The notes: generated by a model not told the origin, from the letters alone. Counted from the first letter of the stretch, positions 1-64,000 are shown. The stretch is DNA of 64,000 bases from an uncultured Gemmatimonadales bacterium (GCA_963840215.1 CAWIYG010000001.1:583704-647703); one strand, 5' to 3'. A program made the numbers and translations.

Positions 1-638
1 TCGCGATGGATGACCTCGTGATCCCGGATGTCGGTGAAGACCTGGAGCTCCTCGGCCGTGCCGCCGGTGTAGAAGGCGTCAACGGCGGCGGTATAGAACG
101 CCGCCTCCAGCTGCTCCAGCGCGTAGGCGTAGTTGAGGACTCCGATGTCTCCGCTCCCGAGCTGGGCGGGACCGGTCACGATGCTGACGGCAAACGGACT
201 CCCCGAGATGGGGCTGCCGTTGATCGCGATATCGATGGTGTCGGTGCCTTCGAGGGTGGGCGTATAGCTGAACAGGTACGTACCGTTGGCGCGGTCCTCG
301 ATGCGCAGCTCGCCCGGGCTATTGGTGCCGCTGACCGCGGCGGTGACAGTGTCCCCGCCGGTGCGAAGGTTCGCGCCGTCGGCGTCTTTCGCCTGGACCG
401 TGATCTCGATCGGAACTCCCCTGCCGGCGCTGGCGGGCACATTGGCCGTACTGTTGCCCGGACTCACGGGATTGCCCGGCGTCGTGACGTTCCCACCCCC
501 CTCGTCGCTGCCGCAGCCCACGGTCGCGACCGCGATCGTCACCCCGGACCAGTGAAGAAACGTCCGGCGGCTCGTGGCCCGTGCCACGCGCGCCAGAAAA
601 TCCAGTTCCCGCAATCCTGTATGGAGCTTGTCGTGCAT
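1..638 (-). CDS. Tat/lipoprotein-signal ferritin-like (Ferritin_2-type) protein with a filamin-type Ig domain; runs off the window edge, absent from the ORF track
   Basis: Manual translation from ATG 638 (RBS GGAGG): MHDKL...SRRTFLHWSGVTIAVATVGC (twin-Arg + lipobox), then ITVQAKDADG...EDRANGTYLFSYTP...INGSPISGSPFAV (filamin repeat), then LGSGDIGVLNYAYALEQLEAAFY...DIRDHEVIHR (ferritin-like helices with ExxH). Confidence 0.85.
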   Translation of the reverse strand, partial: MHDKLHTGLRELDFLARVARATSRRTFLHWSGVTIAVATVGCGSDEGGGNVTTPGNPVSPGNSTANVPASAGRGVPIEITVQAKDADGANLRTGGDTVTAAVSGTNSPGELRIEDRANGTYLFSYTPTLEGTDTIDIAINGSPISGSPFAVSIVTGPAQLGSGDIGVLNYAYALEQLEAAFYTAAVDAFYTGGTAEELQVFTDIRDHEVIHR

Positions 639-644
639 GTGTCC

Positions 645-1568
645 CTACCTCCTGGCTGCCAAAGTGTTCGGGCTTAGCTCCTCCTCGAGCAGCCCCTTGT
701 TGATCGCCATGCCTGCTTCCGCACCTTCCGCCGCGGCCACCACCACGAACTGCGCCTCGCGCGAGGCATCGCCGCAGACGTACAACCCCGGCACATTGGT
801 GGCCTCGCACTCGCCCGTATCCACTGCGCCGCTCTCCAGGAACCGGCAGCCGAGTCGGGCCGGGAGTTCGGAGGCCTGCCGCTGCCCCGTGGCGAAGAAG
901 AGTGCGTGGCGCGCCACCCCAGCGCCGTCCGCGAAGACGATCCACTCGAGCCGGCCCTGCCGCCCGTCAAGGCGAAGGATCCGCTCCTCGCGCACCGGGA
1001 TGCCGCACCCCGCGAGGCGCTCCTGCATCTGCGCCGAGAGCGAGGCGGGCCCGTCAGTGCAGAGCAGCAGGTTTCGCGTCCACACCGTCAGCGCCACGGC
1101 CAGCGCCGCTCCCGCATCACCCCGGCCGTAGACGCCCACCGGCTGGTCCCGCCACTCCCAGGCATCGCAGTACGGACAGTGGTGCACGCTCCGGCCGTAG
1201 AGCTCCAGCAGGCCCGGAATGTCCGGCACCTCGTCCACCACGCCGGTGGCCAGCAGCAGCCGTCTCGTCCGGAGGCGGGCGCCGTCCGCGCAACGGACCT
1301 CGAAGCCTCCCTCCAGACGCTTGGCGTCGACGACGCGCTTCGAACTGAGCTCCACGGTGTCGTACGGCCGAAGCTCCTCCCGCGCCAGCCGGAGCATCTC
1401 CGCCGGCGCGGTGCCGTCACGGGTGAGGAACCCATGCACCGCGTGCGACCAACGATTCCGAGGCTCACCCACATCGCACACCAACACGCGACGCCGGCAC
1501 CGACCCAGCATCAGCGCCGCGCTCAGGCCGGCCGGGCCGCCGCCCACCACGATGCAGTCGAACGTCAC
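645..1568 (-). CDS. NAD(P)/FAD-dependent oxidoreductase, thioredoxin-reductase-like
   Basis: GGGPAGLSAA FAD motif, HHCPYCD CxxC, TNVPGLYVCGD C-terminal motif. Confidence 0.9.
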   Translation of the reverse strand: MTFDCIVVGGGPAGLSAALMLGRCRRRVLVCDVGEPRNRWSHAVHGFLTRDGTAPAEMLRLAREELRPYDTVELSSKRVVDAKRLEGGFEVRCADGARLRTRRLLLATGVVDEVPDIPGLLELYGRSVHHCPYCDAWEWRDQPVGVYGRGDAGAALAVALTVWTRNLLLCTDGPASLSAQMQERLAGCGIPVREERILRLDGRQGRLEWIVFADGAGVARHALFFATGQRQASELPARLGCRFLESGAVDTGECEATNVPGLYVCGDASREAQFVVVAAAEGAEAGMAINKGLLEEELSPNTLAARR

Positions 1569-1608
1569 GTGGCACCGGCGTTGGGCCCGCGGCGCGCGGT
1601 CTGCGGCG

Positions 1609-2379
1609 TCAGCGGCTGCTCGCGGGCAGCGGGGCCGCTCCCTCGTCCACGTCCATCACCTGCTTGAGGCGGCGCAGGTCGTCCGCGACCTGCCGCTCGG
1701 GATCGTCGCCGAGCAGGTGGGCGAGGGCATCTCCCAGGACGCCGGCCGGGGCCGCGTACCTGAGGATCACGCGGACTCTGGTGCCGCCGCCTGGGGCCGG
1801 CGAGAAGTGCACCGAGCCCGCCTGGTCGACATCCGCGCCCGGGAGGGAGCGCCAGGCGATGAGCTCGTCCTCGATCTCGTGGTGAGTCTCCGCCTCCCAT
1901 ACGACGCGGGTGCCCAGGGGGCCCTTCGCCACCCAGCGGGAGTGGCGGTCATCCAGCATCGTCACCGATTCGAGATTGTCCATGAAGCGCGGGAGGTTGT
2001 CGAGACGCCGCCAGAAGTGGAACAGCTCCGCCGGGTGCCGGTCGATCGTCACCGCCTGCTCGATGCGCCTCCCAGCTCCGCCGGTCAGGGCCGCGACGGG
2101 CGCTCGCCGCCGGACCCCGCGCCCGGCCCTGGGGCCCAGCAGGGCCCGCTTGAGTTCACAACGGCCAGTGAAGGCCCGCTGCAGCAGTCCGAGTCCGACG
2201 GGCACGAGCATCAGGCGCACGCGCTGGCGCCGGAAGGCGGACGCCATCAGGGCGACGCCTGCGGCACCCGAGATCCAGCGCTCCGCGAACCCGACGTTGC
2301 GCTCCGGGTCGATCCGATCCCAGAACGTCCGGTCGGCCCACTCACGCTCGAGGGCGTCGCCCGCCTGGCTTGCCGTCAT
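1609..2379 (-). CDS. SRPBCC (cyclase/dehydrase-like) protein with N-terminal DUF2892-like membrane segment
   Basis: Start re-called to MTASQAG (RBS GGAGG); NVGFAERWISG, FWRRLDNLPRFM, SRWVAKGPLG, WRSLPGADVDQAGSVHF, DDLRRLKQ. Confidence 0.88.
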   Translation of the reverse strand: MTASQAGDALEREWADRTFWDRIDPERNVGFAERWISGAAGVALMASAFRRQRVRLMLVPVGLGLLQRAFTGRCELKRALLGPRAGRGVRRRAPVAALTGGAGRRIEQAVTIDRHPAELFHFWRRLDNLPRFMDNLESVTMLDDRHSRWVAKGPLGTRVVWEAETHHEIEDELIAWRSLPGADVDQAGSVHFSPAPGGGTRVRVILRYAAPAGVLGDALAHLLGDDPERQVADDLRRLKQVMDVDEGAAPLPASSR

Positions 2380-2464
2380 TGCAAGACCTCCGATCCCGCC
2401 CGAGCGCCCGTGAATGCCCGCATCACATCGTGTCCCGACGCGAGCTTCACCGCAGTGACGGCGA

Positions 2465-2749
2465 TCACGCGCCGCGGCGACCCTTGCGCTGGGCCTCGAC
2501 GTGGCGGACGTGGGCGGCATCGTCGAGCAGCGCCGCCTCGCCGTCGCGCGCGTTCCGATCGGCGACTTCGTCACTCGGCGTGGCGTAGGTGCGTCCGCTG
2601 CGCTCGCTTTCGCGGGGATCGTCGAGATTGAGCTCGTCGGCCGCCTCTTCCCCCGACGCGCCGCCTGCGGTACCGCCCTGCGCCAGCTCGAATCGGCGGC
2701 GCTCGTCATCCGTCATGGTCGCGAACTCACGACCGAGGTTCTTGGCCAA
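2465..2749 (-). CDS. Small hydrophilic acidic protein with a degenerate KGG/stress-type N-terminus
   Basis: TTG start after AGGAG (alternative ATG 2716): MAKNLGREFATMTDDERRRFELAQGG...; loosely resembles the FASM.....R......GG stress motif; lies between two SRPBCC genes. Confidence 0.55.
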   Translation of the reverse strand: MAKNLGREFATMTDDERRRFELAQGGTAGGASGEEAADELNLDDPRESERSGRTYATPSDEVADRNARDGEAALLDDAAHVRHVEAQRKGRRGA

Positions 2750-3548
2750 AACTGTCACTCCTGGTGGTGGTCTCGAGCAGCGACTTGAGCCGCGCGAGGT
2801 TCTCGTTGAGGCGGGTGCGCGGATCGCCGCCGAAGAATTCGGAGACGGCGCGACCCGCGCGGCCTGTCGGCGGACTGTAGCAGAAGCGGACGTCGATCCG
2901 GGTCCCCGAGCCGTCCGGGCTGAATCGGATCGCGCCCGCATTGTCGAGGATAGAGCCGGGCTCGCTGCGCCAGGCCAGCAGCGCATTCTCCTCCCGGCCG
3001 GTGACGACGGCGTCCCATTCCAGTGGTTGTCGTCCCGGCCCGGTCAGAGTCCAGCGCGAGCGCCCGCCGCCGAGATCCTGGACCTCGCGCACGTTGGCGA
3101 CGAACAGCGGGAAATTGTCGTAGGCTGTCCAGAAGGCGTACACCCGGTCGATCGGCGCATCGATGTGCAGGCTCTTCTGAATGTCGACGGTCCGCCGCCG
3201 CTCGCCGAGCGGCAGAGCTGGGCGCGGCGGGACGGCGGCGGCGATGCCAAGCCCGAGCGTGCGGAGCAGCGTGCCCCTTCGGCCCCGCCGCACCAGGCCG
3301 TAGGCGGCCAGCGCCCCGGCCACCGCGCGCGCCAGTCCGGCGAGATCAGTCCGTGAGCCGCGGCGGGCGAGGTTGGCGGCCTCGAGTCCCTCGAGATCGC
3401 CGAGGCGCGCGCCGTATGGGGGCGCGCTCCGCGGGCTGCCGAGCCGGGCGCGGACACGACCGCGTCTGGCCTGGCCCCGCTCGGGATCGAGGAAGTACAC
3501 CAGCCCCGCGCCGACCGCCGCACCGCCCATGAAATGCTTCGCGCTCAT
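2727..3548 (-). CDS. SRPBCC family protein
   Basis: GAGLVYFLDPERGQARR N-terminus; IQKSLHIDAPIDRVYAFW..YDNFPLF, WRSEPGS...NAGAIRF. Confidence 0.88.
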   Translation of the reverse strand: MSAKHFMGGAAVGAGLVYFLDPERGQARRGRVRARLGSPRSAPPYGARLGDLEGLEAANLARRGSRTDLAGLARAVAGALAAYGLVRRGRRGTLLRTLGLGIAAAVPPRPALPLGERRRTVDIQKSLHIDAPIDRVYAFWTAYDNFPLFVANVREVQDLGGGRSRWTLTGPGRQPLEWDAVVTGREENALLAWRSEPGSILDNAGAIRFSPDGSGTRIDVRFCYSPPTGRAGRAVSEFFGGDPRTRLNENLARLKSLLETTTRSDSFGQEPRS

Positions 3549-3769
3549 CCGTTCCTCCCGTCTCCTGTGACTTGCCGCAGTCAAAGGACACCCGTCGGCC
3601 GATCGCGGCTGTGATTCTCCTCACACCCGGCCTCATTGCGTTTCGGTGCCGCGCATCGACGCTCCCCGCCCGCCCTCTTACCTTTCTCCTGCGTACCCTG
3701 GTCTGCCCTCAAGGAGTGCTCGCCCATGTTGCTGATCTTCCTCCGCATCGGTCTCCAGGCGGGATCCGC

Positions 3770-4225
3770 ATGAAACTCGTGAGCAGCGCATTCCGTGACG
3801 GGCAGCCGATTCCGGCCATTCACAGCTGCGACGGCGAGGACCGCTCGCCGCCGCTCGCGTGGTCCGAGATCCCGGTCACCACCCGGAGCTTCGCGCTGAT
3901 CGTGGACGACCCGGACGCCCCTCGCGGCACCTGGACCCACTGGGTGCTCTTCAACCTGCCCGCCGACGCGATCGAGCTCGCTCCCGGCGTCCCCCGCATC
4001 CCTGAGCTCAAGTCGGGCGCTCGCCAGGGCGTCAACGACTCGGGCCATGTCGGGTTCGGCGGCCCCTGCCCCCCGACGGGCGGACCACATCACTACTTCT
4101 TCCGGTTATATGCCCTCGATTGCACTCTCAACCTCAAGCCAGGCGTCACCCGCTCGGAGGTGGACCATGCCAAGACCGGCCACGTTCTGGGCGACGGCGT
4201 CCTGATGGGGACCTTCCAGCGATGA
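3770..4225 (+). CDS. YbhB/YbcL family Raf kinase inhibitor-like (PEBP) protein
   Basis: MKLVSSAF, SPPLAW, DDPDAP..TWTHWV, GPCPP..GPHHYFF. Confidence 0.92.
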   Translation: MKLVSSAFRDGQPIPAIHSCDGEDRSPPLAWSEIPVTTRSFALIVDDPDAPRGTWTHWVLFNLPADAIELAPGVPRIPELKSGARQGVNDSGHVGFGGPCPPTGGPHHYFFRLYALDCTLNLKPGVTRSEVDHAKTGHVLGDGVLMGTFQR

Positions 4226-4779
4226 CCCACCGCCACTCACGCGCGGTACCGGCCCTGCTGGCCGCGCTCGTGCTTCCCCTCGCCGGAGCCTGCGCCCACG
4301 GCGGCGGCGGCGGCAGTACCAGCCCCAGGTCCGTCGCCTCGGGCACCTTCCGAAATGCCGCCGGCGAGCGCGTCGGCCTCGCCACGCTCAGCGACAGTGC
4401 CGGCGCCCTGCGGCTGGGTGTGAGCGTCGGGCAGTTGGACCCGGGGCCGCACGGGCTCCACTTTCACGCGCAGGGGACCTGCACGCCGCCCGATTTCGCG
4501 TCCGCGGGCCCGCATTTCAACCCCGAGCGCAAGCTGCACGGCCGCCTCAATCCCGACGGGCCACACCTCGGCGACCTGCCGAACCTGGTCGTGGGAGCCG
4601 ACGGGTCGGCGGACACGAGCTTCGCGGTCTCGAGCGAGCTCGCCGCCCCCGGACCGCACTCGCTGCTGCAGCCCGGCGGGACGGCCATCGTCATCCATGC
4701 GAAGCCGGACGACGAGCGCACCGACCCGAGCGGCGATTCGGGTGACCGCGTGGCGTGCGCCGTGATCGAGCCCGACTAA
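4222..4779 (+). CDS. sodC: Cu/Zn superoxide dismutase, lipoprotein
   Basis: Lipobox LAGAC; HGLHFH, AGPHFNP, HG...PHLGDL, IVIH, GDRVAC; ATGA overlap with the upstream gene. Confidence 0.9.
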   Translation: MTHRHSRAVPALLAALVLPLAGACAHGGGGGSTSPRSVASGTFRNAAGERVGLATLSDSAGALRLGVSVGQLDPGPHGLHFHAQGTCTPPDFASAGPHFNPERKLHGRLNPDGPHLGDLPNLVVGADGSADTSFAVSSELAAPGPHSLLQPGGTAIVIHAKPDDERTDPSGDSGDRVACAVIEPD

Positions 4780-5175
4780 ATGAATCCGCCCCGCGTACCG
4801 ACGCCGGCCGAGGTCCGGACACTGCTCGCGGCCGGGAGTGGAGCCAACTTCGCCGCGACGAGCCCGGCCGCCACCGACTCGAGGCTCCGGCCGCGCGTGC
4901 TGAAGCTTCCGCCGGCCGCGGCGATCGACCGCGTTGCGGGCGCCATCGCGGCCATCCGCGGCTGGCGGGTGGTCGGCCGGGGCGACGGCGTGATCCAGGC
5001 CACCCGGACCACGCGCTTCCTTCACTTCGTCGACGATATCTCGATCCTGCTCGAACCCGCGGCCGGCGGCACCGCGGTCTCGGCGCGGAGCGCCGCGCGC
5101 ATCGGGCGCGGCGACTTCGGGCAGAATCGGCGCAACCTCGGGGAGCTCTGGCAGGCGCTCGGCCTCGGCGAATGA
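4780..5175 (+). CDS. DUF1499 domain protein
   Basis: IQATRTTRFLHFVDDI...RSAARIGRGDFGQNRRN signature. Confidence 0.8.
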   Translation: MNPPRVPTPAEVRTLLAAGSGANFAATSPAATDSRLRPRVLKLPPAAAIDRVAGAIAAIRGWRVVGRGDGVIQATRTTRFLHFVDDISILLEPAAGGTAVSARSAARIGRGDFGQNRRNLGELWQALGLGE

Positions 5176-6232
5176 CGCTGCTCAGCGCGACCGACCGCGG
5201 CCTCTACTGCGAGGCCGGCGATTTCTTCGTGGACCCGTGGGCCGCCGTCGACCGGGCCGTCGTCACCCATGCCCATGGCGACCATGTCGCCTGGGGTTGC
5301 CGCGGCTACCTCACCGCCGAGCCCGGCGTGCCGGTGCTCCGCGAGAGGCTGGACCCCTCCGCGCCGATCCGTGGCGCCGCCTACGGCGAAGCGCTCGACG
5401 TCGGCGGCGTGCGGGTGTCGCTGCATCCGGCCGGCCACATCCTGGGTTCGGCCCAGGTGCGGATCGAGCACGCCGGCGAGGTCTGGGTGGTCTCGGGCGA
5501 CTACAAGACCGAGCCCGATCCCACCTGTGCTCCCTTCGAGCCGGTGCGCTGCGACACCTTCGTGACCGAGTCGCACCTTCGGGCTGCCGATCTACCGCTG
5601 GCCGGCACCCGGACCGGTCGTGGACGACATCCACGCCTGGTGGCGCGCCAACCAGGTGGCCGGCAAGGCCTCGCTCCTCTTCGGCTACGCCCTCGGCAAG
5701 GCACAGCGGCTCCTCGCCGGCGCTCGACCCCGGGGTCGGCCCGATTCTCACTCACGGCGCGGTCGAACGGATGACGCGGGTCTACCGCGAGGCTGGCGTG
5801 CCTCTTCCGCCGACCACGCATGTCGCGGCCTCGGACCGCACGACGTGGCCGCGCGCCCTGATCGTCGCGCCGCCCTCGGCCGACGGCTCGGCCTGGGCCC
5901 GGCGGTTCGGCCCGCAGTCCACCGCCTTCGCATCGGGCTGGATGGCCATACGCGGTACCCGCCGCCGACGCGCGATCGACCGCGGCTTCACGCTCTCCGA
6001 CCATGTGGACTGGCCCAGCCTGCTCGCGGCCATCGATGCCACCGGCGCCGAACGGGTCTGGGTGACGCACGGCTACACCGGTGTGCTGGTCCGCTGGCTC
6101 ACGGAGCGGGGGCTCGACGCGCGGGCGATCGAGACGCGCTACGAGGGTGAACGCGACGACGCCGCGGGTGAGCGCGACGAGACGGTGGGCGAGCGCGACG
6201 TCGTCGCGGATGACGCGAGGATGCCGCCGTGA
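5172..6232 (+). CDS. Ligase-associated DNA damage response exonuclease (MBL/beta-CASP); two apparent indels (~5575, ~5722)
   Basis: GLYCEAGDFFVDPW, THAHGDH, AGHILGSAQ, SGDYK, GYALGKAQR, FASGWM, LSDHVDW, VTHGY spread over three frames. Confidence 0.9.
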
Positions 6233-7831
6233 GGGCGTTCGCCGACCTGTACGCCGCCCTGGACGAAACCACCGCCACTCGCGAGAAAATCGCCGCGCTG
6301 GTCGCGTACTTTCGCACCGCGCCCCCGCGCGATGCCGCGTGGGCCGTGCATTTCCTCGTCGGCCGGCGGCCCAAGCGCCTCGTGGGCGCCGCCAAGCTCC
6401 GGGCATGGGCGGCCGAGGAGGCCGGGGTGCCCGACTGGCTCTTCGAGGAGAGCTACCACGCCGTCGGCGACCTGGCCGAAACCATCACGCTCCTACTCCC
6501 CGACTCCGGAGGCTCGAGCGACCGTCCGCTGGCTGAATGGGTGGAGGGGCGGCTGCTCGCGCTGCGGGGACAGGACGACGCCGTGCAGCGCATGGAGCTG
6601 GTGGGGGCATGGCGCGAGCTGGGGCGCCGCGAGCGCTTCGTGTGGAACAAACTGATCACCGGCAGCTTTCGCGTCGGCGCGTCGGCCCGGCTGGTGGTGC
6701 GGGCCCTGGCCGAGGTGAGCGGCGTGGACGAAGGCACGATCGCGCACCGGCTCATGGGCGCCTGGGAGCCGACGCCGGAGTTCTTCCAGCGCCTGGTGGC
6801 GGCCGATACCCGCGACGCCGACATCAGCCGGCCCTATCCGTTCTACCTGGCGTACCCGCTGGAGGAGGCGCCCGCCGCACTCGGCGAGGCCGCCGACTGG
6901 GTCGTCGAATGGAAGTGGGACGGCATCCGCGCCCAGCTCATCCGGCGGGCCGGCCGCACCTTTCTCTGGTCGCGCGGCGAGGAGCTCCTGAGCGGACGTT
7001 TCCCCGAGGTGGAGGAAGCCGCGGCGCTCCTGCCCGAGGGGACCGTGCTCGACGGCGAGCTGTTGCCCTGGGCCGGCGGCGGGCCGCTGCCGTTCGCCCA
7101 GCTGCAGCGGCGGATCGGGCGGAAGACGCTCGGCCGCAAGCTCCTGAGCCGAGGTGCCGGTCGTTCTGGTGGCGTACGACCTGCTGGAGGAGCGTGGCGA
7201 GGATCTGCGGTCCCTGCCGTTCGCGGAGCGGCGTGCGCGCCTCGGCGCGCTGCTCGCGGGCGTGTCGTCGGCCGGACAGCTGGTGCTGTCGCCGGCGGTG
7301 GCCGTGGCGGGCTGGCCGGATGTCGAGCGGGCCCGCGCGCGCGCGCGCGAGGCCGGTGCGGAAGGGCTCATGCTCAAGCGGGCGGCGAGCGCCTACGGTG
7401 TCGGCCGGCGGCGCGGCGACTGGTGGAAGTGGAAGGTCGAGCCGCACACGGTCGACGCCGTCCTGATCTACGCCCAGCCGGGCAGCGGCCGCCGCGCGGG
7501 CCTCTACACCGACTACACCTTCGGCCTCTGGGACGGCGGCCGGCTGGTGCCGTTCGCCAAGGCATACTCGGGCCTGACCGACGAGGAGATCCGCCGGGTC
7601 GACGCGTTCGTCCGTCGCCATACGCTGGAGAAGTTCGGCCCGGTGCGGACCGTAAAGCCGGAGCTGGTCTTCGAGCTGGCGTTCGAGGGCATCCAGCGGT
7701 CCACCCGGCACAAGTCGGGCATCGCCGTGCGGTTCCCACGAATGGCCCGCTGGCGGACGGACAAGCGGCCGGAAGATGCCGATTCGCTGGATGCGGTGCG
7801 GGGACTGATCGATGGGGAGGAAGACGCGTGA
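6229..7831 (+). CDS. ATP-dependent DNA ligase; one apparent indel (~7148)
   Basis: VGDLAET, EWKWDGIRAQ adenylation motif, LDGEL, YDLLE, EGLMLK, WWKWK, SGIAVRFPR. Confidence 0.92.
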
Positions 7832-7908
7832 GGAGCGCCGGAGGGTCAGCATCTGTGCACGCGCGAGCGGTCGAGGGCTCGCGTCCCGCCGATCGAGGCC
7901 GCTGATCC

Positions 7909-8730
7909 ATGCCGGCCTTCATCTGTGTCACCTGCGGCACGCAGTACCCCGATGAGCCGCTCCCGCCGGACCAGTGCCTCATCTGCACCGAGGAGCGGCA
8001 GTACGTGGGGTGGGCCGGCCAGCGCTGGACCACGCTCGACGAGCTCCGCCGCGACCACCGGAACCGGGAGGCGCCCGAGGGTCCCGGCCTCCTCGGGATC
8101 GGCACCGAGCCGAAGTTCGCGATCGGCCAGCGGGCGCTTTACATCCGAACCGGGACGGGCGGCTTCCTCTGGGACTGCATCAGCCTCGTCGACGACGCGA
8201 CCGTCTCGACGCTCCAGGCCCTCGGCGGCGTCGCCGGCATCGCGATCTCGCATCCCCACTACTACGCGTCGATGGTCGAGTGGAGTCGTGCCCTGGGCGG
8301 GGTGCCGGTGTACCTCCACGCGGACGACAGCCAGTGGGTGGTGCGGCACGATCGGGCCATCGTGTTCTGGGACGGCGACACCCGGGCCGTCGCGCCGGGC
8401 ATCACCCTGATCCGATGCGGCGGCCACTTCGCCGGCGGCACGGTGCTGCACTGGGCCGACGGAGCCGACGGCGGCGGCGCGCTCCTGACCGGGGACATCA
8501 TCATGGTGGGCGAGGACCGCCGCACCGCCGGGTTCATGTACAGCTTTCCCAACTACATCCCGCTCAACGCACGGGCGGTCGAGCGGATCGGGGCGATGGT
8601 GGAGCCGTTCGAGTTCGAGCACGTCTACGGCGGCTGGTTCGGCCGCAACATCCTGGCGGCCGGCAAGCAGGCCGTCCGCTACTCGGTGCGGCGCTACCTG
8701 TACGCCATTTCCGATCGTGGACAGTCCTAG
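7909..8730 (+). CDS. MBL-fold metallo-hydrolase with N-terminal Cys cluster
   Basis: CVTCG...CLIC.EERQYV, FAIGQRA, LWDC, ISHPHYY, GGHFAG, FMYSFPNYIPL. Confidence 0.85.
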   Translation: MPAFICVTCGTQYPDEPLPPDQCLICTEERQYVGWAGQRWTTLDELRRDHRNREAPEGPGLLGIGTEPKFAIGQRALYIRTGTGGFLWDCISLVDDATVSTLQALGGVAGIAISHPHYYASMVEWSRALGGVPVYLHADDSQWVVRHDRAIVFWDGDTRAVAPGITLIRCGGHFAGGTVLHWADGADGGGALLTGDIIMVGEDRRTAGFMYSFPNYIPLNARAVERIGAMVEPFEFEHVYGGWFGRNILAAGKQAVRYSVRRYLYAISDRGQS

Positions 8731-11452
8731 CGACGAGCGCCGCCCGCGGGGCGGTGGGAGCGCCCTCGCGGTGGACCTCCGCCGGGCCCGCGCGGCGCAA
8801 CGGCGGGCCGATCGCGCGGCCCAGCGCGCAGAGAAGGCTGGCGGCGTCGACAAGACGGACCGCCGCTCGCGGTCACGCGGGCACCGGGTGGCCTGCGGCA
8901 ACCGCGATCCCCTGGAATGCGTGCGCACATGGTTTCGACTGCACGACTGGGCGCCGTTTCCGTTTCAGGAGGAAGTCTGGCGTGCCTACCTCGCCGGCGA
9001 GAGCGGGCTGATCCATGCCGCCACGGGCACCGGCAAGACCTACGCGGCGTGGATCGGACCGGTCCTGGAGTGGCTCCGAGACTACCCGGGCCGGCCGCGG
9101 CGGGCCGCCGGCGCGCCGAAGGCGCAGGCGAGGCACTTGGCGGCCCCGCCCCTCCGTGTCCTCTGGGTCACGCCCCTCCGTGCCCTCGCCGGCGACACCG
9201 AGGCCGCCCTCCGCGCCCCGATCGAGGACCTCGGGCTTCCCTGGACGGTCGAGTCGCGCACCGGCGACACCCCGGCCCGCATCCGGGCGCGCCAGCGCGA
9301 TCGCCTCCCGACCGCTCTCGTCACCACCCCGGAAAGCCTGTCGCTGCTGCTCACGCGAGAGGACGCGCAGGACCTGTTCGACCATCTCGAGCTGGTCGTA
9401 GTCGACGAGTGGCACGAGCTGCTCGCGTCCAAGCGCGGAGTGCAGACCGAGCTCGCGCTCGCGCGGCTCCGCCGCTTTCGCCCCGATCTCCGCACGCTCG
9501 GGCTCTCCGCCACCCTCGGCAATCTCGACGTGGCCCGCGATGCGCTGCTCGGCCTCGATCCGAGTGGGGCGCCGCGATCCGGCAGGATCGTCCGAGGGCT
9601 GGTGCCCAAGGCGCTCGAGGTCGATGCCCTGATTCCCGAGACGATGGAGCGGTTTCCCTGGTCCGGGCAGATCGGGCTCCGGCTCCTGCCCGAAGTGGTC
9701 GCGGCGATCGAGGAGGGCGAGACCTCGCTCGTCTTCACGAACACCCGCGCGACCGCCGAGATCTGGTATCAGGCGCTGCTCGCGGCTCGTCCCGATTGGG
9801 CGGGGATCATGGCGCTGCACCACGGCTCGCTCGACCGCAAGACCCGCGAATGGGTGGAGGACGGACTCCGCGACGGCAAGCTGCGCTGCGTCGTCTGTAC
9901 GTCCACCCTCGACCTCGGCGTGGACTTCACGCCGGTGGACCGCGTGCTCCAGGTCGGCAGCCCCAAGAGCGTCGGTCGGCTCATTCAGCGCGCGGGCCGG
10001 AGCGGGCACCAGCCGGGCGCCGTCAGCCGCCTGACCTGCGTTCCCACCAACGCGCTCGAGCTGGTGGATGTCGCCGCCGCGCGGGACGCGCTCGAGGCCG
10101 GCCGCATCGAGGCTCGCCGGCCGGTCGAGCGTCCACTCGATCTGCTTGCCCAGCACGCCATCACCGTCGCCCTCGGCGGCGGCTTCCTGCCCGACGCGCT
10201 GTTCGACGAGGTGCGCACGACCAACGCCTTCCGCGACCTCACCCGGGCCGAGTGGGCCTGGGTGCTCGACTTCATCACCTACGGCGGCAGCGCCCTGCGC
10301 GGGTACCCCGAGTACAGCAAGGTCGTGGTGGAGGACGGACGCTACGTCGTGCGCAGCCGGATGGTCGCGATGCGGCACCGGCTCTCGATCGGCACCATCG
10401 TGAGCGAGGCCGCCATGAAGGTCCAGCTGCTCCGCGGGCGCACGCTCGGCTCGGTGGAGGAGAATTTCATCGCCCGGCTCCGGCCGGGCGATCACTTCAC
10501 CTTCGCGGGCCGGACGCTGGAGTTCGTGCGCGTGCGCGGGCTGGTGGCCTACGTGCGGAAATCGACCCAGAAGACCTCGCTGATGCCTCACTGGTCGGGC
10601 GCCCGGCAGCCGATCTCCCCGGAGCTCGCCGCCGGCATCCGCGCCAAGCTCGACGAGGCGCGCCGCGGCAGCTACGTCGGCGCCGAGATGGCCGCCGTCC
10701 GGCCGATCCTCGAGGTGCAGGGCCGCTGGTCGCGGCTCCCGGCGGCCGACGAGCTGCTGGTCGAGCGGGTGCGAACCCGCGAGGGCCACCACCTCTTCTT
10801 CTATCCGGTCGAGGGCCGGCTGGTGCACGAGGGGCTCGCGGCACTCTTCGCCTACCGCATCGCCCAGCTGGGGCCGATCTCGTTCACGCTCGCCGCCAAC
10901 GACTACGGCCTCGAGCTGCTCTCGGCCGACCCCGCGCCGATCGCCGAGGCGATCGATGCCGGCCTGTTCTCGCCCGACCACCTGCTGCACGACATCCCCG
11001 CGAGCCTCAACGCGGCCGAGCTGGCGCGGCGTCAGTTTCGCGAGATCGCGCGGGTGGCAGGTCTGATCTTCCAGGGGTATCCGGGTGTGAACAAATCGGT
11101 CAAGCAGGTCCAGGCATCGAGCGAGCTGCTGTACGACGTCTTCGCGCGCTACGATCCGGATAACCTCCTGCTGTTCCAGGCCCACCGCGAGGTGCTCGAG
11201 CGCCAGCTCGAGCACAGCCGGCTGGGCCGGGCTCTGGAACGGATCACCGCGGGCCGGGTGACGGTCGTCGACGTCGAGCGCCCGACGCCGCTCGCCTTCG
11301 GGCTGCTGGTCGATCGTGCGCGCGAGCAGGTGAGCTCGGAGAAGCTGGGCGACCGGATCCGTCGCCTGGTCGCCCCGCTCGAGAAGGCCGCCGACGCGCC
11401 GCGTTTCGCCCGCGGCGGCAGCCGCGGCTTCCGGAGCGGCGGGTCCTCGTGA
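8717..11452 (+). CDS. lhr: Ligase-associated DExH helicase (Lhr-core)
   Basis: ATGTGKT, TTPESL, DEWHE, LSAT, HHGSL, QRAGRSGH, LARRQFREIARVAGL; start uncertain. Confidence 0.92.
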   Translation: MDSPSDERRPRGGGSALAVDLRRARAAQRRADRAAQRAEKAGGVDKTDRRSRSRGHRVACGNRDPLECVRTWFRLHDWAPFPFQEEVWRAYLAGESGLIHAATGTGKTYAAWIGPVLEWLRDYPGRPRRAAGAPKAQARHLAAPPLRVLWVTPLRALAGDTEAALRAPIEDLGLPWTVESRTGDTPARIRARQRDRLPTALVTTPESLSLLLTREDAQDLFDHLELVVVDEWHELLASKRGVQTELALARLRRFRPDLRTLGLSATLGNLDVARDALLGLDPSGAPRSGRIVRGLVPKALEVDALIPETMERFPWSGQIGLRLLPEVVAAIEEGETSLVFTNTRATAEIWYQALLAARPDWAGIMALHHGSLDRKTREWVEDGLRDGKLRCVVCTSTLDLGVDFTPVDRVLQVGSPKSVGRLIQRAGRSGHQPGAVSRLTCVPTNALELVDVAAARDALEAGRIEARRPVERPLDLLAQHAITVALGGGFLPDALFDEVRTTNAFRDLTRAEWAWVLDFITYGGSALRGYPEYSKVVVEDGRYVVRSRMVAMRHRLSIGTIVSEAAMKVQLLRGRTLGSVEENFIARLRPGDHFTFAGRTLEFVRVRGLVAYVRKSTQKTSLMPHWSGARQPISPELAAGIRAKLDEARRGSYVGAEMAAVRPILEVQGRWSRLPAADELLVERVRTREGHHLFFYPVEGRLVHEGLAALFAYRIAQLGPISFTLAANDYGLELLSADPAPIAEAIDAGLFSPDHLLHDIPASLNAAELARRQFREIARVAGLIFQGYPGVNKSVKQVQASSELLYDVFARYDPDNLLLFQAHREVLERQLEHSRLGRALERITAGRVTVVDVERPTPLAFGLLVDRAREQVSSEKLGDRIRRLVAPLEKAADAPRFARGGSRGFRSGGSS

Positions 11453-11462
11453 GCGCCGCCCG

Positions 11463-12119
11463 ATGACCGACGTCGAAGTGCGGGTCGCGGGAGAGGCCGT
11501 CGTCCTGCTGCCCGAGCGCGCGCTGTTCTGGCCGCGGGCGGCCACCCTCGTGGCCGCCGACTTCCACTGGGGCAAGGCCGCCACCTTCCGAGCGGCCGGC
11601 ATTCCGATCCCGACGGGCGCCACGGGTGACGACCTGGCCCGGCTCGACGCGGCCCTGCTCCGGACCTGTACCCGCCGCCTCGTCGTCCTCGGCGACCTCT
11701 TTCACGCGCGCGCGGGGCGGATCGCGAGCCGCACCCTCGCGGAGCTTCGCCGGTGGCGCGAGGACCGCACGGAGCTCGAGATCCTGCTCGTCCGGGGCAA
11801 CCACGACCGGCACGCCGGAGATCCACCGGAAGATCTCCGCATCAACTGCGTGAACGCTCCGGCCTTCCTACCGCCCTTCGTGCTGCGCCACGAGCCGGCC
11901 CTATCGGCGGACGCGTACACCCTCGCCGGCCATGTCCACCCCGGCATCGTCCTGACGGGCCCCGGCCTCCAGCGGGAGCGGCTTCCCTGCTTCTGGCTCA
12001 CGCCCCGCATGGCGGTGCTCCCGGCATTTGGTAGCTTCACCGGTCTGGGGCCGGTCTCGCCCGAGCCGACCGACCGGATCTTCGTGATCGCGGGCGACGA
12101 GGTTCTGGCCGCGGGCTAG
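11463..12119 (+). CDS. pdeM: Ligase-associated metallophosphoesterase/endonuclease (MPE)
   Basis: ADFHWGK, LGDLFH, RGNHD, AGHVHP, LPAFGSFTG; directly follows lhr. Confidence 0.88.
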   Translation: MTDVEVRVAGEAVVLLPERALFWPRAATLVAADFHWGKAATFRAAGIPIPTGATGDDLARLDAALLRTCTRRLVVLGDLFHARAGRIASRTLAELRRWREDRTELEILLVRGNHDRHAGDPPEDLRINCVNAPAFLPPFVLRHEPALSADAYTLAGHVHPGIVLTGPGLQRERLPCFWLTPRMAVLPAFGSFTGLGPVSPEPTDRIFVIAGDEVLAAG

Positions 12120-13039
12120 GGGAGGACGATGACGCCCAGGTCGGTCTCCTGACCCGCCGTCACCGTCACGTCAGGCACGAGCACGCGTTCAGCGGCGAGA
12201 CCCTGAGGCGGGTCCACCGCGATGATGTACCTGCTGTCGACCTGGGCCGGGACCTGAGTCCAGTGCGCGCTTCGTGTCACGAAGGAGAACTCGAAGGCGC
12301 CGGTGGCATCGCTGCCCGCGGTCCCCAGTACCGACCAGGTGTTCTCGGGACCGGCCGGGTCGCCCAGATAGAGACGGAGCGACGCGTTCGCGACCGGGGC
12401 CGTTTCGACCCGAACGACCCCGACGATGGACCCGGTCTTGGTTCCGTCGGCGGCGCGGAGAACCGGTGAGAAGATGAAGCCCTCGTCCGTGCTCGCGGGG
12501 TCGAGCTCCTGCGGCGTAAGGAACGCCTTGCCCACGTCGAAGTCGATCACCACGGTACCGCCCGAATCCGGCACGTCGATCTGTTCGTGGATGAGCGCGT
12601 TCAGGACGGGCCGGCCGGCGCTGGACTGCCAGGCGATCCCCGGCGTCGAGCTGCCCGTGAGCACGGTCCCGTCGTCGAGGGTGATGCTCGACTGGTCCGT
12701 GTCGATGACGAGCCGGACCGCCGTGATGACCCCATCGGGCAGGTCGAGCTCGCCGAGCTCGTCGGTGACACCGCGCTGCAAAGCCAGGAGGTTGATCGTG
12801 CGGTCGGGTGCGGCCAGGGTCATGAAGTTGCCGGCCGCGGAGGTGTCGGGCGTCAGCGACCCGGACACGCTCACCACGTGCACGTCGACCCGCTGCACGC
12901 GGTCGAAGGGAAACGGCGCGTCGGTGAGGAGGATTCGGGTCGTACCCTCCGCCGAGATGCCCGGGCCGCCGCTGTCGCTGCAGGCGGTGAGGGACCCGAG
13001 CAAGACGATCAGGAACTGGACGGATCGGCGTGTCGCCAT
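12116..13039 (-). CDS. DUF4382-domain lipoprotein
   Basis: Lipobox LTAC; ILLTDAP, INLLAL, VVIDFDVGKAF, FSPVLR. Confidence 0.75.
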   Translation of the reverse strand: MATRRSVQFLIVLLGSLTACSDSGGPGISAEGTTRILLTDAPFPFDRVQRVDVHVVSVSGSLTPDTSAAGNFMTLAAPDRTINLLALQRGVTDELGELDLPDGVITAVRLVIDTDQSSITLDDGTVLTGSSTPGIAWQSSAGRPVLNALIHEQIDVPDSGGTVVIDFDVGKAFLTPQELDPASTDEGFIFSPVLRAADGTKTGSIVGVVRVETAPVANASLRLYLGDPAGPENTWSVLGTAGSDATGAFEFSFVTRSAHWTQVPAQVDSRYIIAVDPPQGLAAERVLVPDVTVTAGQETDLGVIVLP

Positions 13040-13180
13040 GCCTGCCTCGCTCTCGCTGATGATGGTGCAGGTACGCGGGGAGCCCCGCCACCCGCCTGTC
13101 CAGGAGGTCTGCGGTCCCGAAGATGTCGGGAGCCCGTACCCTCAGCGTGACCTAGGAGGCGTCGGGCGGGGCCTCGACCC

Positions 13181-13214
13181 TTGCCGACACCTCTGCTTGT
13201 GAATAATTTCACAA
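13181..13214 (+). promoter_or_regulatory. Rex operator overlapping a sigma70-like promoter of cydAB
   Basis: TTGTGAAtaatTTCACAA at 13197-13214 matches the Rex consensus TTGTGAA-N4-TTCACAA; TTGCCG(13181-13186)-17 nt-TAATTT(13204-13209). Confidence 0.85.
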
Positions 13215-13241
13215 TGTGACTCCCCCGCCCCGGCTCTGACT

Positions 13242-14589
13242 GTGTCCGATCTGCTCGCCGCCCGCTCGCAGATGGCGATGTCGCTCGCCTTCCACATCAT
13301 CTTCGCGGTGGTGGGCATCGGCATGCCGGTGCTGATGGTGGTGGCCGAGGGGCGCTACCGGGCCACGGGCGACGCGATCTACCTGGAGCTGGCGAAGCGC
13401 TGGGCCAAGGGCACCGCGATCCTGTTCGCCGTCGGCGCGGTGTCGGGCACGGTGCTCTCGTTCGAGCTCGGCCTGCTGTGGCCCGGCTTCATGGAGTTCG
13501 CCGGGCCCGTGATCGGCATGCCGTTTTCCCTCGAAGGGTTCGCCTTCTTCACCGAGGCGATCTTCCTCGGGATCTACCTCTACGGCTGGGACCGGATCTC
13601 GCCGCGCGCCCACTCTGGGCCGGCATCCTCGTCGCGGTGAGCGGCGCCGCTGTCCGGCATCTTCGTCGTGATCGCGAACGCCTGGATGAACGCGCCGACG
13701 GGCTTCGACGTCGTGAACGGGCAGCTCGCCCATGTCGATCCGATCGCCGCCATGCTGAACCCGATGGCCTTCCAGCAGACGCTGCACATGACGCTGGCCT
13801 CGTACGCCGCGACCGGCTTCGCGGTCGCCGGCATTCACGCCTTCCTGCTGCTGCGCGATCGGCAGAACGCCTTTCATCGGCGGGCGCTGGCCATCGCGCT
13901 CCTGGTCGGCGCCCCCGCCGCGGTGCTGCAGCCGATCTCGGGGGATCTGAGCGCCCGGGCCGTCGCCGAGTACCAGCCCGCCAAGCTGGCGGCGATGGAG
14001 TCGCACTTCGTCACCGCACGGCGGGCGCCGCTCCTGCATCGGCGGCTGGCCCGACATGGAGACCCGCGAGACCCGGTATGCCGTGCGCATTCCCGGCGCG
14101 CTCTCCTTCCTCGCCTACCGCGACTTCGACGCCGAGGTCGAGGGGCTCGACCGGACGCCGCGCGCGGACTGGCCGAACGTGCCGATCGTGCATACCGCGT
14201 TTCAGGTGATGGTCGCCCTTGGCACGTTCATGGCCCTGGTCGGACTCTGGGCCGGGGTGCTCGCCTTCCGCCGGCGGGACCTGTGCGCGAGCACCTGGCT
14301 CCTCCGGGCGCTCGCGCTCGCCGCGCCGATGGGATTCATCGCGATCGAGGCCGGGTGGACCGTGACCGAGGTGGGGCGCCAGCCCTGGATCGTCTACGGC
14401 GTCCTGCGCACGGCGGACGCGGTGACACCCATGCCCGGGCTCATCGTTCCCTTCCTCGGCTTCACGGTCCTGTACTGCTTCCTTGGCGTCATCGTGGTGT
14501 GGCTGCTCTACCGCCAGATCATCCGGAGCCCGTCGCCGACGGAGTGGAGCCGCCTGTATTCCCCTGGGAGGACCGAGCATGCGGCCTGA
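13242..14589 (+). CDS. cydA: Cytochrome bd ubiquinol oxidase subunit I; apparent indels (~13612, ~13650, ~14036)
   Basis: SLAFHIIF, FAVGAVSG, EGFAFFTEAIF, ANAWMNAP, QPAKLAAME, GWTVTEVGRQPW. Confidence 0.93.
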
Positions 14590-15625
14590 ACTCGGGCTGG
14601 CGGAGGCCCTGGCCGGCGTCCTCGCGCTCTCACTCAACGCCTACGTGCTGCTGGGCGGCGCCGATTTCGGCGGCGGCGTCTGGGATCTGCTGGCGGGAGG
14701 GCCGAGGCGCGACCGCCAGCGCGAGGTGATCAGCCACGCCCTCGGCCCGATCTGGGAGGCCAACCACGTCTGGCTGATCCTGGCGATCGTGCTCACCTTC
14801 TCCGGCTTCCCGCCGGCGTTCGCCCGGCTCGGGACCGTGCTCCACATACCGCTCTCGCTGATGCTGGTGGGCATCGTGCTCCGAGGCTCCGCTTTCACCT
14901 TCCGCACCTACGACGACCAGCACGACGCGGTGCAGCGGCGCTGGGGCAGGATCTTCGCGGGCGCGAGCCTCGTGACGCCCGTGCTGCTCGGCGTGTGCAT
15001 CGGTGCCGTGGCCTCGGGGCGCGCCGGGCCGGTGCCCGCCGCGGGCACCTTCGCCGACCGCTTCGTCGCCCCGTGGCTCACGCCCTTCAGCCTGTCGGTG
15101 GGACTGCTCACGCTGGCGCTCTTCGCCCACCTGGCCGCCGTCTTCCTCACGCTCGAGTCCGATGATCCGGACATCGCCGAGGACTTCCGAACGCGCGCGC
15201 TCTGGTCGGGCGGCGTGCTCTTCGTCGCCGCCTTCGGCACGCTGCTCGTCGCCCGATCGCACGCACCGCTGATGGGGACGGGCTTGCTCGCCTCCCCGTG
15301 GGCACCGCCGTTCCACGTGGCCACCGGGCTGGCGGCGATCGCAACCCTGGCGGCACTCTGGCGGAGGCGCTACCATCTGGCGCGGGTGACGGTGGGGTTG
15401 CAGGTGTCGCTGATTCTCTGGGGGTGGGCCGTCTCCCAGTACCCGTATCTCATTCCGCCCGACCTCACGATCCGGGGCGCGGCGGCTCCCACGGCGACGC
15501 TCCGGGTGGTGCTGATCGCCCTCGGGCTGGGTGTCGTGGTGCTGCTGCCGTCGCTGGTGTACCTGTTCCGGGTGTTCAAGGCCGCGCCGAGTCACTCGGT
15601 GCGGGGGCCGAAGGGAGGCTACTGA
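14579..15625 (+). CDS. cydB: Cytochrome bd ubiquinol oxidase subunit II
   Basis: YVLLGGADFGGG, GPIWEANHVWL, LRGSAF; multiple TM helices; follows cydA. Confidence 0.92.
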   Translation: MRPELGLAEALAGVLALSLNAYVLLGGADFGGGVWDLLAGGPRRDRQREVISHALGPIWEANHVWLILAIVLTFSGFPPAFARLGTVLHIPLSLMLVGIVLRGSAFTFRTYDDQHDAVQRRWGRIFAGASLVTPVLLGVCIGAVASGRAGPVPAAGTFADRFVAPWLTPFSLSVGLLTLALFAHLAAVFLTLESDDPDIAEDFRTRALWSGGVLFVAAFGTLLVARSHAPLMGTGLLASPWAPPFHVATGLAAIATLAALWRRRYHLARVTVGLQVSLILWGWAVSQYPYLIPPDLTIRGAAAPTATLRVVLIALGLGVVVLLPSLVYLFRVFKAAPSHSVRGPKGGY

Positions 15626-16144
15626 TGCAGGATCTCCGCGTGAGCACCGAGCGGCTCGAGCTGGCGCCGCTGGCGCTCGACGAGATCGAAGCGCTGATCG
15701 CCGGCGATGGTGCCCGTCTTCGCGAGCTGACCGGCGTGCTCTTCCCCCGCCCGGCCGCCCCGCCTCCCTACATGGCCGACCCGCTCCCCACCGTGCGCGA
15801 GCACCTGCGCGCCCGGCCGGACGAGGCGCGCTGGTGGAACTGGCTCGTCTTCGAGCGGGAGACGAAGCGCGCGGTCGGCTCGGTGTCCTTCGGCGGGCCG
15901 CCCGACGAGTCGGGCGCGGTGCTCATCGGCTACGCGATGTACGAACAGTTCGAGGGCCACGGCTATGCCACCGAGGTCGTGCGCGCCATGATCGCGTGGG
16001 CATTTCAGCAGCCCGGCGTGAAGCAGGTGCGCACGCTCGCGCCGGTGTGGAACACGCCGGCGCTCCGGGTGGCGGAGAACGTCGGCATGCGGCCGGTGGC
16101 CGCCGACGAGGACGACGACGTGGGCGAGGTGCTGGTCTACGCCC

Positions 16145-17693
<1,549 letters not shown>

Positions 17694-17757
17694 GGGAGTC
17701 CCCTTCAGCGTAAGCCAGCTTGAGTCGTCGGGCGTCGTCGGACCGGCGTCCCGGGTG

Positions 17758-18833
17758 TCACGTCTTGCGCTTCTTCAGAATGTCCTCCAGCACCACCCGG
17801 TCGATCTTTCCGTCCATCCGCACCCGCACGTCGTAGTTCTCCCAGTACATGAAGTTCTTCAGCGCCTCGAGAAACGCCGGCGTTGCCGAACCCTGCGGCT
17901 TCGCCAGCCACTTCTCCGGTTGCTTCACCGGCTCCGCCAGCAGGATCGGCTCGAGCTGCGCCACGAGCGCCGGCGTGAGCGGCATCAGGTCCCGCGGCTC
18001 GCTCGGGAAGAAGTGCAGCTTGTGCAGCGCCAGCAGCCGCTCCAGCTCGGCGATCGGATCGACCGCGTCGTACACGCGGATGTCGACGAAGCGGTCGTTG
18101 GCGCCGAGATAGCCGCCGTTCTTCCGCGACGACCAGGAGCGCGGCGCTACTGCATGCCCCGCTTGTCGCCACCACCCGCCTGACCGGCCTTGAGTGCCGC
18201 CATCAGCCGGTCGGCGAGGCTGCCCCGGCTCCGCGCGAAGGCGTCGGCGAGGTTCTTCACGGTCTGGTCGGACACCATGATGTTCGCCTGCGCGGCGTAG
18301 CCCCGGCCCACGATCACCTGCCCCTTCCCGCCGGGGACGTTGCCCGCGCCCGAAGGCGCACCGACCCGTCCGCCGGCCCAGTCGAAGGTGGTGGTGCCGG
18401 TGAAGCTCGCGGCGTTCCCGCGGGCGTCGACGATGCCGACCTGCCGGTCCTGCAGCATGGTGTCGCTGCGCATCACGATGCGGAGCGCCTCTTCGGCCGT
18501 GGCGCCCTGGGCCACGAGGTCCAGGCCCCGCTCGCCATAGGCGGTGTTGCCGAGGCTCTGCGTGGCCACCGCGCCGATCCCGGCCCGCGCCCACGGCACG
18601 ATCCCGCCTACGTTCGGGAACTTCGACTGCACCGCTACCCCCAGGTCGCCCGTGACCGAGTCATAGGCGACGATGCTGTAGGTGTGGGCGAGTTTCTCGA
18701 GGTGTGCGGGGGCGACGACGGGCTGCTGGGCAGGGAGCGGGGTGAGGGACAGGACCTGAAGCGCGAGGAGGCCGGCAATGCCGGCCGCGCTGGTACACCT
18801 CGTCCATCGCCGCATGGGGGTGGCTCCGCTCAT
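17758..18833 (-). CDS. Exported DUF1028 (Ntn-hydrolase-like) protein; apparent indels ~18135-18150
   Basis: Signal peptide then HTYSIVAYD...[49 protein letters not shown]. Confidence 0.85.
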
Positions 18834-19375
18834 TGTTTGCCGAGCTTCTTCTTGAGATAGGCGAGCTGCGCCTCGATCGCGCTCTCGCGGCGCTGGCGCT
18901 CGGCGTCGGCCTGCAGGCGCACGTCCTCGTCCGGGCGGGTCGCGCCGGCCGATTCCAGGTCCCGCCACGCCGCCCTGACCGACTCCGACGGCTGGCCCGC
19001 CATCGCCTGCTGCGCTTCGGCGCTCATCTCCGCCAATTCCCGCTCGGCCAGCACCAGCTCGTCCCGCTGCACCAGCACCTTGCGCTCGAGCACGAGCACG
19101 CGTTCCCGATGGCGCAACGCGTAGCGCTCGGCGATGGCGACGGTCTCGGCATCGGGCACCGCGGCCGCCAAGCGGCCCCGCCGCTCGGCGTCCTCGAGCT
19201 GCTTCCGCTCGATCGCAAGCTCGCGCTCGGTCGCGGCCAGCGCCTCCCGCATCGTCCCGACGCCGACCTTGCCCTCGAGCAGCGCCTCGCGCAGGCCCGC
19301 GGCATAGGCTCTCGGATCGCTCCGCGAGCCCTCGCGCAGCAGCTGGTCCAGTCGCGCTTTCAGACCGTCGAGCAC
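18830..19375 (-). CDS. PspA/IM30-like coiled-coil protein
   Basis: All-helical: LDGLKARLDQLL, EDAERRGRLA, C-terminal IEAQLAYLKKKLG; start approximate. Confidence 0.6.
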   Translation of the reverse strand: MLDGLKARLDQLLREGSRSDPRAYAAGLREALLEGKVGVGTMREALAATERELAIERKQLEDAERRGRLAAAVPDAETVAIAERYALRHRERVLVLERKVLVQRDELVLAERELAEMSAEAQQAMAGQPSESVRAAWRDLESAGATRPDEDVRLQADAERQRRESAIEAQLAYLKKKLGKQ

Positions 19376-19475
19376 GGCCGCAGACGTCCTGGCATCGATG
19401 ACTCCTCGGGGATGGCCCGATCGCGGAGGGCGCGGGCCGGCCGCCGGAGGGCGGCCAAAGCAGTTGGGAAATCGA

Positions 19476-19504
19476 ATGGTAGGACCACTGCGGGAGACCG
19501 TCAA
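19476..19504 (-). promoter_or_regulatory. Sigma70-type promoter upstream of the PspA-like gene
   Basis: Minus strand TTGACG-17 nt-TACCAT. Confidence 0.6.
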
Positions 19505-19576
19505 GCGAGCGGGGCTTCCCGCCCGCGCGGGCACCGGGTAGCCTACCACGCAGGTGCCAACGACGAGAGGAGTTCC

Positions 19577-20053
19577 ATGACCCCCGAGAGCTGCAGCGTG
19601 TGCGCGGAGCTGGCCGGACGGATCACCGTCCCGGGCGGCGTGGTTTACCGGAACGAGTGGTGGGAGGTGGCCCATCACACCGGCCCTCAGACCGATCCGG
19701 GCGAGCTGATCGTCAAGCTCCGGCGGCATGCGAAGTCCCTGGCCGAGCTCACCTCGGCCGAGGCGACCGCCGTGGGCCCGGTGCTCCGGGCGGCCGTCAC
19801 CGCCGTCGAGCGGGTCATCCGACCCGAGCGGGTCTACGTCGCCTCCTATGGCGAGCGGGTGCGCCACGTGCACTTCTTCCTGCTCCCCAGGACGACCAGC
19901 CTCCCCGCCGGGCACGTCACCTCGGATCTCTACCGCCGGGCGCGCACGCTGTTCCGCCGACTGGGTGTGATCACCAACCCACCGGCCGCAGCCCGCGCCG
20001 ACGCGGCGGGCCGTCTGCGCGACGACGCCGCATGGTCGACGTTGAGCACCTGA
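19577..20053 (+). CDS. HIT family protein (degenerate triad)
   Basis: CSVC, PGELIV..RRH..SLAELT, HVHFFLLPR; RBS GAGGAG. Confidence 0.8.
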   Translation: MTPESCSVCAELAGRITVPGGVVYRNEWWEVAHHTGPQTDPGELIVKLRRHAKSLAELTSAEATAVGPVLRAAVTAVERVIRPERVYVASYGERVRHVHFFLLPRTTSLPAGHVTSDLYRRARTLFRRLGVITNPPAAARADAAGRLRDDAAWSTLST

Positions 20054-20988
20054 TCCTGGGCGCGGGCCCGGCCGGGCTCCGCGCGGCGCAGGTCCTCGCC
20101 GAGGCCGGACGCGAGGTCCTGGTGCTGGAGAAGCGTCCGGAGGTCGGGCCGAAGACCTGCGCCGCCGGCCTGACGGCCAAGACGATGCGGGAGCTGCGAC
20201 CACTCGGCCTGCCCCACGAGGCCACGCGCGCGAGCCTCGGGCATGTGGCCTTTGCCGGCGGGCGGCCGGTGGTGCTCGACCCCGAGCTGACCCTGGTGCA
20301 CACCATCCCGCGGCGCGAGCTCGGCCGCTACCAGCTGCAGTGGGCGCGCGCGGCCGGTGCCACGGTGCGACCGGGCTCGCCGGCGACGGCGATCGATCTC
20401 CGGGCGCGCACCGTCACTGCGGACGGCCGCCCCATCCGGTGGGGTCACCTGATCGGCGCGGACGGCGCCGACTCGGCCGTCCGCCGCGCGCTCGGCCTGT
20501 CCTCCCCGCGCGCCTACTTCGCCGCCGAATACAACCTCCCAGGGTTGAGGCTCGAACCCCTGCGGATCGAGTGCGATCCGGGCCCGGCCGCGCTCCGCCG
20601 CTACCTGGAGTGCCGCTGCGACGGACTCGGCGTGTCGCGCGCGGGTGTGGCATTGGAGGGAGCGACGCTGGAGGTGGCCTACCACGGATGCCACTTCGCC
20701 GGCGACGTGCATCTGGCCGGCGACGCCGCCGGCGCGATCTCGTCGCTCACGGCGGAGGGGATCTACGCGGCGCTCGTCACCGGCGAAGAGGTCGCACGCA
20801 CGATCCTCGAGCCGCGCGTGCCCGCCCCGAAGACGGCCAGCTGGGTCCGGACCAAGCGCTGGCACGACGGTCTGGCGCGCTGGCTCGCCCGCCCGGACAC
20901 CCGGGATCGGACCCTGGGTCTATTCGCGGGTATCGGAGAGGTGCGCTGGATCCGACGGCCGCTCGCGGCGTGGCTCCTCCACGGATGA
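20032..20988 (+). CDS. Geranylgeranyl-reductase-like FAD oxidoreductase
   Basis: GAGPAG, KTCAAGL, IGADGADSAVRR, AGDAAG..SSLTAEGIY.A. Confidence 0.8.
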   Translation: MVDVEHLILGAGPAGLRAAQVLAEAGREVLVLEKRPEVGPKTCAAGLTAKTMRELRPLGLPHEATRASLGHVAFAGGRPVVLDPELTLVHTIPRRELGRYQLQWARAAGATVRPGSPATAIDLRARTVTADGRPIRWGHLIGADGADSAVRRALGLSSPRAYFAAEYNLPGLRLEPLRIECDPGPAALRRYLECRCDGLGVSRAGVALEGATLEVAYHGCHFAGDVHLAGDAAGAISSLTAEGIYAALVTGEEVARTILEPRVPAPKTASWVRTKRWHDGLARWLARPDTRDRTLGLFAGIGEVRWIRRPLAAWLLHG

Positions 20989-21617
20989 CCGGTCTGCGCG
21001 AGCGGGGCGTCGAGCTCTTTCGGCGCTTGGGTGCCGCTGCGGATCCCGGGCCGCTCGTCGACGCCCTGGTGGCCGCGTGGGCCCAGCCCGCGCGCCGCTA
21101 CCACGACATCCACCACCTCCGCGACTGCCTGGCGCAGCTGGACGACGCACCGGCCGACGGTGCCGATCGCAGCCGCGTGGAGGCGGCGCTCTGGTTCCAC
21201 GACGCCGTCTACGATCCGCTCGCCGGCGACAACGAAGCGCGGAGCGCCGGCTGGGCCCGGAGCGGACTCACGAGCGTCGGCATCGAGCCGGCCGTGGCTG
21301 ACGATATAGCCCGCCTCGTTCTGCTCACCGCCCACGCCGGCCCCGCGCCTGACCCGGCGGGTCAGCTGCTCTGCGACGTCGATCTCGCCGTGCTCGGAAG
21401 CGAACCAGACGCGTACGACGCGTATCAACGCCGCATCCGAGCCGAGTATGCATGGGTCCCGGAGGCGGACTACGGTGCGGCGCGGCGACGGGTGCTCGCG
21501 GGCCTGCTCGCGCGCTCCCCATTGTATCAGACCGCCCATTTCCGCCGGCGATACGAGGAACCCGCCCGGAAAAACCTGGCTCGGGCGCTCGCCGGGCTCG
21601 CGGCCGCCGGGACGTGA
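20985..21617 (+). CDS. HD-superfamily predicted metal-dependent phosphohydrolase
   Basis: RRYHDIHHL, WFHDAVYDP, DNEARSA, DVDLAVLG, IRAEY. Confidence 0.85.
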   Translation: MTGLRERGVELFRRLGAAADPGPLVDALVAAWAQPARRYHDIHHLRDCLAQLDDAPADGADRSRVEAALWFHDAVYDPLAGDNEARSAGWARSGLTSVGIEPAVADDIARLVLLTAHAGPAPDPAGQLLCDVDLAVLGSEPDAYDAYQRRIRAEYAWVPEADYGAARRRVLAGLLARSPLYQTAHFRRRYEEPARKNLARALAGLAAAGT

Positions 21618-21742
21618 CGCGCGTCACGTCCCGAGGTCGGCGGCGGGGGTTAGGTTCGCCGCTGGATTGGAGGAGGGGTGGATACGGGAGAATCTACACA
21701 TCAAGGTGGTGCCAGCGCGGTGCCGCCCATGGGAGGGACACC

Positions 21743-21943
21743 ATGAAGCGCTCATCGACGTTCCTGTTGGCCGCGCTGACGGCCATTGGCTTGGCCGCGT
21801 GCAACCCGCCACGGAACGACACGAACACGACCGGCGGATCCGAATCCGGGTCCATGGGCACCCCGGCCGACACCACGACCACGGGGACCGGCACCGCCCT
21901 TCCGGCGGACACCACCGCTACTGACACGGCGATGACGAAGTAG
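21743..21943 (+). CDS. Small disordered Thr-rich lipoprotein
   Basis: RBS GGAGG; MKRSSTFLLAALTAIGLAAC lipobox; T/D/G-rich tail. Confidence 0.75.
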   Translation: MKRSSTFLLAALTAIGLAACNPPRNDTNTTGGSESGSMGTPADTTTTGTGTALPADTTATDTAMTK

Positions 21944-21950
21944 GTCGCGC

Positions 21951-22015
21951 CCGAGGCACGACGCACGAGGGGCCCACCAGAGCAGGTGGGCCCCTCGTGT
22001 GCGTCGAGGCCTCGG
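21951..22015. terminator. Long GC hairpin after the small lipoprotein gene
   Basis: CCGAGGC..GACGCACGAGGGGCCCACC-agagca-GGTGGGCCCCTCGTGTGCGTC..GCCTCGG; no U tract. Confidence 0.55.
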
Positions 22016-22054
22016 CCAGCCCCCGCCGGCACCGCCGTCGATTATCTTCTGGCC

Positions 22055-22540
22055 ATGCCGATCCGCCGCTTCCTCCCCCTCTGTCTCGTCGCCGCGGCCT
22101 GCGGCAAGGCGGCAGACCGGGGCAGCCCCGCGTGCGGACTGGCGGCGTTGGCCGGCCCCACTGCCCTGCTCACGCAGTTCAGCGTGCCGCACCAGACCCT
22201 GAGCCGGCCGCCGGCGAAGCTCCCGGAGCGATTGGTCGCCCGGCTGGTCGCGGGGCCCGCGCTCCCGGCCATCGTCGGGCGCTCGGAGTCCCTGCTGGTC
22301 ATCGGCGTCGAGGGGGTCGTCCCGCCCGCGATCAAGCCCGCCTATGGGGTGCTCGTGCTGGACACCGCCGAGCAGGCGCGCGGCGTCATGCTGTTCGAGG
22401 GCCTCCCCGTCGAGGGCGCCCCGACGATCGGCACCATCAGCCTCGGCCCGGAGACGTTGCCTCTCATCGGCATTGAGCTGGACCCGGCCCGCATCGAGGA
22501 CCCCCGCTGCCCCTTCTTCCCCGACTCGGTCCTGCCGTGA
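22055..22540 (+). CDS. Hypothetical lipoprotein
   Basis: MPIRRFLPLCLVAAAC lipobox; GTGA overlap with the next gene. Confidence 0.7.
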   Translation: MPIRRFLPLCLVAAACGKAADRGSPACGLAALAGPTALLTQFSVPHQTLSRPPAKLPERLVARLVAGPALPAIVGRSESLLVIGVEGVVPPAIKPAYGVLVLDTAEQARGVMLFEGLPVEGAPTIGTISLGPETLPLIGIELDPARIEDPRCPFFPDSVLP

Positions 22541-23274
22541 CCGCGCCGAGGGTTGCCGTGAGCGGCGTGCTCCGGACCTGGGACGCCGCCGAGCGAACCG
22601 GCGTGAATGCCGCGTACGTGCGATCGGTGCTGAGCGCGGGTGGCGTCCCCATCATCCTGTCCCCCTTGCTGGGCGCGTCGTTTGCGATGCGCGCCCTCGA
22701 CGGGGTCGACGGCCTGCTGCTCAGCGGCGGCGAGGACATCCATCCGGCGTGGTATGGCGCGGATCCGTCGCCGCTGCTCTACCCTCCGAGCCGCGAGCGC
22801 GACCTGTTCGAGCTCGCACTGTTCGCCGCGGCCCGCCAGCGCGCGCTGCCCATCCTGGGCATCTGCCGCGGCATCCAATTGGTCAACGTGGCCCTGGGTG
22901 GCACCCTGTTTCAGGATTTGCCGTCGGAGCGCCCGGGGCCCGTGCCGCACGATCCCGGCGGCACCCGCGACGCGCGGTCACACGAGGTCCGCCTCCAGGA
23001 GGGCAGCCGCGCGGCCCGGGCCCTCGGGCGCACGAACCTGAGCGTGAACTCGTTCCATCATCAGGGCGTGGATCGGCTCGCGGGTGGCCTGGTCGCGTCG
23101 GGCTGGAGTGGGGACGGGCTGATCGAGGCGGCGGAGTCGACTGGAAGTTCGCCCTGGCTGCTGGCGGTGCAGTGGCACCCGGAGGAGATGCACGGGGACG
23201 GGACGGCGCCCGAGCGCGGCCTGTTCCGCGCCCTGGTCGAGGCCGCGGGCCGGAGCGCCGTGGCCACCGCCTGA
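22537..23274 (+). CDS. Peptidase C26 / gamma-glutamyl-GABA hydrolase family (class I glutamine amidotransferase)
   Basis: DGLLLSGGEDI, LGICRGIQ, VNSFHHQ, VQWHPE. Confidence 0.92.
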   Translation: MTAPRVAVSGVLRTWDAAERTGVNAAYVRSVLSAGGVPIILSPLLGASFAMRALDGVDGLLLSGGEDIHPAWYGADPSPLLYPPSRERDLFELALFAAARQRALPILGICRGIQLVNVALGGTLFQDLPSERPGPVPHDPGGTRDARSHEVRLQEGSRAARALGRTNLSVNSFHHQGVDRLAGGLVASGWSGDGLIEAAESTGSSPWLLAVQWHPEEMHGDGTAPERGLFRALVEAAGRSAVATA

Positions 23275-23287
23275 GCTGACGCCTGCG

Positions 23288-23998
23288 CTAGTGCGCCCCG
23301 AGATCCCGCAGGATCCGGTCCGGCGTGCACGCCGTCGGGAACAGCAGCCGGTCGCTCACTCCGTTCAGCGCCCCCCGCACCGAGGGGAACCGCTCGGCCA
23401 CCGTGCGCAGCACCGCACCGAGTCCATATGCGTCGGCAAGCGCGTGATCCGACGCCATGCCGAACCCCCGGCGACCGAGCGTGTCGTAGTAGGTGACGTC
23501 GGGCCCCGCTTTGCGCAGATGTCGCGCCGCGATATAATCGGGAAAGAGGCCGGCCAGCCAGAGCGCGTAGTTGCCCAGATGGACCATGACGCGGAACCGG
23601 CGCTCGCCGTCGCTCGCCTCGAGGTCGGCCAGGATGTCCACCAGGTAGCGGTGCTGCTGATCGTCGTGCCAGTCGATGCGCCAGGCGCGGTCGCGCTGGC
23701 CGAAGTCGAGCAGGAGGGCCGAGAGGTAATCGGCCAGTTCCCGGTCGTCGAGACCGGCATTCCGGAGCGCATGCCGCACGACGACGTAGAAGAACAACGC
23801 CTCCGAGGGGACCAGCATCGACCGCACCGTCAGCAGGCGTTCGAGCAGATCGGGCGAATCCAGCAGCGGATCCGGCCCTTCCGTCGCCAGCCGCCGCTCG
23901 TGAGAGGCCCGCCGGTGCGCGGAGCCGCGGCTCAGTAGCAGGATCACCAGCTGCAGGTCCGCCGCGGTCAGGCGGCCTCGCGTATTCGCCCGGATCAT
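23288..23998 (-). CDS. Hypothetical helical protein
   Basis: Strong RBS GAAGGAGGAG; globular-looking sequence (SEALFFYVVVRHAL, LADYLSALL, HLGNYALWLAGLFPDYI). Confidence 0.75.
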   Translation of the reverse strand: MIRANTRGRLTAADLQLVILLLSRGSAHRRASHERRLATEGPDPLLDSPDLLERLLTVRSMLVPSEALFFYVVVRHALRNAGLDDRELADYLSALLLDFGQRDRAWRIDWHDDQQHRYLVDILADLEASDGERRFRVMVHLGNYALWLAGLFPDYIAARHLRKAGPDVTYYDTLGRRGFGMASDHALADAYGLGAVLRTVAERFPSVRGALNGVSDRLLFPTACTPDRILRDLGAH

Positions 23999-25958
23999 GG
24001 TCACTCCTCCTTCAGCCAAGCCCGCCGCACCTACCCCGACGGACGACCTGACATTGCTCCGCCAGGTGACCGCGTTCGGTCAGGAGCTGGCCGGGACGCT
24101 CCGCCGCGCCTCGGTGATCGACCTGCTGCTCCGGCACATCAGGGAAAGCCTCTCGCCCACCGAGATCGCCCTCACCCTCTTTCACCGGGACGCCGACGCG
24201 CACGACTTCGTGCACGCCTGGCCCGCCGGCCGGCCCGACCGGCGCCCGCTCCTTCAGCTCATCGAGCGCCGCGGCGCGCTCATCCTGCCGGACGGTCTCG
24301 ATCCGCTCGTGGCCGCCGGCGACCTGCCGGCCCAGGACGACACCTCGGGATCGTGGCTCCTCGCTCCCTTCGTCGCCCGCGGCCGGGTGACGGGGGCCGT
24401 GGTCATTCGGGGCGAGCGCGGGCGCTTCGACGCCACCTCGCTATGGCTGCTGGAGGGGCTCGTCTCTCAGGCCAGCATCGCCCTCGAGAGCGCCCGCCTC
24501 GTGGACCTGCACGACGACGGGCGCCGCTCCTGGCAGGAGGTGGTGGACGCCATCTCCCCCGCCCTCTGCATCGTCGACCGCGGCGGACGGATTCGCCGGG
24601 CCAACCGTGCCTTTGCCGACCTGGTGAATGCCCCGCCCGCGAGCCTGATCGGCCGCCCGTGGCAGGCGTTCATCCCGCCCGAGTGGGCTGCCGAACTGCA
24701 GCGGGCCCTGGAGCAGCAAGGAGCGGGCCGCGAGGTCGACCTGCGCACCGGCGACCAGACCTATGCGGTTACCGCCGTGCCGATTACCAGCACCGACCGA
24801 TCCGCCCTCGTGCTCCTCTTCGATGATCAGACGGAGCGGCGGCGTTTGCAAGACCAGCTCATCCAGTCGGAAAAAATGTCCGCCATCGGCCAGCTGATCG
24901 CGGGCATCGCGCACGACCTGAACAACCCGCTCGCCTCGGTCGTCGGCTTTGCCGACTTCCTGGGCGAGGTCCCCAATGTGCCGCCGTCGCTCCGGGAGCC
25001 TCTCACCGTTATCCGCGAGGAGGCCGAGCGGGCCTCGAACATCGTCAAGAACCTCCTCAGCTTCGCCCGGAAGCAGGAGCACCAGCGGCGCCCCACCGCC
25101 CTCCCGCCGCTGCTCGACGCCACGTTCGTGCTGCTGCGCAATCAGCTCATGGCCCACCGCGCCGAGGCCCAGATCGAGATCGAGCCCGATCTGCCGATGC
25201 CCGACATCGACCCCAACCAGATCCAGCAGGTGTTCGTCAACCTGCTCAACAATGCGTCCCAGGCCATCGCGAGCACCGGGCGCCCCGGCCGCGTGATCGT
25301 CCGCGCCCGCCGATGGCTCGACGGCGTGGCGGTCGACGTGATCGACGACGGGCCGGGCATGTCGGAGACGCTCGCCGCCCAGGTGTTCGAGCCCTTCTTC
25401 ACCACCAAACCCGAGGGCGAGGGTACCGGGCTCGGGCTCTCGATCAGCCAGGGCATCGTCCGCGAGCACGGGGGCCGGATCATGCTCGCCACCGAGGAGG
25501 GCGGCGGATCGACCTTCACGGTCCAGCTGCCGCTCTCCACCCGGCCGCCCGCCCCGACCCCCGACACCGGGGTCGGTACCCCAACTAAGCGCCTTCGGGT
25601 CCTCGTCGTCGACGACGAGCCTCACATCCTGCACTACATGCACGCCACACTCGAGGCGTGGGGCCACGTCCCCGTCGTGGCGCGCAACGGCCGGGAAGGA
25701 CTCGAGCTGGCCGATCGCGAGCGCTTCGACCTGATCATCTCGGACCTCCGCATGCCCGAGCTCGGCGGGCGGGAGTTCTACGAGGAGCTCGTGCGCCGGC
25801 ATCCGGAGCTCGCGGCCCGGCTGGTCTTCAGCACCGGCGACACCGTTCGCGGCGACACGCTCGCCTTCCTCGAGAGCCTGGACCGCCCCTACCTTCACAA
25901 GCCGTTCAGCCTCGCCGAGCTGCGCACCCTGCTGGCGGCGGTGGCGCGGGAGGCGTGA
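23997..25958 (+). CDS. Hybrid sensor histidine kinase (GAF-PAS-HisKA-HATPase-REC)
   Basis: EKMSAIGQLIAGIAHDLNNPL, QVFVNLLNNA, DDGPG, FFTTK, GTGLGL, VVDDE, SDLRMP, KPF; start uncertain. Confidence 0.93.
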   Translation: MVTPPSAKPAAPTPTDDLTLLRQVTAFGQELAGTLRRASVIDLLLRHIRESLSPTEIALTLFHRDADAHDFVHAWPAGRPDRRPLLQLIERRGALILPDGLDPLVAAGDLPAQDDTSGSWLLAPFVARGRVTGAVVIRGERGRFDATSLWLLEGLVSQASIALESARLVDLHDDGRRSWQEVVDAISPALCIVDRGGRIRRANRAFADLVNAPPASLIGRPWQAFIPPEWAAELQRALEQQGAGREVDLRTGDQTYAVTAVPITSTDRSALVLLFDDQTERRRLQDQLIQSEKMSAIGQLIAGIAHDLNNPLASVVGFADFLGEVPNVPPSLREPLTVIREEAERASNIVKNLLSFARKQEHQRRPTALPPLLDATFVLLRNQLMAHRAEAQIEIEPDLPMPDIDPNQIQQVFVNLLNNASQAIASTGRPGRVIVRARRWLDGVAVDVIDDGPGMSETLAAQVFEPFFTTKPEGEGTGLGLSISQGIVREHGGRIMLATEEGGGSTFTVQLPLSTRPPAPTPDTGVGTPTKRLRVLVVDDEPHILHYMHATLEAWGHVPVVARNGREGLELADRERFDLIISDLRMPELGGREFYEELVRRHPELAARLVFSTGDTVRGDTLAFLESLDRPYLHKPFSLAELRTLLAAVAREA

Positions 25959-27028
25959 CCCCGCGCGTCGTCCATGTCGCGTCGGGGCGCGAGTGGCGAG
26001 GCGGCCAGCGCCAGGTCTGGCTGCTCGCGCGCGAGCTGGCGCGGCTGGGGGACGTGCCGCAGGTGGTGGTGACCGGCCGCGGCAGCGAGCTCGCGGCCCG
26101 GCTCGAGCGCGACGGCGTGCCGGTGCGGTCCGTCGCCTGGGGCATGGGCCTGGACCTCCGGGTGCTGCCGGCCCTCATCGCCGAGCTCCGGCGTGGGCCG
26201 GCGCTGGTCCACGCCCACGATGCCCACGCCGTCACCCTCGGCGGCGCCGCGGCGCGACTCACGGGCCGGCCGCTCGTGGCGACGCGCCGGGTGGACTTCC
26301 CGCTCCGCCGGACCGCCTTCTGGGGACGGGCGTCGCGGGTCATCGCGATCTCCCACGCCGTCGCCGAGGTGCTCGTCGCCGACGGCATCCCGCGCGAGCG
26401 CATCACGGTGATCCACTCCGGGGTGGATATCGACGAGCTCCGGCGGACCACCCGGCTTGGGATACGGGACCGGCTCGGGCTTCCGCCCGCGACCCTCGTC
26501 GCGGCGAATGTCGCCGCGCTGGTCCCACACAAGGACCACGCGACCCTGCTCCGGACGGCAGCGGCGCTCACCGACCGGCTGCCGAACCTGCACTGGGCCG
26601 TCGCGGGTGAGGGGCCGGAGCGGGAAGCCCTGGAGCGCCTGCGGGCGACGCTCGGGCTCGAGCACCGCGTCCACTTTCTGGGCCACGTGGAGGCGCCCGC
26701 TCGCCTCGTCGCCGACGCGGACTGCTTCGTCATGAGCTCGCGCGAGGAAGGACTGGGCACGTCCGTGCTGGACGCGATGGCGCTTGGCATCCCGGTTGCG
26801 TCCACCACCGCGGGCGGCCTCCCGGAGATGCTGCAGGAGGGTGCAGGGGTACTCGCTGCCCCGAACGACCCCGACGCCCTGGCGGAGGCCGTGGCGCGGC
26901 TGCTCACGGAGCCCGGCCTCGCGCTGGAAGTGGCTCGACGGGCGACCGCCGCCGTCGAGCGGTTCACGGCGCCGCGGATGGCAGAGGCGGTTCGATCGGT
27001 GTATCGTTCGTGCGTCTCATTTCCTTGA
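25955..27028 (+). CDS. Glycosyltransferase family 4
   Basis: WRGGQRQV, HAH, ALVPHKDH, SREEGLGTSVLDAM. Confidence 0.9.
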   Translation: MTPRVVHVASGREWRGGQRQVWLLARELARLGDVPQVVVTGRGSELAARLERDGVPVRSVAWGMGLDLRVLPALIAELRRGPALVHAHDAHAVTLGGAAARLTGRPLVATRRVDFPLRRTAFWGRASRVIAISHAVAEVLVADGIPRERITVIHSGVDIDELRRTTRLGIRDRLGLPPATLVAANVAALVPHKDHATLLRTAAALTDRLPNLHWAVAGEGPEREALERLRATLGLEHRVHFLGHVEAPARLVADADCFVMSSREEGLGTSVLDAMALGIPVASTTAGGLPEMLQEGAGVLAAPNDPDALAEAVARLLTEPGLALEVARRATAAVERFTAPRMAEAVRSVYRSCVSFP

Positions 27029-27034
27029 CGGGTC

Positions 27035-27826
27035 ATGATTTACGTCTGCATTCCGAGCTACGACGAAGCCCCGACGGTGGGGTTGCTTCTGTGGAAGATT
27101 CGCCAGGTCTTCGCGGCCTTCCCGCGCGAGTACCAGCTGCTGGTGCTCGATGACGGGTCCACGGACTCCACCACGGAGATCCTCGAGCCCTACGCCCGAG
27201 TGCTGCCGCTGACGATCGTCCGTCATCCCGAGCGGCGCGGCTACGCGGCGTCGGTCGAGGCGCTGCTGCGCCGCGCGGTGGATCTCACCGATCGCCCCAA
27301 GCGCGACACGGCGATTCTCATGCACGCCGACTTCACCCACAATCCTCAGACCATCCCCGACCTCGTCCGTCGCATCGAGAGCGGCGCCGACATGGTGGTG
27401 ACCGAAGGGCGGCTCGAGGGCGAGCCATCCCGCGCCAGCGCGCTCCTGCGCCGCCACGCCTCCTCGCTCCTGCGCGGGGTCGTCACGGTGCCTCACGTGC
27501 GCGACCTGGTGTCGGGGTTCGCGGCCTTCCGCCTGGTGACGCTCCGCAATGCGATCCGGAGCCAGGCCGATCGCCTCCTCGTGACCGATGGGTGGGCGGC
27601 CAACGCTGAGCTCTACTGGCGGGCCGGTCGCTACTCCCGGCGGGTGGAGTCGGTGCCGTCGTCCGAGCGGCACGACCTCCGGGGCCGGGCCTCGCGTGCC
27701 CAGCCATGGCCCACGGTCGCGGCACTGTGGTCCGCGCGGCGGGCGCTGCGGGCCGCGCCCGTGCCGCCGGCACCGCCCGAGCCGACGGTCAAGCGCGAGA
27801 TCGAGGCCGAGGCGGTCTCCTCGTGA
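27035..27826 (+). CDS. Glycosyltransferase family 2 (polyprenyl-phosphate GT-like)
   Basis: VCIPSYDE, LDDGSTDST, MHADFTH at the DxD position, D..SGF. Confidence 0.82.
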   Translation: MIYVCIPSYDEAPTVGLLLWKIRQVFAAFPREYQLLVLDDGSTDSTTEILEPYARVLPLTIVRHPERRGYAASVEALLRRAVDLTDRPKRDTAILMHADFTHNPQTIPDLVRRIESGADMVVTEGRLEGEPSRASALLRRHASSLLRGVVTVPHVRDLVSGFAAFRLVTLRNAIRSQADRLLVTDGWAANAELYWRAGRYSRRVESVPSSERHDLRGRASRAQPWPTVAALWSARRALRAAPVPPAPPEPTVKREIEAEAVSS

Positions 27827-28608
27827 GCACGCTGCTGCTGGCCCTCGCGCTGCTGCAGGGGGCGCCGCCGGCCTCACCCCAGCCAGCGGCGCCGCAGGCG
27901 ACCCCATCCCAGACCCCGGCGCCGGCCTATCCCTGGGCGGTCGGTGAGAAACTGACCTATTCAGCCAAGCTCGGCATGCTCTCGCTCGGGAGCGGCACGC
28001 TCGAGGTCGCCCGGATCGACACCGTGCGTGGAGCGGAGTCCTTCCGCTTCCGGTTCCGCCTCCAGGGCAAGAGCATCGTGTACTCCCTGGACGACATCCT
28101 CGAGTCGTATGTCGGCACCCGCGATCTCGTCTCCCGTCGGTTCGTGCAGGATTTCACGGAGAACAAGAAGCCGAAGCACCGACGCTTCGAGATCTATCCG
28201 GACTCGGGGTTCTTCCTCGAAGAGGGTCACCCCGAGCGAAAGCCGACGCCGCCCGATCCGCTCGACGACGCCGCCTTCTTCTATTTCGTGCGCGTCACGC
28301 CCCTGGAGGTCGGCAAGAAGTACGTGTACAACCGGTACTTCCGGAAAGAGAAGAATCCGGTCACCATCCAGGTGACGAAGCGCGAGAAGCTCGAGCTGCC
28401 GGACGGCCGCACGGTCGACTGCCTGGTGCTCCATCCCGTGATCGACACCAAGGGCATGTTCTCGAAGCGGTCCGACACGCGGATCTGGCTCACGGACGAC
28501 GCCCGCCGACTGCCGGTGCAGATCCGGAGCAAGTTTCCGTTCGGCACCATCACGCTCCGCCTCAAGGAGATGGTGCTGCCCCCCGCGACTACCGCCGCGG
28601 GCCGGTAG
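27823..28608 (+). CDS. DUF3108 domain exported protein
   Basis: Signal peptide; GEKLTYSA, IWLTDDARRLPVQIRSKFPFGTITLRL. Confidence 0.8.
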   Translation: MSTLLLALALLQGAPPASPQPAAPQATPSQTPAPAYPWAVGEKLTYSAKLGMLSLGSGTLEVARIDTVRGAESFRFRFRLQGKSIVYSLDDILESYVGTRDLVSRRFVQDFTENKKPKHRRFEIYPDSGFFLEEGHPERKPTPPDPLDDAAFFYFVRVTPLEVGKKYVYNRYFRKEKNPVTIQVTKREKLELPDGRTVDCLVLHPVIDTKGMFSKRSDTRIWLTDDARRLPVQIRSKFPFGTITLRLKEMVLPPATTAAGR

Positions 28609-28610
28609 GC

Positions 28611-29567
28611 GTGCCCTATCGCGAGGCCGACCTGAGCCGCGTGACCACGGTCCCCGTGGCCGGACGGCACAACAAGGTGGACCCCTCGCTGCTCGCCGCG
28701 CCGCCCGGCGCGGACCGCTCCTTCGCCGCCTTCCTCGCCGCGCTTCCCGACGTGCTCGCCGCTCGCGACCTCCGTGCGGTCATCGCCGGCGTCGCCGCCG
28801 CCGCCCGCGCCGGACGCGGCGTCGTCCTGCTGGTCGGCGGGCACGTCGTGAAGGTCGGGCTGGGACCGCTCCTGGGCACGCTGGTCGCGCGCGGCGTCGT
28901 GACCCACGTCGCGCTCAACGGCGCGGCGGCGATTCACGACTTCGAGCTGGCCGCGTTCGGCGGCACCAGCGAGGACGTGGAGAGCGGGCTGGCCGACGGC
29001 AGCTTCGGGATGGCGGAGGAGACGGGGGCGGAGATGAACGCGGCCATCGGCGCGGCCGAGCGCGCCGGCCAGGGCATGGGGGAAGGCCTCGCCCGGGCGC
29101 TCGCCGCGCGGACCCCGCTGCCCGGCCGCGACGCGTCGATCCTGCTCGCGGCCCATGAGCGGGACGTCCCGGTGACCGTCCATGCCGCGATCGGCGCCGA
29201 GATCATCCACCAGCACCCCACCGCCGACGGCGCCGCGATCGGCGCCACGAGCCACCGCGACTTCCGCCGCCTGGCGGGCTCCCTTCCCGCGCTCGACCAC
29301 GGCGGGGTGGTGCTCAACCTCGGCAGCGCCGTCGTCCTGCCCGAGGTGTTCCTCAAGGCGCTCACCATCGCCCGGAATCTCGAGCACGGCTCACCGACCC
29401 ACTTTCTCGCCGCCGACTTCGACATGCAGCGCCACTACCGGCCGCGGCTCAACGTCGTCCAGCGGCCGACGCGCGCGGGGGGCGAGGGCTACCTGCTCAC
29501 GGGGCATCACGAGCTGATGCTGCCCCTGCTCGTCTGGGGAGTGCTGGAGGCGCTGGGCTCAGGCTGA
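28611..29567 (+). CDS. Protein of unknown function, deoxyhypusine-synthase-like fold
   Basis: GGHVVKVGL, NGAAAIHDFE, TSEDV, GSAVVLPEVFLKA, HYRP, GHHELMLPLL; fold assigned from family recall only. Confidence 0.6.
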   Translation: MPYREADLSRVTTVPVAGRHNKVDPSLLAAPPGADRSFAAFLAALPDVLAARDLRAVIAGVAAAARAGRGVVLLVGGHVVKVGLGPLLGTLVARGVVTHVALNGAAAIHDFELAAFGGTSEDVESGLADGSFGMAEETGAEMNAAIGAAERAGQGMGEGLARALAARTPLPGRDASILLAAHERDVPVTVHAAIGAEIIHQHPTADGAAIGATSHRDFRRLAGSLPALDHGGVVLNLGSAVVLPEVFLKALTIARNLEHGSPTHFLAADFDMQRHYRPRLNVVQRPTRAGGEGYLLTGHHELMLPLLVWGVLEALGSG

Positions 29568-29580
29568 GGAAACGGCCCGT

Positions 29581-29658
29581 CGTCCCGAGCGCAACGAGGG
29601 ACCTGCTCCCGCGGGCATCGAACCCCGGAGGATCAGGTCCCTCGTTGCGCTCGGGACG
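29581..29658. repeat. REP-like inverted repeat between convergent genes
   Basis: Perfect 25-bp arms CGTCCCGAGCGCAACGAGGGACCTG (29581-29605) and its reverse complement (29634-29658). Confidence 0.85.
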
Positions 29659-29685
29659 GTTCCGCCTGGCGACAGCGACGCGCCG

Positions 29686-29901
29686 CTACATGGCCGGCCG
29701 CCCCGCGATCATCTCCCGGACCCGGGCCGCCGTGTCCGGCGCGATCAGCTTGAGCACCAGGTAGATCAGGAAGCCGATGAAGGCGAACCAGGCCACGGTC
29801 ACCAGCAGCCCGATCAGCAGGCCGAACAGGCCCAGGAACACCTTGAACAGGAACACGGCGATAACAGCGAAGATCGCGAACCCAAGCAGGCTCCGGAACA
29901 T
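29686..29901 (-). CDS. Small membrane protein (2 TM)
   Basis: MFRSLLGFAIFAVIAVFLFKVFLG...; hydrophobic hairpin with its own ECF-type promoter. Confidence 0.8.
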   Translation of the reverse strand: MFRSLLGFAIFAVIAVFLFKVFLGLFGLLIGLLVTVAWFAFIGFLIYLVLKLIAPDTAARVREMIAGRPAM

Positions 29902-29936
29902 GGTAGTTTCCCTCGGGGAAGCGGGTCAGCGCGTCC

Positions 29937-29963
29937 TACGTGCGCACGTTTCAAATAGTTTCA
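29937..29963 (-). promoter_or_regulatory. ECF (SigW/SigM-like) promoter
   Basis: Minus strand TGAAAC-17 nt-CGTA in an AT-rich patch, 35 nt upstream of the small membrane gene. Confidence 0.65.
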
Positions 29964-29974
29964 TAGGAATATAA

Positions 29975-31081
29975 GTGACTGCGAGCTACGATGTTATCGT
30001 CGTGGGCGGTGGCCCTGTCGGGGCGGCGTGCGCGCGGGAGCTGTCGCTCGCCGGACGGCGGGTGCTGGTGCTCGAGCCCGGCGGGGAGATGGGCCAGGCG
30101 TGGCACGCCGCCGCCGGCATGCTCGCGCCCCAGATCGAGGCCAACGACGACGACCCGCTCCTCGAGCTGGGCCTCGCGGGCCGCGAGCTGTATTCGCCGC
30201 TCGCCGAGCAGCTGCGGGAGTCGACGGGCATCGACCTCGGGCTCTGGCGGGAAGGTATCGCCTGTGTCGCCGCGAATGAAGCGGAGGCGGCGGCACTGCG
30301 CTCCCGTTGCGGCTGGCAGCGGCAGCACGGACACCTGACCGACTGGCTCGACGCGGAGGAGGTCAAGGCCCGCTGGCCATGGCTCGGGCCGACGGCCGGC
30401 GCCCTCTGGGCGGCGCGCGAGGGCGCGCTCGAGCCCTCGAAGCTCGTCGCCGCGCTCCTGGCCGACGCCGCGCGGCTCGGCGCGGTGCTGCTGCGGGACT
30501 CCGCGGTCGCGCTCGAGCAGCGTGGCGACCGGGTCGTCGGCGTGGTCGGCCAGTCCGCCCGCTACGCCTCGGCCGACGTGGTCCTGGCGGCCGGCGCGTG
30601 GTCCGGCGCGCTCGAAGGGCTGCCGCGGCCCGTCGCAGTGGCACCGGTGCGCGGCCAGATGGCCGCACTGCCCTGGCCCGAGGGCGCCCGGCGCGCGATC
30701 GTCTACGGCCACGGCTGCTACATCATGGCTCGCGGCGACGAGGCGATCGTGGGATCGACGATGGAGTATGCGGGCTTCCGGTCCGAGGTCACCGCTCCCG
30801 GCATCGCACGGATCTTCAGCGGCGTGACGGCGCTCTGCCCTCGACTCACGCCTTCAGCCGCCACGCGGAGATGGGCCGGCCTCCGACCCGTGACGCCTGA
30901 CGGGCTGCCCCTCATCGGTGCGGAGCCTCGGCTCCCCGGGCTCTGGTACGCGACGGGCCACGGGCGCAACGGGATTCTGCTCGCGGGGATCACGGGCGTG
31001 ATCATCCGCCAGCTGGTCACCGGCGAGGCGACGGTCGAGGCCATCGACGCGTTCGCGCCCGGCCGATTCTGGTCGTGGTAA
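29975..31081 (+). CDS. thiO: Glycine oxidase ThiO / D-amino-acid oxidase family
   Basis: GGGPVG, AAAGMLAP, PVRGQM, GSTME, WAGLRP.TPDGLP, GHGRNGILLA. Confidence 0.85.
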   Translation: MTASYDVIVVGGGPVGAACARELSLAGRRVLVLEPGGEMGQAWHAAAGMLAPQIEANDDDPLLELGLAGRELYSPLAEQLRESTGIDLGLWREGIACVAANEAEAAALRSRCGWQRQHGHLTDWLDAEEVKARWPWLGPTAGALWAAREGALEPSKLVAALLADAARLGAVLLRDSAVALEQRGDRVVGVVGQSARYASADVVLAAGAWSGALEGLPRPVAVAPVRGQMAALPWPEGARRAIVYGHGCYIMARGDEAIVGSTMEYAGFRSEVTAPGIARIFSGVTALCPRLTPSAATRRWAGLRPVTPDGLPLIGAEPRLPGLWYATGHGRNGILLAGITGVIIRQLVTGEATVEAIDAFAPGRFWSW

Positions 31082-31431
31082 ATCGGAGTCGCCGACTACC
31101 GCACCGCAGAGGTCAGTAGAGCAGTAGAACGAACCTGCACCCCCTGCAGCCCGATAGCCGGCGACTGTCGCGCTGTCGCGTGCGTCCGCGCATTCGCACA
31201 GTCCGTGCCGTTCCTTTGCTCTGCGGTTTCACGCCCTTCCGCCCTCCTGCCGCCCCGCGACCTCACAGCAGGCCGCTTCCTGGCCCCGCCGCGCCCTCTC
31301 TGTCCTCGCTTCTGCTCCCGACGCCCGAAAAGTGACCGGCCCACGAGACACCTTGCTCGGCTGAGGTGGCGCCCGCAGTACGCGCCGGCCGTCTGCGCCG
31401 GATTCATCGGCCGGCCCGGCACCGGAGAAAC

Positions 31432-31457
31432 CAATCCGTTCCTCCTCGGCGGCCGTA
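31432..31457 (+). promoter_or_regulatory. Candidate SigK/RpoT-type ECF promoter of the DUF4331 operon
   Basis: CAATCC-16 nt-CGTA, 50 nt upstream of ATG 31508; resembles the ATCC/CG(T/A)A promoters of RskA-controlled ECF sigmas, and one such sigma is encoded downstream. Confidence 0.6.
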
Positions 31458-31507
31458 CGAGGGCTGCAAGGTTGTCCGTCCCTCACATGCACAGGAGAAG
31501 GAACGCC

Positions 31508-32254
31508 ATGATCATCAGACCGGTCCCCCGCCGGCAGTGGATCGCCGCAGGCGCCGCGCTCGCGCTCTGCGGCACCGTCGCGATCGCGGTCGCACGGGCG
31601 TCCGACCACCAGGATACGCCCTTCGTGGAGCTCAACCCCAAGACCGACCTGACCGACGTCTACGCCTTCGCGGGCGGCGCCGGTCGCATTGTCCTCGCCA
31701 TGGACACGCGTGCCTTCTTGACTCCGGCGCAGGCCACCGACCCGGCGGAGGCATCGTTCGACACCGACCTGCTCTACCAGTTCAAGATCGACACCGATGG
31801 CGACGCGCTGGAGGACAAGGTCATCCAGGTCACCTTCACCGGCGAGGGGGCGAGCCAGCAGGTCGAGGTCCGCGGGCCGATCGCGCCGCCGACCAGGGGC
31901 GCGATGGAGAACACGGTGGCGGACGTGACGCCGGCCGTGACCGGCGCCCTCGGCACCGCACTGGGCAGCAGCGGCGGGATGCAGGTATTCGCCGGCCCTC
32001 GCGACGATCCGTTCTTCATCGACCTCGAGGCCGCGTTCTGTATCCTGCCCGACCGCCGCCCCGTTCAGGGCGAGCTGTCGAGTTCCTGCGCCCTCACGCC
32101 GAGCCAGCCCGGCACGCCGTTCTACTTCCGCAATCCCGGCGTCAACTACGTCAGCGGCTTCAACGTCAATTCCATCGTGATCGAGCTGCCCACGTCGCAG
32201 ATCGAGGGCAGCGCGCCCGGCCCGGTCGGCATTTGGGGCACCGTCAGCCAGTGA
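31508..32254 (+). CDS. DUF4331 family exported protein (N-terminal-half type)
   Basis: Signal peptide ending ARA-SDHQDTP; DLTDVYAF, LYQFKID.DGD, VFAGPRDDPFFIDL, NVNSIVIELP. Confidence 0.85.
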   Translation: MIIRPVPRRQWIAAGAALALCGTVAIAVARASDHQDTPFVELNPKTDLTDVYAFAGGAGRIVLAMDTRAFLTPAQATDPAEASFDTDLLYQFKIDTDGDALEDKVIQVTFTGEGASQQVEVRGPIAPPTRGAMENTVADVTPAVTGALGTALGSSGGMQVFAGPRDDPFFIDLEAAFCILPDRRPVQGELSSSCALTPSQPGTPFYFRNPGVNYVSGFNVNSIVIELPTSQIEGSAPGPVGIWGTVSQ

Positions 32255-32289
32255 TCATCCACCGGACCAGAATCCACAAGGAGAACACG

Positions 32290-32868
32290 ATGCAGCGAAT
32301 GACTTTCACCTGTGTGACGCGCCGGCTGGCGCTCGCCGGGGCCGTCGCGGCGGTGGGCCTGGCGGCCACTGGGTGCAGCGACGACGACAACGGCGGCACC
32401 GGCCCGGCAGTCCCCCGGATGTACAATCAGGTACAGAGGCTGGGGAATCCGCTCGTGAGCGAGGTCCTGCTGTCCAAGCGGAGCCACCCCACGCACGGCT
32501 CGATCGGGCCGGATCAGGACGCGGCGCTCGTAGCGCCCGAAGTGGTGGACTTCCTGACCACCGTGGCCGGCCGGGATCCGGCCTATATCCAGGCGATCGC
32601 GCCCGCGCTGATCCCCGACCTCCTGGTGGTGGACACGAGCAAGGATCCCTCCGGGCCGGCAGGGTGGCTCACCTGGCTGCCGCAGTTGGGAGCCGGCTAC
32701 GGCGGCCGCAAGCTGACCGACGACGTGGTGGACCTCGCGCTGACCGCGGTCTTTGGCGATGCCCTCGGCGACGCGGCCAATGCCACGCCGGAGCTCACCA
32801 CCGACTTCGTCGGCAACGATTCACCCAACATCACCGGCACCTTCCCCTACCTCGCGCCGCCGAACTGA
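32290..32868 (+). CDS. DUF4331 family lipoprotein (C-terminal-half type)
   Basis: Lipobox ATGC; QVQRLGNPLVSEVL, PDLL, GGRKLTDDVVD, FPYLAPPN. Confidence 0.82.
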   Translation: MQRMTFTCVTRRLALAGAVAAVGLAATGCSDDDNGGTGPAVPRMYNQVQRLGNPLVSEVLLSKRSHPTHGSIGPDQDAALVAPEVVDFLTTVAGRDPAYIQAIAPALIPDLLVVDTSKDPSGPAGWLTWLPQLGAGYGGRKLTDDVVDLALTAVFGDALGDAANATPELTTDFVGNDSPNITGTFPYLAPPN

Positions 32869-32878
32869 CGGCGCAGGC

Positions 32879-32906
32879 GCATCCGGCCGCCCTGGCGGCC
32901 GGACGC
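32879..32906 (+). terminator. Intra-operon hairpin after the DUF4331 pair
   Basis: GCATCCGGCCGCC-ct-GGCGGCCGGACGC. Confidence 0.5.
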
Positions 32907-32929
32907 TCCGGGATTTGAAAGGAACATAG

Positions 32930-34234
32930 ATGCACCGCAGCGCATGGTACGCAGCCGTCGCCGCGCTGGCTCTGGCCGGCGCCGTGGGCATCGTGACCGC
33001 GGCGTCCCCCTCCGGCGGGGGGCGGAAACCCACGGCAGTCGCGCCGTCCGGGGCGCGTATCCGCGACCTGGACATCACATTCTACCTCGCCCGCGTGGCC
33101 CGCGATCCGTTGAGCGCCCGCGACTTCACTCAGCTCGCCGGGCTCTATCTGCGGCGCGCGCGGGAGACGGCCGACAACGAAGACCTCGTCCGGGCGGAGG
33201 AGACGGCCCGGCACTCGCTCGCACTCCGCCGCGGACGAAACGACGAGGCGTACGGTGTCCTCGCGTCGAGCCTGATGGGGCAGCACCGCTTTGCCGAGGC
33301 GCTCGCGGTGTCCCACGGCCTGCTTACGGCCGATTCGACCTCGATCGCGGCCCGCGGCCTCGTGGCCGAAGCCGAGCTGGAGCTGGGGCGGTACGCCGAG
33401 GCCGGACGCGAGTTCGGGAGGCTCGCCACCTATCAGGCCGACCTCGGCGTCGCGCCGCGGCTGGCGCGCTGGGCGGAGCTGCGGGGACGGCCTCAGGAAG
33501 CGCGGCGGCTCCTCCGACAGGCGCTCGGCGCCGCGCGCCGGCGCCACGGCATGCCCCGCGAGCAGGTCGCGTGGTTCCATCTCCGGCTCGGCGACCTGGC
33601 GCTCCGGGCGGGCCAGCTCGACGAAGCCGAGCGCGAGCTCGCCGCTGGGCTCGAGATCCTGCCCGGTGACCACCGGCTCCTCGGCACCCTGGCGCGCCTG
33701 CATGCCGTGCGGCACGACTGGCGCCGCGCCGCCGACGTCGGCGAGCTGGCCGTCTCGCGTGCACTCGATCCCGCGACGCTGGGCCTGCTGCACGACGCCT
33801 GGACCGCGCTGGGCGACAGCGCGAAGGCCGCGGAGTACTACCGCGCCATGGCCATCACGGTGCTGCGCCAGCCGGGTCCCTACCACCGCGGGTGGAGCCT
33901 GTTTCTGCTCGACCACGACCGCGAGGTGCCCCGGGTGCTCGCCAACGTACGGAACGAGCTGCGCACCCGCCGCGACGTCTATGGCTACGACCTCCTCGCG
34001 TGGGCGCTTCACAAGTCGGGCCGGGACGCCGAGGCCCAGGCGCCGGCGGCCCGGGCGCTCGCACTCGGCACGCGGGACGCCATGCTGTTCTATCACGCGG
34101 GCATGATCGCCCGCGCGGTCGGCGATACCGCGGTGGCCCGCGCGCGGCTCGACACCGCGCTCGCGATCAACCCGTACTGGCATCCGTCGCAGCCCGCCGA
34201 GGCGCGTGCGGCGCTGGATGCGCTTACCCGGTAG
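32930..34234 (+). CDS. Exported tetratricopeptide repeat protein
   Basis: Signal/anchor; Ala-rich helical repeats, YLRRARETAD, ELGRYAEA, YDLLAWALHKSG, ALAINP. Confidence 0.85.
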   Translation: MHRSAWYAAVAALALAGAVGIVTAASPSGGGRKPTAVAPSGARIRDLDITFYLARVARDPLSARDFTQLAGLYLRRARETADNEDLVRAEETARHSLALRRGRNDEAYGVLASSLMGQHRFAEALAVSHGLLTADSTSIAARGLVAEAELELGRYAEAGREFGRLATYQADLGVAPRLARWAELRGRPQEARRLLRQALGAARRRHGMPREQVAWFHLRLGDLALRAGQLDEAERELAAGLEILPGDHRLLGTLARLHAVRHDWRRAADVGELAVSRALDPATLGLLHDAWTALGDSAKAAEYYRAMAITVLRQPGPYHRGWSLFLLDHDREVPRVLANVRNELRTRRDVYGYDLLAWALHKSGRDAEAQAPAARALALGTRDAMLFYHAGMIARAVGDTAVARARLDTALAINPYWHPSQPAEARAALDALTR

Positions 34235-34243
34235 GCGGGGCTA

Positions 34244-34849
34244 ATGTCCGACCTCCTGACCTTTATCCAGCTGGGGTTCCGCCACATCACCGACCTGGCG
34301 GCGCTCGACCACATCCTGTTCCTGGTCGCGCTCGCCGCGATCTATCGGGGGCGCGACTGGCGCGACCTGCTGTGGGTGATCTCCGCGTTCACCGTCGGCC
34401 ACTCGATCACGCTCGGCCTCGCGGCCACCGGCGCGCTCCGGCTCTCGACCGCGCTGATCGAGTTCCTGATCCCGGTCACGATCCTGGCGACGGGTCTCGA
34501 GAACCTCCTGGCGCGCCGGCGCGAGCGGGCGCCGCTCGGGGGCGCATACCGGCCGGTCCTCGCAAGCGGCTTCGGCCTGGTGCACGGCGCCGGGTTTGCG
34601 AACTACCTGCAGAGTCTGTTCGTCGGCTCGATCGTGGTCCCGCTGCTCGGCTTCAACATCGGCATCGAGCTGGGCCAGCTCGTCCTGCTCGGTGCGGCGG
34701 CGCTGGGCCTCACCGGCCTGGATCGCGCCCTGGCACGGCTTCGCGCGCCGGACGCGCGGCCGTCGGTCTATCGGCTGCGCGTGGTCGCCGTCTCGATGGT
34801 TGTGGTCGTGGTCGCGGCCGGGATGGCCGCCCGCCGGGCGCCCTGGTAG
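34244..34849 (+). CDS. HupE/UreJ family membrane protein
   Basis: GFRHI...DHILFL, AFTVGHSITL, FGLVHGAGF, FNIGIELGQ. Confidence 0.9.
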   Translation: MSDLLTFIQLGFRHITDLAALDHILFLVALAAIYRGRDWRDLLWVISAFTVGHSITLGLAATGALRLSTALIEFLIPVTILATGLENLLARRRERAPLGGAYRPVLASGFGLVHGAGFANYLQSLFVGSIVVPLLGFNIGIELGQLVLLGAAALGLTGLDRALARLRAPDARPSVYRLRVVAVSMVVVVVAAGMAARRAPW

Positions 34850-34850
34850 C

Positions 34851-35312
34851 ATGGCCGCGCCCTGGATCGCGCTGCTCGCGCTCGCGCTCGCCGCCGGGCG
34901 GGCCCACCCGATCCACACGGCGGTGACCGAGGTGACACAGGAGGACGCGAGCGGCCGGACCTCGATCCTGGTGCGGGCGTACGCCGACGATTTCGCCGCC
35001 GCTGTGCCCGCGTGGGATGGCCCGGCGCCGGCCGACTCCGGGATGGCACGCTATCTCCGCTCGACGCTCGCGCTCGCGGACCGCACCGGGCGCCCGGTGC
35101 GCCTGGCCTGGATCGGCGCCGAGCGCTCGGGTGAGGTGATCCTGCTCCGCCTCCGCGGCGAGGTCCCGGGCGGGCTCGCTGGGGCGCGGATCACGAGCCT
35201 CGTGCTGTGCGAGCGCTTCGAGGACCAGGTGAACGTCGTGCGCGCGGCGTACGCCGGTCGCACCACGACGCTCCTCTTCACCAGGGGCGAGACGTCCAAA
35301 GTTCTCCCGTGA
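34851..35312 (+). CDS. DUF6702-like exported protein
   Basis: Signal peptide then HPIHTAVTE; RAYADDF, ERFEDQVNVV. Confidence 0.72.
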   Translation: MAAPWIALLALALAAGRAHPIHTAVTEVTQEDASGRTSILVRAYADDFAAAVPAWDGPAPADSGMARYLRSTLALADRTGRPVRLAWIGAERSGEVILLRLRGEVPGGLAGARITSLVLCERFEDQVNVVRAAYAGRTTTLLFTRGETSKVLP

Positions 35313-35410
35313 CCGAGGCTGCTTGTGGACGCTCCACGGTGGCGTGTAGACTCTCAGTTGTTCCACGCGCCGATGCCGCCGTTCTCGGGAGTGTCTTCGA
35401 CCCATGCCGC

Positions 35411-36010
35411 ATGTCTGACCCAGCCGCCCTGCCGTCCGTCGACGGCGAACTCATCGCGCGCGCCGCGCGCGGTGACGAGCGGGCGATCGGGCAGCTGTAC
35501 GATCGCTACGGTGGCGTGCTCTACGCCGTCGCGTACCGCATCGTGGGGCAGCGGGCCGACGCGGAAGAGGCGGTCCTCGAAGCGTTCGCCCAGGCCTGGC
35601 GCGACGCGCCCCGGTTCGAGGCGGGCCGCGGCTCGGTGGCGGGCTGGCTCACGATGATCGCCCGGAGCCGGGCGCTCGACATGGTCCGGGCCCGGAGCCG
35701 GCGCGACCGGATCACGGCCTCCGCGGCGGCCGATCGGCCGAACACCTCGCCGGCTATGGGGGAGTTCCGCCCGGACCCGGCCAAGGCCCTCGAGCACGAC
35801 GAGCGGCGGCACCAGGTCCACCAGGCGCTGCAGACGCTGAGTCCGCCCCAGCGGCAGGCGATCGAGCTGGCATACTTCGAGGGACTGTCCCAGTCGGAGA
35901 TCGCCGAGCGGCTCCAGGAGCCGCTCGGCACCGTGAAGACGCGGGTGCGGCTCGGCATGCAGAAGCTGCGCGAGTGTCTGCGGCCCTTCTACTTCGAGCG
36001 TGGCATATGA
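35411..36010 (+). CDS. ECF RNA polymerase sigma factor (SigK-like)
   Basis: LYDRY, DAEEAVLEAF, WLTMIARSRALD, LAYFEGLSQSEIA..LQEPLGTVKTRVRLG. Confidence 0.93.
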   Translation: MSDPAALPSVDGELIARAARGDERAIGQLYDRYGGVLYAVAYRIVGQRADAEEAVLEAFAQAWRDAPRFEAGRGSVAGWLTMIARSRALDMVRARSRRDRITASAAADRPNTSPAMGEFRPDPAKALEHDERRHQVHQALQTLSPPQRQAIELAYFEGLSQSEIAERLQEPLGTVKTRVRLGMQKLRECLRPFYFERGI

Positions 36011-36825
36011 CCGGCCCGGCTGACGACGCGCCGCTCGACCTCGCCGCCGCCTACACCCTTGGCGCGCTGTCGCCCGAGGAGGCGCGGGAATTCGAGGTGT
36101 TCGTCGCGAGTTCGCCGGAGGCGCAGCGTGAAGTGGCGGAGTACCGCGAGGTGGCGGCGCTGCTCGCCCTGGGTGGCGAGGCGGCCGCGGCCGGCGACAC
36201 CCTGCGCGAGCGAGTGCTGGCGCGAATCGGCGAGACCAAGACACGCGCCATCCCGACTGGAGCCGCACCCGGAACGCCCGCCGCGGCGGCGCCCGCGCGC
36301 GTCCAGGGCGTGCCGTGGCTCGCGCTTGCCGCCAGCCTGCTCCTGGCCGTCGGCCTGGGCGCCGCCCTGGTCTCGGCGCGGGGACGGCTCGCGGCGGTCG
36401 AGACCGAGCTCGCGGCGCGCGAGCTGGCGCTGGCCCAGTTCCGCAAGCGCCTCACGGAGCGCGAGGCGACCCTCAACTCGATCCTGGATCCAGCGGTCCG
36501 GCTGTTCCAGCTCACCGCGACCGGCGACGCCGAGCCCGGGATTCAGCTCTTCTGGAATCGGCAGCAGCAGCGTGCCATCGTGCACGCCTACCGCCTCAAG
36601 GCGTTGCCCTCCGGCCGGGCGTACCAGCTGTGGTTCTTCAGGGACGGGAAGCCGGTGCCGTCGGTCACGTTCAAGCCCGAGCCGGACGGCCACGCCAAGG
36701 TGGAGAGTATTCCGGTGCCGACGGACGGCTCGGTCAGCGCCGCGGCCGTGACCGTCGAACCCGAAGCCGGCTCCGCCCAGCCGACCTCGCCCATCGTGAT
36801 GGTGGGAACGCTGCAGCAGTCCTGA
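36007..36825 (+). CDS. Anti-sigma factor, RskA-type
   Basis: LAAAYTLGAL, single TM, coiled coil, YQLW, AVTVEPEAGS.QPT; ATGA overlap with the sigma gene. Confidence 0.9.
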   Translation: MTGPADDAPLDLAAAYTLGALSPEEAREFEVFVASSPEAQREVAEYREVAALLALGGEAAAAGDTLRERVLARIGETKTRAIPTGAAPGTPAAAAPARVQGVPWLALAASLLLAVGLGAALVSARGRLAAVETELAARELALAQFRKRLTEREATLNSILDPAVRLFQLTATGDAEPGIQLFWNRQQQRAIVHAYRLKALPSGRAYQLWFFRDGKPVPSVTFKPEPDGHAKVESIPVPTDGSVSAAAVTVEPEAGSAQPTSPIVMVGTLQQS

Positions 36826-36832
36826 CCCCGAC

Positions 36833-37726
36833 ATGCACCGGCGCACGGCGGAGATGCAGGCGCGGCGCGCGGTTGCCCTGGCGATCGCGGTGGTGGCCCA
36901 CGCCGCCGTCCTCGCTGGACAGGCGGCCCCGGATGCTGCCGCCGAACGCCCGGCGTACGTCGCGTGGCTCACAACGGCCCGCACCTCACCACGCGCCGCG
37001 ATCGCCCAGCAGCCCATCGGCGCCGGCCTCCGGCTCGGACCGCCCGACGCCGACGTGCCCCTCGACGGCCTCGCCGAGCAGCGGGTGGAGCAGCGCGGCG
37101 GCGCGATCACCCTCGCGTCCGCGGGTGGCTCGCGGCCCATCACGCGCGGGGCGCCCGTCCGCCTCGGATCGTACACGCTGACCGCCGACGGGCCACCCGG
37201 ACGGGCGGTGCTCACGGTCTTCGGCCCCCGGCACACCGCCAAGCCTCCCCTCCACTACGACCATCAGCCCGGCCTCGTCTTCGTCGGGCCCCTGCTTGCG
37301 CCCGAGTCCAGGGGCACCGTGCGCGTGCTCGGCGCGGATGGCATCGAGGTCGAGGCGGCCGAAGCCGGCAGCGTGCTGGTGCCGATCGGCGGCGGGCGCG
37401 TGCGCCTTCGGGTGCGGCGGCTGCCCATCGCCGGCGGAGAGGAATCGGAGCTGGAGATCTTCTTCCGGGACGGCACGAACGGACGGGGCACCTATCCGGC
37501 CGGGCGGTTCGTCGCCCTGGTGCCCGATCGGGACGGGCGGTACCGCCTGGACTTCAATGGCGCCCGCAATCCGTTCTGCGCCTACAGCTCGGCGTATCCG
37601 TGCCCAGCGCCATGGCGAGGGAATGCGATCGACGCGCCGGTCGAAGCGGGCGAACGGTATGCGGGCGGCGGGCTCGAGGCGCCGGCCGAGCCACCGGATC
37701 CGGTTACTCCGAAGGCCCGGCCGTGA
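36833..37726 (+). CDS. DUF1684 domain exported protein
   Basis: FRDGTNGRGTYPAGRF, LDFNGARNPFCAYSSAYPCP, N.I..PVEAGER. Confidence 0.88.
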   Translation: MHRRTAEMQARRAVALAIAVVAHAAVLAGQAAPDAAAERPAYVAWLTTARTSPRAAIAQQPIGAGLRLGPPDADVPLDGLAEQRVEQRGGAITLASAGGSRPITRGAPVRLGSYTLTADGPPGRAVLTVFGPRHTAKPPLHYDHQPGLVFVGPLLAPESRGTVRVLGADGIEVEAAEAGSVLVPIGGGRVRLRVRRLPIAGGEESELEIFFRDGTNGRGTYPAGRFVALVPDRDGRYRLDFNGARNPFCAYSSAYPCPAPWRGNAIDAPVEAGERYAGGGLEAPAEPPDPVTPKARP

Positions 37727-39003
37727 GATCGGCGCTCTGGGCCGTGGCGGCGGGCCTCGTCGTGTGGGCGCCTTCAGCACCGGGTCCGGCGGCGCGGCCC
37801 CTGCCATCCGCCGTCCCGCCGCGGCCTGCGCTGACCGGCGACCGGCAGCCAGGTGCCTCGTCGAGCGTCGCGGGTGCCTGGCGCGCGGCACTCGATCTGG
37901 CCGGGGGCGCGCTGCCCTTCGCGCTCGAGCTCGCAGGCGGAGGGGCCCGCTGGCGGGGCACCCTCTGCAACGGCCGCGTGTGCCAGCCGCTGTCCGCGGT
38001 GCGCGTGACCCCCGACAGCGTGACGCTCGAAATCGCCGACTACGACGCGACGATCCAGGCGAGGCTTGCGGGTGACTCCCTCATCGGCGCCTATCGCAAC
38101 GTGGGCAACCGCGGCCCGCGGGTGATTCCGTTCCGCGCGGCGCGCGGCCGCTGGCCGGTGACCCATGCGCCGGCCGCGCTCGCGGGCCGATGGGATGCCA
38201 CCTTCTTCTCGGACTTCGGGTCGAGCCCGAGAGTGTTCGAGCTGCGGGACGGGCCTCAGGGGTTCGAGGGGACGATGATCTCGAACACCGGCGACTACGG
38301 CCACTTCGCCGGGCAAGTGCGGGGCGACAGTTTCGCCCTGGCGCACTTCGATGGCGCCTACGTCTACATGCTGACCGGGGCCCGCCACGGCGACACCCTG
38401 CGCGGCGTCTTCCATGCAGGGCTCCGGACCCAGACGCCGTGGGTCGCGGTCCGCAGCACCGGCGCGGCCCACCTCAAGACACCGACCGAGATCACCACCG
38501 CCGACACCAGCGCCCCGTTCCGGTTCGCCTTTCCCGACCTCGAGGGACGGCTGGTGACCGAGCGGGACCCGCGATTCGCCGGCAAGGTGCTGCTGGTGGA
38601 TGTCTTCGGAAGCTGGTGCCCGACGTGTCATGACGCCGCGCCCCAGTTGGTCCGGCTGTACCGGAAGTACCACGCGCGTGGGCTCGAAATCGTGGGATTG
38701 GCCTACGAGGTCACCGGCGACACCGCGATCGACGCGCGGCAGGTGCGCCGGTACCGCCGGAAGTTCGGCATTTCGTTTCCGCTGCTGCTCGCCGGGATCA
38801 ACGATACGGAGGCGGCCGCGGCGACGCTGCCGCAGCTCCGGGGATTCACCTCGTTTCCGACGACCGTCTTCCTCGGGCGGGACGGACGCGTCCGGCTGGT
38901 GCACGCAGGCTTCTACGGCCCGGCGACGGGCGCGCAGCACCAGCGGATGGTCCGCGAATTCGAGCGGGAGGTGGAGCGGCTCCTGGCCGAGCGGCCGGAG
39001 TGA
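37723..39003 (+). CDS. Exported TlpA-family disulfide reductase with two N-terminal beta domains
   Basis: GSWCPTCHD, GLEIVGLAYE, SFPTTVFLGRDG; repeated G.W.A segments in the N-terminal part. Confidence 0.88.
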   Translation: MRSALWAVAAGLVVWAPSAPGPAARPLPSAVPPRPALTGDRQPGASSSVAGAWRAALDLAGGALPFALELAGGGARWRGTLCNGRVCQPLSAVRVTPDSVTLEIADYDATIQARLAGDSLIGAYRNVGNRGPRVIPFRAARGRWPVTHAPAALAGRWDATFFSDFGSSPRVFELRDGPQGFEGTMISNTGDYGHFAGQVRGDSFALAHFDGAYVYMLTGARHGDTLRGVFHAGLRTQTPWVAVRSTGAAHLKTPTEITTADTSAPFRFAFPDLEGRLVTERDPRFAGKVLLVDVFGSWCPTCHDAAPQLVRLYRKYHARGLEIVGLAYEVTGDTAIDARQVRRYRRKFGISFPLLLAGINDTEAAAATLPQLRGFTSFPTTVFLGRDGRVRLVHAGFYGPATGAQHQRMVREFEREVERLLAERPE

Positions 39004-39034
39004 GCCGGCGGGCGGGCCGCCCTCGGGCGGACCG

Positions 39035-39631
39035 CTATTTGGTCTTGACGCCTGCGGTCGTCGCGGCCCGATCCACCCGGAGACCGAGGTACTCGCCCGC
39101 GATCGCGTGTCCGGGGACGCCGCACAGCATCCAGTACCAGCCCGCCTCATCGGCCGTGAACGTCGTACGGTCGCCCTGCCCCGCCTGGAGCCCCGCGGTA
39201 ACCATCCGGGTCATCGCGTTGGTGAACGCCGGGCGACCTCCCTCGAGCGGCAGCTTCTCGCGCTCGGCCATGACGACCAGGCTGTGCGGCGAAGTCGAGT
39301 CGGCCGAGCGCCAGTCCCACTGCACCGTCCAGTTGAGCGGCACCACGATCTGGAGATCGCCGTGGTGGTGTCCGTTGAGCAGCGCGGGATTCCCGGCGGA
39401 CCCAGGAGTGACCTGCAGCGCGACCGTCACGGTCCGCCCGGCGGTGTCGGCGACAAGCCATGGCGGCGTCTCCGAGGGCGGCGCCTCCGAGGGCTGCGCG
39501 GCCGCCCGGGTGGTCGGGGCGGCGGGGGACGCAGCGGGAGCCGTCTGGGCCGATCCGCACGCGGAAGCCGCGCCTAGGGCGAAGAGCGCGGCCGCGCCGG
39601 CGCGCCGGCAGTGGAGGATCACATGCGCCAT
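39035..39631 (-). CDS. Sulfocyanin-like cupredoxin lipoprotein
   Basis: Lipobox ASAC; NG...G.LQIVVP.NWTV, PHSL, AGWYWMLCGVPGHAIAGEY; RBS GAGGAGG. Confidence 0.82.
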   Translation of the reverse strand: MAHVILHCRRAGAAALFALGAASACGSAQTAPAASPAAPTTRAAAQPSEAPPSETPPWLVADTAGRTVTVALQVTPGSAGNPALLNGHHHGDLQIVVPLNWTVQWDWRSADSTSPHSLVVMAEREKLPLEGGRPAFTNAMTRMVTAGLQAGQGDRTTFTADEAGWYWMLCGVPGHAIAGEYLGLRVDRAATTAGVKTK

Positions 39632-39709
39632 GTGTCGGTCTGGCCTCCTCTTCGGGTCGTCGGTACCTTGAGTGGCTTCCGGGTCGGAACTTAATCGAGG
39701 AGAATCGCG

Positions 39710-41200
39710 ATGGCCGGACTACTCTCGAGAGAGCGGATCGTCGCGGGACCGGGGTTCAACCGCTGGCTGGTACCGCCGGCCGCCCTGGCGATCCATCTCT
39801 CGATCGGGATGGCGTACGGCTTCAGCGTGTTCTGGCTGCCGCTCAGCAGGGCCGTCGGCCTGACCCAGCCCGTCGCGTGTCCCGCGGACATGAACATCTT
39901 CCAGCACATCGTCGCGACGAACTGCGACTGGAAGATCAGCATGCTCGGCTGGATGTACACCCTCTTCTTCGTCTTCCTCGGCTCGTCCGCCGCCCTGTTC
40001 GGCCGCTGGCTGGAGCACGCGGGGCCGAGGAAGGCGGGCGTCGTCGCGGCGTTCTGCTGGGGCGGCGGCTTCCTGCTCTCCGCCCTCGGCGTCCACCTGC
40101 ATCAGATCTGGCTCATGTGGCTCGGCTCCGGCGTGATCGGGGGATGCGGCCTGGGCCTGGGCTACATCTCGCCGGTCTCGACCCTCATCAAGTGGTTTCC
40201 CGACCGCCGCGGCATGGCGACGGGGATGGCGATCATGGGATTCGGTGGCGGCGCGATGATCGGGGCGCCGCTGGCCGACCGGCTCATGAAGCACTACGCG
40301 ACGGCGACCTCGGTGGGGGTGGAGGAGACGTTCGTCACGATGGGCATCATCTACTTCATCGCGATGATGGCCGGCGCCTTCGGGTACCGGGTCCCGCCGC
40401 CCGACTGGAAGCCGGCGGGCTGGGTGCCGCCAGTGCGGCAGAGCGGCATGATCACGACCCGGCATGTCCACGTCGACCAGGCCTGGCGGACGCCGCAGTT
40501 CTGGATGCTCTGGGCGGTGCTCTGCCTCAACGTGAGCGCCGGGATCGGCGTGATCGGCATGGCCTCTCCCATGATCCAGGAGGTCTTCGGCGGGCGGTTG
40601 ATCCAGCTCCCGGACCTGACGTTCGCGCAGTTATCCCCGGCTCAGAAGGCGCAGCTGGCCACCACGGGGGCGGCCTTCGCCGCGCTGCTGAGCCTGTTCA
40701 ACATCGCCGGCCGGATCGGGTGGGCCTCGCTGTCCGACTACATCGGCCGGAAGCGCACCTATTTCATCTTCTTCGCGCTGGGCGCCGCGCTCTACGCCTC
40801 GGTCCCCTTCGCGGGGCAGAGCGGCAAGGTGGGGTTGTTCGTGGCGCTCTTCTGCCTGATCCTGACGATGTACGGCGGCGGGTTCGCCACCATTCCGGCC
40901 TACCTGGCCGACATGTTCGGGACCCAGTTCGTCGGGGCCATCCACGGGCGGCTGCTCACGGCCTGGTCGGCGGCGGGCATCCTGGGACCGGTGCTGGTCA
41001 ACTACATCCGCGAGTTTCAGATCGATCGCGGGATCCCGGCCGCGCAGGCGTACAACGTGACCATGTACGTCCTGGCCGGCCTGCTGGTGGCGGGCCTGTT
41101 CGCCAACCTGGCGGTCCGCCCGGTCGACGAGCGGTACTATATGTCCGACGACGACCTGGCCCGGGAGCGGGGGCTGGCGCCGGCGGGAGGCCGCCCGTGA
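39710..41200 (+). CDS. OFA-family MFS transporter (oxalate:formate antiporter-like)
   Basis: FNRWLVPPAALAIHLSIG, GYISPVSTLIKWFPDRRGMATG.AIMGFGGGA, YGGGFATIPAYLAD.FG. Confidence 0.92.
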   Translation: MAGLLSRERIVAGPGFNRWLVPPAALAIHLSIGMAYGFSVFWLPLSRAVGLTQPVACPADMNIFQHIVATNCDWKISMLGWMYTLFFVFLGSSAALFGRWLEHAGPRKAGVVAAFCWGGGFLLSALGVHLHQIWLMWLGSGVIGGCGLGLGYISPVSTLIKWFPDRRGMATGMAIMGFGGGAMIGAPLADRLMKHYATATSVGVEETFVTMGIIYFIAMMAGAFGYRVPPPDWKPAGWVPPVRQSGMITTRHVHVDQAWRTPQFWMLWAVLCLNVSAGIGVIGMASPMIQEVFGGRLIQLPDLTFAQLSPAQKAQLATTGAAFAALLSLFNIAGRIGWASLSDYIGRKRTYFIFFALGAALYASVPFAGQSGKVGLFVALFCLILTMYGGGFATIPAYLADMFGTQFVGAIHGRLLTAWSAAGILGPVLVNYIREFQIDRGIPAAQAYNVTMYVLAGLLVAGLFANLAVRPVDERYYMSDDDLARERGLAPAGGRP

Positions 41201-41285
41201 GCGATTGCATAAAATCCCCCAGCCCTGAATATTATTACGGCCGTGGCCGGGACCGGTCTCCATCCCTCAGCCCGGGGAGCAGCGC

Positions 41286-41423
41286 ATGAGCGAGCAGGGA
41301 CGGTCGCCGGAGGGGGCTCCCGGCCAGTGGGGCCTGGTGGCGTTGGCGTGGGTCCTGGTTGGAGTTCCGCTGCTGTGGGGGGTCTGGAACACCCTGCTGA
41401 AGGCGGCCGCGCTCTTCCGCTAG
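41286..41423 (+). CDS. 45-aa membrane partner peptide of the OFA transporter (absent from the ORF track)
   Basis: MSEQGRSPEGAPGQWGLVALAWVLVGVPLLWGVWNTLLKAAALFR; W..VG.PL.WGV..T..KA..LF pattern typical of small genes following this MFS subfamily; RBS GGAG. Confidence 0.8.
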   Translation: MSEQGRSPEGAPGQWGLVALAWVLVGVPLLWGVWNTLLKAAALFR

Positions 41424-41533
41424 CCCGACCGGCGCAAAATCTGACACCAGAGCTCGAACGCAAACCTTTGCATTGAATAGAGTTGACGCCCTGGTACCAG
41501 GCCCGATGGTCGCACTGTCGGGATTCTGGGGTC

Positions 41534-41576
41534 TTGACGGGCGCACCGTGCATCGCAGATTGTAACCGGTTCAACA
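41534..41576 (+). promoter_or_regulatory. Candidate promoter and LacI-type operator upstream of the PQQ dehydrogenase
   Basis: TTGACG at 41534, weak -10 (CAGATT), then near-palindrome TGTAACCGGTTCAA at 41561-41574. Confidence 0.5.
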
Positions 41577-41838
41577 CTTAGCGCCCCCGGATCGACGACG
41601 CCCTCAGGGCGACCACCCACGGCACCGACCACCCCCCCGCTGTGTCCGCTAGCGCCCGTTCGGGGCCATGGCGGGGCGCGCAGTCGGGTGCCACGATCGG
41701 CTCGATGGGGCCGTTTCCCGGCACTGCCTCGCCGGGACGCAGCTGATACCGGATCTTGGGGGCTTCTCCCCACCGATCCTTCGCGGGCCGCCACGGTCCG
41801 TTCCCGCACAGCAGGTCCTGCTGAAAGGAAGAGTGTTC

Positions 41839-43506
41839 ATGAGCATGAGGACGCGTTGGTGGGTAGCCCCGGTGCTCCTCGCCGCGGCGAGCCAGGCTGC
41901 GGCCCAAAGCGGCGACTGGACGACGTACGGCGGCAACGACTGGAATCAGCGGTATTCCACCCTCAAGAGCATCACCACCTCGAACGTGTCGCAGCTGGTC
42001 CCCCGGATGATCTTCCAGACCGGCATCACCAAGCTGGGCTCGTTCGAGAATACGCCGATCGTCACGAACGGCATGATGTACGTGACGACGCCGTACAACA
42101 CCCTCATCGCCTACGACCTGAAGACCAAGAAGGAGCAGTGGCGCTACGAGCACAAACTGGGGACCACCATCACCTGCTGCGGCCCGAACAATCGCGGGGT
42201 GGCCATTCACGGCGGCGCCCACCTGTACATGGGAACGCTCGACGCCCACCTGATCGCGTTCGACGCCAAGGACGGCAAGGTCCTGTGGGACAAGGAAGTC
42301 TCCGACCCGGCCATGGGCTACAGCATCACCCACGCTCCCCTCATCATCGGTGACAACGTCATCGTCGGCGTCTCCGGCGGCGAATACGGCATCCGCGGCC
42401 ACGTGACCGCGTACAACGCCATGTCGGGTGAGCAGGTGTGGCGCTGGTACTCGATCCCCGCCCCCAAGGGCGACTCCACCTTCGACGACAAGGCCCCGAA
42501 CGGCTGGTTCGGCACCTGGGCCCCGAAGGCCGAGGATGCCGATCTCCACCGCGACCTCACCAAGGAGAAGGGCGACAGCGCGAAGTTCGCCGACGCCTGG
42601 AAGGTCGGCGGCGGCGGCGTGTGGATGACGCCGGCGTACGACAAGGAGAGCAACGCGCTGTTCGTGGCCGTGGGCAACCCGTCGCCCGATCTCGACGGCA
42701 GCGTCCGCCCGGGCGACAACCTCTACACCGACTGCGTCGTCGCCATCGACGCCACCACCGGCAAGACCAAGTGGTACTACCAGACCGTGCCCCACGACGT
42801 CTGGGACCTCGACGCCGTTTCCCCGCCAGTCGTCGCGACCGTCGGCGGCAAGAAGGTCGTCGTGCACGCGGGCAAGACCGGCTGGCTGTACGTGCTCGAC
42901 GCGGCCGACGGCAAGCTCGTCCGCAAGAGCGACGCCTTCGTCCCGCAGGAGAACATGTTCGCGCTGCCCAGCGAGAAGGGCACGCGCATGCTCCCCGGCG
43001 CGAATGGCGGCGCGGAGTGGTCGCCGATCGCGATCGATCCGACGCTCAACTACGCGTTCGTCGCGGCGCTCCACCAGCCGATGAACTACATCGTGCACAC
43101 CGCGCCTTACGAGAAGGGCCGGCTCTGGCTCGGCTCCGCGTTCGTGGCCATCCCGGGCGAGCAGCAGTACGGGCTCTACTCGGCCATCGACCTCAAGACC
43201 GGCAAGATCGCCTGGCAGAACAAGGTGGATCAGCCGATGATGGGCGGCGCGCTGGCCACCGCCGGCAACCTCACCTTCACCGGTGAAGGCAACGGCAACT
43301 TCAACGCTTACAACTCCAAAACCGGCAAGCTGCTGTGGCAGTTCAACGGCGGCGCCGGCTGCAACTCGGCTCCGATGTCGTTCACCTTCGGCGGCGAGCA
43401 GTTCATCGCCGTGGCGTGTGGCGGCAACTTCCAGCTGAGCTTCCCCCTCGGCGATGCGTTGCTGGTCTTCGGCCTCCCTGCCAAGGCCAGCGCGATGAAG
43501 AAGTAG
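41839..43506 (+). CDS. Periplasmic PQQ-dependent alcohol dehydrogenase family protein; candidate lanthanide-dependent
   Basis: Signal peptide; DWTTYGG...QRYS.L, vicinal TCCGPNNRG, SGGEYGIRG, GNPSP, HDVWDLDA; Trp-docking beta-propeller repeats; no heme-c motif. Confidence 0.9.
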   Translation: MSMRTRWWVAPVLLAAASQAAAQSGDWTTYGGNDWNQRYSTLKSITTSNVSQLVPRMIFQTGITKLGSFENTPIVTNGMMYVTTPYNTLIAYDLKTKKEQWRYEHKLGTTITCCGPNNRGVAIHGGAHLYMGTLDAHLIAFDAKDGKVLWDKEVSDPAMGYSITHAPLIIGDNVIVGVSGGEYGIRGHVTAYNAMSGEQVWRWYSIPAPKGDSTFDDKAPNGWFGTWAPKAEDADLHRDLTKEKGDSAKFADAWKVGGGGVWMTPAYDKESNALFVAVGNPSPDLDGSVRPGDNLYTDCVVAIDATTGKTKWYYQTVPHDVWDLDAVSPPVVATVGGKKVVVHAGKTGWLYVLDAADGKLVRKSDAFVPQENMFALPSEKGTRMLPGANGGAEWSPIAIDPTLNYAFVAALHQPMNYIVHTAPYEKGRLWLGSAFVAIPGEQQYGLYSAIDLKTGKIAWQNKVDQPMMGGALATAGNLTFTGEGNGNFNAYNSKTGKLLWQFNGGAGCNSAPMSFTFGGEQFIAVACGGNFQLSFPLGDALLVFGLPAKASAMKK

Positions 43507-43515
43507 CAGCCAACC

Positions 43516-43565
43516 TCGGCCGGCAGGGTCCCCGCGGTCGGGATGCCTTGCCGGCCGATTCCTTT
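43516..43565 (+). terminator. Intrinsic terminator after the PQQ dehydrogenase
   Basis: TCGGCCGGCAGGG...CCTTGCCGGCCGA followed by TTCCTTT. Confidence 0.65.
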
Positions 43566-43731
43566 GATTGACAGGTCCGCTTTCTGGGAGGTGAACACAT
43601 CGCTCACTCGTCCGACGAATGACCCCGCGCGCCAGGCGTTCCGCCGCCGCGGTCCCGATTGTGTGGTGCAGTCACGTCCCGAAGGTTGGCTGTCGTTGGC
43701 GGTCAATACTTACTCCGAGGGAGAAGCACCT

Positions 43732-44937
43732 ATGAAGAAAGTCGCACTGTTGTGCTTGGGTCTGGCGATGGGCGCGGCCAATGCCGCGGAAGCCCAGCTC
43801 ACGATGCAGATGAGCAACGGCTGGAGCTTTACGTTCGCCGGCAACGTGAACGCGTTCGCGATCTATGAGTCGCAGAGCGAAAGCGGCGCCACCGCCACAC
43901 CCGGCGGTCTCGTCGGCGTCGGCGGCAAGGGATTCAACATCCGCACCGGCCTGCTGCCAGCGTTCGCGGTGTTCGATGCCAAGGGCAAGGAAGGCGAGAC
44001 GGATCTCGGCGTGCACTTCGGCTTCGCGCCCCAGATCCAGTGCGGCAACCAGGCGCACGACTGCTTCGGCGCCCAGATCGACATGCGCCAAGTCTTCCTG
44101 ACGGTCGGCGGCTCGTGGGGCCAGATTCTCGCCGGTCGCGAGATCGGGCTCTTCAACCGGCAGAACATCCTGACCGACCAGACCCTGTTCGGCATCGGCG
44201 CCACCGGCGGGATCAACGGCGGCGGCACCACGCTGGGTCGCATCGGCTTCGGCTACATCTATCCGCAGTTCGTCGCGCAGATGACCTACTCGACGCCGGC
44301 GGGCCGGCCGTCGCAGCTCGCGATCGGCATCTTCCAGCCGTCGTCCCTCGCCGGCAGCGGTGGCGCGCTCTACGACGAAACCAAGGTCCCGAGGGTCGAG
44401 GCCGAGTTCACCTACAGCAGCGGCAACGTCAAGGGCTGGGTGAACGGCACGGCGCAGAATGCCAAGAGCCTCCTCACCGACGAGTCAAAGACCGCCACGG
44501 GCGTCGGCGGCGGCCTCCGGTTCGGTAATGCCATGTTCTCGCTGACCGGTAGCGGTTACTGGGGCAAGGGCATCGGCACCACGCTGCAGTTCAACGGCGT
44601 GAATTCCGGTGGCGGCTCGGCGGTCGACGGCCTCGGCGTCGGCGACGACGGCGAGCTCCGGACCTCCTACGGCTTCATTGGCCAGGTCACGGTGACCCCG
44701 GCCAACAGCAAGGTGACGCTCGCCGGCAGCTTCGGGTCCAGCTACCTCAAGGCCACCGATGGCGAGACCGCGTTCAAGACCGAGAACACGCTCATCTCGG
44801 GCGGCATCTACTACCAGGCCACCAAATCCCTCAAAGTCGTGGGCGAGGGCAACTACGCCTGGACCAAGAACAAGGAGTCGGCCGCGGACAAGAACAAGAC
44901 CTTCGCGCCGACCGTTGGCCTGATGCTGTTCTTCTAG
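43732..44937 (+). CDS. Outer-membrane porin
   Basis: Signal peptide AEA-Q; amphipathic beta strands; C-terminal VGLMLFF with terminal Phe. Confidence 0.85.
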   Translation: MKKVALLCLGLAMGAANAAEAQLTMQMSNGWSFTFAGNVNAFAIYESQSESGATATPGGLVGVGGKGFNIRTGLLPAFAVFDAKGKEGETDLGVHFGFAPQIQCGNQAHDCFGAQIDMRQVFLTVGGSWGQILAGREIGLFNRQNILTDQTLFGIGATGGINGGGTTLGRIGFGYIYPQFVAQMTYSTPAGRPSQLAIGIFQPSSLAGSGGALYDETKVPRVEAEFTYSSGNVKGWVNGTAQNAKSLLTDESKTATGVGGGLRFGNAMFSLTGSGYWGKGIGTTLQFNGVNSGGGSAVDGLGVGDDGELRTSYGFIGQVTVTPANSKVTLAGSFGSSYLKATDGETAFKTENTLISGGIYYQATKSLKVVGEGNYAWTKNKESAADKNKTFAPTVGLMLFF

Positions 44938-44960
44938 GCAGCTGCAGGTGCAGGTCACAC

Positions 44961-44996
44961 GCGGCGGCCTCCCGTTCCGGGAGGCCGTCGTCGTTT
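44961..44996 (+). terminator. Intrinsic terminator after the porin
   Basis: GCGGCGGCCTCCC-gttcc-GGGAGGCCGTCGT followed by CGTTT. Confidence 0.65.
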
Positions 44997-45049
44997 GGTC
45001 GCGGGCGGTGTACATTTCGCGCTCCCACTTCCTCACACCGGAGCACTCG

Positions 45050-45469
45050 ATGGCCTATCGTCGGTTCCTGGCAGGCTGTGTCGCGCTCGCAGGATGCGCC
45101 CACGCGTACGCATCGCCCACCGTGGTCCGGACCAGCGCGGCGTCCGGAGTCGTGTTCGATTGCATCAAGCAGCAGCTCGGAGTCCTTGGGTACAAACAGA
45201 GCTCGATCGACACCGATGCGCTGCGGGTGAACGCCAGCAAGCTGGACCTGATGACCCGGCGCAGCGATACCCAGTTCCGGCGCATCATCAACAAGCTGCA
45301 GGCCGAAGTCGGCGCCGAGGCCGACGGGCAGACGAGGCTCGAGGTGGTGCCGCAAACCTTCGCCGAGTACACCACCCAGCGGGGACCGACCGAAGAAGAG
45401 GAGAAGCCGTCGAAGGATGTCGCCGCCGACGGCCAGCGCCTCGTGGAGGCCTGTCAGACCGCGTCGTAA
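45050..45469 (+). CDS. Hypothetical lipoprotein
   Basis: RBS GGAG; MAYRRFLAGCVALAGC lipobox; two further Cys. Confidence 0.75.
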   Translation: MAYRRFLAGCVALAGCAHAYASPTVVRTSAASGVVFDCIKQQLGVLGYKQSSIDTDALRVNASKLDLMTRRSDTQFRRIINKLQAEVGAEADGQTRLEVVPQTFAEYTTQRGPTEEEEKPSKDVAADGQRLVEACQTAS

Positions 45470-45599
45470 GGAGATGGCCGAGGGACGTCGAGACGCGGGG
45501 CGCCTCGGCCGGAGCGCCCCGCGCGGTATCAGTACCATCCGTTCCCGGCTGCTGCTAGCTTCCACGGCGAACTCCTACCACCGATCGAAGGAGAACGCA

Positions 45600-46538
45600 G
45601 TGGCGGTCCCGCTGGTCCAGTTGACGCGCTCGGCCCTCGCGGCCGAAGCCCCGACATCCATCTCCGCCGCCCCGGTGAGAAAGCCGGGGTGGCTCAAGGT
45701 CAAGGCCCCCGGCGGACCGAACTATGTGCATCTGAAGAACTTGATGCGCGAGCTCGGGCTCCACACCGTGTGCGAAGAAGCCCGCTGCCCCAACATCGGC
45801 GAGTGCTGGGAGCACAAGGCGGCGACCTTCATGATCCTGGGCGACGTCTGCACGCGGAACTGCACCTACTGCGCGGTCTCCCACGGCACTCCCACGGCCT
45901 TCGATCCGCTCGAGCCGGTGCGCCTGGCCGAAGCGGTCGAGCGGATGGGGCTCGCCCACGTGGTCATCACGTCGGTCGACCGCGACGACCTCCCGAACGG
46001 CGGCGCCGAGGCGTTCGCCGGCTGCATCACCGAGATCAAGCGCCGGCTCCCCGAGACCTCGGTCGAGGTCCTGATTCCCGACTTCAAGGGCTCCGAGCGG
46101 GCGCTCCGCCTGGTGATGGACGCGGGGCCCGACATCCTCAATCACAACCTCGAGACCGCGGAGCGGCTCTACCGGCTGGCTCGCCCAGGCGGCCGCTACG
46201 ACCGGGCGCTGGCGCTGCTGGCCAACGCCCGGCGGATGAACGCCGAGGCGCTGACCAAGAGCGGCATCATCCTGGGAATGGGCGAGGAATGGGACGAGGT
46301 GCTGGTCTGCATGCGGGACCTTCGGCGCAGTGATGTCAACATCCTCACGCTCGGGCAATACCTCCGGCCTTCCGGCAGTCACCTGCCGGTGGCCCGCTAC
46401 TACACGCCCCAGGAGTTCGCCGAGCTGCGCGACCTCGGGCTCGCCATGGGCTTCGCGCACGTGCAGTCGAGTCCGCTCACCCGGTCCTCGTACCATGCGT
46501 GGGAGCAGGTGACCGCCGCCACCGGGAGCGGCGCCTGA
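45600..46538 (+). CDS. lipA: Lipoyl synthase
   Basis: KPGWLK, CEEARCPNIGEC, CTRNCTYC, NHNLET, GQYLRP, RSSYHA. Confidence 0.96.
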   Translation: MAVPLVQLTRSALAAEAPTSISAAPVRKPGWLKVKAPGGPNYVHLKNLMRELGLHTVCEEARCPNIGECWEHKAATFMILGDVCTRNCTYCAVSHGTPTAFDPLEPVRLAEAVERMGLAHVVITSVDRDDLPNGGAEAFAGCITEIKRRLPETSVEVLIPDFKGSERALRLVMDAGPDILNHNLETAERLYRLARPGGRYDRALALLANARRMNAEALTKSGIILGMGEEWDEVLVCMRDLRRSDVNILTLGQYLRPSGSHLPVARYYTPQEFAELRDLGLAMGFAHVQSSPLTRSSYHAWEQVTAATGSGA

Positions 46539-47554
46539 TGGCCGGCACCGCAGTGCCCAAGCCACGCGCCCGCCGGCGCGGCCTCGACCCCGCACGCGCG
46601 GAGGAGTACCGCGGCTGGCTGCGCCAGATGGTGCTGATCCGGCGGTTCGAGGAGAAGGCCGGCGAGGCCTACAGCCTGGGCAAGATCGGCGGCTTCTGCC
46701 ACCTCTACATCGGGCAGGAGGCGGTGGCGGTCGGGAGCCTCGCGGCCCTGCGTCCGGACGACTACATCACCTGCTCCTACCGCGAGCACGGCCACGCCCT
46801 GGCGCGCGGGATCAGCTCGCGCGCCGTCATGGCGGAGCTGTTCGGCAAGGCCGCCGGCTGCAGCGGGGGCAAGGGCGGGTCGATGCACCTGTTCGACGCC
46901 TCGCTGGGGTTCCTGGGCGGACACGGGATCGTCGGCGGGCATATCCCGCTCACGACCGGCATGGCCTTCGCCGCCAAATACCGCAACACCGACCAGGTGG
47001 CGATCTGCTACTTCGGCGAGGCCGCGGTCAACAACGGGGCCTTCCACGAGGCGCTCAACATGGCCGCGCTGTGGAAGCTGCCGGCGATCTACATCTGCGA
47101 GAACAACCGCTACGGCATGGGCACGGCGCTTGAGCGCGCCAGCGCCATCTACGACATCTCGGAGCGGGCGTGCTCGTACGACATGGCCAACGAGGTCGTG
47201 GACGGCCAGGACGTCCTGGTGATGCACGCGGCCATGGAGCGGGCGGTCGAGCGGGCGCGGAAGGACAAGCACCCGACCCTGCTCGAGGTTCGCACCTACC
47301 GCTTCATGGGCCACTCGATGTCCGACCCGATCCACGGCCACTACCGCACCCGCGAGGAGGTCGAAGACCAGCGGAAGCGGGATCCGATCGCGGTCTGGTC
47401 GCAGCGCCTGGTCGAGGATGGGCTGATGGAGCAGGCCGCGGTCAAGGCGCTCGACAAAGAGGTGATGGAGGAAGTCGAGGATGCGTACAAGTTCGCGGAG
47501 GAAGCGCCGGATCCGGAGGCGGGAGAGCTGTACACGCATGTGTATGCGGACTGA
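46538..47554 (+). CDS. pdhA: Pyruvate dehydrogenase E1 alpha
   Basis: GFCHLYIGQEA, GKGGSMH, GEAA...N TPP motif, YRFMGHSMSDP. Confidence 0.95.
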   Translation: MAGTAVPKPRARRRGLDPARAEEYRGWLRQMVLIRRFEEKAGEAYSLGKIGGFCHLYIGQEAVAVGSLAALRPDDYITCSYREHGHALARGISSRAVMAELFGKAAGCSGGKGGSMHLFDASLGFLGGHGIVGGHIPLTTGMAFAAKYRNTDQVAICYFGEAAVNNGAFHEALNMAALWKLPAIYICENNRYGMGTALERASAIYDISERACSYDMANEVVDGQDVLVMHAAMERAVERARKDKHPTLLEVRTYRFMGHSMSDPIHGHYRTREEVEDQRKRDPIAVWSQRLVEDGLMEQAAVKALDKEVMEEVEDAYKFAEEAPDPEAGELYTHVYAD

Positions 47555-47614
47555 GGTGAGGTGGGATCAGGGTGACGATGGCCGCGCGCATACTGGCGCG
47601 GGGTGTTGACGGAG

Positions 47615-48595
47615 ATGGCCATCGTCACCTACCGGGACGCGCTCAACCAGGCCCTCCGCGAGGAGATGCAGCGGGACCCCGACGTATTTCTCATGGGTGA
47701 GGAAGTCGGGGTGTACCAGGGCGCCTACAAGGTGAGCCGCGGGCTGCTCGACGAGTTCGGCGCGATGCGCGTGGTGGACACGCCGATCACCGAGCTGGGG
47801 TTCGCCGGCGTCGGCGTGGGGGCAGCCATGGTGGGCCTCCGGCCGGTCATCGAGTTCATGACCTGGAACTTCGCCCTCCTCGCCATCGATCAGCTCGTCA
47901 ACTCGGCAGCCAAGATGCGCTACATGTCCGGCGGCCAGGTCGGCGTGCCGGCGGTCTTTCGCGGGCCCGGTGGGTCCGCCCTGCAGCTCGGCTCGCAGCA
48001 CTCCCAGGCCTTCGAGAGCTACTACGCGCACATCCCGGGACTCAAGGTGGTCATGCCCGCCACACCCGCCGACGCCAAGGGCCTCCTCAAGAGCGCCATC
48101 CGCGACGACAATCCGGTCGTGTTCATCGAGGGGGAGATGCTCTACAACCTGAAGGGTGAAATCCCGGAAGGCGAGCATGTCGTCCCGCTCGGCAAGGCGG
48201 ACGTCAAGCGGGCCGGGAGCGACGTCACGATCGTCTGCCACTCGAAGACCGTGGCGGTCGCCCTCAAGGCCGCCGAGCAGCTCGCGGCCGAGGAGATCGA
48301 CGCCGAGGTGCTCGACCTCCGGACCATCCGCCCGCTCGACACCGAGGCGGTCCTGACCTCGGTGGCCCGCACCCATCGGTGCGTGGTGGCGGAGGAGGGC
48401 TGGCCGTTCGCGGGGATCGGGGCCCAGGTGGTGGACACGATCCAGCGCGAGGCGTTCGACGAGCTCGACGCGCCGATCCTCCGCGTCACCGGCGCCGACG
48501 TTCCCATGCCCTATAACAAGCACCTCGAGAAGGCCGCGAAGGTCGACCCCGCCCGGGTCGCCGCCGCGGTGCACTCGGTGCTGTACCGCGACTGA
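47615..48595 (+). CDS. pdhB: Pyruvate dehydrogenase E1 beta
   Basis: GEEVGVYQGAYKVS, DTPITE.GF, QHSQ, DLRTIRPLD. Confidence 0.95.
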   Translation: MAIVTYRDALNQALREEMQRDPDVFLMGEEVGVYQGAYKVSRGLLDEFGAMRVVDTPITELGFAGVGVGAAMVGLRPVIEFMTWNFALLAIDQLVNSAAKMRYMSGGQVGVPAVFRGPGGSALQLGSQHSQAFESYYAHIPGLKVVMPATPADAKGLLKSAIRDDNPVVFIEGEMLYNLKGEIPEGEHVVPLGKADVKRAGSDVTIVCHSKTVAVALKAAEQLAAEEIDAEVLDLRTIRPLDTEAVLTSVARTHRCVVAEEGWPFAGIGAQVVDTIQREAFDELDAPILRVTGADVPMPYNKHLEKAAKVDPARVAAAVHSVLYRD

Positions 48596-48598
48596 CCG

Positions 48599-49966
48599 AT
48601 GGCAACCAAGGTGGTCATGGAGGCGCTCTCGCCCACGATGGAAGAGGGGCGCCTCGTCGAGTGGAAGAAGAGCGAAGGCGATCCGGTGGCCGTCGGCGAC
48701 GTGCTGGCCGAGGTCGAGACGGACAAGGCGGTGATGGAGCTCGTGGCCCGCGCGGGCGGCACGCTGCTCAAGCAGGTGGTGGCCGCCGGCACCACGGTGC
48801 CGGTCTCCCAGCTGGTGGCGCTGATCGGCGAGCCCGGCGAGGCGATCGAGAACGGCAAGCCCGCGCCCGCCCAGGAGCAGCAGGCGACCCAGCCCACCCC
48901 CGGTGCCAACCGGCCGGAGTCGATGCCGCCGGCCCCGCCCGCGCCCAAGGCGACCGAGAGCGCGCCGGGCCCCGCGCCCGCGCCAAGCCCCGCGCCCGCG
49001 CGCCCGGCTGCCTCCGCCGCCCCGCCGGCGCCCGCTCCACCTGCCCCGGTGACTCCGGCGGGACGCGTGAAGGCATCGCCGCTCGCGCGCCGGATGGCCG
49101 CTGAACGTGGCATCGATCTCGGCGGCATCGCCGGGACCGGCCCTGAGGGTCGAGTGGTGCTTCGCGACCTCGAGGGAGCCCCCGGGGCGGTGCGCCCGGC
49201 TGCGGAGCCCGCGGCGGGCGCGGCCGCCCCGGCGCCGGGTGCTGCACCGTCCCGACCCGTCGTCGTCCGCGCGCCCGACGGCGCGCCCTACACGGACGTT
49301 CCCCTCAGCCAGATCCGGAAGACCATCGCCCGCCGCCTGGCGCAGTCGATCGGCCCGATCCCGACGTTCTACCTCACCACCGAGGTGGACATGGAGCGGG
49401 CGTGGGACGCGCGCGAAGGGCTCAAGGCGCTCGGCGACGGGCCGAAGGTGTCGTTCAATGACGTCATCATCAAGGCCGTGGCGACCGCGCTGCGCCAGCA
49501 CCCCGCCTGCAACGCCTGGTGGCAGGACGACCGGATCCGCTACTGGCACGAGGTCCACGTGAGCATGGCCGTGGCCATCGACGAGGGGCTCATCACCCCG
49601 GTCATCCGCAACACCGACCTCAAGTCGCTGCGGGAGATCGCGGCCGAGTCGCACGACCTGGCGGCCCGGGCCCGGGAGCGCCGGCTCACGCCGGAGGAGT
49701 ACACCGGCGGCACCTTCTCGGTGTCGAACCTGGGCATGCTCGATATCGACGAGTTCACGGCCGTGATCAATCCGCCCGAGGCCGGGATCCTGGCGGTCGG
49801 CCGGATTGTTCAACAAGCGGTAGTGCACGAGGGCCAGCTGGCGGTCCGGCGGCGGCTCCGGCTGACGATGTCGTGCGATCACCGCGTGATCGACGGCGCC
49901 ACCGGAGCGCAGTTCCTGAAGACGCTCAAGGCGATGCTGGAGAACCCGCTGGCGCTGGTGTGGTAG
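48599..49966 (+). CDS. pdhC: Dihydrolipoamide acetyltransferase E2 (single lipoyl domain)
   Basis: LSPTMEEG, ETDKAVME, ASPLARR, DHRVIDG. Confidence 0.95.
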   Translation: MATKVVMEALSPTMEEGRLVEWKKSEGDPVAVGDVLAEVETDKAVMELVARAGGTLLKQVVAAGTTVPVSQLVALIGEPGEAIENGKPAPAQEQQATQPTPGANRPESMPPAPPAPKATESAPGPAPAPSPAPARPAASAAPPAPAPPAPVTPAGRVKASPLARRMAAERGIDLGGIAGTGPEGRVVLRDLEGAPGAVRPAAEPAAGAAAPAPGAAPSRPVVVRAPDGAPYTDVPLSQIRKTIARRLAQSIGPIPTFYLTTEVDMERAWDAREGLKALGDGPKVSFNDVIIKAVATALRQHPACNAWWQDDRIRYWHEVHVSMAVAIDEGLITPVIRNTDLKSLREIAAESHDLAARARERRLTPEEYTGGTFSVSNLGMLDIDEFTAVINPPEAGILAVGRIVQQAVVHEGQLAVRRRLRLTMSCDHRVIDGATGAQFLKTLKAMLENPLALVW

Positions 49967-49989
49967 CGACCATTCACTAGAGGACATCC

Positions 49990-51387
49990 GTGGCAACTCA
50001 GTTCGACGTCATCATCATCGGCGGCGGTCCGGCCGGCTACGTCTGCGCGATCCGCGCCGCCCAGCTCGGGCTGGCGACGGCGGTCGTGGAGCGGGACAAG
50101 CTCGGCGGCGTGTGCGTCAACATCGGCTGCATCCCGACCAAGGCGCTGCTGCACAGCGCCTACGTGGCCAATCTGGTGGCGCACGACGCGAAGGACCTGG
50201 GCGTCGAGGTCAGCGGCGTCAAGGCGGACTACGGCGTGGCGATGCGGCGCTCCCGGAAGGTCTCGGAGCAGAATTCGAAGGGTGTCGAGTTCCTGATGAA
50301 GAAGCACAAGGTGACGGTCATCAAGGGCACCGGCATCCTCGGCAAGAACCGCACGGTCAAGGTGGGGAACGACGAATACCAGGCCCGGAAGGCGGTCGTC
50401 ATTGCGACGGGCTCCCGGGTGAAGGGCATTCCGCAGATCGGGCTCGAGATCAACAAGAGCACGGTCATCAGCTCCGACGAGGCGCTGTTCCTCAGCGAGG
50501 TGCCGAAGTCGCTCGCGGTGATCGGCGCCGGCGCCGTGGGATGCGAGTTCGCGGACATCTTCAACGCCTTCGGCAGCAGGGTCACGCTGATCGAGGCGCT
50601 GCCGCGGATCCTTCCGCTCGAGGACGCGGAATCGTCGGACGCGCTGGCCAAGAGCTACAAGAAGCGCGGGATCGCCGTGCACGCGGGCGTGAAGGTGACC
50701 AAGGCGACGGTGGCGGCCGACAAGGTGACGCTGGAGCTCGAGACGGGCGGCAAGAAGGAGTCGGTCGAGGTCGAGAAGGTGCTGATGGCGGCCGGCCGCG
50801 CGGTGAACACCGAATCGATGGGGTTTCAGGAGGCCGGCGTCCAGCTCACCGACCGCGGCTTCGTGCGCGTGAATCCCGCCACGCTCGAGACTACCTCGCC
50901 GGGGGTCTACTGCATCGGCGACGTGGCCGGACCGCCCATGCTGGCGCACAAGGGCAGCCGGGAAGGCGTGGTCGTGGCCGAGCTGATCGCGGGCGGGCAT
51001 CCGCATCCGATCAAGTACGACAACGTCCCCAGCGTCACGTACTGCCACCCCGAGGTGGCCAGCATCGGGCTCACCGAGGAGCAGGCGAAGGAGCGGAAGC
51101 TCGACTACCAGGTCGGCCGCTTCCCCTTCAGCGCCAACGGCCGGGCGCGGAGCACCAACGAGACCGAGGGCTTCGTCAAGATCATTCGGGACAAGAAGTA
51201 CGGCGAGATCCTGGGGGCCCACATCGTCGGCAGCCACGCCTCGGAGATGATCCACGAGCTCACGGTAGCCCGCGAGAACGAGTACACGGTCGAGGAGGTC
51301 GATCTGGCCATCCACGCCCACCCGACCCTCTCCGAGGCCATCGCCGAGGCGGCGCTCGACTCGATGGGGCGGGTCATCCACATCTGA
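49990..51387 (+). CDS. lpdA: Dihydrolipoamide dehydrogenase
   Basis: GGVCVNIGCIPTK, LAHKG, HAHPTLSE. Confidence 0.96.
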   Translation: MATQFDVIIIGGGPAGYVCAIRAAQLGLATAVVERDKLGGVCVNIGCIPTKALLHSAYVANLVAHDAKDLGVEVSGVKADYGVAMRRSRKVSEQNSKGVEFLMKKHKVTVIKGTGILGKNRTVKVGNDEYQARKAVVIATGSRVKGIPQIGLEINKSTVISSDEALFLSEVPKSLAVIGAGAVGCEFADIFNAFGSRVTLIEALPRILPLEDAESSDALAKSYKKRGIAVHAGVKVTKATVAADKVTLELETGGKKESVEVEKVLMAAGRAVNTESMGFQEAGVQLTDRGFVRVNPATLETTSPGVYCIGDVAGPPMLAHKGSREGVVVAELIAGGHPHPIKYDNVPSVTYCHPEVASIGLTEEQAKERKLDYQVGRFPFSANGRARSTNETEGFVKIIRDKKYGEILGAHIVGSHASEMIHELTVARENEYTVEEVDLAIHAHPTLSEAIAEAALDSMGRVIHI

Positions 51388-51389
51388 TC

Positions 51390-51785
51390 GTGGGCCCCAT
51401 CCGCCTGGTGGGGCTGGCGATGGGCTCCGGGGTGGCGTTCGGACTCGCGGCCGTGACCGCCACCGTCCTCGGCGTCGACCTCCTGCGGGGCGACGCCGCC
51501 GCGTCCTCGCCGGATCTCGGTGCCCCGCTGTACCTGCTCTTCTTCGGCACCCTGGCCAGCCTGGTGCTGGCCGGCCTGGTGGCCTGGCGACTGCTCGACC
51601 CGATCCTCTCCCTCTATCGGCGCGGCGGGCTCAGCATCGTGAGTGGGCTGGCCACGGTGCTTCCGATGCTGCTCTGCATCCCGGTCCACCAGCTGGCGGG
51701 GCGGCCCGGACTGGCCGTGCTCGGGCTCGTGGCGGCGCTGGGCTCCTGGGTCCTCGCCCGGCTGGCGCGGACGTCGGGAGGCCCT
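51390..51785 (+). CDS. Hydrophobic 4-TM ORF reading in frame into lipB
   Basis: GTG 51390; four hydrophobic segments; no stop codon before lipB in this assembly. Confidence 0.6.
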
Positions 51786-52481
51786 GTGAGCGCCCGCCTG
51801 GACGTGCTCGACCTGGGGCGCCGGCCGTACGGCGAGGTGCTCGAGCTGCAGCGGGCACTCTGCCGGCAGCGGATGGCTCACGAGCGCGGCGAGGACCTCC
51901 TGCTCCTGGTGGAGCACGATCCCGTGGTCACCCTGGGCCGAGGCACGCGCTCGACCAGCCTCCCGTTGGCGCCGGCCGAGCTCGAGCGGCGGGGGTTCGC
52001 AGTGGCGGAGGTCGAGCGCGGCGGTGACGTGACCTACCATGGTCCCGGACAGCTCGTCGGGTATCCGATCCTCGACCTGCGCGAGCACCGGGAGGACCTG
52101 CACTGGTATCTCCGCCAGCTCGAGGCGGCGCTCATCGCCGCCCTCGACACCCTCGGCGTTCGGGGCGAACGCTCACCGGGACGCACCGGCGTGTGGACAG
52201 GCGGGCGCAAGATCGCGAGCCTCGGCATCCACGTGAAACAGTGGGTCACGTTCCATGGCTTCGCGCTCAATGTCAGCACGGATCTCCGCGCCTTCGAGAC
52301 GATCGTTCCGTGCGGGATCGAGGGCGTCGTGATGACCAGCATCGCGGTGGAGCGTGGACGGGCCGACGCGGCGGCGCTGTGGGGTGAGACGCGGGAGGCG
52401 GTGGTGGCGGCGTTCGGCGCGACGTTCGGATACGACGAGGTCGAGCGCGCGACGTCGGCTCCAGCAGTGCTGTCGCGATGA
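51786..52481 (+). CDS. lipB: Octanoyltransferase
   Basis: RBS GGAGG before GTG; EHDPVVTLGR, RGGDVTYHGPGQLVGYP, KIASLG, HGFALN, IVPCG. Confidence 0.94.
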   Translation: MSARLDVLDLGRRPYGEVLELQRALCRQRMAHERGEDLLLLVEHDPVVTLGRGTRSTSLPLAPAELERRGFAVAEVERGGDVTYHGPGQLVGYPILDLREHREDLHWYLRQLEAALIAALDTLGVRGERSPGRTGVWTGGRKIASLGIHVKQWVTFHGFALNVSTDLRAFETIVPCGIEGVVMTSIAVERGRADAAALWGETREAVVAAFGATFGYDEVERATSAPAVLSR

Positions 52482-52538
52482 CCCCCTGATCTCGCGATGA
52501 CGACCTGATCGCCGCCCCGGCGGAGGAGCCTTCTGCGC

Positions 52539-53162
52539 ATGCCCGACCGCATCGACACCCGCGACGGCGACCGCACCCGCCTGCCTCCTGGTCAAATCAT
52601 CACCCAGAAATGGCCGGTGCTGCACTCCGGCACCGTCCCACGCGTCGACCTGGCCACCTGGCGCTTCGACGTGCGGGGCGCGGTCGAACGGCCGCTCTCC
52701 CTGAGCTGGGACGAGCTGCTGGCCCTCCCCCGCCGCGAGACCGCGTGCGACATCCATTGCGTCACCCGCTGGAGCCGCTACGACAACGTCTTCGAGGGCG
52801 TCCCCGTGCAGGCGCTGCTCGCGCGCGCCGGCGTCTTGCCGCGGGCGGCGTTCGCCCTCGTGCACGCCGAACAGGGGTTCACGACCAACCTTCCGCTCGC
52901 GGACCTCGATCGGCCGGCCAACCTGCTGGCGCTCGCGCACCACGGGGAGCCGCTTCCGGCCGAGCACGGTGGCCCCGTCCGGCTGCTGGTGCCGCACCTC
53001 TACTTCTGGAAAAGCGCCAAGTGGGTGACGGGTTTCGAGCTGCTGGAGGAGGACGAACCGGGCTTCTGGGAGCGGAACGGCTACCACATGCGGGGCGATC
53101 CGTGGCGGGAGGAACGGTTCGGTCGGCCGGACCCCGTGCGGATGCGGCGGGGCCCGCGGTGA
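52539..53162 (+). CDS. Sulfite-oxidase-like molybdopterin oxidoreductase (cytoplasmic, YuiH-like)
   Basis: RLPPGQ, DIHCVTRWS, EHGGPVR, YFWKSAKW, GFWERNGYH. Confidence 0.9.
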   Translation: MPDRIDTRDGDRTRLPPGQIITQKWPVLHSGTVPRVDLATWRFDVRGAVERPLSLSWDELLALPRRETACDIHCVTRWSRYDNVFEGVPVQALLARAGVLPRAAFALVHAEQGFTTNLPLADLDRPANLLALAHHGEPLPAEHGGPVRLLVPHLYFWKSAKWVTGFELLEEDEPGFWERNGYHMRGDPWREERFGRPDPVRMRRGPR

Positions 53163-53247
53163 GGGGGATCTAGCGAGGTCGGGCGCGGGAGAAATTCGAC
53201 GGGTTCAAGTCTTGTGTTTGGCGCCCAACCCGGTTTTTCTGTCTAAC

Positions 53248-53802
53248 ATGGCAGAATCGCCCCGACGTCCGACGCCCGAGGCGCAGGCGGACCAGCGCAT
53301 CACCGATATCCTCCGCGCGGCGGACAGCTGGTCCAAGGAGGCGCCCGGAGCGCTCACGCCGGCCATCCGGGCCGTCTGTATCCGGCTCGCCGAAATGGTG
53401 GCGGACCAGCGGCACTACCTCGCCCCGCTCCCGGAGCCGCAGGAGAGCGAGCGCCGCACCGTGCTGAGCATGGTGGCCGACCGGCTGCGGTCGAGCCCCG
53501 TCACCCATGGCGTGGACCAGCACCTCAAGGCCCTCGAGGAGATGGAGCTCCGCTCGACCGGCTCGTGGTCCACGGTCGCGTCCGCCCAGACCGAGTGGAT
53601 CACCACGGCCATCCGCTACCTGGAGAGCTGCGCCGGGAAGCTGCCGGCCGGGGAGCGGCCCGATCCGTACTGGGCCGACGACGTCGTGGCCGGTATCATC
53701 GCCTCGGCGCGGGCGCTCATCGGCATCGACGAGCTCCACGCCCGCACCGAGGCGCGCTATTCGGGCCCGGTCAAGCGGCTGGGACCGGAAGAGGAGATCT
53801 AG
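53248..53802 (+). CDS. Hypothetical helical protein
   Basis: GC3-biased ORF filling the gap between recognisable genes; no motif recognised. Confidence 0.65.
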   Translation: MAESPRRPTPEAQADQRITDILRAADSWSKEAPGALTPAIRAVCIRLAEMVADQRHYLAPLPEPQESERRTVLSMVADRLRSSPVTHGVDQHLKALEEMELRSTGSWSTVASAQTEWITTAIRYLESCAGKLPAGERPDPYWADDVVAGIIASARALIGIDELHARTEARYSGPVKRLGPEEEI

Positions 53803-55174
53803 CCGCCGCCACGCCCTTCTCGGCGAACAGCTCGTAGAACCGGCCGAAGATCTCGATCCCGCTCCACAGCTGAGCGAGGTCGAGTTTTTCATTGGGGGAA
53901 TGGAGCCCGTCATCTGGCAGCCCGATCCCGGTGAGCAGCACCGGCGCTCCGGCCAGGCCAAGCTCGGGAATGATGGGAATCGACCCACCCGCCCGCACCC
54001 GCACGGCGGGCCGGCCGGTGACCGCCGCGAACGCCTCGTCGAGCAGCGCGAACGCCGGGTGGTCCACGTCGACTCGCACCGGGTCGCCGCCGTGCAGCAC
54101 CGTGACCTTCACCTCGGCCCACCGGGGCGCGAGCGAGGCGACCGCGCGCTCGAGCTGCCGGGCGACCTTGACGTAGCTCTGGCCCGGCACCAGCCGCAGG
54201 CTCACTTTCGCGGTCGCCTGCGCGGGAATGACGGTCTTGGCCCCCTCCCCCACGAAGCCGCCCTTGATGCCGTGGATCTCGAACGTGGGAAGCGCCCAGA
54301 CCCGCTCGAGGACCGAATATTCCTTGAGCCCCGTGAGCACCTGCCCCGTCACTTCCTCCCGCAGGAACTCCGCCTTGTCGAATGGCAGCTGCTTCCAGGT
54401 CTTGAGCTCGTGCTTGCTGGGTGACTCGACCGCCTTGTACAGCTTCGGGATCTGGATTTCGCCGTCGGCGTCCTTGAGCTTGGCGAGGAGCCGCACGAGC
54501 GTCTCGAGCGCGTTGGGGGCGACGCCCCCGTAAGTGCCGGAGTGCAGATCGCGCTCCAGGGTCCGCACCGAGATCTCCGCGTAGCAGAGGCCGCGGAGGG
54601 CGGTGTAGACGGCGGGCCACCCCGGCGCGTAATACGACATGTCGCAAACCAGCGCCGCGTCCGCTCGCGTGCGCTCCGGCTCCGAACGAAGCAGGTCGGC
54701 GATGACGTGCCCGCCGCTCTCCTCCTCCCCTTCGAAGATGAATCGGACGTTGAGCGGCGGCCGCCGATCGGCGTCGAGCGTCGCCTCGTAGGCCTTGAGC
54801 AGGCAGAACACCTGGCCTTTGTCGTCGGCCGCGCCGCGAGCGTAGAGCCGGCCGTCCCGGACGGTCGGCTCGAAGGGTGGGGTGACCCACTCGTCGAGCG
54901 GATCGGGCGGCTGGACGTCGTAGTGGCCGTAGATCAGCAGTGTGGGCCGGTCGGGAACTTCCGGGCTCTCCGCCCAGACCACCGGGTGCCCCGGTCCCTC
55001 GAGGATGTCGACGGTAGGGCAGCCCAGGGCCACGAGCTCGTCCCGCAGCCACTCGGCGGCCCGGCGGCAGTCGGCCGTGTGCGCTGGCAGAGCGCTCACA
55101 CTCGGAATGGAGAGGAACCCGGAGAGCTCGCCCAGCAGGCGGCTCTGTTCGCGGGTCACGAAGCTGGTATCCAT
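53771..55174 (-). CDS. M20 family dipeptidase
   Basis: YGHYDVQP, ARGAADDKGQ, EGEEE, DLHSG, GGSIP, HSPNE. Confidence 0.93.
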   Translation of the reverse strand: MDTSFVTREQSRLLGELSGFLSIPSVSALPAHTADCRRAAEWLRDELVALGCPTVDILEGPGHPVVWAESPEVPDRPTLLIYGHYDVQPPDPLDEWVTPPFEPTVRDGRLYARGAADDKGQVFCLLKAYEATLDADRRPPLNVRFIFEGEEESGGHVIADLLRSEPERTRADAALVCDMSYYAPGWPAVYTALRGLCYAEISVRTLERDLHSGTYGGVAPNALETLVRLLAKLKDADGEIQIPKLYKAVESPSKHELKTWKQLPFDKAEFLREEVTGQVLTGLKEYSVLERVWALPTFEIHGIKGGFVGEGAKTVIPAQATAKVSLRLVPGQSYVKVARQLERAVASLAPRWAEVKVTVLHGGDPVRVDVDHPAFALLDEAFAAVTGRPAVRVRAGGSIPIIPELGLAGAPVLLTGIGLPDDGLHSPNEKLDLAQLWSGIEIFGRFYELFAEKGVAAARSPLPVPAA

Positions 55175-55374
55175 GGATGGAGCCCCGGAATGAAGGTGGC
55201 GCGCCGTGAATGCCGGGAAAGCTACACGCCGGGGGGTCCGGCGCGAGAGGGCCGGTGACCTGCCTCACCGCTGGCGCCGACCTCCTCGCCCTAGGATCAA
55301 GCTCCTTGGATCCGGGGCCCCCGGATGGCCGCGTCGGCGGCCTGCCGGTCCCCCTAGAGTTGGCAGGAGGCAGG

Positions 55375-55836
55375 ATGTCGAAAGCTCACCTCACCGCCCT
55401 CGCCGCAACCCTCGTGTTCGGGGCCTTCGCCCCGCGTCTCGCGGCGCAGGACACGTCGTCTGCCGGAGTGGCACGACCGGACACCTCGGGGTACACTGGC
55501 GCCGGCGGCGTCGACACCAGCGCGGGCCGCTTTGGAGACACCACCGGAGCGGCTGTGACGGATACGTCGGCCCTGCAGGCCGACTCCCTCGGTACCAGCG
55601 ACACCAGCGGCATGGGCGGGCGCCGTCCCGACACCACCAATCCGGGCTCTACAGTGAGCCCCGGCGCGTCCCCCTCGGGAGGCAGCACCTCGCCGTCGGG
55701 CAGCAGCACCGAACCTTCAGGGACGGCCGCTCCTTCGGGCTCCAGCACCTCGCCTTCGGGCAGCAGTACGTCGCCTCCGGAAAGCAGCACGTCGCCTTCG
55801 AGCACGTCGCCTGCAGGTACGTCGACCTCGCCCTGA
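55375..55836 (+). CDS. Secreted disordered Ser/Thr/Gly-rich repeat protein
   Basis: RBS AGGAGG; signal peptide LAA-Q; eight D-(S/T) units, then SPSGSST-like repeats. Confidence 0.75.
   Translation: MSKAHLTALAATLVFGAFAPRLAAQDTSSAGVARPDTSGYTGAGGVDTSAGRFGDTTGAAVTDTSALQADSLGTSDTSGMGGRRPDTTNPGSTVSPGASPSGGSTSPSGSSTEPSGTAAPSGSSTSPSGSSTSPPESSTSPSSTSPAGTSTSP
55667..55833 (+). repeat. Degenerate ~21-nt coding tandem repeat (SPSGSST)
   Basis: About 8 units related to TCGCCTTCGGGCAGCAGCACG. Confidence 0.7.
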
Positions 55837-55848
55837 CGCGATCAGTCC

Positions 55849-55926
55849 CCCGTCGTCACCCCGGGCGAAGCGAAGGGGGCGTGCCTCGAGGCATGCCCCC
55901 TTCGCTTCGCCCAGGGTGACGACGGG
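55849..55926. repeat. REP-like palindrome between convergent genes
   Basis: 39-bp arms CCCGTCGTCACCCCGGGCGAAGCGAAGGGGGCGTGCCTC and reverse complement with 2 mismatches, no spacer. Confidence 0.88.
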
Positions 55927-55938
55927 TGTGACTCAGGC

Positions 55939-57021
55939 CTAGCGATCAGACCCCGCGCTGTCCGCCACGGCCGACTCCAGCCGCACGTAAGCGCTGTCGC
56001 CTTCGACGCCCGCCATCAGCTTCCCCAGTGCGGCCACGCTTTCCCGCACGTCCCGATCGTGCCGCTCGAACCACCGGTCGAAGAGATCGAGGCGCGTCCG
56101 GTAGATTCGAGCGCCGATCAGCCGCGCGTTGTTGACCGGGCGCTCGGGCACGCGGCCGATCGTAAAGGTGCGGAGTCGCGCCGCGACCGGCCCCTGAAGC
56201 TCCGTCCGCGCCCACGCCCCCGCCTCCTCGCGGCCGAGCTCGAGGGCGGCCGAGTCGGGATGCGTGTCATACAGCCCCTGCAAGCGCTCCACCAGGCCGG
56301 CGTAGAACTCGCCGAGCACGATCTCGTCGTGCCACCGGTCGCCCGCGCGCCGGGCCAGCACGCTGTCCCCGCGCTCCCGGAAGAAGGATTGCGCCGAGTG
56401 GTAGCCGACGAACTGCGCGTAGCTCTCGTTGAAGGGCGTGGCGCTCTTGACGTACAGCGTGTTGTGGGCGATCTCGTGAAACACCGTGGCCGCGAGCTCG
56501 ACCGAATCGCCGGTGAGCGCGGTCGAAAGCAGCGGATCGTTGAACCACCCGAGCGTGGAGAACGCCCCGGACGGGCGGAGGTGGATGTCGTACCCCCGCG
56601 CCGCCAGCCGGTCGGCCTCGCGCCGGGCCGCCCTGGTGTCGAAGAAGCCCTTGTACGGAATGCGGCCGACGATGGGATACTTCCAGGTATGCGGGCAGAT
56701 GCAATCCCGGGGCGCCGCCTGCAGCACCAGCAGGAGCGTGTCCCGGCCGACGTCGGCGTAAGTGGTGTAGGTCTCCTTGGCCTCGAGGCCGAGACTGGCC
56801 GCGTAGTCCCGGCTCGCCACCACCAGGCCGAGCGCGTCCCGGAGGGCGGGATCGGTGCGGGGGTCGGCCGCGAGCTTCGCGATCGGCTGGCGGGCCTGGA
56901 GGATCCGGGTCTCCTCGATGCCGGCTCGGGTCAGGTACCGGACGTCGTCGCTGGCCAGGTAGGCGGTGCCGTACCCGGCGAAGAGCGCCGCGACGACCAC
57001 CAGGAAGATCACGCCCTTCAC
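55939..57021 (-). CDS. Predicted zinc aminopeptidase (DUF2265-like)
   Basis: GTG 57021 overlaps the upstream TGA; WKYPIVGRIPYKGFF, AFSTLGWFNDPL, FHEIAH, FNESYA. Confidence 0.85.
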   Translation of the reverse strand: MKGVIFLVVVAALFAGYGTAYLASDDVRYLTRAGIEETRILQARQPIAKLAADPRTDPALRDALGLVVASRDYAASLGLEAKETYTTYADVGRDTLLLVLQAAPRDCICPHTWKYPIVGRIPYKGFFDTRAARREADRLAARGYDIHLRPSGAFSTLGWFNDPLLSTALTGDSVELAATVFHEIAHNTLYVKSATPFNESYAQFVGYHSAQSFFRERGDSVLARRAGDRWHDEIVLGEFYAGLVERLQGLYDTHPDSAALELGREEAGAWARTELQGPVAARLRTFTIGRVPERPVNNARLIGARIYRTRLDLFDRWFERHDRDVRESVAALGKLMAGVEGDSAYVRLESAVADSAGSDR

Positions 57022-58689
57022 CGCACCCGCACGAGCGCGATCCTGGGAACGACGGTGCTGGCCAGGGGGAGCGAGCCGGCGTCGTTGGTCAGGACGAACG
57101 CGACCTCGGACGACCCGGCCGGCTGGATGATGCGCACGTGCCGGCCCGATCCGCCGCGCAGGACGCCGGTGCGATCGAAGATGCCGGTCCGGGTGCTGTC
57201 GGGGGTCAGAGGATAGGGCTTGCTGAAGACGCTGGGGAAGTTGGCCTCGTACACCTGCCGGAGGTTGAAGCTGGTGTAACGCAGGCGATCGCTCGACGGG
57301 GTGAAGCCCGGCAGATTGGTCACATAGTTCGCCATCTGCCACTGGGAGGCGAGCGTCGGGAAGTCCTCGCCGGTGACGGCTTCGACGTTGGCGGCACCCG
57401 TCGCACCGGTGAGGAGCAGCGCGCGCGTCAGTTCGGTCGCGGCCGGCTGCGTGGCCGAGAAGTGGTCGCCCAGCCAGCGCACGAACAGCCAGCCCGCGCC
57501 GCGCTCGTTGAGCGATCCCCCGGAGGTCGACGGCGCCACGAGGAAAGCCGCCTCCGGATCGTCCAGATATCCGAACGCGTTGAACAGGTTGTCGCCGAGG
57601 AACTGATCCTCGCACTGGGGGAATGCAGGGCAGAAGCTGTCCGGCACCTGGCGGCCGGCCAGCTCTTCGGCGATAGTGGGAGAGGCCTTCGTTGAGCCAG
57701 GTCTCCTCCACGTCGCCGCCGCGCACCAGCACGTGCTGGTTGAAACTGATCATGTGCTGGAATTCGTGGCTGAAGACGCCGGGCAGCGACCGCGTCACCA
57801 CCGTCTTGGTGTAGGACGAGCACCCCGGCAGGTCCGGGTTCGGAACGGCCCCGTAGAACACCTCGCCGTCGTTCGAATGGTCCTCGGTCGGCAGCAGGTC
57901 GAGGCCGAAGAAGAATCCGAGGATGATGCTGCCGGTCGTGTTGCAGTCGGGCGAGAGGTTGTTCACATGCTGGGTCAGCAGCACGATGACGACGCCGTTG
58001 GCGTCGAGATCCGATTCGCGCCCGAAGGCGGTGGTGTCTATCGCGTAGAGATGGGCATCGAAGAGGGCACCGACCTCGTCCAGGTCGGTCTGGGTGAAGC
58101 CGGCCGGCGCGGTGTCGTCGAGATAGATCGCCACCCGCTGGCCGACCACCTTGGCGGTGGCGGTGCTCTGGACGAAGCTGTCGCAGGTCGTGGTGGCACA
58201 GACCTCGAAGGTGCGCTGCGAGCCGACGAGCGGCGGGTCCGCCGCCGCGGCCGACGCCGCGATCCGCGCGCGGGAGGCGCTCACCGCGGACGGCCGCTCC
58301 GAGAGCGTCCGCTCGCGGGTGCGCAGCAGGTCGTGGAAGGCCAGCGCCGCGGTCGGCGCCCTGTCGAACCCCGCCTGACTCGTCGCCGCCACCGAGGCCG
58401 CCGGGCTCTCACCGCCCTGGATCTCGTAGGGAGCCGCCGTCCCGTTCCGGCTCACCGCGCCGTCGCCCGACAGGGCGACATACAGGTACTCGGTCTCCTG
58501 GGCGCCGGCGCCTGGAATTCGCACACAGGCGACTTGGGAGGCGTCGAGGATCGTGAACTGTCCCGCGGCGAGCGCCGTTGGGGCCACTGGATCGCAGTCG
58601 ACGGTGTCGGGCGGGTTCGGATCGCTGCCGCACGCGGCGGTGGCGAGCGCGCCGGCCAGCAAGGTCCAGCGGGCGAGGGATCGGGTCAC
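57018..58689 (-). CDS. Zinc metallopeptidase lipoprotein (M30/gluzincin-like); one apparent indel (~57675)
   Basis: Lipobox TAAC; [32 protein letters not shown]; C-terminal part in ORF 57018-57647. Confidence 0.8.
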
Positions 58690-58756
58690 GTGGGGAAGCT
58701 CCGGAGCGGCGGACGAAGGGCGAAATCTTCAGCAAGATAAGGAACCACAACGGCTT

Positions 58757-58785
58757 TTGACAATCGTCGGGGTCGCCGGTAGGTT
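58757..58785 (+). promoter_or_regulatory. Sigma70 promoter, probably giving a leaderless hisIE mRNA
   Basis: TTGACA-17 nt-TAGGTT, then 7 nt to GTG 58793; no Shine-Dalgarno. Confidence 0.7.
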
Positions 58786-58792
58786 GTTCCGG

Positions 58793-59449
58793 GTGTCCGA
58801 GACCAACTGGCTGGCGGCGGTCCGGTTCGGGGCCGACGGGCTGGTGCCCGTAGTGGCCCAGGAAAGCCGTTCCGGCGACGTCCTGATGGTGGCGTACGCG
58901 AACCGGGAGGCGCTCGAGCGGACCGCCGCGACCGGCCGGGCGCACTACTACAGCAGATCCCGCGCCGCGCTGTGGCGCAAGGGCGAGACGTCCGGCCACG
59001 TCCAGGCGCGTCCGGGAAATCCGGATCGATTGCGACGGCGACGCCATCCTGTACCGGGTCGAGCAGACCGGCCCTGCCTGCCACACGGGCACGCGCACCT
59101 GCTTCTCGACGGCCGTGGCGCAGGACGGCGCATACGACGTCCGGTGAGGATCCCGGTGGCACACCTGCTGACCCGGCTGGCGACCACGATCGCACGGCGG
59201 GCGGCCGAGCGGCCCGAAGGCTCGTACACGGTGCAGCTGCTCGAGCGCGGGCGTGGCCAAGATCTCGCAGAAGGTGGGCGAGGAGGCGGTCGAGGTCGTC
59301 GTGGCGGCGAATGCGGAGGAGCCCGAGCGTCTCGCGTCCGAGGCGGCCGATCTCCTCTATCATCTTCTGGTGCTGCTGCAAGCTCGCGGTGTCCCGCTGG
59401 ACGCCGTGCTGGAAGGAGCTAGAAGGCGCGACCGCGGAGATCGAGTTAG
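58793..59449 (+). CDS. hisIE: Bifunctional PR-AMP cyclohydrolase / PR-ATP pyrophosphatase; several apparent indels, end approximate
   Basis: [58 protein letters not shown]. Confidence 0.9.
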
Positions 59450-59454
59450 CCGTC

Positions 59455-62400
59455 ATGGCTTTCGTCCATCTCCATACCCACAGCGAATACTCGTTGCTCG
59501 ACGGGGCCAGCCGGATCCCCGATCTCGTCGCGCACGTCAAGAAGCTCGGCATGGACAGCCTGGCCGTCACCGACCACGGCAACATGCACGCGGCCTGGTC
59601 GTTCTACGACGCGGCCAAGGCCGCCAGAGATCCGGCCGATCCTCGGCTTCGAGGCCTACCTCGCGTTCGGGCCGCGCCAGGCGCGCGAGAAGCCGAGCAA
59701 GCGCGCCCGCCGCCTACAGCCATCTCGTCCTGCTCGCGAAGAACCGCGCCGGGTACAAGAACCTCGTCCGCCTCACCTCGATCGGGTACACCGAGGGGTT
59801 CTACCGGCGGCCGCGGGTCGACAAGGAGTGCCTGGAGCGGTACAGCCGACGGAATCGTCTGCCTCGCGGCGTGCCTCTCGGGCGAGGTGGCGCTGCACCT
59901 CCGGCAGGGCCGGTACGAGGAGGCGAAGCGCAGCGCCGAGTGGTTCGCGCGGGTGTTCGGCAAGGACGGCTTCTGGCTCGAGGTGCAGCAGCCACGGCAT
60001 CGCCGAGGAGCGGGTCGTCACCGAGGGCATGCTGCGGCTGGGCCAGGAGCTGGGCATCGGCGTCGTGGCCACGAACGACGCGCACTACCTCCGGCGCGAG
60101 GACGCCGAGTCGCACGACGTGCTGCTCGCCATCGGCACCGGCAGCGACCTCGACGACCCCAAGCGCTTCCGCTTCACCGGCGAAGAATCGTACTTCAAGT
60201 CCGAGAAGGAGATGCGGGCGCTCTTTCCGGACCACCCGGAGGTGCTGGCCAACACCCAGGCCGTCGCCGACCTCTGCGAGTTCGACTTCGAGAAGAAGTA
60301 CTTCCTGCCGGGGTTCCCCCGCCCCGCCGAGCTACGAGACCGACGAAGCGCTGCTCGAGGACCTCGTCGCGCCAGGGCGCGGCGCGGCGCTACGGCACGC
60401 CGCTGCCCGCGGCGGTCGAGGAGCGGCTGGACTACGAGCTCGGCGTCATCAACACGACCGGCTACGCCGGCTACTTCCTCATCGTCGAGGACTTCATCGC
60501 CGCGGCGCGCGAGCGCGGCATCCCGGTGGGCCCGGGCCGCGGCTCGGCGGCCGGCTCGCATCGTCGCGTACGCGCTCGGCATCACCGACGTCTGCCCGCT
60601 CAAGTTCGACCTGCTGTTCGAGCGCTTCCTGAATCCCGAGCGCGTGTCGATGCCCGACATCGACGTCGACTTCTGCTTCGAGCGCCGCGGCGAGGTGATC
60701 GAGTACGTGCGCGAGAAGTACGGGCGAGGAGCGTCGGCCAGATCGTCACGTTCGGGACGATGAAGTCGCGCGCCGCGGTCAAGGACGTGGCCGCGTGCTC
60801 GGCTTCCCGCCGGCCGAGACCGACGCGCTCGCGAAGCTGATCCCGAACGGGCCCGACTACTCGCTCACCGATCCGCGAGGCGAGCGAGAAGGTGGACGAG
60901 CTCCGGGAGCTCGTGAAGGCCAACCCGGCCTATCGCCAGCTGCTCGACCTCGAGATCGCGCTCGAAGGGCTCTCGCGGCACACGGCGGTGCACGCGGCCG
61001 GCGTCGTGATCGCGCCGGGCCCGCTCGACGAGTACGTGCCGGTCTGCACGCGCGTCGACCAGGGCTCGGGCGCCGGCAGCCGACGGCGAAGACTCGATCG
61101 TCACGCAGTACGACATGAACGCGCTCGAGAAGGCCGGCATGCTGAAGATGGACTTCCTCGGCCTCACGACGCTCACGGTCATCCACGACGCGGTGCGAGT
61201 CGATCGCGGCGCGCACGGGCGTCGACGCTCGACCTCGACGCGCTCCCGTTCGACGACCGGAGGTCTACGAGCTGCTGCGCCCGGGCCGCACCGCCGGCGT
61301 GTTCCAGTTCGAGTCGCCGCTCGCGACCGACATGCTGCGCGCCATGCGCTGCGACCGGTTCGACGACCTCGTCGCGTCGAACGCGCTGATGCGCCCGGGC
61401 CCGCTCGACGCGGGCATGCACAAGGTCTACATCCGGCGGAAGCGCGGCGAGGAGCCGGTCGAGCTACGCGCTCCCCGAGCTCGAGGAGATCCTCGAGCCC
61501 ACCTACGGCGTCATCACCTACCAGGAACAGGTGATGCGTATCGCGCAACTGCTCGCCGGCATCTCGCTCGCCGAAGCGGACGTGCTGCGAAAGGCGGTGG
61601 GCAAGAAGGACGCGGAGCTCATCAAGAAGGAGCTCGGCAAGTTCGTGCGAGCGGGCGATGGCGCTGGGCCACGACCCGCAAGATCATCGACGAGCTCGCC
61701 GGGCAGATCGAGACGTTCGGCCGCTACGGCTTCAACAAGTCGCACTCGGTCGCGTACTCGGTCATCTCGTACCACACGGCGTGGCTCAAGGCGCACTACC
61801 CGGCCGAGTTCATGGCGGCGCTGCTGTCGTCGGAGATCGGCGACACGGACAGCGTGGTGAAGTACATCAACGAGGCGCGCGAGCTCGGACATCGAGGTGC
61901 TGCCGCCGGACGTGAACGAGTCGGGCTACAAGTTCACGGTGGTCGGCGACAAGCGGATCCGCTTCGGGCTCGGCGCGATCCGCAACGTCGGCCGGGGGGC
62001 GATCGAATCGATCCTCGCCGCGCGCGCAGGACGCCCCGTTCACGACGCTCTCCGACTTCGTCGAGCGCGTCGACCTGCGGCTCTGCAACAAGCGCGTGTT
62101 CGAGGCGCTGATCGTGGCGGGCGCGCTCGACGGGCTCGGCGGCCACCGCGCGCAGCTCTGCGCGGCGCTCGACCACGTGCTGCGCGAGGCGCAGCTGCTG
62201 CAGCAGGAGAAGGAGGCCGGCCAGGCGTCGCTGTTCGGCGGAGGGAGCGGGCGGATCGGGCGAGCCGGCCGTGCGGCGCCGCGAGCCGGCGCGTCCTGCC
62301 GACATCCCCGCCTGGACCGAGACCGAGCGGCTGGCGAAGGAGAAGGAGATCCTCGGCTTCTACATCTCGGGGCACCCGCTCGAGCCCTTCCGGGACGAGG

Positions 62401-62964
62401 TGCGAGCTGTTCGGCACCCGGACCACCGCGACGCTCGGCGAATGGAGCGAGCACCCCGTGACCTCGGCGGCGTCGTGACGGCGGTCAAGCGGCAGATCAC
62501 CAAGAAGACCGGCGCGGAGTTCGCGCGGCTGACGGTCGAGGATTTCCGGGACGGCCGAAGTGCTCGTCTTCCCCGAGGCCTGGGCCATGCTCAACGGACC
62601 GATCCTCACCGACGTGCCGCTGCTGCTCAAGGGCGGCTACAGCGACCGGGACCGCGGCGAGGACCACGACGTTCATCGTCGAGTCGGCCCGCGCCCTGGA
62701 CGAGCTCAAGGCGGTCCGGCGCCGTCGCCCTGAGCCTCCGGTGGCGGGCGCCGGGCGCGCCGCTCCCCGAGTCGCTCCGGGCGGCCGCGGCGCTCTGCGG
62801 CCCACCCCGGCTCCGCGCCCCTGGATATTGAGTGGAGCGACGGGAATGGAGAGTCGGTGCGGCTCCGGTCCCGTCGCGTCCGCGTCGCGGCGGAGGAAGA
62901 CCTCGTTCGGGCCCTGCGCGCTCTCCTGGGCGCCGATTCCGTCCACTACATCAAGGCGGGATGA
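59455..62964 (+). CDS. dnaE: DNA polymerase III alpha subunit; many apparent indels
   Basis: [92 protein letters not shown] across frames. Confidence 0.95.
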
Positions 62965-62969
62965 CCCCG

Positions 62970-63927
62970 ATGGCCTCAGCCTAACGCTGGAGTTCGAGAA
63001 GCCGATCCTCGAGCTCGAGCGGCAGATCGACGAGCTGAAGCGGATCGGCGGCGAGCGGCAGATCGACGTCGACGGGGAGCTCGAGCGACTGCAGGCAAGC
63101 TGGAATCGCTCCGGGCGGAGATCTACCGGAACCTCACGCCGCTGCAGCGGGTGCAGGTGGCGCGCCATCCACGCCGCCCGTTCACGCTCGACTACCTCAG
63201 ATCATCTTCACCGACTTCATCGAGCTGCACGGCGACCGGCCTTCCGGACGACCGGCGATCGTCGGCGGCTGGGCGCGGCTCGACGGCGAGACGGTGATGG
63301 TCATCGGCCACCAGCGCGGGCGCGACACGAAGGAGAACCTCAAGCGCAACTTCGGGATGCCCCACCCCGAGGGCTACCGCAAGGCGCTGCGCCTGATGAA
63401 GCTGGCCGAGAAGTTCCAGCGTCCCGGTGATCACCCTCATCGACACGCCGGGCGCGTGGGCCGGCCTCGGCGCCGAGGAGCGCGGCCAGACCGAGGCGAT
63501 CGCGCGCAACCTGTTCGAGATGGCCAGCTCTGGACGCCCATCATCGCGACGGTCATCGGCGAGGGCGGCTCCGGCGGCGCGCTCGCGCTCGGCGTCGCCG
63601 ACCGCGTGCTGATGCTCGAGAACGCGGTCTACTCGGTGATCACGGTCGAGGGCTGCGCGGCGATCCTCTGGAAGGACGCGAGCCAGCGGCGAGCGGGCCG
63701 CGGCGGCGCTCCGGATCACGCGCCAGGACCTGCTGCGGCTGAGGGTCATCGACGAGATCGTGCCGGAGCCGGTCGGCGGCGCGCACATCGATCCCGACGC
63801 GACCGGCGAGGCGCTCCGCGAGGCGCTGATCCGGCACGTCGACGAGCTGCGGAAGATCCGCCCGGACAAGCTGGTGCGCCGCCGGGGCGAGAAGTTCGGC
63901 GCCATGGGCGCCTTTTCCGAGGCCTGA
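62970..63927 (+). CDS. accA: Acetyl-CoA carboxylase carboxyltransferase alpha; several apparent indels
   Basis: [59 protein letters not shown]. Confidence 0.94.
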
Positions 63928-64000
63928 TGCGTCAGACGGTCGAGGTCGCGTTCAAGGGCAACCGCAAGGAGTTCTTCCTCTGGGAAGACGCCGACACGCC
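63927..64000 (+). CDS. 5' end of a PSP1-domain (RicT/YaaT-like) gene, truncated by the window
   Basis: TGATG coupling to accA; [17 protein letters not shown]. Confidence 0.6.

Follow-up and report, generated by a model that had tools for sequence, protein, structure and literature searches.

The window analysed here is a stretch of 64,000 nucleotides from an uncultured soil bacterium of the Gemmatimonadales. Five predicted genes were confirmed within it, and they lie among the following features.

39035..39631, minus strand: cupU, sulfocyanin-like cupredoxin, probably a lipoprotein (Pfam SoxE)
39710..41200, plus strand: OFA-type MFS transporter, similar to the L-lactate transporter SfMCT (NF049980, MFS_1)
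41286..41423, plus strand: 45-aa MFS small subunit (NF047966)
41533..41562, plus strand: promoter-like element, CTTGAC, 17 nt, AGATT (conserved upstream of the dehydrogenase)
41839..43506, plus strand: predicted periplasmic type I PQQ-dependent alcohol dehydrogenase without a haem domain (Pfam PQQ, PedH match)
43516..43558, plus strand: hairpin 3' of the dehydrogenase stop codon, candidate terminator or attenuator (folding against shuffles)
43732..44937, plus strand: predicted 16-strand outer-membrane porin without a sequence family (AlphaFold model and Foldseek)
44935..45010, plus strand: hairpin 3' of the porin stop codon (folding against shuffles)
45050..45469, plus strand: small lipoprotein of no known family, after the porin (conserved position)

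A gap of 2.2 kb, holding a separate transcription unit, divides cupU from the dehydrogenase. The promoter-like element is situated downstream of the small-subunit gene and upstream of the dehydrogenase. In an alignment of 39 upstream regions spanning several genera, its CTTGAC and A..TT recur in at least 80%; a scan with a strict promoter consensus did not detect it. None of 200 shuffles folded as well as the hairpin after the dehydrogenase (-35.9 kcal/mol, z -3.26), and one of 200 was as stable as that after the porin gene (-42.8 kcal/mol, z -3.60). The separate transcription signals that the first-pass annotation had assigned to the dehydrogenase and the porin are therefore borne out: the former gene is preceded by a conserved promoter-like element of its own and followed by a strong hairpin, and the latter also ends in a strong hairpin.

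The transporter matches MFS_1 (E 2.2e-35), but scores below the cut-offs of both the L-lactate MFS transporter family NF049980 (316.2 bits versus 320) and TIGR00890 (157.5 versus 374.85). The 45-aa ORF exceeds the cut-off of NF047966, 'MFS transporter small subunit' (48.6 bits versus 24), and accompanies the transporter in related loci. Thus, the pairing of the two is clear and the substrate class is not. Both had been counted as members of an alcohol oxidation module, a role that gene order speaks against: 8 of the 32 loci with both cupU and the enzyme lack them at this position, and they lie upstream of the dehydrogenase's own promoter. Their placement indicates that the pair is an accessory, separately transcribed insertion and not part of the core.

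The PQQ dehydrogenase and its metal site

The dehydrogenase ORF opens at 41668, but translation probably begins at the ATG at 41839, which is preceded by AAAGGAAGAG and gives a signal peptide. The protein matches Pfam PQQ (PF01011; E 1.2e-82, 278.9 bits versus a cut-off of 26.7), and its best solved relative is PedH (6zcv, E 2.1e-83). Its vicinal cysteines (TCCGPNNRG) align with the Cys-Cys of PedH and ExaA, and its WDLDA with WDFDG of PedH, where ExaA has WDFSG. In the alignment, E160, N258, D301 and D303 (mature-protein numbering) fall on GGE, GNP and D-F-D of PedH, which supply the residues that bind the lanthanide in that enzyme. Phylogenetic analysis placed the dehydrogenase in a clade of 63 rows (SH-aLRT 98 for the branch separating it); these four residues, as well as C91 and C92, show no variation across 62 of 62 clade members. 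A D-x-D motif with Glu and Asn predicts lanthanide use. By alignment, the enzyme is one that carries the lanthanide-type signature, as the first-pass annotation had proposed, and we infer that it uses a lanthanide.

The genome is predicted to be capable of making PQQ, as pqqB, pqqC and pqqE are present on another contig (C2:568260-571220), all above curated cut-offs. The window itself contains no pqq gene and no XoxJ-like gene among its 43 proteins scanned against Pfam, and a six-frame scan (ORFs of at least 60 aa) found a single CxxCH, the WCPTCH of a thioredoxin-like protein at 38617. On the contig, the nearest coding-like CxxCH ORF is ~92 kb from the dehydrogenase. Thus, the absence of cytochrome c, XoxJ-like and pqq genes from the window had been read correctly, and the search of the remaining genome that it called for recovered the pqq genes. 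No SBP_bac_3 protein lies near the dehydrogenase, and no adjacent xoxJ or xoxG was found. Contig C6 of the same genome carries a XoxF-like gene together with one for a XoxJ-like binding protein; the dehydrogenase is ~31-36% identical to this XoxF-like copy over three pieces, and a long branch separates it from the XoxF-like group in the tree.

Cupredoxins and porin of the enzyme clade

The cupU protein matches Pfam SoxE/sulfocyanin (PF06525; E 3.9e-13, 49.6 bits versus a cut-off of 21). Its model has a cupredoxin fold (pLDDT 82.9) closest to rusticyanin (E 1.5e-6). The predicted copper ligands are His, Cys and His, with Glu at the axial Met position (CGVPGHAIAGE). All 32 of 32 orthologues have this Glu, and 31 of them keep the Cys and upstream His, and with them the His, Cys, His set; in the exception, locus L072, both residues are lost, which suggests that cupU may not be essential. 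A membrane tether had been proposed for the cupredoxin. By eye, the N-terminus of the window protein (LGAASAC|GS, then an Ala/Pro/Thr-rich linker) does contain a plausible lipobox, but the lipobox Cys is missing from the signal peptides of many orthologues, so the tether is not conserved.

Two further cupredoxins occur with the clade. cupB is a plastocyanin-type protein with a TAT signal found beside some members, whereas cupD lies downstream of the enzyme and keeps the canonical His, Cys, His, Met set in all its proteins. In the genome studied here, an ORF at C1:443325-443975, with canonical ligands and, by eye, a lipoprotein-like N-terminus, nests within the cupD group (branch support 100). 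It lies ~180 kb from the dehydrogenase, and five of five same-genus genomes likewise have one unlinked copy; this arrangement indicates that cupD has moved away in this genus. The view that the cupredoxin in the window serves as the electron partner thus holds in part: a cupredoxin is the conserved partner of the clade, but the copy beside this enzyme is of the unusual axial-Glu type, and the canonical one is distant.

Within neighbourhoods of 3 kb, a cupredoxin gene accompanies the enzyme in 50 of 63 rows (cupU in 32, cupD in 32, cupB in 5) and a cytochrome c in none, although the compared genomes are close kin and these counts overstate independent support. In contrast, a cytochrome c accompanies the enzyme in 12 of 12 rows of the neighbouring group of dehydrogenases (~50% identity) in the same genomes. 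The suggestion that a cupredoxin takes the place of cytochrome c as conserved partner is upheld by this comparison. Reciprocally, all 64 cupU loci for which at least 2.5 kb was available, themselves close kin, have the enzyme within 3 kb. Thirteen clade rows lack a nearby cupredoxin, and an HMM search revealed none there either.

The link between enzyme and cupredoxin survives rearrangement, as four layouts were observed: cupU divergent, with or without the MFS genes between; cupD directly downstream of the enzyme; cupB directly upstream of a 75% paralogue (L044, L045, L071); and cupB together with cupD (L055, L061). In L045 the cupB-enzyme pair is followed by a COX2-like (CuA-type) ORF. The two are also found as one polypeptide. 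P0201 (741 aa) and P0211 (752 aa) consist of a PQQ dehydrogenase and a C-terminal SoxE domain with ligands His and C..H..M, P0273 (506 aa) has the same domain order, and in five others the PQQ domain is followed by one of plastocyanin/azurin type. Over 554 residues, P0201 shares 46% identity with the window enzyme, and both the Cys-Cys and a D-Y-D are retained in it. Among 401 genomes of the phylum, including the unpublished genomes G089 and G208, the clade occurs with a cupredoxin in 84, without one in none, the cupredoxin alone in 30 and neither in 287; a sulfocyanin-like cupredoxin is thus found in 84 of 84 genomes with the clade versus 30 of 317 without it. Tree neighbours, natural fusions and co-occurrence add support beyond adjacency, on which alone co-function had been said to rest.

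It is very improbable that the linkage is merely inherited gene order without functional meaning: a 12-kb stretch that includes plainly unrelated genes (e.g., an ECF sigma factor, lipA and an E1 subunit) does keep its order in all 13 same-genus orthologous loci, as far as contigs reach, but across genera the paralogues and orthologues are flanked by cupredoxins that vary in type and position, fused forms exist, and the neighbouring clade switches to cytochromes. The comparison with related genomes proposed in the first-pass annotation therefore found a linkage that is conserved and independently rearranged, more than regional synteny.

The porin ORF opens at 43543 and probably starts at the ATG at 43732 (MKKVALL...). 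At E <= 0.01 the protein falls into no Pfam or NCBIfam family (Porin_OmpG_1_2 reaches only E 0.058), and a profile of 34 sequences matched no PDB chain at E <= 1. AlphaFold predicts an all-beta barrel (pLDDT 77.4) that has the inward-folded loop of 16-strand porins and in which residues 143-153 form short helices. Its best Foldseek match is the porin DcaP (6eus, E 1.2e-15, TM 0.65/0.74), followed by Omp32, PorB and OmpF (1e54 and 4aui after 6eus). In 35 of 63 rows the porin is found no more than 3 kb from the enzyme, many contigs ending early. This recurrence and the modelled fold favour the porin as a partner, as had been suggested. It is uncertain whether the small lipoprotein that follows, which has no Pfam match at E <= 1, belongs to the module; its position after the porin is conserved in related loci.

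A proposed copper route for electrons

Given the analyses presented above, we consider it reasonably likely that the locus is a periplasmic alcohol-oxidation module in which a lanthanide-type PQQ dehydrogenase passes electrons to sulfocyanin-like cupredoxins and not to a dedicated cytochrome c. With small copper proteins and a porin as the conserved partners, the exit route for electrons is probably copper rather than haem. The substrate would most likely cross the outer membrane via the porin and be oxidised by the type I PQQ dehydrogenase, with its lanthanide-type metal site. PQQH2 would give electrons singly to the cupredoxins, which would hand them on to a terminal oxidase. We read the ancestral Gemmatimonadales layout as a divergent cupU with enzyme, cupD and porin on one strand; in this genus, an unrelated unit of MFS and small subunit sits between cupU and the enzyme promoter. 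We infer the direction and partner of electron transfer, the acceptor order of cupU and cupD, the substrate and the oxidase route. The presence of the cupredoxin family in 30 genomes lacking the clade suggests that it may be a general carrier.

A more specific version, which we offer tentatively, is a haem-free chain in Gemmatimonadales in which the dehydrogenase feeds a two-cupredoxin relay. Here the ligands of cupU would form a natural His-Cys-His-Glu copper site suited to accepting electrons from PQQH2, perhaps with a low potential and a red or green colour, and cupD would act as a conventional blue carrier to a CuA oxidase. If so, the relay would do with copper what the cytochrome cL to cH relay does in methylotrophs, and the PQQ-cupredoxin fusions could be regarded as 'quino-cupro-proteins'.

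It is also possible, though not probable, that cupD is the only real acceptor, even at its distance in this genome, and that cupU is not the enzyme's carrier; a cupredoxin with Glu might be involved in copper handling or redox sensing, or might work with the thioredoxin-like and DUF1684 genes upstream. The fused SoxE-type domains share the canonical ligands of cupD and not the invariant Glu of cupU, the L072 locus that lost cupU ligands has an intact cupD, and the invariant EREK loop of cupU is modelled at pLDDT <50. Most loci also place cupU beside redoxin and DUF1684 genes, but it is still next to the enzyme in eight loci that lack either these genes or the MFS (L059, L065, L067-L070, L072, L074). 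Its nearly universal His, Cys, His set and its retention beside the enzyme in the very genus that relocated cupD likewise argue for a role with the dehydrogenase.

We consider it unlikely that the enzyme uses an unlinked c-type cytochrome, like PedH, ExaA and XoxF, and that the cupredoxins owe their adjacency to something else, for example joint regulation of periplasmic redox proteins. Candidates exist: the genome elsewhere encodes 19 candidate CxxCH proteins (coding-like ORFs), of which two (C6:531297-531587 and C4:22088-22339) resemble the cytochromes that follow the 50% paralogues. Eight of the 13 cupredoxin-less rows, from another family of the order, have the order enzyme, small unknown protein, porin; a XoxF-like gene follows in five, and a CxxCH ORF ends the XoxF cluster in three, so a cytochrome could serve there. 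Public pipelines also name the enzyme 'alcohol dehydrogenase (cytochrome c)', because of family membership alone. These points are outweighed in our view by the contrast in cytochrome adjacency between the clade and its neighbour, the domain fusions and the complete co-occurrence with cupredoxins, and we retain the copper route as the preferred reading.

Relation to known systems

Our literature search found no paper describing this copper-coupled PQQ dehydrogenase system. PedH/ExaF enzymes are lanthanide-dependent type I quinoprotein ethanol dehydrogenases served by a cytochrome c550 (PedF/ExaB). The window enzyme resembles them in its eight-bladed PQQ propeller, vicinal Cys-Cys, Glu/Asn/D-x-D ligands, predicted periplasmic location and lack of a haem domain, but falls just under the cut-off of their family (TIGR03075, PQQ-dependent dehydrogenase, methanol/ethanol family; 453.1 bits versus 480.05) and has cupredoxins and a porin instead of a nearby cytochrome c gene. 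It shares the D-x-D signature and PQQ with the XoxF-XoxG-XoxJ system, but neither XoxG nor XoxJ adjoins it. Type II quinohaemoprotein alcohol dehydrogenases (1kv9, 1kb0, 1yiq) have homologous PQQ domains (E 7e-76 to 9e-66) and, like the clade-related fusions, a redox domain after the propeller; the fused or adjacent module here is a cupredoxin and not a haem c domain, so copper would accept electrons directly from PQQH2 and not via haem.

Copper acceptors are known for other quinoproteins. Azurin is the acceptor of a type II quinohaemoprotein alcohol dehydrogenase in Pseudomonas putida HK5. The periplasmic TTQ quinoproteins methylamine dehydrogenase and aromatic amine dehydrogenase use amicyanin and azurin, respectively, dedicated cupredoxins encoded alongside; the locus studied here likewise pairs a periplasmic quinoprotein with an adjacent cupredoxin gene, although cofactor, fold and cupredoxin family differ. 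Sulfocyanin (SoxE), rusticyanin and auracyanin are tethered or periplasmic blue copper carriers to terminal oxidases. cupU resembles them in its SoxE domain, rusticyanin-like fold and N-terminal tether with a low-complexity linker, but has Glu where they have an axial Met, and scores below the cut-off of the sulfocyanin equivalog TIGR03094 (48.3 bits versus 168.4). According to PMC10804444, nitrosocyanin is the one natural 'red' cupredoxin; in it, Glu takes the place of an equatorial His, and the fourth ligand is a His. The carboxylate predicted in the copper ligand set of cupU has a precedent there, differing in that the Glu of cupU occupies the axial Met position of the C-terminal loop.

The dehydrogenase, its metal site and its cofactor

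We identified all five genes of the module proposed in the first-pass annotation, a lanthanide-PQQ alcohol oxidation system in which a cupredoxin might replace cytochrome c, at 39035-44937:

39035-39631, minus strand: cupU, a SoxE/sulfocyanin-type cupredoxin (profile match)
OFA-type MFS transporter, scoring 316.2 bits against the L-lactate transporter model (cut-off 320)
MFS small subunit, 45 aa (NF047966)
41839-43506, plus strand: PQQ dehydrogenase (here 'the enzyme'), likely start codon at 41839, preceded by a purine-rich ribosome-binding stretch
Porin, likely start codon at 43732, preceded by a purine-rich ribosome-binding stretch; no sequence family

The solved structure closest to the enzyme is the lanthanide-dependent PedH (6zcv, E 2.1e-83), followed by ExaA, quinohaemoprotein alcohol dehydrogenases and XoxF. 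Its TIGR03075 score of 453.1 bits is just below the cut-off of 480.05. Alignment to solved relatives places the TCCGPNN motif at the vicinal Cys-Cys, and GGEYG and GNPSP at the Glu and Asn metal ligands. The sequence WDLDA lies opposite WDFDG of PedH and opposite WDFSG of the Ca-dependent ExaA; D-x-D is the mark of lanthanide enzymes. The Cys-Cys and metal-site residues are invariant in all 62 aligned sequences of the clade, by which we mean the enzyme's 63-row tree group.

A search outside the window for pqq genes, as the first-pass annotation had suggested, recovered pqqB, pqqC and pqqE with profile scores above the cut-offs at C2:568260-571220 (C1-C6 being the contigs of the window's genome, G000), and we predict from this gene content that PQQ is made by this genome. 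The genome also encodes two further family members, one on C5 and one XoxF-like on C6 (G000:C6:544433-546006). The reading of the latter is spread over three frames, and genes for a XoxJ-like binding protein, a pentapeptide protein and a beta-propeller protein lie 3' of it.

The window (G+C ~70%) lies on C1 of a 3.6 Mb, six-contig assembly with a completeness estimate of 75%. The gene for cytochrome bd subunit I is divided between two ORFs (13242-13640 and 14056-14589), and one compared locus (L111:8534-10901) holds a series of short ORFs where one long gene is expected. Several broken genes, together with the completeness estimate, suggest assembly frameshift errors rather than real pseudogenes.

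Cytochromes and cupredoxins beside the clade

To our knowledge, all characterised PQQ alcohol and methanol dehydrogenases of this fold pass their electrons to haem c, hence the database name of the enzyme, 'alcohol dehydrogenase (cytochrome c)'. The window was said to lack a cytochrome c gene, and this holds: the sole CxxCH in six frames is the WCPTCH of a thioredoxin-like gene at 38617. Genome-wide there are 19 coding-like CxxCH ORFs, the closest on C1 ~92 kb from the enzyme. All CxxCH flags beside loci of at least 70% identity were the WCPTCH of this thioredoxin-like (redoxin) neighbour and were dropped, as were two flags in the 58-69% band, a cbb3 oxidase subunit ~2.3 kb off (L077) and a CPICH ORF (L095).

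We searched 401 genomes of the phylum, 89 of which had a match at E <= 1e-140, and took the flanks of 60 further loci. The enzyme tree (96 rows, IQ-TREE quick mode, midpoint root for drawing only) omits L046, where the enzyme is cut at a contig end, and L050, which has one in-frame TGA. Within the clade (63 rows, SH-aLRT 98), a cupredoxin gene is nearby in 50 rows, absent from 13, and a cytochrome c gene is found in none. A neighbouring tree group, of ~50% identity, has cytochrome c in 12/12 rows; cytochromes c follow the ~50% identity paralogues.

HMM searches of the 13 cupredoxin-less clade loci and four non-clade loci gave no match to the profiles of cupU, of the canonical-ligand downstream cupredoxin cupD, or of the TAT-signal plastocyanin-type cupredoxin cupB. 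In one of the 13 (L051) the locus begins at the edge of its contig. Eight belong to another family of the order and have the layout enzyme, small uncharacterised protein, porin; a XoxF-like gene follows in five of these, and a CxxCH ORF ends the XoxF cluster in three. Five such genomes were checked, and each carries one unlinked sulfocyanin-like gene. The clade members L077 (3776-5164 and 11045-13398) and L078 have neither cupredoxin nor porin, and here a FadL/TodX-type outer-membrane channel lies ~2 kb off and cbb3-type oxidase genes ~2.3 kb off. When the same 401 genomes were searched with the cupD-type protein of G000, a sulfocyanin-like cupredoxin was found in 84/84 genomes with the clade (59% identity or more) versus 30/317 without it, counts that are not a statistical test, the genomes (among them the unpublished G089 and G208) being close kin.

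Within the genus, gene order is kept in all 13 orthologous loci (82-94% identity) as far as the contigs reach: sigma factor, anti-sigma factor, DUF1684, redoxin, cupU, MFS, small subunit, enzyme, porin, lipoprotein, lipA and E1. This says little on function, because plainly unrelated genes share the order. Elsewhere in the family, most genera have cupD (sulfocyanin-like, with the canonical His and C..H..M ligands) directly after the enzyme, and then the porin. Divergent cupU lies upstream of the enzyme, with the MFS pair between them in 24 loci and missing in eight (L059, L065, L067-L070, L072 and L074). Of the five genes whose synteny was to be compared, the cupredoxin, enzyme and porin recur across genera and the MFS pair does not always accompany them; the transporter, counted as a module member in the first-pass annotation, and its small subunit are not core and may serve to import a carboxylate.

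Upstream of the 75% identity paralogues (L044, L045 and L071) lie genes for a TTHB210-like protein and for cupB, and in L045 a COX2-like (CuA domain) ORF lies 3' of the enzyme. Both cupredoxin kinds occur in L055 and L061. The regions with the TTHB210-like protein (140 aa, PF18197), the TAT-signal cupredoxin and, in L045, the COX2-like ORF are:

L044:7963-8941
L045:1052-2230 and 3771-4430

Some genera have, ahead of the porin and after the enzyme (or cupD), a small secreted protein that belongs to no Pfam family. It carries the motifs ...KEKDAY.SGF.AGA... and ...FPFAPSVY..Q.DD.YWW.DH..., and is found at:

L046:6270-6653, minus strand
L085:8684-9229, plus strand
likewise in L083, L089, L090 and L094-L097

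PQQ dehydrogenases and cupredoxins also occur in one polypeptide. Among longer proteins searched, five PQQ dehydrogenases (35-42% identity to the enzyme) have a plastocyanin/azurin-type domain after the propeller and keep WD[YLH]D. The cupU profile matched 780 of 1.84 billion representative proteins at E <= 0.001, including P0201 (741 aa) and P0211 (752 aa), in which a PQQ dehydrogenase is joined to a C-terminal SoxE domain with His, Cys, His and Met, and P0273 (506 aa), with the same domain order. Over 554 residues P0201 and the enzyme are 46% identical, and P0201 retains both the Cys-Cys and D-Y-D. The architecture of these three fusions is that of quinohaemoprotein dehydrogenases, but with copper in place of haem. 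They came from the cupU-profile search; a 'near'-length homologue search with the enzyme gave close orthologues only and no ~700-aa fusions. On the tree, the fused proteins form a separate group. Our literature search yielded no publication in which a PQQ dehydrogenase is partnered by, or fused to, a cupredoxin. The part that we consulted of a preprint about lanthanide PQQ enzymes (2026; 10.64898/2026.07.10.737718) describes cytochrome partners only, and its supplements might already classify the clade.

Predicted copper sites of cupU and cupD

The G000 genome encodes cupD at C1:443325-443975, with canonical ligands, an N-terminus that by eye is lipoprotein-like, and 52-60% identity to other cupD proteins, inside whose group it nests. 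Same-genus genomes have one unlinked cupD copy in 5/5 cases, 225-240 kb from the enzyme where one contig holds both (G004 and G020). As cupD is unlinked in this genus, cupU alone remains beside the enzyme in the window.

The cupU proteins are united as a single group by one long branch (support 99). Their axial position is Glu in 32/32, the Cys and upstream His are kept in 31/32, and an EREK motif is invariant. The exception, L072:5724-6158, has the copper Cys changed to Gly and the upstream His to Arg; its other fold motifs are kept and the neighbouring cupD is intact. Of the best 150 representatives, 77 have Met at the axial position, 14 have Glu, 6 have Gln, 4 have Leu and 6 have another residue; the other 43 are fragments or sequences without the motif pattern. 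The cupU model is a cupredoxin (pLDDT 82.9) with rusticyanin nearest. The invariant EREK...GG loop (mature residues 71-88, ~39209-39262, minus strand) is its only long stretch with pLDDT <50, and we regard this conserved but unmodelled loop as a candidate docking element.

According to the portion of PMC10804444 consulted, natural red cupredoxins are represented by nitrosocyanin alone, its Glu replacing an equatorial His, and AcoP M171A with an axial carboxylate has a red centre. The Glu of cupU lies at the axial position, whereas that of nitrosocyanin takes the place of an equatorial His. Given the axial Glu and the red centres of nitrosocyanin and AcoP M171A, cupU may by analogy hold an unusual copper site.

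Transcription, proposed electron route and flanking genes

An alignment of 39 upstream regions revealed one further feature:

41533-41562, after the small-subunit gene: promoter-like element

At least 80% of the 39 aligned loci, which come from several genera, share its sequence (CTTGAC, 17 nt, A..TT) ahead of the enzyme gene. It came from the alignment only, as a consensus scan returned no promoters and no plus-strand terminator. A hairpin lies after the stop codon of each of two genes, the enzyme's (-35.9 kcal/mol, z -3.26) and the porin's (-42.8 kcal/mol, z -3.60). The conserved element and strong hairpins therefore suggest that the MFS pair, enzyme and porin are probably separate transcription units, in agreement with the separate promoters and terminators earlier proposed for the enzyme and porin. 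No Rfam RNA family was detected in 38500-45600 at E <= 1.

Contigs X1, X2, X3 and X7, from four soil RNA libraries, map to the enzyme and porin genes with 90-99% likeness. These contigs are short and, because they are mostly 90-95% alike, we assign them to relatives; they show the presence of relatives in such libraries, nothing more, and their thin cover on cupU and the MFS gene is not readable as silence. In soil data, clade members are abundant (7,999/8,000 scored candidates at E <= 1e-60).

The AlphaFold model of the porin is a beta-barrel (pLDDT 77.4). Its top solved matches are 16-strand porins, DcaP (6eus, E 1.2e-15) and then Omp32, PorB and OmpF; its closest folds are those of channels for anions and dicarboxylates, and we take this as a lead only. 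We propose that substrate would enter through the porin and, judging from the conserved residues, be oxidized by the lanthanide-PQQ enzyme. Linkage, fusions and co-occurrence suggest that PQQH2 would then reduce cupD, cupU, or both in series, and the cupredoxin would reduce a terminal oxidase. If copper replaces haem, the wiring of lanthanide-dependent alcohol oxidation to respiration is changed in a major soil phylum, and alcohol oxidation is tied to copper supply. The fusions would then be natural proteins for studies of PQQ-to-copper electron transfer, and the axial Glu may mark a new natural copper site.

Two regulatory genes (ECF sigma factor and RskA-type anti-sigma factor), a DUF1684 gene and one for a TlpA/ResA-like thioredoxin (WCPTCH) directly adjoin cupU at 35207-39003, a position kept in most family loci. 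A periplasmic thiol reductase adjoining a cupredoxin could have a role in copper-site maturation. Directly downstream of the module, 45417-51387 encodes lipA and then the E1-alpha, E1-beta, E2 and E3 components of a dehydrogenase complex for 2-oxoacids, of the pyruvate or acetoin type, and the position of this cluster is kept across genera of the family. We also observed PQQ dehydrogenases of 1129-1222 aa (43-45% identity to the enzyme) with a large N-terminal membrane domain (PMT_2, glycosyltransferase-39-like), namely P0001-P0005 and those at G407:C71:15058-16575, G245:C109 and G298:C88.
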